In this document: positions 1 through 23,618 of the stretch, piece after piece
Numbering within the stretch: the first letter of the stretch is position 1
Layout of the letters: each line of letters starts with the position of its first letter
Assembly (NCBI GenBank): GCA_008632985.1
Contig: QPGO01000088.1
Span: 310,001 to 333,618 of the forward strand
Reading direction: 5' to 3'
DNA: 23,618 nucleotides
Source of the DNA: Psammoneis japonica
Taxonomy: Eukaryota
Notes under the pieces: model-generated
What the model was told of the DNA's origin: nothing
The model's database searches: none
What the model saw: only the letters and a program-made list of their open reading frames with translations
Made by a program: the position numbers and the translations under genes

Positions 1-1124
1 TGCACTTGCAATGCATGGGCTTTGTTTGTTCAGTGTGCAGCCCACCAAGTGCCTGGTGTCTTGAACTCATTTTTCCCCTTCAGATCACATCTTGCTGAGA
101 TTCACATTGTGTGGCAGCTGCCAAGCCAGGATCTCAACTCCTTGCTCTGCAGCCCAGTCCACTCTGCAGGCAGCCCTTCTCTTTGCCAAACATCGATTGT
201 CTGTGGCTCTCCAACAGCTTTGCACAAATGCGAGTCAGTGATCTCATTCTGTCATCCTTCCCTGCACAGCACCCTGAATGGACAGTCACTGGGATGCTCC
301 TCCTTCTCCTCTTTCTTTGCATTGTTGCTCCACTGCTGCCAGCTTGAGGGGTGACAGGTTCCAGTCCCAGGTGGGACTCCGTGTGACATTGGGCCCGCAG
401 AATTCTGCGTGCGAGCTCCGCAGTGAATTTGTTGCGCAATGAAAATGCAAATGATTGCCAACAGAAAAAGATGCAATTTTACGAACGCATCTCCTCCTCC
501 ACACTTGCAGCACATCATTGACAGTTTGCCTGGGCATGTTCTTCAGACATTAAAGAACACACCCAGAGCATTTTCATTCTCATGAGTGTTGAAAATGGAA
601 AGCCTTTGGCTTCGCAAAATGGGGAGCATGAAACAATTTCATAGAACATCACATGCAGAAATCTGCGTGTGCGACATGCCATGCGATCCAAAAAACTCTT
701 GATGTCACAATGCAGCAGTGCGAGGTCCCACCTGGAGCTGGAACGTGTCGGGTGCCACAGAGCAAATCGAGCCCACAGACTGCCCTCCTTCTTGGATGAG
801 AGGCTGTGGACTGTGGATTGTCTTGTGACAAAGAGCACCCCCCCCCCCCCTTCATGAGCATCACCACAGCACTCATCAAACAAAGCAGATGATGCCAACA
901 GCTCACTCACACATTGCAATCAATCTGCTGGCAAGTGCGGAACTGCTTGCTTGTTTTTAGCCCTGTGATGTGCATCGTCGCATCGCAAGTGCACGTTTCC
1001 ACGCGCAGGTTCACTTCGGGCCACTGGGGCCCTGCGCACTGCGCCACTGATGCACTCGCATGCTCACGGTTTGGGTTGTGAATGCTGTGTTCTTCGCGGC
1101 TTGTTGCAGGTCACCGCTGCCCAC
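1..1124. mobile_element. TpA-depleted, probably repeat-derived island (family not identified; open at window edge)
   Basis: Only about 4 TA dinucleotides in 1-1140 (near 480, 551, 642, 958; hand count), with abundant TG/CA. Overlapping C/H-rich ORFs on both strands, none recognisable. TE origin is inferred from the same signature in the array and the Pif1 relic. Confidence 0.5.
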
Positions 1125-1938
1125 TGTGGAGGCAGACGGAAAGAACACAACCCTGGGCACAACTGTGCAGGGTCTAGCACTTCTTCTACAGGGTCACCAG
1201 GAAAGCACAGACACCGACTTCCGCTACATCAACCTGCAGCACCCTCCAAGACGCGCAGCTGCGAAGACAACCAAAAAAGAAAACGATCGCGACAATGGCC
1301 TCCCTTGCGTCGCTGACATCTGTGTCTATTTTTGCCGTATTTTCCCGTTTCTTTTCGCAGCATTCGGAGCTTTTATGCAAGCAATGTGATGGGCCAGTGG
1401 TGCTGGCGTTGAGTTCAATCCGTCGAGGCGGATTTGTCGCTGAAGGTGCAGTGCAGAAATTGTGAGAATGCAGCATCAACATGACGGATTTTTGTGATGT
1501 GCTGTTGTGTCTTTGGTGTTGTTTCTCACTTCTTGTCATCATTTTGACGCATGTGCTGTGAGGTGTCCACGGGGCTTGGGTTTTCATGGTGCTGACTTTC
1601 TCTTCGGAGCTTGTCGTTGAATGATCAAAATTGAGCTGCCACTGGAATTTATGGCAAAGAGTTGGCGGCGGTGACATCTCAACATCCCTTGGGCCGATTT
1701 TCGCGATTCTTGTTTCATCATCAATGGAAATTGTACAAGGAATCCAAGAGGCTTGGTTTTGTTGTGCAAAACTCCATTCTGTGCAGATGGATTTATTGGA
1801 TGCCGTGCGCACAGAAATGATGCTTCAATTGGAAGGGGTGCTCCAGCGATGTTGTGGATTGAACAAGGAAGAATGAAGCCCCAGACATGCACTGCATGTA
1901 ACAAGAATGTCAAACATGAATGTCAAACATGGCACGGG

Positions 1939-2250
1939 GTTTTTTGCGTCAGTTGATCGTGTCGGGTTGCCTTGATTTGACAGAACATTCCACGGCACCA
2001 ACCGGTTTGACACGCAGCTGGAAATCGGCTTCCTCCAGTGTTCCAACCAATTTGACCTTGCTTGCATGGGCAAGCTGTTGTCGCCTGGTTCGGGCGTTCC
2101 ATGCGCCTTTAGACCCATCCACCACGACATCGTTGGGGGTTGTTTGAATGGCCTCTGGTTGGTGAAGTCTTGTTCACATTGACAAGTCACCCCGCCAAGA
2201 AATGACGTGAGTGCCATCAAGGTTGGCTTGTGATGCTTTTTAGACGGCAT
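1939..2250 (-). pseudogene. N-terminal fragment of a Crypton-like (tyrosine-recombinase element) protein, unit 1
   Basis: MPSKKHHK...WMGLKAHGTPEP...ARSNWLEHWRKPISSCVSNRLVPWNVLSNQGNPTRS resembles the WMxxKAYGxPxP...RSxSLxYxKKAISYxMPN...WN...GNPTRS N-terminus I recall from stramenopile recombinase-associated TE proteins. Similarity stops after GNPTRSTD. Family recognition is from memory, not a search. Confidence 0.55.
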
Positions 2251-2425
2251 GGTCTCGGTTGCATTGTTGCATAAATCTGTCAAAAACGCGACGTGCCATG
2301 CAACAACCCGGTTGTTTCGATGCGGGAAAAATTCCCGTGCTTCCTCCACAAGAACACGGAAGATACGGTCGCTGAAGTGGGGTAACGGTCAGTACAATGT
2401 GTAGAATTCAACGGAGAAATACTAC

Positions 2426-2486
2426 GGAATACAACATGGGTTGTATTCCCGGGATAATGTGGAGGTAGACGGAAAGAATACAACCC
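2426..2486. repeat. Junction structure: 10-bp hairpin plus 11-bp inverted repeat across the unit junction
   Basis: GGAATACAAC-atgg-GTTGTATTCC at 2426-2449. GGGTTGTATTC (2438-2448) and GAATACAACCC (2476-2486) are inverted across the junction. Equivalent structures occur at the other junctions, and the hairpin is also at 6425-6448. Confidence 0.85.
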
Positions 2487-3271
2487 TGGGTACAACTGCG
2501 TAGGGTCTAGTACTTCTTCTACAGGGTCACCAGGAAAGCACAGACACCGACTTCCGCTACATCAACCTGCAGCACCCTCCAAGACGCGCAGCTGCGAAGA
2601 CAACCAAAAAAGAAAACGATCGCGACAATGGCCTCCCTTGCGTCGCTGATATCTATATCTATTTTTGCCGTATTTTCCCGTTTCTTTTCGCAGCATTCGG
2701 AGCTTTTATACAAGTAATGTGATGGGCTAGTGGTGCTGGCGTTGAGTTCAATCCGTCGAGGCGGATTTGTCGCTGAAGGTGCAGTGCAGAAATTGTGAGA
2801 ATGCAGCATCAACATGACGGATTTTTGTGATGTGCTATTGTATCTTTGGTGTTGTTTCTCACTTCTTGTCATTATTTTGACGTATGTGCTATAAGGTGTC
2901 CACGGGGCTTGGGTTTTTATGGTGCTGACTTTCTCTTCGGAACTTATCGTTGAATAATCAAAATTGAGCTGCCACTGGAATTTATGGCAAAGAGTTGGCG
3001 GCGGTGATATCTCAACATCCCTTGGGCCGATTTTCGCGATTCTTGTTTCATCATTAATGGAAATTGTACAAGGAATCCAAGAGGCTTGGTTTTGTTGTGC
3101 AAAATTCCATTCTGTGCAGATGGATTTATTGGATGCCGTGCGCACAGAAATGATGCTTCAATTGGAAGGGGCGCTCCAGCGATGTTGTGGATTGAACAAG
3201 GAAGAATGAAGCCCTAGACACGCACTGCATGTAACAAGAATATTAAATATGAATGTTAAACATGGCACGGG

Positions 3272-3583
3272 GTTTTTTACGTCAGTTGATCGTGTCGGGT
3301 TGCCTTGATTTGACAGAACATTCCACGGCACCAACCGGTTTGACATGTAGCTGGAAATCGGCTTCCTCCAGTGTTCCAACCAATTTGACCTTGCTTGCAT
3401 GGGCAAGCTGTTGTCGCCTGGTTCGGGCGTTCCATGCGCCTTTAGACCCATCCACCACGACATCGTTGGGGGTTGTTTGAATGGCCTCTGGTTGGTGAAG
3501 TCTTGTTCACATTGACAAGTCACCCCGCCAAGAAATGACGTGAGTGCCATCAAGGTTGGCTTGTGATGCTTTTTAGACGGCAT
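3272..3583 (-). pseudogene. Crypton-like protein fragment, unit 2
   Basis: Same as unit 1. Retains ISSYMSN where the other copies read ISSCVSN. Confidence 0.55.
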
Positions 3584-4604
3584 GGTCTCGGTTGCATTGT
3601 TGCATAAATCTATCAAAAACGCGACGTGCCATGCAACAACCCGGTTGTTTCGATGCGGGAAAAATTCCCGTGCTTCCTCCACAAGAACACGGAAGATACG
3701 GTCGCTGAAGTGGGGTGACGGTCAGTGCAATGTGTAGAATTCAACGGAGAAATACTACGGAATACAACATGGGTTGTATTCCCGGGATAATGTGGAGGTA
3801 GACGGAAAGAATACAACCCTGGGTACAACTGCGCAGGGTCTAGTGCTTCTTCTACAGGGTCACCAGGAAAGCACAGACACCGACTTCCGCTACATCAACC
3901 TGCAGCACCCTCCAAGACGCGCAGCTGCGAAGACAACCAAAAAAGAAAACGATCGCGACAATGGCCTCCCTTGCGTCGCTGACATCTGTGTCCATTTTTG
4001 CCGCATTTTCCCGTTTCTTTTCGCAGCATTCGGAGCTTTTACACAAGCAATGTGATGGGCCAGTGGTGCTGGCGTTGAGTTCAATCCGTCGAGGCGGGTT
4101 TGTCGCTGAAGGTGCAGTGCAGAAATTGTGAGAATGCAGCATCAACATGACGGATTTTTGTGATGTGCCATTGTGTCTTTGGTGTTGTTTCTCACTTCTT
4201 GTCATCATTTTGACGCATGTGCTGCAAGGTGTCCACGGGGCTTGGGTTTTTGTGGTGCTGACTTTCTCTTCGGAACTTGTCGTTGAACAATCAAAATTGA
4301 GCTGCCACTGGAATTTGTGGCAAAGAGTTGGCGGCGGTGATGTCTCAACATCCCTTGGGCCGATTTTCGCGATTCTTGTTTCATTGTTGATGGAAATTGT
4401 ACAAGGAATCCAAGAGGCTTGGTTTTGTTGTGCAAAACTCCATTCTGTGCAGATGGATTTGTTGGATGCCGTGCGCACAGAAATGATGCTTCAACTGGAA
4501 GGGGCGCTCCAGCGATGTTGTGGATTGAACAAGGAAGAATGAAGCCCTGGACACGCACCACATGCAACAAGAACATCAAGTGTGAGTGTCAAACATGGCA
4601 CGGG

Positions 4605-4916
4605 GTTTTTTACGTCAGTTGATTGTGTCGGGTTGCCTTGATTTGACAGAACATTCCACGGCACCAACCGGTTTGACACGCAGCTGGAAATCGGCTTCCT
4701 CCAGTGTTCCAACCAATTTGACCTTGCTTGCATGGGCAAGCTGTTGTCGCCTGGTTCGGGCGTTCCATGCACCTTTAGACCCATCCACCACGACATCGTT
4801 GGGGGTTGTTTGAATGGCCTCTGGTTGGTGAAGTCTTGTTCACATTGACAAGTCACCCCACCAAGAAATGACGTGAGTGCCATCAAGGTTGGCTTGCAAT
4901 GCTTTTTAGACGGCAT
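4605..4916 (-). pseudogene. Crypton-like protein fragment, unit 3
   Basis: Same as unit 1. Starts MPSKKHCK. Confidence 0.55.
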
Positions 4917-5937
4917 GGTCTCGGTTGCATTGTTGCATGAATCCATCAAAAACGCGACGCACCATGCAACAACCCGGTTGTTTCGACACGGGAAAAATTC
5001 CCGTGCTTCCTCCACAAGAACACGGAAGATGCAGTCGCTGAAGTGGGGCAACGGTCAGCACAATGTGTGGAATTCAACGGAGAAACACTACGGAGCACAA
5101 CATGGGTTGCATTCCCGGGACAATGTGGAGGTGGACGGAAAGAATGCAACCCTGGGTGCAGCTGCGCAGGGTCCAGCACTTCTTCTACAGGGTCACCAGG
5201 AAAGCACAGACACCGACTTCCGCTGCATCAACCTGCAGCACCCTCCAAGACGCGCAGCTGCGAAGACAACCAAAAAAGAAAACGACCGCGACAATGGCCT
5301 CCCTTGCATCGCTGATGTCTGCATCTGTTTTTGCCGCATTTTCCTGTTTCTTTTCGCAGCATTCGGAGCTTTCACACAAGCAACATGATGGGCCAGTGGT
5401 GCTGGCGTTGAGTTCAATCCGTCGAGGCGGATTTGTCGCTGAAGGTGCAGTGCAGAAATTGTGAGAATGCAGCATCAACATGACGGATTTTTGTGATGTG
5501 CCATTGCATCTTTGGTGTTGTTTCTCACTTCTTGTCATTGTTTTGACGTGTGTGCTGTGAGGTGTCCATGGGGCTTGGGTTTTTGTGGTGCTGACTTTCT
5601 CTTCGGAACTTGTCGTTGAATGATCAAAATTGAGCTGCCACTGGAATTTATGGCAAAGAGTTGGCGGCGGTGACATCTCAACATCCCTTGGGCCGATTTT
5701 CGCGATTCTTGTTTCATTGTCAATGGAAATTGTACAAGGAATCCAAGAAGCTTGGTTTTGTTGTGCAAAGTTCCATTCTGTGCAGATGGATTTGTTGGAT
5801 GCCGTGCGCACAGAAATGATGCTTCAATTGGAAGGGGTGCTCCAGCGATGTTGTGGATTGAACAAGGAAGAATGAAGCCCCAGACACGCACTGCATGTAA
5901 CAAGAACATCAAATGTGAGTGTCAAACATGGCACGGG

Positions 5938-6249
5938 GTTTTTTGCGTCAGTTGATCGTGTCGGGTTGCCTTGATTTGACAGAACATTCCACGGCACCAA
6001 CCGGTTTGACACGCAGCTGGAAATCGGCTTCCTCCAGTGTTCCAACCAATTTGACCTTGCTTGCATGGGCAAGCTGTTGTCGCCTGGTTCGGGCGTTCCA
6101 TGCGCCTTTGGACCCATCCACCACGACATCGTTGGGGGTTGTTTGAATGGCCTCTGGTTGGTGAAGTCTTGTTCACATTGACAAGTCACCCCGCCAAGAA
6201 ACAACGTGAGTGCCATCAAGGTTGGCTTGTAATACTTTTTAGACGGCAT
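5938..6249 (-). pseudogene. Crypton-like protein fragment, unit 4
   Basis: Same as unit 1. Retains MPSKKYYK (HH in units 1 and 2, HC in unit 3). Confidence 0.55.
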
Positions 6250-6555
6250 GGTCTCGGTTGTATTGTTGCATAAATCTATCAAAAACGCGACGTACCATGC
6301 AACAACCCGGTTGTTTCGATGCGGGAAAAATTCCCGTGCTTCCTCCACAAGAACACGGAAGATACGGTCGCTGAAGTGGGGTAACGGTCAGTACAATGTG
6401 TAGAATTCAACGGAGAAATACTACGGAATACAACATGGGTTGTATTCCCGGGATAATGTACTTGTATCACCGAGTTGTGCGTTGTTGTCTGCCTGTCAAC
6501 TGTCAACTTCTTATCATACAACCTCAACAACTTAGTGAAGCATGCGACGTAAGCT

Positions 6556-8790
6556 ATGGCGATGAATGTTGGATGGAGGTTGTTGTCATATTCAAACACA
6601 CGCAAATGTACACGGAGGTCTTTGTTTCAGTTTCTTGCCCGACGAAACTACAGCGATGAGCCTGTTTCGATACGCGACAATCCAGAAATGATCCAAGACA
6701 TTCCCTTGGAGGACGTTCGATGCTTTTGCTTTATAGCCCACGTTGATCACGGGAAATCTAGCTTAGCGTCACGCGTATTGGAACTGGCGGGGAACTTAGG
6801 TGCCGAAGCTCAAAATGAGGCGCTGCAAGCAGCTTTGAATCACGATCAGAAATTAGATGCCGATGACACTTCCAGCAATGTATCTGAAGCGATTGAAAGT
6901 CATTCGACGGATTCCAAGGAGAACGTTGCTCTGCTAGATACACTGTCTGTCGAAAAGCAACGAGGCATTACAGTCAAGGCATCGGCTGCCACCATGCTTT
7001 ACAAGCACCCTTCTGCTGTGGGCCCTCTTGGTGTGTTGTTGCTCAACATGGTGGACACCCCAGGCCACAGCGATTTCGGAACCGAAGTCTCGCGGTCACT
7101 TTCATTCGTTCAGGGTGCAATTTTGCTCCTGGATGCCACTCAGGGTATTCAAGCTCAAACATGGAATGTTCACGAAAAGGTAATGGCCATTCAGAAACGT
7201 CAGCTCGAACAACGTCAGGCGCAGCTCAAACTATTGGTGGCGTTGACAAAAGTAGATTTGAATCTTGCTCGGCCCATTCATGTTGCCTTGACAGTGTCTG
7301 AGTGGTTGTCTTGGGATGACCCTGATGATATCTTGTGGACAAGCGCTCGGAACCGTATAGGGATAGCCAAGGTATTGGATGCTGTTTGTCGAAACGTACC
7401 TTCACCGACGGCGTTATCGCTTGAGAATGACGACCAGCTTGTAGCGCAAGTTGTAGACTCCTATTTTGACCCGCTACGTGGTGTGGAGTGTGTCGTGCAA
7501 ATCCTCTCAGGGTCCATGGAGGAGGGGGACAAAATTGCAATTTGTAACAATCAAGATGGAACTGATGGAGACAGTACCCGGTCATTTTTTTCTGTGCAGG
7601 AAGTCGGGATACTGCTGCCAAGTAACTTCCGAACGAAAAAGCTGAGTCGAGGCCACATGGGTTACGTTCGCTTTGGACTGCGAGACCCAAGACAAGCTAT
7701 GCCGGGTACCATCTTGACACGACGACAGCATGTGGGAATTGCCTTACCTTCACATCTACTTATCGACAATGAAACTACAAGAAAGGCACAGGTATCAGTT
7801 TTGTACGCATCGGTTCATCCAACCGAAGCTGATGGCTTTGAAGAGCTTTGCCACGCGGTTGATAAGCTGGCGTTGAATGATACAGGTTTGGAAGTCTCCA
7901 AGACGTCATCCACCGGAAATCACGATGGAAACAGCGGCGGACCCTTTCTCGGCCCTGGTCTACGAGTCGGGTTTCAAGGCTTATTGCATGTAGAAGTATT
8001 CCGTCAACGACTTCTTGATGAATTCAATCTCGATGCAGTTGTAACCCCTCCGAAAGTTTCATATACCATCAAAATGTTTCCCAGCAAGAACAACAGAATA
8101 ACAGAACCTTACACATACGTTGTAGAAAACCTAACGGATTGGCCCAAACCAGGGACTAGATTTACAGTCCAAGAACCTGTGGTGCATGTGCGGATCGTCG
8201 CCCCCATGGAGCATGCCGGCAATATAATGGAGCTAGTGAAACGTAAACGAGGGCGGGACCTGTCAAGTCACCCCATGGACGAGGATACGTGGGTTTTCCA
8301 AGCAATCATGCCTTGGGGTGAAGTGGTCACGAATTTTGATAACGATCTGAAGAATGTCACAGCAGGCTACGGAAGTCTTGATACGTGGGAGGCTGACCCA
8401 CCGCTGCAAGAAGCAAATTTGTCCAAGGTTGATATCATGTTGAACGGAGAAATCGTAGAGCCTCTTTCGTTTGTTTGTCATGTCAGCGTTGCACAGACAG
8501 AAGGAAGAGTTGTCTGTGAAAAACTCAGAGAAACGTTGCCGCGCCAGCAGTTCGTAACTGTGATTCAGGCTGCGGAAAATGGGGGGCGAATTATTGCAAG
8601 TGCTCGTATTCAAGCTTATCGCAAAAACGTTTTGATTACCGGTGGCTCTAAATCCGTAGGTGGAGGTGACGTGACGAGAAAGAAGAAGCTCTTGGAGAAG
8701 CAGAAACGGGGCAAAAAACGACAGCAATCTACTGGAAGAGTCACCCTCAGCCAAGCCGCATTCAACAGTGTCATCACAAGATCGTCCTAG
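6556..8790 (+). CDS. GUF1: Translation factor GUF1/LepA (EF4) homologue, probably mitochondrial, 744 aa
   Basis: Motifs FCFIAHVDHGKSSLA (G1), LDTLSVEKQRGITVKA, DTPGHSDF (G3), GFQGLLHVEVFRQRL, LPRQQFVTVIQA and the LepA C-terminal GGDVTRKKKLLEKQKRGKKR. Arg-rich N-terminal presequence-like region. Intronless. Confidence 0.93.
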   Translation: MAMNVGWRLLSYSNTRKCTRRSLFQFLARRNYSDEPVSIRDNPEMIQDIPLEDVRCFCFIAHVDHGKSSLASRVLELAGNLGAEAQNEALQAALNHDQKLDADDTSSNVSEAIESHSTDSKENVALLDTLSVEKQRGITVKASAATMLYKHPSAVGPLGVLLLNMVDTPGHSDFGTEVSRSLSFVQGAILLLDATQGIQAQTWNVHEKVMAIQKRQLEQRQAQLKLLVALTKVDLNLARPIHVALTVSEWLSWDDPDDILWTSARNRIGIAKVLDAVCRNVPSPTALSLENDDQLVAQVVDSYFDPLRGVECVVQILSGSMEEGDKIAICNNQDGTDGDSTRSFFSVQEVGILLPSNFRTKKLSRGHMGYVRFGLRDPRQAMPGTILTRRQHVGIALPSHLLIDNETTRKAQVSVLYASVHPTEADGFEELCHAVDKLALNDTGLEVSKTSSTGNHDGNSGGPFLGPGLRVGFQGLLHVEVFRQRLLDEFNLDAVVTPPKVSYTIKMFPSKNNRITEPYTYVVENLTDWPKPGTRFTVQEPVVHVRIVAPMEHAGNIMELVKRKRGRDLSSHPMDEDTWVFQAIMPWGEVVTNFDNDLKNVTAGYGSLDTWEADPPLQEANLSKVDIMLNGEIVEPLSFVCHVSVAQTEGRVVCEKLRETLPRQQFVTVIQAAENGGRIIASARIQAYRKNVLITGGSKSVGGGDVTRKKKLLEKQKRGKKRQQSTGRVTLSQAAFNSVITRSS

Positions 8791-8880
8791 AAAAATATAG
8801 AGAAGCTTAACATCTCTTTTCTGTCGCAGAGGTGTCCTTTGTAGCGTTGGAAAAGTGAAGCATCCTCGGATCTATCTCAT

Positions 8881-10350
8881 CAACTGTCAGCATGGACGCC
8901 CAAACCCAATCAACCACAGTGTCTGCAGCCACTCAGTCTGTCTTGACACTTGGTGGCATCCGCGCAAATGATGCAAAGCGAGTCTTTGAAGCACGCCAAT
9001 TTGGAAAGGAGGATCCATCTGTTGTGGATGCAGAAGAGGAGGCGAAGTTACCCCATCACTTTGCATTGGAGATTGCTTGTGTTGCTGAGCACTGTGGAAG
9101 TTGCAAACAGTGAAGAAGAAGCAAAGTCTGTTCATGAGAAGTCGGCGACTTTGGCTGCCTTTTACATGGAATGCAATGCCAAGCACCCATCCATGCCATG
9201 GGGAGAGCCACTCAACCAATGCCTTGATCAGAAAGCTCACTCCATGATGGATTGGAAGAATGCAGGAAAAATTGATGGAAAGCTCTTGTTTGGGCGCCAT
9301 TGCTTGTGAGGCTGCTGCCTTGAGTGGAGCCAGGCCATCTCATTCAATCAGCGGCATCCCTCAGGGCATGCATGGTGAGGGTCTCCACACATGCAGAGCT
9401 TGTGTGGGCTGAGTCCAGCTGTTGACAGAAGTTGCAAATGCACCAAGCAGCCTTGAACATCCTTGCACAAAAGAGGGATGGTCTGTTGCGTGAACTTTTG
9501 GGCATGGATCGAGGCAAAGGGAGGACTTGTTGCAAAAAGTGCGCGGTCTGCAAGAGACGTGTGGCAAGAACAACAAAGAAGATGGGGGATCACACCACAG
9601 AAAAAATGCAGCAAAAGGTGGCATTCTGGCAAGCCTGATCTGAGCAATCCAGTGCCAAATTAACCAACCCAAAGTCTTTGTTGACATTGACCGTCTTTTG
9701 CTCTTTTCCAGTTTGACAGGATTGGAAAAAGTGAGCTCTCATCATGAGTGGCTTTCTTGCCAAGCCCACAACTTGTGTTGCTGCTTCACATGCATGCCAG
9801 CAGTCTCGAGAAAAGGACAGACACTGCCCTCCACCTGTTCAATGCACAAAATGATGGATCTGCTCTCAGCAACAGCGGGATCACAGCAAAGGTGGGGTGC
9901 CACATCTCTCCAAACACTGAATTTTTTCTTGTTTGCATGCTGCAGGAAAGTTCATGTGACAAGCAAAGAAGCTCATGCAGACAGCTCCCTCATGCCATGT
10001 CGGCAACGGTGCAACCAAATCATTGCTGGAGGCAGTGATGAATCCTGCTGGTGTGAAAAGCAATGTTGCACAAACCCAGAGCTGCCAACGAAGGTTGTGG
10101 TTGCGGGGCAACAACTTCAAACTACTCTCTGCCTGCAAAGTTGGAAAGTGGCTTGCACTTGGCATGTCCCAAACAGCTCACCAACCATCAGCGCTGATGT
10201 CGGAACGAGACTTGAGCGTTGTGTTCCTCCTGGAAATCAAAATGCTTGGTTTCGGGACGGACGGGCGGCCGCCCCCCCCTGCGCGCGCCCGAGCTTTTCG
10301 CATGAAGCGCGCTCGCCGCAAATTCCGAACTTCATGCCGCTTCATGCCGC
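8881..10350. mobile_element. TpA-depleted island between GUF1 and the carrier gene (unidentified repeat or gene relic)
   Basis: About 4 TA in 1470 bp (near 9049, 9163, 9661, 10123). TA resumes abruptly at about 10351. Broken gene-like frames on +, and a GC-rich right end. Confidence 0.55.
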
Positions 10351-10417
10351 TAATGCTCATTTATATTTCTCTTTTACTGTAAGGTTACATGTGCTTGTAG
10401 AAGTAACATCGGACGCC

Positions 10418-11647
10418 ATGGCGGCAAGAACCGCATCATATGCAACCCCCAGCGATGCGCCTGTAGCCCTTCCACCCATTTTTCATGCAGTTGGAGGCTC
10501 CTTGGGATCGGCCTTGGCGCTGTTATTGTTCTTCCCGTTGGAACGGGCGCGAATCGAAATGCAGTCGGCGGCAGCAGCACAACAACCAGAGAAGCATTCA
10601 GACGACATCGAATCATCAAGTGATGACGAATCTAACAATAAATTGGATTGTGTTCAGCAAAAAGACGATTCTTGGGTTCAATTTGCGGAACAGAAAGATC
10701 GCAAACGAAGCGAGGCCGCCGATGAAGACGAGGCTTCGTGGTCCATGTCGTCGCATTCGCAGTCAATTGAAGACAGGTCCGCGGCAGCAAACAGGAGTGA
10801 GTTGATATCTTGTCTTGTTGGATTAAAAAATCAAGGTGAACTGTACAGAGGGGTGTCACCTGTAATTACTACCATGGCAGCATCCAACTTCGTTTTCTTT
10901 TACGCGCACGCTGTGGCAAAGCGATACCTCTTCCCCGTCGCCAGTTCGATAGGCAAGAAAACCCCGTCACTCTCGAGGTCGTTGTTCGCTTCCTGTCTAG
11001 CCGGTATTGCCAATGTTCTAATTACCAATCCGTTGTGGGTGGCGAACTTACGTTTTGTTCAAGGCGAGTCCAAGACACCTTCCTTGTTTCAAGAAGTACA
11101 TTCCATTCTAAGAGTTGAAGGAAAATCTCGCTTGTGGAATGGAACATGGGCCTCCCTCTTGCTCGTGTCCAATCCTGTAATTCAATTTTTTCTTTACGAG
11201 CAATTGAAAGCCAACCGTATCTCTCGAAGCCTTCAGGGACGCATAACACCGAGACAAAATCAGCAAGCAACAGTGTTGGGGCTCACTCCTGTCGAAGCAT
11301 TCCTTCTGGGAGCCACTGCAAAGGCTGCAGCCACGGTTGCGACTTATCCACTACAGCTTGCTCAAGTCCTGCTGAGAATACAGCAAAAGCATAAAGAGCA
11401 GGACGCAGAATCCAAAGATAGAACTGTCATGGTTTACAATGGTACATGGGATTGTTTTCGCAAACTCTTCAAACAAGGGGGTGTTGCTGGTTTATTTCGA
11501 GGATTGGAAGCAAAACTGCTTCAAACAGTCTTGACGGCAGCCTTCACTTTCCTCACATATGAACAGATAATCGTCTTGCTGCGGGTGGCGTATGTTAAAT
11601 TATATCAACGGCGACTCCAGTCGCGTCGTATATTGAATTCGAACTAA
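10418..11647 (+). CDS. Mitochondrial carrier family protein, peroxisomal PMP34/SLC25A17-like, about 409 aa
   Basis: Three carrier repeats: FPLERARIEMQ, TNPLWVANLR, TYPLQLAQ. PMP34-type motifs SLLLVSNPVIQFFLYEQLK and GLEAKLLQTVLTAAFTFLTYEQI. The start is taken at ATG 10418; the upstream 240 codons of the 649-aa ORF lie mostly in the TA-void island. Confidence 0.88.
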   Translation: MAARTASYATPSDAPVALPPIFHAVGGSLGSALALLLFFPLERARIEMQSAAAAQQPEKHSDDIESSSDDESNNKLDCVQQKDDSWVQFAEQKDRKRSEAADEDEASWSMSSHSQSIEDRSAAANRSELISCLVGLKNQGELYRGVSPVITTMAASNFVFFYAHAVAKRYLFPVASSIGKKTPSLSRSLFASCLAGIANVLITNPLWVANLRFVQGESKTPSLFQEVHSILRVEGKSRLWNGTWASLLLVSNPVIQFFLYEQLKANRISRSLQGRITPRQNQQATVLGLTPVEAFLLGATAKAAATVATYPLQLAQVLLRIQQKHKEQDAESKDRTVMVYNGTWDCFRKLFKQGGVAGLFRGLEAKLLQTVLTAAFTFLTYEQIIVLLRVAYVKLYQRRLQSRRILNSN

Positions 11648-11808
11648 ACTACGAGTACAAGTACTGGCACTGACTAATTGTAGTAGCTAAAAGCTAACTA
11701 ATGTCTTGCTAGCCATAACACTAAATTCGATGTCCTTCCTTCAATCTTGAAAAGAGCATCTTGAGCCCACGAGGACTATTGCCGATTGGCTGAATGCATT
11801 CGACTCCA

Positions 11809-13371
11809 TCATGATCGGCGTCCGAAAGAATGAGATTTCGGTTGATGCGAAGGCCACGACGCTTTCTGGGAGTGCATACCGCGAAGAATCTCACCAGCAG
11901 CTGGACGCTTGGTACCACTTACATGAGGACCAGCACGACTGCTAGTTCCTTCGGCATGCATTTCAGACGAGAGTGCTGTTGAAACCAATGTTCGGGATCT
12001 CTTGTGAGCTCGTGGAAACACTTCAGGGGCTTTTTCAGCCTTGAATCGCCGTTTCGCGTCTATGGATGGAGAGAGCGACACTCTGGCCACTCCGCGTGGT
12101 ACAGGGATTTCTTCCAGACGAGGACCGTCGGCGAGAGTGGTAGCCCTGCGATGGACAGAGGCAGACTTGGGCGAGTGACCGAGTGCAATGGGCGGCTTAC
12201 GGGTTGGTACGTTCGATCCGTCCGTGCCAGAGATCTGAAATCGGATAGCCTGATACTCTTGAGGCTTGATCCATACTGTGGCATGCGTGCTCAAGTGACC
12301 GGGCTGTTCCTGTTGATCATCTTGAATTTGAATCCAACCCGGCACCACACGTTCCAGCTCTTGTAAAGCTTTGATCATTTGCTTCTTTTTCGTCTTGGAG
12401 TCTTTGCTCTGAGTTCGAGAAAAGGCTTTCATAACGTCTTCGAGCGTCATGATGCAGCTGCGTTCTTGATGGGACCGGTGCTTGGAGGCTTTCTGATCTG
12501 ACTGAAAGATGCTTCGTGTGGAAGAACCAAGCTGATCTTGACGATTCAGAAGATGTCTCGTATGAGACCAAATGGCATCCGCCATTGCGAGAAGTACCGT
12601 CTTGTCCACGGCGCCTTCTTGATTGACTTGCTGCTGCTGTTTCTGACGAGTGAGCCTTACATCTGCACGAGCTTGTACGCGCTCTTCCAACGTCATTCCC
12701 GGTAGAATGGTGGGCTCGTCTCCTAGTTTCGCAGTGCGGGCGGAAGACTTCTGATTGGACGGCTCGTGAGGTTTTGGCTGCGACGCTTCTCGGTGGGATT
12801 CTATTGCGTTGGCAATGAACCTTTTTTCATCTTCATGGACCTGGGGTCGACTTGCTAGACGCTTGAGTTCCTCCATACGTTTTCCATCAAAGGGCACAAG
12901 CTCCAAGCACCAACTTGACTTCGACTTTTTCGATAAAGCATCGCTCTCATCTTGTTGAAACAAACGATACAACGACGGCGTTCCAATACACACCATATCG
13001 CACAAGAGACGCTCTTCCTTGGAAAAAGTGTCCGTATTTTGAGTCTTTGGCCTTCCCTCTTGCGCTGTTTCTGCGAGCTTGAGCTTTCTGGCCATCACGT
13101 AAAAATCTTGCAGCGGCACGTGGTTCAACGAGGCGATTCGCTTCATACGACGCTGTCTCATAAGGTGCACTTGCAAGGCTCCTTCTGCTTTGACGAGTTG
13201 TGATATGCTCGTTCGAACTTCGACTAGGTCATTGGATCCATGCGAAGAAGGAGAGGACGAAGAAACCGTGGACGTGAAGGACGGAATTGGAATCGATTCG
13301 GCATCCGCAGCGCGAGCATCTCTACCGACGCGCTGTCGTTTGTTTCTCGAGATTTTGGAACGAGAGGACAT
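11809..13371 (-). CDS. CDT1-like replication licensing protein (C-terminal winged-helix similarity); true 3' end may be 11721
   Basis: 520-aa ORF. GMTLEERVQARA and MIKALQELERVVPGWIQI resemble the CDT1 C-terminal SLLERIRAKE and LxxxxPxW motifs. Similarity is weak and from recall. Confidence 0.5.
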   Translation of the reverse strand: MSSRSKISRNKRQRVGRDARAADAESIPIPSFTSTVSSSSPSSHGSNDLVEVRTSISQLVKAEGALQVHLMRQRRMKRIASLNHVPLQDFYVMARKLKLAETAQEGRPKTQNTDTFSKEERLLCDMVCIGTPSLYRLFQQDESDALSKKSKSSWCLELVPFDGKRMEELKRLASRPQVHEDEKRFIANAIESHREASQPKPHEPSNQKSSARTAKLGDEPTILPGMTLEERVQARADVRLTRQKQQQQVNQEGAVDKTVLLAMADAIWSHTRHLLNRQDQLGSSTRSIFQSDQKASKHRSHQERSCIMTLEDVMKAFSRTQSKDSKTKKKQMIKALQELERVVPGWIQIQDDQQEQPGHLSTHATVWIKPQEYQAIRFQISGTDGSNVPTRKPPIALGHSPKSASVHRRATTLADGPRLEEIPVPRGVARVSLSPSIDAKRRFKAEKAPEVFPRAHKRSRTLVSTALSSEMHAEGTSSRAGPHVSGTKRPAAGEILRGMHSQKASWPSHQPKSHSFGRRS

Positions 13372-13714
13372 TCTTAATCGAGAGATTCAATGCGAATATA
13401 ACTGTATGGCACAATCGAAAAAGAGGCTGGAGGGTGCAATGGATGAAATGTTGTCTGTTGGCTATTGCGAGGTGACGGGAGGAAAGCGAGAAGCGAGATA
13501 ACGCGTCGCGCCAAAAAATGTCGGAGGCAAATAACACACAGGGCACGGACAGACAGAATAATGATGACGGAAAGACGCACGGTCAGTACGTCGATCGATG
13601 CGATGATCCTGTATGGTTCGTCGGTCATTTCTTTTTGCGGGTCACAATCTGAAGTCCAGATTGGACGCTTCGCTGAACGGCTGTGTCTCGTTGTCTTTAT
13701 TTACAAACATTTAA

Positions 13715-15459
13715 GATGAAACATCAGATGCTTCAAACAACACAATGACATTGCAATTGTCAAAATGTCAAGCAATGAGAAGGATGTCCGTGGTGCTCTT
13801 TTGTTTCATTTGGAGACACTCGTCAGCCACCAGCAAATCATGGCTTCTCGACATCTGCGCAAGTTTCGTGAAATGTTTCATCAGTGTCATCTTCATCACA
13901 CACCTCTCCAATCAACTTGACAGTGACCCACAAATGGTTGGGTGCAGCAGGTGGAGAGTGCACAATGTTGCACAATGCACCATCAGCAACATGCTCTGTC
14001 TTGCACTTTTGTCATCTCTTCTTTGTGCTTTGTTGCCCAACTCTTGATGAACTGACAAAGCTGAAGACATGATTTGGTGGTGTTTTCATTGTTCATTGTG
14101 ATCAGATGAGTCCTGACAGGCGCCAGCCATTCTCCTCTGGATTTTCATCATTTTTGCACTGACTGACTTTCATGGAAACATCTGAAAGTCGAAAACCTTG
14201 ATCTGCCAGCAATCTTTTCCTCATGGAAAGTGACATCCCAAGCAATGCAACCTGCGCTGTTGCCACTGGTCTTGACAGGAATGCAGTCAACAACGGCATT
14301 TTCAAGAAGGTGCTAGAGGGAACATGCTCAAAATCTCTTGCACAGTCACCTCCAACCCACACCATTGTCCTCTGAGCAAGCAAGAACCTCAAGCGGAAAA
14401 AATGGAACACCAGGTCATGCAAGCATGTGGATTTTCAAGATGAACTGTCCAAGGACATTTTGTTTGCAGTTTGTCCAGATGCTCACGTCAAATGAGCTGG
14501 AAACGAATCAAGGCATGTGGGCTCACTTCTGAAGCTTTGCATGGCCGCCCTGTGACAATGAACCTCGACGAGAACATGTGGAGAAAAAGGAGGCCAGTGG
14601 CACTGCTGGCTTTTTTCAGGGAGTTGAGCTGAAGGAATGTGTTTCTTTGGATGATTTGGAGTTGATGAGGATTGATGGTCATTGGGTGAGGTCAGCCTGT
14701 GTTTTGCAAGTTGAGTCGATTGTCTTGAGGCATGAGGAAAAGGCAGGAGGATGAGAGCTGTTTTCTTGTGTGGCTCCAAGGAGAGAGACATGCTGTGTTG
14801 TCAACTTTCCTGTCCCTGTGATGGGTTTCATTCACAAAAAAAAACAAGAATCAGTCAGAGGAAGCAATTGACCCAGTTCCCAGTTTTGTGCAACAATGCA
14901 GCAACTGTGCACAAGCTCCAGGGGGTGCAAAATTGAGAGCCTGGTTGTTGTCCAACAACAACTTTGACCACACAGACAGCTGGGTTTGTGTGGTTCTGTC
15001 TGCAGTGACAACAAGAAAGGGGCTTTGTCTCAGAAAGAAGTTGGAAGTTCAATGGCAGGAAAATGAAGGGCACGCCATTGGCATCAAGTGAGTTCCTTGG
15101 TCACTTCAGAAGCACAAGAGAGGGCTCCAAGAAGAGAGCTGCCAGGCTCCTCTGGTGCTGCAAATGACTGTGCAAGGCATTCACAACTGAAGGTTGCAAT
15201 CATCAGACAATGACTTTTAATTTTGACAATTCATCAACAATCTGGGCTTGCATCATGTGATTGTCCTTGTCAGGCATAGAAACAAGGGTGTTGAGTGAGT
15301 TGTTTGCGCTGGTTTGAAAGCAAGCGAGTGCGCAAAAAGCCCAAAATCACCGCATCCATCATCTCAACGGAAAAAAGGGCTGTGTCACACACAGTGCATG
15401 ATTGAGGGTGCAAAACAAGACAAAAGCAACTGTCAATGGCATCCCAACCAAAAAATGAC
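13715..15459. mobile_element. TpA-depleted TE relic (Helitron/Pif1-helicase-bearing element)
   Basis: About 3 TA in about 1745 bp (near 14314, 15218, 15277), with sharp edges and few CpG. Contains helicase motifs. Confidence 0.7.
14040..15060 (+). pseudogene. Degenerate Pif1-family (SF1B) helicase
   Basis: Motifs in the expected order, across frameshifts: FGGVFIV..DQMSP (motif III-like, about 14073), CAVATGLDRNAVNNGIF (about 14251), LLKL..GRPV.MN..E...EASGT (about 14526), QFPVLCNNAATVHKLQG (motif V, 14874-14924), WVCVVLSAVTTRKGLCL (motif VI, 14981-15031). Confidence 0.8.
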
Positions 15460-15831
15460 TAAGGCAATATAAAATTCGGAATATATTGCATGTTAGTAAA
15501 CAAAGTAATTTTTATGAAACCCCGAACCATGCGAAAGTCATTGCATTCTATTTTTCATACAAAGACCGCTTGCGAATTTGGTCCATTTTGTCAGCCCCAA
15601 TAAACCTCGACTTCGTCTTACCCGTCTGTCTCCGGTCCGTTTGGGGTCAGGGCAGGGGGGAGACACAGACGGATTCATTCAACAACTCGTCCTTTCTCCC
15701 TCGAGAGAGAAAGATACCATCACTGTGGAACACGACCTAGTTTCTTTTTCTCTCTGAGATTTGGTTGGTATTTACTATCTAGGAACTAAACTATCTCAAA
15801 GCCCACATGTTTGAGTAAACATAGTCCTGTC

Positions 15832-17048
15832 CTACAGTTCCGGAGCTTCACTTTCATAAAGAGGGAACTTTCCATTTGTGGTGATAATGTAGTCTTTCTC
15901 GCCGGGTCCGGTCCACTTTACAGCGTTTTCCAATGCACACCAATAATCAGGCTCACACGTTGGTTCATACATGGTCGTGCCACGAACCTCGAGCGGCGGG
16001 TACTTGGGTTCCTCTGTCGGATCTTGTGCCCAAATGGGAGGAACGCCGTAGTGACCCTCGCGGTCATGGTCATGATCCTACGGGCAAGATGAGCGAGACA
16101 GGTTTTCGACATGACTAGAGAGCTTCTCCAGAAGAGACAGATATGCAAGCAAGTGCTACTTACCAACCACCCGACTGGATAATAGTGTACGAATACGGAA
16201 GAATACCAACTGCCTTTGAACCTGTGCGGTCGTCCATGAAAGCACTTTGCAGATTCGTACAGCAGCATGTCGCCTGGTTTCAAAATTACTTCATTGGTGT
16301 TCCCTTGCAGGTCCTCAATGATGATTGGCTGTGCTCGTAGAAAACAAGATCAGGCAAACGAGAACGTGAGAGGGGGTAAACACGTTTATAGAAAAAAGAA
16401 CGGTTCGTCACTTACCCACGGTTCTGCATCATCGCTCGAATCGATATGGAGAATGCATGAAATAATGTGTGTTGAAGTCTTGTCAACATGCATGAGCAAT
16501 CTCGAGTTGTTCTGGTACAATCGAAAACCGTATGCGAGATACGGAACCAGCTTCTGGTGGGCCCAGGCCTCGTGAATAGGAAGGAGCTCTTTCAGCACCC
16601 GATTTGTTAAGTCGTTCCGAGAAATAAAGCGAGCTGGTGGTCCATCAATGGCTTCGAGGTCGGCTTCGTATCCTGCCGTGGCGACCCCATCTCGTATGGC
16701 TTTTCGCAAGGTGTCCACCAGCTCCTGCGAGGGTCGTGTCAGTGCCCATCCATTCTCGGTAAAATTGTGAAGAGTGTAGGCAGCCGTCACTGTCTCTACC
16801 CAGCCGTCATAGCGGTTTCCTCTGTCTTTAATTTCTTGGACCTGTGCAAGCCTTCGCTGCATCAGCTTCGCCCATCCCGGTGTGTTAGGCACGAATTCTT
16901 TTGGTGGCCACGTATAGCCTCGCTTGTAGTACTCTGCTAAACGATCCTCTTCCCTTAGCACTGCCTTTGTACCCACTGACAGCAACAGCACAAAACAGAA
17001 AAGCATCATGACGCCGACGCCGCAATCGCTTCGAGACATCGTTGCCAT
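15832..17048 (-). CDS. Secreted/ER 2OG-Fe(II) oxygenase-like protein; exons 17048-16416, 16328-16164, 16077-15832
   Basis: N-terminal hydrophobic signal, YGFRLY...LLMHVD (HxD), then HGRP. Two phase-0 GTAAGT...AG introns (87 and 86 nt) give a continuous frame EPW|PIIIED...VGWL|DHDHDREGHY...EAPEL*. The C-terminal xxEL resembles an ER retention signal. Confidence 0.82.
16078..16163 (-). other. Spliceosomal intron 2 (86 nt)
   Basis: GTAAGT donor, CGTAG acceptor; splicing restores the frame. Confidence 0.8.
16329..16415 (-). other. Spliceosomal intron 1 (87 nt)
   Basis: GTAAGT donor, CACAG acceptor; splicing restores the frame. Confidence 0.85.
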
Positions 17049-19098
17049 CGTCAATTTTGTACTATGACAGCAGTTCCGAATCTAACAAAATGGGCAATAA
17101 TAATCTTAAATCGGTCATTCCAATTCCGCCTGAATTCGGTCAATTTCTGCCATTTTCAGACAAATTTTGGAAAGTTGGAGAATCCGCTCGCAAACTCGCT
17201 ACCATGGCCTCGCCCTTCACTTTCACTTGTATTACCGTTGCTACCCTTTCTGCACGTGCGATATGATAGACGTCAATAGCCACGTCTAAAGCGAAATTCG
17301 ATGTCAGATTGAATCTTCAAGACGACTTTGCTAGAACTTAGCGGAAGCAAAAATGCAAAGTGTGACGGCGATGCACGATGCAGCAGAATCATCATCAGCC
17401 AGCTCCATACGCTGGCAGAAGATCGAACTAGTCACCGGTAAAGGCTTGCACCGGAGATGACGATCCGAAAGTCAGGTATGTCAACGTCAACAATGATTTG
17501 TCGCTGATGGACTGTTCATGCGAGAGTTTTTTTGACGGCCATTCGAGATCAATGATGATTGATATGATCGGTACACCACGAGACAGAGTCCACACGTAGC
17601 TGGGAAAGCCGGTCAAGTCACCCCTCGAGTGCCTGTCTTAATGGCTCGGATATGGCCTTTGGGCGCAATCTGGCTGTTCAAGCGGGAAGCCCCAACCCTA
17701 ACCGTTTTATACCCACCTTGAAGAAGGTCTTGTTAGTTGGAAATGCTTTGGTTGGAGCCTTTTCAGCAGAAACGACTCGTTCCCATGGTGCTGCGTATTG
17801 TGATCACTTTTCAGTGGGAGAAATGCGCAACATCATGAGGATTTAGATCGAGGCATGTGCTGTCGGTATTGCGGGAAGCCACGTTGGAGAGATTCCTTCT
17901 CCTCTGTGATTGCGGCCCAAGATCTACCACGTGGGAGGCGTTCAAGTCTCTTGTTTCTGCGGCTCACGCCGATGCATGTCTAGCTTGGCAGCCTTTTTCC
18001 ATCTTGTGCTTTGCTTTCTTGTGCTCTTTCAAGAGTGAAGGAGGGCATGCATATCCCCTTCCATTGGTTAATGGAGCCTCGGTGACGTTTTCCCTCGATT
18101 CGTGTGGCTTGCTTCTGGTATGACCAGTGCCGAGCTTGCTGTGACATCCTTGCAAGTATGTTGAAGCCTGTTGGGAAAGGCATGCAACAATGTAAATAGG
18201 GATATGCTCTGGTATCTTGATTTGTCGAATCGCGGGCAAATGTCAGCATGAGAATGGGAAACGATTTCTGTAGCTCATTCGCCTGTTGACGCACCCTGAG
18301 AACGGCGAGTCGTGTTTTGATGGTGGACGTCCCTTAGAGCTGCGGGCTCGACTTGCATGGAACGGTCTTACAACATCAGGCAGCACAGTGTACCATGGGG
18401 ATGATATCTGAGATCTTGCTTTGTCGAATGCCGCCGTAGTTTATTGTTGGCGGCTGTTCAATGTGTTGTGGTGTCCATTCTCACTGTTTCTTCTTTCGGT
18501 TTGTGCTAGCCTTGATGCAGATTTTGTGTCTCTGTTTGAAGCACTTGCCTGCAATGCTCTTTCGGATTACATGAGTGAGAAGTTTGAAAGTCCTATGTAA
18601 TGAGCGCGAAAATGTTGAATCTCCGTAGCTCTTGAAATTGCCCCGAGCTGAGACCTTTCCAATGAAAGACATGATGAAAAGAACATGGAGCCAGGTTCCT
18701 TCACATTAAGCTTTTTATAGGCTTCCTCGTCCTGATGAGATGGTCAGAAGGAAGAAATTAAATATGCTTGCGCCTCGGGAATCGATAGAATAGATAGAAA
18801 GGCCAAGGAACGATCGTATCACAAACTCACTCGAGCCCACCGGGCGACTGGCGACTGGTGGTCGTGATTCACGACTCAATTACGCACGATTGAGCGCGCA
18901 CGGTCGGTTGCGTCGTCCACCTCGAAAACCGAAACTTCAGCGTTGTGTTCGTTCGTCTCCGATCTTCGACACACAAGATTTGACACGATAGACATTCCTC
19001 TTGCTCTTTCCCCTTCTTACTTTTCGGCAAGGCCTCCGAAACATTCTTGATTAAGCTTCAGGCCAAGAAGGAAGCGATAAATTGCCTGAGTTTCAAAA

Positions 19099-20337
19099 AT
19101 GAATCACATGTTCAGAGGAGTTGGACGTCTCTCGGAGGTTGTGATGGAGAGAGCATCGGGAACCTATGTCAGCACCCAATGTGGCCGCACTCTCTTAGAT
19201 TTTGTGTCTGGTATTGGAGTCACGAATACGGGAAACAACCACCCGAAAGTAGTTGCTGCTGCCAAGGAACAATGTGACAATCTCGTTCATGGACAAGTCA
19301 ACCTCGGATACCACGCCCCAATGATTGAACTCACGGAAGAATTGATGCGTCCCGGCGTCATGCCTCATCCGCAGCTTGATAGAATATTTTACTCAACCAC
19401 GGGAGCCGAAGCAGTAGAGAATTCTATCAAGCTAGCAAAGTATGCCACTGGTCGCCCCAATGTAATTGTCTTTCAAGGCGGGTATCACGGAAGAACATCT
19501 TTGACAATGGCGCTAACTACGTCCTCAACAATTTACAGACAGAAGATGACAACTTCATCGAACGTCTTTGTTGCGCCTTTTCCCTATGAGCTTCATTCCA
19601 AAACGGTAGAGAATTGCCTTGACGACCTACAAACGATCTTGAAGACGCAGACCTTACCAGAGGAAGTTGCCGCTGTGATTATTGAGCCAGTACTTGGCGA
19701 GGGCGGCTATGTTCCAGCGCCTGCTCCGTTTCTAAAGGGCCTTCGTGAGATTTGTGATAAACACGGCATTCAACTTATTATGGATGAAGTTCAAACAGGT
19801 TTCGGAAGGACTGGAGAGCTGTTTGCGTCAAATCTTCATCCGGAGTGTCCGCCAGATATTTTGGTGATGGCAAAAGGATTAGCTTCTGGTTTTCCGCTGA
19901 GCGCCGTCGCAGCACGGTCTGAGTTGACGGACATGCAAGCTCCCGGCACAATGGGAGGGACTTATGCTGGCAACGCTATTTCGTGTGCTGCTGCCATTGC
20001 CACGCAAAAAGTTATTCGTGAAGAGGGACTCCTGGAGAACTCCAAGAAACAGGGAATGAGGCTTTGGAGTGGCTTGAAGGCTCTACAAAAAGAGCACGAC
20101 ATTGTTCGTGATGTGCGTGGTCCTGGCTGCATGGTGGGATTGGAACTTCAAAAGGATGCCCCGTCTGGCACGAACAAGAGCATTTCACAAGCTTGTTTCG
20201 AAAATGGAATGCTGCTGCTTCCTGCAAGCATTCATCCTACCGTTCGATTTATCCCTCCTCTAAACGTCAGCGACAATGAAGTGGACGAGGGATTAGAAAT
20301 TTTTGAAAAGTCCCTCAAACAGGTTGTGTACCAGTAG
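19099..20337 (+). CDS. Class III PLP aminotransferase, 4-aminobutyrate aminotransferase (GabT/PuuE)-like, 412 aa
   Basis: Motifs LDFVSGIGVTNTG, TGAEAVENSIKLA, FQGGYHGRT, IIEPVLGEGGY, LIMDEVQTGFGRTG, MAKGLASGFPLS (PLP lysine), GGTYAGN. Confidence 0.9.
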   Translation: MNHMFRGVGRLSEVVMERASGTYVSTQCGRTLLDFVSGIGVTNTGNNHPKVVAAAKEQCDNLVHGQVNLGYHAPMIELTEELMRPGVMPHPQLDRIFYSTTGAEAVENSIKLAKYATGRPNVIVFQGGYHGRTSLTMALTTSSTIYRQKMTTSSNVFVAPFPYELHSKTVENCLDDLQTILKTQTLPEEVAAVIIEPVLGEGGYVPAPAPFLKGLREICDKHGIQLIMDEVQTGFGRTGELFASNLHPECPPDILVMAKGLASGFPLSAVAARSELTDMQAPGTMGGTYAGNAISCAAAIATQKVIREEGLLENSKKQGMRLWSGLKALQKEHDIVRDVRGPGCMVGLELQKDAPSGTNKSISQACFENGMLLLPASIHPTVRFIPPLNVSDNEVDEGLEIFEKSLKQVVYQ

Positions 20338-20698
20338 ACTAGAAGTAGCTAAGGTGACTGCGAGACAAAATGTTTTCCGTAGCTTTTCCTATCAAAATGA
20401 GAGGGCGCATATTATGGTGACTTTCTTGGTCTGATGTAGCGAGGCAATATAGGGTAATAGGCTACACTCTTTACAGAGTCTCTCTCATGATAGTGTAAGG
20501 CCCTCTCTCTAGAGAGAGAAGACGAGTAGTAGAGTGAAGCAGTTGGTCTACTTAAGCTTCCTCGCTCCCAACTGGTCGTGTCGTACTATGCGGTCGGCGG
20601 GCGGGCGGTCACTGCACTGAAAAGATAGATACACAGTAAAAAGAAAAATTCGGAGTTTCACAGTTCACGATGCCGCTCATGGGCTGAGCCCATCAGCT

Positions 20699-21845
20699 AT
20701 GAAGTCCCGTGAAAGAGCTACAGTCTGCGACGGCGTCGGAAACATGGTGGCTCTCCAACGCTCGTAATAGTTGTTTCGGTTGCCGCAGCTGTTGTTTGGA
20801 TTGCATTAATGTCTTTCTGGATTGGATCCATGCTAGCTGCATCTGATGGGGCTTCTCGCTCGGCAGTAAGGATGCCGGGTCCAGTTGTTTCAAAAGACAA
20901 TGCAAACGATTTGTTGCCAGTTTCACCATTTGATATCTGGCCAGATGACACCGAAACTTATGATTTTTTCGGACATTGAAAAGTTGTGAACCCTCGAAGC
21001 TGGTAGCAAGTGTAAGGAACCAGTGGGTCTCTCGACCCACCGTGTAGCCGTACTTAGTCCTCCTGGGTCGATCGCTGATTTCGTCGCATCGTGGGTCAGA
21101 TCCGCTGTAAAGTTTCATAGCGCTGGAGAGCAGAACCACAATATTGAAATTGTGCTTTTGAAATTCGAGTCACGTTCCAGCGTATGGGTACGGAAAGAGC
21201 CACGGATTTCAGAAGATCATTCGCGTGGCTTCATTTCCAATGAGTCTAGCTGCGGCCGACACGGTGCAGTTCGCATTGTCGTCTAAAGGGGGTGAAAAGC
21301 ATGATGGTTTGGAAGATATGAAGGAGGTATCACGACAGGTTGTCCGCTGGCATTGTCGTTTGTCCCATGTTTCGGCACACACCCCGCTCTTGACTGTTAC
21401 GATGGAGAGCCTCATTGAAGACCCGTGGGAAATTGAAGAGCGATTATGCGGCTTCCTAGGTTTTTCAAAGAGGGAGTCTGGTGAGATGGAGGATATAGAA
21501 GAAGGAAAGCATATGGACGAAGACGAATTAATGCGATCCGTTGAGCCTATCCTTGATCATGCAAGTGATCTGCTAAACAAGGTGGACCGGGAATCGGGCA
21601 CAGAGAGTATGGAGTCGGTGCTGAATTCTGTGATTGCGGAGGAGCTGAAAGCCACGGACGACCTGTCGGCATGGCCCTGTGAGTCTTTTTGGACTGTCGG
21701 TGAGAAACGGAATCCGACCGTTCTCTCTCCCGTCGCTCGTCGCGTAGCCCAGGCTATGGCCCCGGAGTGCTCATCAGAACACGTGAATTGTGAAGTAAAG
21801 CGAGACAAATGTGAGGAGCGAGGGGACGCAATTTGCAAAGACTAG
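20699..21845 (+). CDS. Uncharacterised type II membrane protein, about 4 apparent frameshifts (error or pseudogene)
   Basis: Stitched frames give RRRRKHGGSPTLVIVVSVAAAVVWIALMSFWIG (TM), HRVAVLSPPG, SHVPAYGYGKSHGFQKIIRV, RQVVRWHCRLSHVSAHT, and a Cys-containing C-terminus ending at 21845. The start is uncertain. Confidence 0.6.
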
Positions 21846-21901
21846 AATACTACCAGGTACGCGTTAAGTACGAGGTAGTCTAATACGTACAGGTATTGAA
21901 G

Positions 21902-23484
21902 TTACACTGTTCTAGTCTGAGGGTCAGTCTTCGGCTCGTCGGGCGGTTTTTCCTGTGCATCAACGCTCATCTGCTTTGCCTGCTTGATCATTTCCTCCTG
22001 GTCTTCCTTGGTCACTTCCTGACCTTGAGCTTTTGCCATTGTCGTCATCGCAGCAACCGACATGCGCGTTTTAATCTCTTCTGGGTGAAAGTCATCTTCG
22101 GATTTGGCACTTTCAGCCATCCTTCCAATTGTTGTAAACTCTCTACCTAGGATGCGGACAGCTTCCGCTCGTTCAATACGAGCTTCTTTGGGCACGGCTG
22201 CATCCGCAAAGAGCTTCTTACACACTTGCTTGAGGGTTTGTTGAATATCTCGTTTGTTGATCGCCCAAGCCAAACCCAAGAACGCTGGGAGCGACTCATT
22301 CATAGTTTCCTCCATGGCGGCAGCATTCTCTGGATCTAGCTCCTGACCCTCTTCCATACCCCGCTGCATGTCTTCAGCTTGTTGCATAGCTTTGGCTCCT
22401 GCGCCTGCAGCTTTGATGCCAGCACCAAGCAGTTTCATATTGTTGTTAAAAGCTGAGGCATTCTTTCGTGTCTTGGCGAAATGACCACCTAACCCCAAGA
22501 ACGTCTTTTGGAATCCGAGATACTCTTCGGCGTCTGAAAAAAAGAGTAAAGCATAGAGTAAGAGAATCGGAAATATTGCCGCAACGACAAAGCAACCGGC
22601 ATCTTGGTCGTATTTCACTCAACCAGTTGGAGAGCAGTACCAATCGTTATGGCATTACACTTTCCAAATGCCCCCCGGTAATCTTCAAGGCTTCTCTTTG
22701 CCGCCAAGACGAATTCTCGCGTAGCCTTCTCCTTCTTCTTCAGCAGGGACGCCGACAAAGGGCTCTTTTTTCTCAAAATTCTGTGCGCATTTGACCTGCC
22801 TCTTGCGTTGCTTGATTTCGTCCTTTTGCTTCATTTCCTTGATTTTCGCCGCCATGAGCTCCTTTTTTCTCCTCTGTCATGTTCTCCGCCTCCACGGCTG
22901 TAGCTAACCCGTCGTCTTTCATCATGCTATCAGCTGTATTGGCATCCATAGCTCGCCAATGTATGCTCGACCAACGAAGACCCAACATGACATTGAAAAA
23001 GACGAAAGGGTCAACATCTTGCGCGGCATCGCCCTCGTTTCCTTCCTTCTTTCCGTTCTTATCGTAGTCTGCACGGGACTGTTCATTACTAAGTATCTGA
23101 TAGGCATGCCCAAGTTGTTGGAATTTCGCCGCTGCTTCAGGTCGTCGGGATTTGTCGGTGTACCTTTCTTGCTTCCTTGTAATAGGCCTTCTTGATGTCG
23201 CCTTGACTGGCGTTGGTCGAGACCTTGAGAAGATCGTAGTACTCGCGGTCTTTCACCTCGCGTTCCCCTCTTCTGATACACAGCACCAGCATCCGAAGCT
23301 GCTTCGTCCATCGCCTTCAATTCTTCACTCTGTCAGGAAATAAAAAGACCACTGCTTCGTCTCGGGGTCCCTACCTGCCCAGCGCCTTGCTTCTTTTGCA
23401 ATTCGAACCTCCTCCGCTTTGCTGGCGACCGACTTGCCACACTGTCGAGAAAGCTCTCCAACCACCGCTTTGTTTCTCAGCCAT
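21902..23484 (-). CDS. DnaJ-domain plus DnaJ-X-domain protein, multiple apparent frameshifts; 5' end uncertain
   Basis: VKDREYYDLLKVSTNASQGDIKKAYYKEARKVH[PD] ... AAAKFQQLGHAYQILSNEQSRADYDKNG, DPFVFFNVM, YIGELW. The C-terminal ORF 21902-22618 has SLPAFLGLAWAINKRDIQQTLKQVCKKLF...RIERAEAVRILGREF, typical of the X domain. Confidence 0.8.
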
Positions 23485-23618
23485 GATGGAATATGCAATC
23501 ATCTCTCTCTTGCCTCTACAGTATCTCCAACGCAGGACGCAGACTAAATACATAATACCGAGATCGAGATACAACAGCAACGCGGCATGCATCATGCATC
23601 ATTCATCATGTTCATTCC

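Follow-up and report, generated by a model that had tools for sequence, protein, structure and literature searches.

A tandem array within the 23,618-nt stretch of DNA analysed here (the window) probably records a localised, TpA-directed A:T>G:C hypermutation of diatom nuclear DNA, i.e., a process of the kind described for the alga Bigelowiella natans. Each lost TpA site has become TpG or CpA, on both strands equally and independently in each unit, while the rest of the tract sequence is nearly unaltered apart from a weaker A>G change at ApA. These changes postdate the duplication of the array's 1333-bp unit. CpG is lost alongside TpA, but more slowly.

Tandem array and substitution spectrum

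The array (1125..6456) comprises four units, each exactly 1333 bp long (1125-2457, 2458-3790, 3791-5123 and 5124-6456) in gapless register, with start-to-start spacings of 1333, 1333 and 1333. Column-wise comparison at both array ends shows that the adjoining TGT (6457..6459) repeats the unit's first three bases and belongs to the start of the unit as well as to the right flank. It forms a 3-bp microhomology at the junction, and the copy number of the array thereby becomes a whole number. The array, this junction and all tracts and blocks named below are given without strand. No viral or transposon protein domain (Pfam) was found in the 1333-bp unit or in the TA-poor blocks.

Pairwise, the units show 38-73 differences. 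Comparing all four in register yields 109 variable columns out of 1333 (55 C/T, 54 A/G) with 0 transversions and 0 indels; if two thirds of changes were transitions, 109/109 would have a probability of 6e-20. The original prediction, made from the letters alone, stated that the units differ mostly at TA/TG/CA sites. Our alignment and context table agree, i.e., 87/109 variable columns lie inside 57 sites that vary among these three states. The quoted examples are also found as given: columns 9-10, 22-23 and 34-35 read CA, TA, TA, TG in units 1-4, columns 54-55 read CA, TA, TG, CA, and columns 193-204 match the quotation. Inferred TpA sites occupy 122 columns in total, which include these 87 (P = 3e-69). 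All three states occur at 25 of the 57 sites and both CA and TG at 30, while the CG state is absent from every one of them. Variation of CG versus TG/CA is confined to 11 additional sites, and CG and TA never occur at one site. The invariant sites among the 335 pyrimidine-purine dinucleotide columns comprise 116 TG, 90 CA, 57 CG and 4 TA.

Altogether, 165 events are inferred, namely 150 A:T>G:C and 15 G:C>A:T, without any transversion or indel. TpA accounts for 140/150 A:T>G:C events, which yield TG 69 times and CA 71 times; this bears out the predicted change of A to G after a T on either strand. Where two units are both changed, they share the state at 18/35, 18/34 and 17/33 sites. Within the tracts described below, 127/307 TpA target bases are changed, compared to 8/636 for ApA, 2/414 for GpA and 0/564 for CpA. 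That is, the rate by preceding base is 0.414 for T, 0.013 for A, 0.005 for G and 0 for C, which amounts to a T-over-A preference of about 30-fold. The respective counts for cytosine are 11/352 at CpG and 2/1294 elsewhere.

Localised tracts within the array

Site-state strings partition the array into two hypermutated tracts and two spared stretches. Tract 1 (1125..2321, unit 1 columns 1-1197) extends to the left into a TA/CG-poor block (1-1124) and is followed by a largely spared stretch (2322..3833), i.e., the end of unit 1, the whole of unit 2 and columns 1-43 of unit 3, where TA is mostly retained. Tract 2 (3834..6203) runs from column 44 of unit 3 to column 1079 of unit 4 and leaves the end of unit 4, which adjoins the GUF1 gene, spared (6204..6456). 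For these borders, which were drawn post hoc after viewing the TpA data, the change of TpA target bases in both tracts combined corresponds to about 83% of TpA sites, while it is 13/181 target bases in both spared stretches combined. With the same post hoc borders, the tracts are only marginally enriched in ApA events (Fisher p 0.059) and CpG events (p 0.065). Positions 3901-6200 of tract 2 show observed/expected (o/e) values of 0.07 for TA, 0.76 for CG and 1.59 for CA+TG. Unit 4 retains TA at all but one of its last 17 sites, and that one is common to units 1 and 2. Units 1 and 2 are jointly changed at 9 sites and have an identical state at 9/9, such that these changes look inherited.

Both tracts are contiguous, tract 1 with about 1.2 kb in addition to the left flank and tract 2 with about 2.4 kb, and both are out of phase with the unit boundaries, with about 1.5 kb between them largely spared. 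Retained and mutated sites form 62 runs, a value matched by 0/10,000 shuffles. Runs tests on strand (p 0.26-1.0) give no evidence for single-strand bursts.

TA-poor blocks and an unaffected control gene

Three blocks outside the array display the saturated end-state, i.e., TA is nearly gone, CG is strongly depleted and CA+TG reaches about 1.7 times its expectation. The block left of the array (1..1124) holds 4 TA (o/e 0.06; CG 0.44, CA+TG 1.77) and includes a MITE-like element whose inverted ends of 25 nt lie at 353-377 and 725-749. Similar values are found for two intergenic blocks, namely 8874..10123 (TA o/e 0.05, CG 0.39 and CA+TG 1.67 over 8901-10300) and 13713..15460 (0.05, 0.32 and 1.72 over 13601-15400). 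A 904-bp stretch of the latter (14315-15218) has 0 TA, where base composition predicts 62. Overall, TpA-poor, CpA+TpG-rich blocks cover 7,300/23,618 bases of the window, while 48 diatom-like metagenome loci have none in a total of 314,584 bases. As a side observation, block 8874..10123 creates a stop-poor false N-terminal extension on a carrier ORF; no Pfam family was found in the ORFs of this block.

The class-III aminotransferase gene (19099..20337, + strand; Pfam PF00202, E 6e-114) serves as internal control for unaffected DNA. Compared with 40 homologues, it retains 7/7 conserved Tyr and 9/9 conserved Arg. Given the retained Tyr residues, the loss of TA is not a genome-wide miscall.

Other copies in sequencing runs

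We also compared the window with contigs from three sequencing runs (X1-X3), which stem from one sample, are possibly the assembly's own source and provide depths that do not equal copy numbers. Of 35 array places listed, 28 combine TG or CA in unit 1 with TA in other contigs, and TA holds the majority of depth at 22 of those 28; at 3 places, TG of unit 1 faces a majority of CG. The depth of window-specific states is close to that of the single-copy flank: in X1, position 1166 has about 45 and position 1377 about 59, compared to 20-55 for the flank. The summed depth of the array is about 20-100 times that of this flank, and over the MITE-like region (300-803) the summed contig depth is 29,000-327,000 vs. 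20-55 over 804-1091. About 59% of the sampled words of 300-7800 are present in the best run, i.e., part of the assembled array is without confirmation there.

These data also bear on the predicted targeting of repeats, which they do not establish. The array is duplicated sequence, but the tracts disregard the unit phase and spare a part of the array, other copies mostly retain TA, and the flank 804-1124 is of single-copy depth with a TA depletion equal to the rest.

Ancestral state and alternative explanations

The assignment of TA as ancestral state of the variable TA/TG/CA sites, already part of the original prediction, holds as judged from the internal logic of the array and from other copies of the same sample. 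It follows from the event counts of a C>T-only history, from TA in most other copies and from the three further TA/CG-poor, CA+TG-rich blocks. A C>T-only history costs 208 events vs. 140 and needs 30 CpG sites changed in 4/4 units next to 57 changed in 0/4, where a binomial model expects 1.3 and 19, respectively. The reconstructed TA-ancestral unit has o/e values of 0.63 for TA and 0.97 for CG and thus resembles the window's unaffected DNA. The reversed polarity would make the TA-rich unit 2 the most mutated copy, produced by RIP-like or methylation-driven C>T changes (CpA>TpA, CpG>TpG). Transposons are methylated in diatoms, 12 genuine CpG>TpG/CpA events are present, and 11 sites (7 with CA three times and TA once, 4 with TG three times and TA once) could be explained by one C>T each. 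Nevertheless, this reading is already contradicted and retains hardly any probability: beside the CpG counts given above, it implies an ancestor with just 4 TA per 1333 bp, and the old blocks are TA-free and CA+TG-rich, i.e., opposite to the end-state of RIP. It is also quite improbable that the units are in truth (nearly) identical and that TG/CA reflect a modified base at TpA misleading base-calling or the consensus of a collapsed longer array. The depth of the array does point to many more than four copies and a possible collapse, TA makes up most of that depth, and word recovery is partial. However, the window-specific states are present in X1 contigs near single-copy depth, X1 holds a 315-kb contig and its reads are thus accurate, the window's genes retain conserved Tyr codons, and a repeat collapse cannot yield the TA-free blocks 8874-10123 and 13713-15460. 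Clean tracts, a 50:50 use of strands and the fact that CG is never produced likewise argue against an artefact.

Regarding the agent, the original prediction listed Pol eta-like synthesis, i.e., error-prone patch synthesis recruited to the tracts with A>G at WA motifs. The targeting of TpA and, much more rarely, of ApA does match the WA motif. In somatic hypermutation, A>T and A>C changes by Pol eta are also common, while transversions amount to 0/165 events here, and the preference for T over A far exceeds the WA rule. We thus consider this candidate a poor fit and very unlikely. Less improbable, though still unlikely, is that thymine is the target: the T in TpA would be modified enzymatically (e.g., a JBP/TET-like dioxygenase could oxidise it to 5-hydroxymethyluracil or 5-formyluracil) and mispair with G at replication, leading to T>C. 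Enzymes of this family might also act on 5-methylcytosine and so contribute to the loss of CpG. Since TpA is self-complementary, A>G is indistinguishable from T>C on the other strand (note the balance of TG and CA). Furthermore, 5-substituted uracils mispair with G. The first base of TpA, like that of methylated CpG, is a 5-methylpyrimidine, and the same blocks are depleted of both dinucleotides. Against thymine as target, the secondary changes obey a rule of A preceded by A, which is the neighbour preference of adenosine deaminases, and a JBP/TET gene or modified base would be purely hypothetical here. The authors of the B. natans study also prefer adenine deamination (bioRxiv 10.64898/2026.01.13.699255).

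Proposed mechanism

We consider it likely that we are dealing with a genuine hypermutation of the type known from B. natans. An adenine deaminase is our leading guess for its agent, which we propose tentatively and at somewhat less than even chances, the enzyme being purely inferred. Such an enzyme would alter adenines that follow a T so that they are read as G; most plausibly, a deaminase resembling tRNA adenosine deaminases (ADAT/TadA fold), or a similar one, would convert them to hypoxanthine. Its action may extend over chromatin domains that carry marks of silent, foreign or repetitive DNA, in which case the pairing of repeats would not be the trigger. No deaminase gene is found within the 23,618-nt window.

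The TpA part of the predicted substitution account stands, while the accompanying loss of CpG had been missed. The array shows CpG>TpG/CpA in 12 events at 11 CpG sites, and CG o/e is down to 0.32-0.44 in the old blocks. Overall, the change concerns about 6% of CpG sites. This loss could be ordinary 5-methylcytosine deamination within the same methylated domains. On a more speculative and rather doubtful reading, a DNA-editing defence would mark kilobase chromatin domains of unwanted DNA and use one dual-specificity deaminase (A>I at TpA, C>U at CpG) to remove the two self-complementary pyrimidine-purine steps. Common to Rhizaria and Stramenopiles, this defence would therefore be ancient in eukaryotes. 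If so, the TA-free, CG-poor and CA+TG-rich blocks would be the scars of one enzyme rather than of two unrelated processes.

Comparison with known systems

Ascomycete RIP changes C>T at CpA, which makes TpA, and acts on duplicated sequence. Like RIP, the process seen here consists of pure transitions on one dinucleotide, suffices to ruin duplicated sequence, leaks into neighbouring DNA and leaves a compositional footprint. Unlike in RIP, chemistry and end-state are reversed, i.e., TpA is removed down to an o/e of 0.05-0.09, only 15/165 events are C>T/G>A with none of them creating TpA, and the array is partly spared by tracts that disregard unit borders and lack evidence of single-strand bursts. 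The process is also not known to be tied to a sexual cycle. Decay via 5mC deamination accounts for the CpG events in the array and for the low CG of the old blocks. It is, in contrast, powerless to remove TpA and covers just 12/165 inferred events. Both systems had been dismissed by the original prediction, in accordance with our counts.

Deamination of the ADAR/ADAT type is alike in that A is read as G and in the order of preceding bases (T far above A, followed by G and C), but these enzymes target RNA in vivo. We know of no natural enzyme that edits chromosomal DNA in kilobase domains. For amphioxus ADAT2, DNA editing has been reported (PMC10354150), and ADAT2-type enzymes are reported to perform both A>I and C>U on DNA in vitro. 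The preferred 5' neighbour of adenosine deaminases is U(T), followed by A, with G and C being poor, as quoted in the B. natans preprint (bioRxiv 10.64898/2026.01.13.699255).

In the literature, we found no report of a TpA-erasing hypermutation in diatoms. The original prediction knew of no described system of this kind, but a preprint on B. natans describes integrated viral DNA that is hypermutated from TpA to TpG/CpA (Mettrop et al. 2026, bioRxiv 10.64898/2026.01.13.699255). There, A>G or T>C make up 230/231 new mutations of two viral insertions, all at TpA, with other mutations at 1/211 in the NCLDV region and 0/20 in the virophage region. They arose de novo in a subset of cultured lines. 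The B. natans genome also shows clusters of TpA-poor, CpA+TpG-rich windows, defined by cut-offs of 0.43 and 1.52 on runs of 1-kb windows. Despite these parallels in kind, the two cases differ in several respects. The host there is a chlorarachniophyte (Rhizaria) and here a diatom (Stramenopiles). Viral insertions are affected there, while the process here has hit a tandem repeat, a MITE-like repeat and intergenic blocks that lack annotation, without any viral gene being detected. TpA loss is close to saturation here, compared to a Rho of 0.45 for the NCLDV region of B. natans. The diatom DNA has also lost CpG alongside, while C>T is absent from the mutations given there. Finally, new mutations were seen in the laboratory there and are inferred from copies alone here.

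The likeness concerns the process itself. In both systems, the mutations are almost all A>G/T>C, affect TpA and occur on either strand (here 150/165 events, with 140/150 at TpA). They are confined to kilobase-scale regions, with a rate that is orders of magnitude above the remaining genome; within the array, 127/307 TpA target bases are changed in the tracts vs. 13/181 in the spared stretches, given our post hoc borders. This is also reflected in the footprint, i.e., the blocks of the window (TA o/e 0.05-0.09, CA+TG 1.59-1.76) are more extreme than both B. natans cut-offs, which were set for 1-kb-window runs. We thus file the diatom array as the same kind of hypermutation in a second lineage. 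With the same signature in two unrelated algae, it may be a widespread way to disable unwanted DNA.

Structure of the array and differences between its units

The array at 1125-6456 consists of four head-to-tail units of exactly 1333 bp (1125-2457, 2458-3790, 3791-5123 and 5124-6456; start spacing 1333, 1333, 1333). Since the TGT at 6457-6459 repeats the first 3 bases of the unit, the copy number is whole, i.e., 4 x 1333 from an array start at 1125, with a 3-bp microhomology at the junction.

In-register comparison of the four units yields 109 variable columns out of 1333 (55 C/T, 54 A/G) without any transversion or indel, and units differ pairwise at 38-73 positions. Ordinary divergence between units is ruled out by the 109:0 transitions and the lack of indels; even if two thirds of changes were transitions, the chance of 109/109 would be 6e-20. 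With regard to context, 87 of the variable columns lie in TA-type sites, and the other 22 are split evenly between CpG sites (11) and further contexts (11); the chance of placing 87/109 within the 122 TpA columns is P = 3e-69. This confirms the observation that nearly all unit differences fall at TA/TG/CA sites, and the individual unit examples quoted in the original prediction are all correct. Among the 335 pyrimidine-purine dinucleotide columns, invariant ones comprise 116 TG, 90 CA and 57 CG while TA is left at only 4. We also note a short 13-bp tandem repeat in unit 1 (1900-1931, 2.5 copies, AACATGAATGTCA); its counterparts in the other units are distinguished by TA/TG/CA changes of this kind as well.

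Direction of change

The TA/TG/CA-variable sites number 57, with all three states at 25, both CA and TG at 30 and CG at none. CG instead occurs against TG or CA at 11 sites, where it is the majority state at 10 and in a 2:2 tie at 1. The absence of CG from the former follows from a strict need for T before A together with TA as ancestor, i.e., the first change removes the target on the other strand. The reversed polarity, a C>T-only history that is RIP-like or driven by methylation, is hardly credible. It would require a CpG ancestor at the 30 sites with both CA and TG and changes in all four units at each, while CpG sites are changed in no unit at 57, in one unit at 10 and in two units at 1 site; a binomial of the same mean expects 1.3 sites changed four times and 19 never. 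Furthermore, it costs 208 events compared to 140. That is, the argument that TA is ancestral holds.

The inferred ancestral unit has observed/expected (o/e) ratios of 0.63 for TA and 0.97 for CG, which is close to the window's unaffected DNA (TA of about 0.4-0.5 in genes and 0.72 in 20338-21901). Where two units are both changed, they show the same state at 18/35, 18/34 and 17/33 sites, which is the prediction of independent changes on a random strand. Only units 1 and 2 agree throughout (9/9), i.e., they share some inherited changes.

Anatomy of the damage

We scored each of the 61 inferred TpA sites along the array as kept, TG or CA. The resulting site-state strings delimit a hypermutated tract at 1125-2321, a largely spared stretch at 2322-3833, a second hypermutated tract at 3834-6203 and a spared end at 6204-6456. 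The pattern does not follow the phase of the units, and its 62 runs of kept or changed sites were reached by 0/10,000 shuffles.

Within the tracts, A after T is changed at 127/307 target bases, which corresponds to about 83% of TpA sites because one change removes both targets. Overall, the products are balanced between TG (69) and CA (71), so that both the TpA context and the use of either strand proposed for the A>G change are supported. The respective values per target base are 8/636 for A after A, 2/414 for A after G, 0/564 for A after C, 11/352 for the C of CpG and 2/1294 for other C, compared to 13/181 for TpA and 1/192 for CpG in the spared parts. Since the tract borders were set from the TpA data, the enrichment in tracts can be tested independently by the ApA and CpG contrasts only, and both are marginal (p 0.059 and 0.065, respectively). 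The order of TG and CA within tracts is random, with no sign of RIP-like single-strand bursts (strand runs tests, p 0.26, 1.0, 0.80, 0.50). Non-target changes amount to about 0.1-0.2%, from which it follows that the copies are young and that the TpA rate lies a few hundred-fold above background.

TA-poor blocks elsewhere in the window

Sliding windows revealed three further TA-poor, CA+TG-rich blocks. Their o/e values were computed over the flagged spans 1-1100, 8901-10300 and 13601-15400, for the blocks at 1-1124 (TA 0.06, CG 0.44, CA+TG 1.76), about 8874-10123 (TA 0.05, CG 0.39, CA+TG 1.67) and about 13713-15460 (TA 0.05, CG 0.32, CA+TG 1.72). One stretch of 904 bp is free of TA, compared to 62 predicted by its base composition. 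Within the tracts of the array, the value for TA has already dropped to 0.07-0.09 while CG still stands at 0.74-0.76, i.e., TpA loss is fast and CpG loss slower. Both depletions correlate among 36 windows outside the array (Spearman 0.42, p 0.011).

The left block holds a MITE-like element at 353-749 with 25-nt inverted ends (353-377 and 725-749, 88% complementary) and, at 838-851, a run of about 13 C. For this region we inspected contigs of the three sequencing runs, all from one sample, that contain it, covering the flank and unit 1. Summed contig depth, which is no copy number and has holes in its cover, reaches 29,000-327,000 over 300-803 compared to 20-55 in the adjacent flank. The peak coincides with the MITE-like element, which is therefore a member of a very abundant repeat family. 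In contrast, the right part of the block (804-1124) shows single-copy depth, yet is as depleted as the MITE-like part.

In a self-BLAST of the window, no further repeat was shared among the TA-poor blocks or between them and the array. Pfam searches of 10 + 71 window ORFs matched five host genes only and nothing in the blocks, and Rfam and tRNA scans of the window gave 0 matches.

Genes and open reading frames

The window encodes mitochondrial GUF1/LepA, a mitochondrial carrier, a class-III aminotransferase and a DnaJ protein with X-domain. The best relatives of two of its genes are marine sequences (72% and 69% identical), and all 15 listed GUF1 relatives with a named organism are diatoms (Thalassionema, Nitzschia, Cylindrotheca, Pseudo-nitzschia, Cyclotella and others). 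Diatoms also rank first among the named relatives of the aminotransferase (Gedaniella 69%, Thalassionema 61%, Coscinodiscus 59%), followed by oomycetes and one bacterium at 51-56%. The window is therefore from a diatom and not from Bigelowiella natans. Its genes are spared, i.e., compared to 40 homologues the aminotransferase has lost none of 7 conserved Tyr and none of 9 conserved Arg. The DnaJ gene (21905-23252, minus strand) is split into two ORFs, namely DnaJ-X at 21905-22618 and a partial J domain at 22776-23252, which points to one or more introns, although introns are otherwise scarce in this stretch. Window genes show TA o/e values of 0.37-0.53, compared to 0.54-0.88 for most of the diatom-like metagenome contigs that surround the same gene; this may reflect the same process at a low level or selection, genome-wide.

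TA-poor blocks without stop codons give rise to long false ORFs. For instance, the 649-codon carrier ORF (9698-11647, plus strand) shows Mito_carr matches only near its C-terminal end, and its first part is probably a false extension since it crosses the TA-free block at 8874-10123, which is free of stop codons. Each array unit likewise carries two minus-strand ORFs (208 and 174 codons) that share a frame and have a TGA between them (the longer one of unit 2 at 2522-3145), and their length was probably helped by the scarcity of TA-containing stop codons. The 208-aa ORF has no Pfam match in any of the four units even at E 10, and a comparison of the unit ORF with a protein atlas gave no usable match (low recognition score, 973). 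HMMER against 1.84 billion proteins found a single match, an F5/8 type C repeat protein, where the E-value of 9e-9 sums over five near-identical repeats and is about 1e-4 pairwise. The 208-aa ORF of unit 2 thus bears a weak resemblance, which we take as a weak lead only, to the F5/8 type C (galactose-binding) repeats of an 844-aa protein (P0135).

The unit in sequencing-run contigs

Summed depth rises from 20-55 in the flank (804-1091) to about 1,100-5,300 in the unit, i.e., either many more than four copies exist or the assembly has collapsed the array. A longer array that was collapsed, copies at other loci or a free element could each account for the surplus. Of the 35 listed places in the unit, 28 carry TG or CA in unit 1 and TA in other contigs, and TA holds most of the depth at 22 of them. 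At 3 places, TG in unit 1 stands against a majority of CG, while the opposite case, CG in unit 1 and TG in the single contig covering the place, occurs once. The window-specific states are found at about flank depth (e.g., about 45 at 1166 and about 59 at 1377). Thus, the bulk of copies look like the inferred ancestor, and the states of the window do exist in the run, which may be the assembly's own source and is not independent support. A 315-kb contig in this run indicates accurate reads. The excess depth of the unit would fit an artefact in which the repeat is collapsed or modified, but with these states recovered we regard such an artefact as improbable.

Proposed mechanism

The array records a tract-wise, strand-symmetric and near-saturating change of TpA to TpG or CpA, accompanied by minor A>G at ApA and a slower decay of CpG. 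An enzyme could act on A preceded by T and yield a base that is read as G, for which deamination to hypoxanthine would be the simplest route; we favour it because it fits the neighbour order, i.e., T far above A, which in turn exceeds G and C. An adenine deaminase is thus put forward tentatively as the agent. Alternatively, the thymine of TpA might be modified and then mispair with G, which would also alter TpA but which we consider unlikely. The Pol eta-like synthesis listed among the candidates of the original prediction would target similar A>G sites but conflicts with the absence of transversions from all 165 events and is very improbable.

Targeting would act on domains, e.g., silent or foreign chromatin, without repeat pairing, because tract borders ignore the unit phase, the array is partly spared (2322-3833), a flank of single-copy depth is depleted, and the target in Bigelowiella natans is single-copy. 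The same observations do not support the claim that the process is repeat-induced. The CpG loss may reflect deamination of 5-methylcytosine within the same domains.

Comparison with Bigelowiella natans

Diatoms are among the most important marine primary producers, and to our knowledge no cellular organism had been known, before a 2026 preprint, to direct A>G hypermutation at the TpA sites of its own chromosomal DNA. According to that preprint (bioRxiv 10.64898/2026.01.13.699255), 231 of 302 nuclear single-nucleotide mutations of B. natans fall within two integrated viral regions, where 230/231 are A>G or T>C and all 230 are at TpA. The rate is about 6e-7 per site per generation and is seen in some lines only; the large target region is single-copy and transcriptionally silent. 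The authors suggest that an ADAT2-like adenine deaminase is responsible and liken the process to RIP. The system described there also means that the idea of an undescribed process was not borne out; our search of the literature on diatom hypermutation, RIP-like processes and TpA found no diatom report and the B. natans preprint as its sole match. Around GUF1 homologues, 48 diatom-like metagenome loci (314,584 bases) showed no TA-poor, CA+TG-rich block of this kind, compared to 7,300 of 23,618 bases in the window; since those contigs are gene-rich, they say little on repeats in other diatoms.

The window's blocks lie well beyond the cut-offs of the preprint, taken here apart from its rule of three consecutive 1-kb windows. 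We consider it likely that the hypermutation is real and that the array represents TpA hypermutation of the B. natans kind, now in diatoms. Beyond mutation-accumulation counts, the array adds sharply bounded tracts of about 1-2.5 kb that are independent of repeat phase, a TpA saturation of about 83%, an even site-by-site use of strands, a neighbour preference and a coupled, slower CpG decay. These features constrain the search for the enzyme and the targeting signal. Since the host is a diatom while B. natans belongs to a different eukaryotic supergroup, the signature is present in a second supergroup, and the process may be widespread, beyond the peculiarity of one alga.

Follow-up and report, generated by a model that had tools for sequence, protein, structure and literature searches.

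Identity and extent of the helicase relic

The window, a stretch of 23,618 nucleotides, contains on its forward strand a relic of a Helitron-type Pif1 helicase (14220-15052), which lies in a 1.75 kb island nearly devoid of the dinucleotide TA (13713-15460). Most probably, the relic is a 5'-truncated and frameshifted Helitron RepHel fragment that was hit in place by a process converting TpA to TpG or CpA.

The relic was delimited with family profiles on six frames and with tblastn of 44 homologues. A metagenomic homologue (P0001), which gave entry to the helicase family, was matched by frame 1, with TGA read as tryptophan, in a search of 5.77 billion proteins (E 5.3e-17). Family profiles revealed matches in the three forward frames (E 2e-37, 1.2e-15 and 1.7e-08), compared with E-values of 0.24 and 0.86 in reverse frames. 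P0001 itself aligned with human PIF1 over the 2B domain and motifs V-VI (E 2.1e-5). Precomputed Pfam annotation showed PF05970 (PIF1) in 10 of the 44 homologues. Helitron_like_N is present above the Pfam cut-off in 9 of 13 long relatives, which were hand-picked among the 150 relatives listed, and below the cut-off in one more; the domain set of these long relatives is DUF6570, Helitron_like_N and PIF1. The P0001 match, the family profiles and the two domains in the relatives bear out the original prediction of a Pif1/Helitron relic. A Pfam or HMM search, suggested at that time as a check, revealed no helicase family for all six read-through frames of 13713-15301, but the family profiles built via P0001 matched strongly. 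A phmmer search of PDB with two raw frames detected no Pif1 match, and Rfam gave no matches for the whole window.

The relic covers positions 213-486 of the 518 profile positions, which correspond to domains 2A/2B with motifs IV-VI; the surviving part is thus the decayed C-terminal 55% or so of a Pif1-type helicase. In 110 of the 259 columns matched, its residue is the commonest one of the family, and its identity to the nearest homologues is only about 31-34%. For alignment with hmmalign the in-frame pieces were stitched together, an X marking each break. In the resulting alignment, motifs IV-VI and the SH3-like 2B domain follow one another in the correct order. Motif V is intact (TVHKLQG, forward strand, 14904-14924) and aligns to TvHKLQG of the family and, via P0001, to IHKSQG of human PIF1. 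In motif VI, which is also present, tyrosine is exchanged for cysteine and arginine for alanine.

The reading frame is broken. Five in-frame pieces on the forward strand (14220-14540, 14543-14578, 14581-14835, 14838-14924 and 14948-15052) are separated by four frame changes, and three in-frame TGA codons (14373-14375, 14493-14495 and 14752-14754, forward strand) interrupt them further, so that no open reading frame for an active enzyme exists. These stops and frame changes came from other decay, not from the loss of TA.

Of the extent of 14040-15060 predicted earlier, homology was found for 14220-15052, and nothing significant in 14040-14219. The N-terminal ATPase core with Walker A, Walker B and motif III (profile positions 1-212) had no match in 13300-15400 with filters off; either the relic is 5'-truncated or this half has decayed past detection. 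The sequence FGGVFIV near 14070 had been read by eye as motif III; this reading was dropped, as the N-terminal profile search gave it no support. No Rep/HUH nuclease domain (Helitron_like_N) was found in the window, and tblastn with 80 long relatives matched only 14000-15200. Inspection by eye for Helitron termini (5' TC, 3' hairpin with CTRR, AT insertion) at the loose ends of contigs around 13696 and 15602 revealed none that was convincing. Such termini, if present, would be blurred by the loss of TA.

TA depletion around the relic

A Cdt1-like gene lies on one side of the island and an unannotated open reading frame on the other. The island contains three TA dinucleotides, where 68.9 are expected at the genic TA level of the window (Poisson P 7e-26). 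Its observed/expected ratios (o/e) are 0.02 for TA, 0.24 for CG, 1.71 for TG and 1.81 for CA. The excess of TG and CA (about 133) balances the deficits of TA (about 66) and CG (about 66). The TA loss extends over the non-coding flanks of the relic (13713-14219 and 15053-15460), whereas the genes flanking the TA-poor sequence retain TA (o/e 0.54).

In total, four blocks of 1.2-2.3 kb in the window show TA o/e values of 0.01-0.16 together with TG and CA o/e values of 1.46-1.83. The three blocks besides the relic island have no recognisable content, including in a six-frame Pfam search of the islands 1-1121 and 8900-10302. Sequencing run X1 revealed that the relic region is multicopy, with a summed contig depth of 396-1249 in the four bins that cover 13352-15635; the bin after these has about 200 and the flanks 55-61. 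The run contains many copies of this Helitron family at 85-99% likeness. The TA-poor island at 9000-10250 is single-copy. A TA-rich piece (15460-15602) falls within the multicopy zone, a point against the preferred reading as far as targeting is concerned.

Replacement of conserved tyrosines

Every tyrosine codon is TAY, and every tyrosine of the relic has accordingly been lost; in an island without TA this absence is automatic. What the lost residues were replaced by can be read from the alignment with the homologues. The letters and coordinates given in the original prediction were confirmed: the relic reads TGG GTT TGT GTG GTT CTG TCT GCA GTG (WVCVVLSAV), with TGT at 14987-14989 and 15026-15028 and TGC at 14253-14255.

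The TGT at 14987-14989 (forward strand) occupies the motif VI tyrosine (family NWiYVvLSR, relic SWVCVVLSAV), a column that aligns, via P0001, with the tyrosine of YVALSR in human PIF1. All 40 homologues carry tyrosine here, and in a wider set of 178 relatives tyrosine was found 176 times and cysteine twice. The claim that a conserved motif VI tyrosine became cysteine therefore stands, and the comparison with homologues that had been proposed for it returned tyrosine in nearly every case. The second TGT (15026-15028, forward strand, in GLCL) lies in a mixed column with 31 phenylalanines and 8 tyrosines among 40 homologues and 105 phenylalanines and 58 tyrosines among 178 relatives. An origin of both TGT codons from TAT, as predicted, thus held for 14987; for 15026 it is possible but unproven, because the column is mixed.

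Further conserved tyrosines are replaced on the forward strand. The sequence NATCAVAT, for which an origin from a YA motif had been thought probable, indeed carries TGC (cysteine, 14253-14255) at a column with tyrosine in 21 of 23 homologues (115 of 167 in the wider set). A second TGC (14538-14540) stands at the tyrosine of LLKLY (37 of 41; wider set 140 of 188). Histidine codons are found as CAT at 14424-14426 (tyrosine in 21 of 27; wider set 66 of 126), a product of TA to CA change, and as CAC at 14969-14971, in place of the tyrosine of wDYtdNW (35 of 40; wider set 124 of 178). Where the family has DGYY, the relic has CAT TGG, histidine-tryptophan (14680-14685; tyrosine in 40 and 35 of 44 homologues, and in 95 and 64 of 189 in the wider set).

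Altogether, tyrosine is present in at least 60% of the relatives at eight columns, at which the relic reads, in this order, C, H, F, C, H, W, H, C: three cysteines, three histidines, one phenylalanine, one tryptophan and no tyrosine. The phenylalanine and the tryptophan are not products of TA to TG or CA change alone. Conserved residues other than tyrosine were retained at 74 of 109 columns, as against none of the eight tyrosines (Fisher p 2e-4). As cysteine and histidine are the two transition neighbours of tyrosine under any transition bias, the six of eight columns are by themselves not specific.

A count of codon changes had also been proposed. We asked which single-base reversals that alter the amino acid would improve the fit to the family columns by 2 bits or more, with transversions and non-CpG C>T changes as control. 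Reversals of the TA type were enriched (17 of 102, control 125 of 1492; odds ratio 2.2, p 0.01), as were those of the CpG type (18 of 99, same control; odds ratio 2.4, p 0.003). The expected enrichment was found, but at only twofold; at an identity of about 31-34% most differences of the relic reflect divergence between lineages.

Two readings that dispense with mutation at TA can be weighed against these data: cysteine may be native to this helicase lineage at motif VI, or TA may be avoided by selection, for example under a TA-cutting nuclease or TA-targeting transposons. Cysteine does occur in the motif VI column in 2 of 178 relatives. The other 176 have tyrosine, however, and at least one of the exceptions (P0304) looks mutated itself; moreover, a frameshifted relic cannot be under selection, and TA is also missing from the non-coding flanks 13713-14219 and 15053-15460. 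We regard both readings as extremely improbable.

Direction of change in a tandem array and in metagenomic copies

A tandem array of four copies of 1333 bp without indels (1122-6453) served as comparison. Its copies are 95-97% identical. Nearly all their differences fall on sites that were TA originally: of the 164 changes, 141 are TA to CA or TG. TA is the ancestral state, since there are sites at which one copy has CA and another TG. Each copy has 61 such sites, which over the four copies are now CA in 72, TG in 69 and unchanged in 103 cases. Of the remaining 23 variable columns, 11 are transitions at CpG, 10 are further A>G or T>C changes, for the most part in a 5' A context (AA>AG or the complement), and two belong to neither class. 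With TA ancestral and CA/TG derived, the predicted agreement in direction between relic and array was upheld. A runs test gave no significant sign of strand-coordinated runs of CA versus TG in the array. Outcomes differ between adjacent copies, and the boundaries of the tracts are not those of the units, so the change in the array happened in place. The array part at about 2320-3830 retains TA, a further point against the preferred reading as far as targeting is concerned. In the ESM Atlas, the array open reading frame matched nothing, and an aminotransferase open reading frame of the window matched only bacterial aminotransferase clusters.

These array data bear on the reading that an ADAR-like enzyme edited a transcript from A to I and that the edited copy was reverse transcribed and inserted. 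ADARs favour a 5' U, according to the Discussion of a recent preprint (bioRxiv 10.64898/2026.01.13.699255), which fits the TpA context. Yet both strands are affected equally, site by site, with no significant runs, and side-by-side copies that differ in outcome, with tract edges off the unit edges, speak for a change in place. Helitrons, in addition, move as DNA. An edited transcript as the source is thus very improbable.

Related copies of the Helitron family were found in metagenomes. In the helicase-coding DNA of 36 loci, TA o/e ranged from 0.18 to 0.81 and was at least 0.35 in 35 of them, compared with 0.02 in the relic island; one of the two search patterns behind these loci demands intact tyrosine codons and so favours unmutated copies. 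A close pair of metagenomic copies of the family (L011 and L007) differs at 77 of 975 aligned bases. Although TA makes up about 3% of the sites, 23 of the 77 differences are TA to TG or CA, with three in reverse. Seven of nine tyrosines are exchanged for cysteine (four) or histidine (three), including NWMYVV to NWMCVV, and neither sequence contains stops. The predicted inactivation without new stop codons follows from the codon table and agrees with this pair, in which the frame stays open. P0304, one of the two motif VI exceptions, has cysteine at further tyrosine columns too; P0304 and P0180 look like database proteins from mutated open reading frames.

The same counts contradict ordinary neutral decay of a dead transposon by transition bias and CpG deamination, without any TpA-specific process. 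The relic does have frameshifts, TGA stops, transversions and CpG loss, as such decay would leave, and cysteine and histidine are what transitions make of tyrosine. But three TA remain where 68.9 are expected, while 74 of 109 other conserved residues are retained; array copies with 95-97% identity have 141 of 164 changes at TA; and in L011/L007 TA sites account for 23 of 77 differences. Neutral decay is accordingly highly improbable as the whole explanation.

Proposed course of events and its meaning

The preferred reading remains a TpA-directed process acting on DNA in place. The data above show the homology, the replacement of tyrosine by cysteine or histidine, the TA loss, its balance with TG and CA, and the direction from TA to TG or CA in the array and in the metagenomic pair. 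A Helitron RepHel fragment would have inserted in the genome of a diatom-like stramenopile and would then have been mutated by A:T to G:C transitions; as TA is palindromic, these could fall on either strand, and TpG and CpA would have arisen about equally often. The conversion would have run to near saturation, with a slower decay of CpG to TpG or CpA in parallel. All tyrosines, including the near-invariant one of motif VI, would thereby have been lost, mostly to cysteine (TGY) or histidine (CAY). By analogy to what has been proposed for Bigelowiella natans, we infer that the process may be driven by an enzyme and aimed at silenced or foreign DNA. With respect to targeting, the TA loss coincides with a Helitron relic between genes that keep TA, and with three blocks that lack recognisable content.

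As agent, a DNA adenine deaminase with a strong 5' T preference is the likeliest candidate, though at somewhat less than even chances; an ADAT2/TadA-like enzyme has been named in print. Alternatively, the chemistry may have taken place on thymine: a modified T at TpA, of the 5-hydroxymethyluracil or base J type made by a TET/JBP-like enzyme, would mispair with G and give T>C. Hydroxymethyluracil prefers TpA in dinoflagellate DNA. The equal numbers of TA>CA and TA>TG (72 and 69) are compatible with it; TA being palindromic, however, both outcomes are equal whichever base is changed, and the mutated base is not readable from the sequence. The 10 non-TpA A>G or T>C changes fit a deaminase (5' T much preferred to 5' A) at least as well, and the sole published candidate is an ADAT2-like deaminase. 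We therefore consider a thymine modification unlikely.

The saturated footprint in the genome of a diatom-like alga, and its occurrence in environmental members of this Helitron family, suggest a genome defence of broad occurrence in one of the major groups of marine phytoplankton. The TpA-specific DNA hypermutation defence of B. natans may also exist in diatom-like stramenopiles and hence occur widely in the SAR supergroup, where it could even be ancestral; to this idea we give somewhat less than even chances. It would delete every tyrosine codon and leave frames open. Since tyrosine codons are obligate targets, the motif VI tyrosine of helicases would be removed, as would the tyrosines that serve catalysis in HUH nucleases and recombinases. 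If this is true, mutated copies survive as long pseudo-ORFs free of stops, which gene-calling programs record as proteins, and such ORFs pollute protein databases. Stop-free ORFs without tyrosine and with an excess of cysteine and histidine provide a simple diagnostic.

Comparison with known systems

The process matches one described in the distantly related rhizarian alga B. natans, in which integrated NCLDV and virophage DNA is hypermutated from TpA to TpG or CpA (Mettrop et al., bioRxiv 10.64898/2026.01.13.699255). In mutation-accumulation lines of this alga, 231 single-nucleotide mutations arose in two viral regions, 230 of them A>G or T>C on TpA (10.64898/2026.01.13.699255). Our literature search revealed no report of TpA-targeted hypermutation of foreign DNA besides this 2026 preprint, and a term search of its main text found no mention of diatoms, helicases, Helitrons or tyrosine. 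Both systems show A:T>G:C changes confined to TpA, on both strands, and clusters depleted of TpA and enriched in CpA and TpG. Low-TpA coding sequences of B. natans are enriched for transposon domains, as here a Helitron relic is TA-poor, and a single-copy region can be a target in both. In contrast to the chlorarachniophyte B. natans, the host here is a diatom-like stramenopile, the targets are a Helitron helicase relic and a tandem array instead of viral DNA, CpG is co-depleted, and the loss is near saturation (TA o/e 0.02, compared with 0.45 in the B. natans NCLDV region). The B. natans mutations were seen arising in the lines, whereas those described here are known from sequence comparison.

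As to the target, the relic shares motifs IV-VI and the 2B domain, in the same order, with Helitron RepHel and other Pif1-family SF1B helicases (PF05970, PF14214, PF21530). Unlike full-length RepHel, it has no Walker A/B part or Rep domain, its frame is broken and all its tyrosines are replaced.

Fungal RIP, too, inactivates repeated or mobile DNA in place, by a burst of transitions at one particular dinucleotide. RIP changes C to T at CpA, creates TpA and stop codons, and requires duplicated sequence. These features are also summarised in the preprint cited above (10.64898/2026.01.13.699255). Here, by contrast, TpA is destroyed, CpA and TpG are gained, no stops are created, and the single-copy island 9000-10250 is affected too. 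RIP was rejected as an explanation, its direction being opposite, with TpA lost and not gained.

Finally, the process resembles deamination systems that hypermutate invading sequences, such as APOBEC3 (C>U in DNA), ADAR (A>I in dsRNA) and ADAT2 with DNA activity. ADARs and tRNA adenosine deaminases target adenosines preceded by U, comparable to TpA here. Unlike with ADAR, the substrate is apparently chromosomal DNA, and the TpA specificity is much tighter than the neighbour preference of ADAR.

A Helitron-type helicase relic between eukaryotic genes

The gene set of the window is eukaryotic and includes LepA/GUF1 (6553-8790), a mitochondrial carrier (ORF 9644-11647), a Cdt1-like protein (11809-13386), a class III aminotransferase and a DnaJ-X protein. 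The named LepA relatives are all diatoms, with 53-61% identity, and the best match overall reaches 69%; on this basis the source is termed a diatom-like stramenopile. Four discrete blocks (1 to ~2320, ~3830-6230, ~9000-10250 and 13713-15460) are nearly devoid of TA and high in TG and CA. The last of them, referred to here as the island, surrounds a stretch that the original prediction had described as a Pif1/Helitron relic.

Pfam searches with the six read-through frames of the relic region revealed no helicase family, and phmmer searches of the relic frames against the PDB no Pif1 match. Frame 1, with TGA read as W, matched the metagenomic protein P0001 (E 5.3e-17 in 5.77 billion sequences) as the sole match at E up to 10 (3446 candidates), and BLASTP of the relic frame against P0001 gave E 3e-27. 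P0001 itself aligned with human PIF1 (E 2.1e-5) over the 2B domain and motifs V-VI, its WIYVVLSR lying on YVALSR of the human protein, and detected 43 further homologues at E up to 0.001. Ten of the 44 homologues carry a precomputed PF05970 PIF1 domain, and two, both from Nitzschia inconspicua, bear the name ATP-dependent DNA helicase. With filters off, a profile built from the 44 matched only the + strand across six frames of the whole window (E 2.3e-34, 1.3e-14 and 1.4e-07), whereas - frames gave E 0.21 and 0.39.

A second profile, built from 15 sequences with the N-terminal half included, matched at E 2e-37, 1.2e-15 and 1.7e-08; the relic covers its positions 213-486 of 518, and positions 1-212 had no match in 13300-15400. 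With an E cut-off of 0.001, the same alignment detected 27,241 proteins among 1.84 billion representatives, of which 573 stayed within 1e-30, and many of the best matches were ~1,850-1,950 residues long and aligned at their C-terminus. In 13 long relatives picked among the 150 matches listed, Helitron_like_N scored above the Pfam cut-off in nine, below it in one and was absent from three; DUF6570 was present in most of them. Tblastn with 80 relatives of at least 800 residues matched the window only between 14000 and 15200. Judged by the family profiles, the Helitron_like_N domain of the long relatives and the tblastn result, 14220-15052 (+) is the 3' part of a Helitron RepHel gene.

The Pif1/Helitron assignment was thus borne out, with a correction of the 5' end: detectable homology begins at 14220, so the proposed start at 14040 was ~180 bases too early. 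Four frame changes split the relic into five pieces, which contain three in-frame TGA; it agrees with the most frequent residue of the family at 110 of 259 matched columns. An A-run (cacaaaaaaaaacaaga) at 14833-14850 coincides with one frame change. Within this A-run, contigs of a public sequencing run containing the window (run X1) vary by an insertion at 14837 and a substitution at 14844.

Conserved tyrosines are lost from the relic

The letters and coordinates read originally were correct, with WVCVVLSAVTTRKGLCL from 14981, TGT at 14987-14989 and 15026-15028, and the Cys of NATCAVAT encoded by TGC at 14253-14255. We scored the eight columns with Tyr in at least 60% of the 44 homologues (stitched alignment) and compared them with a wider set of 191. 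The relic has Cys at 14253 (TGC; Tyr in 21/23 of the 44 and 115/167 of the 191), 14538 (TGC; 37/41 and 140/188) and 14987 (TGT; 40/40 and 176/178), His at 14424 (CAT; 21/27 and 66/126), 14680 (CAT; 40/44 and 95/189) and 14969 (CAC; 35/40 and 124/178), Phe at 14463 (TTT; 21/33 and 70/180) and Trp at 14683 (TGG; 35/44 and 64/189). The original prediction had derived both TGT codons of the motif VI region from TAT. This is supported for 14987, where the two wider-set members without Tyr both have Cys. The column at 15026 has Phe in 105 and Tyr in 58 of 178, and a TAT ancestry of this codon is possible. The proposed Tyr origin of the Cys at 14253 agrees with its column.

None of the eight tyrosines was kept, versus 74 of 109 other equally conserved residues (Fisher p 2e-4), a loss that follows from composition because a TA-free sequence cannot contain Tyr codons. 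Cys and His are, moreover, transition neighbours of Tyr whatever the transition bias. We therefore place the weight on composition and on the contrast with the other conserved residues.

Mutation spectrum of the relic and the island

The island (13713-15460) contains 3 TA (o/e 0.02), 22 CG (0.24), 188 TG (1.71) and 193 CA (1.81); the corresponding o/e values in genic DNA of the window are 0.54, 0.96, 1.15 and 1.14. A genic TA level would predict 68.9 TA in the island (P 7e-26). TG and CA together are in excess by ~133, which equals the summed deficits of TA and CG (~66 each).

To the relic codons we applied every non-synonymous single-base reversal and counted those gaining at least 2 bits against the family column: 17/102 for TA-type changes, 18/99 for CpG-type, 9/59 for A>G after A, 13/180 for non-CpG C>T and 112/1312 for transversions. 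With the last two classes pooled as control, the odds ratio was 2.2 for TA-type (p 0.01) and 2.4 for CpG-type changes (p 0.003). TpA enrichment is thus present in the relic and modest, as expected since the relic is just ~31-34% identical to its nearest homologues.

AAC>AGC and AAT>AGT changes were observed in the tandem array (1122-6453) and also in the relic, there at the conserved Asn codons 14596 and 14978. A>G after a 5' A may be a secondary neighbour preference of the agent, and this minor class fits a deaminase preferring 5' T >> 5' A.

The same direction in metagenomic relatives

Helicase DNA of 36 metagenomic loci showed TA o/e of 0.18-0.81, at least 0.35 in 35 of them, although one of the two search patterns behind these loci demands intact Tyr codons and so biases them to unmutated copies; family coding sequence is therefore normally full of TA. 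The single low locus, L011 (0.18), shares 92% DNA identity with L007. Between L011:1-977 and L007:3555-4531, 77 of 975 aligned bases differ, TA numbers 13 versus 31, and in the direction L007>L011 there are 23 TA>TG/CA changes and 3 of the reverse; 19 of the 31 L007 TA sites are TG or CA in L011. The proteins are identical at 274 of 307 residues. In the codon-level alignment, as proposed originally, seven of nine L007 Tyr are replaced in L011 by Cys (4) or His (3), including NWMYVVLSR>NWMCVVLSR, and neither helicase reading frame contains a stop. Around base 1000 of L011 the TA depletion gives way to 12-13 TA per 100 bp.

Several conserved Tyr columns read Cys or His in two database proteins of the family (P0304: C,C,F,Y,C; P0180: H,C,Y,C,Y), and two more, P0176 and P0251, show such replacements or a very low Tyr content (2 Tyr in 617 aa of P0176). 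All four are probably translations of partly TpA-mutated, stop-free Helitron copies.

The tandem array

The array consists of four 1333-bp copies without indels, 94.5-97% identical, and each unit has, on the - strand, two long ORFs of 212 and 187 aa that matched nothing in Pfam or the ESM Atlas. TA is the ancestral state, because many sites have CA in one copy and TG in another. At 61 inferred ancestral TA sites common to all copies, the 244 site-copies, which are not independent events, comprise 72 CA, 69 TG and 103 retained TA. Of the 23 other variable columns, 11 are CpG transitions and 10 are A>G/T>C changes that lie outside TpA, for the most part AA>AG or the complementary change; the remaining 2 are of other kinds. 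CA and TG outcomes alternate without runs, and the TA-free tracts (to ~2320; ~3830-6230) disregard unit edges; ~1.5 kb in mid-array is spared, with 50/61 TA sites kept. Copies 1-3 share some TG states, suggesting that mutation and duplication took place in rounds. Array and relic share one direction, as predicted, and the relic is a genuine, independent witness of TA>TG/CA. Upstream of the array, 1-1121 is TA-free (4 TA per kb) and CG-poor; Pfam on every frame revealed no match.

Copy number of the affected blocks

Summed contig depth in run X1 was 396-1249 in four bins over the relic (13352-15635), ~200 in the next bin and 55-61 in the flanks, and 541 contigs match the stretch with a likeness of at least 85%. 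In this run the element is therefore present in many copies. A TA-rich stretch at 15460-15602 adjoins the 3' end of the island, still within a high-depth bin, and contigs end loosely at 15602. This TA-rich stretch may belong to another, younger repeat or be a part of the element left untargeted.

The scarcity of stops in the block at ~9000-10250 (CG o/e 0.22, no recognisable content) lets it run in frame into the mitochondrial carrier ORF. The block is single-copy in the run (depth 58-66), so present-day repetition is not required. From the run contig it differs at 9/882 bases, versus 3/2832 and 5/3323 in adjoining genic contigs, a divergence ~ten times that of neighbouring genes; the differences listed include 4 CpG transitions and 1 TA>TG at one of its last TA sites.

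Comparison with a known TpA process

The original observation is confirmed, and its interpretation, the second Cys excepted, is supported. Our literature search revealed a single matching report of a TpA process, and nothing relevant that linked diatoms to RIP or to TpA/TpG. Two viral regions integrated in the genome of Bigelowiella natans mutate, in mutation-accumulation lines, ~1000x faster than the remaining genome; 230 of their 231 single-nucleotide mutations are A>G or T>C on TpA, and Mettrop et al. proposed an ADAT2-like DNA adenine deaminase (bioRxiv 10.64898/2026.01.13.699255). The main text of this preprint does not mention diatoms, helicases, Helitrons or tyrosine. The mutational process itself is already known since this 2026 report; as new instances and consequences, the present data add its occurrence in a diatom-like stramenopile, Helitrons as its targets, and Tyr codons lost wholesale while no new stops arise. 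As TA is palindromic, the sequence is silent on whether A or T is attacked. Set against the B. natans regions as that text describes them, the window agrees in specificity, strand symmetry and clustering, but differs in its lineage, in a TA loss near saturation, in the co-depletion of CpG and in its targets, a Helitron and a tandem array.
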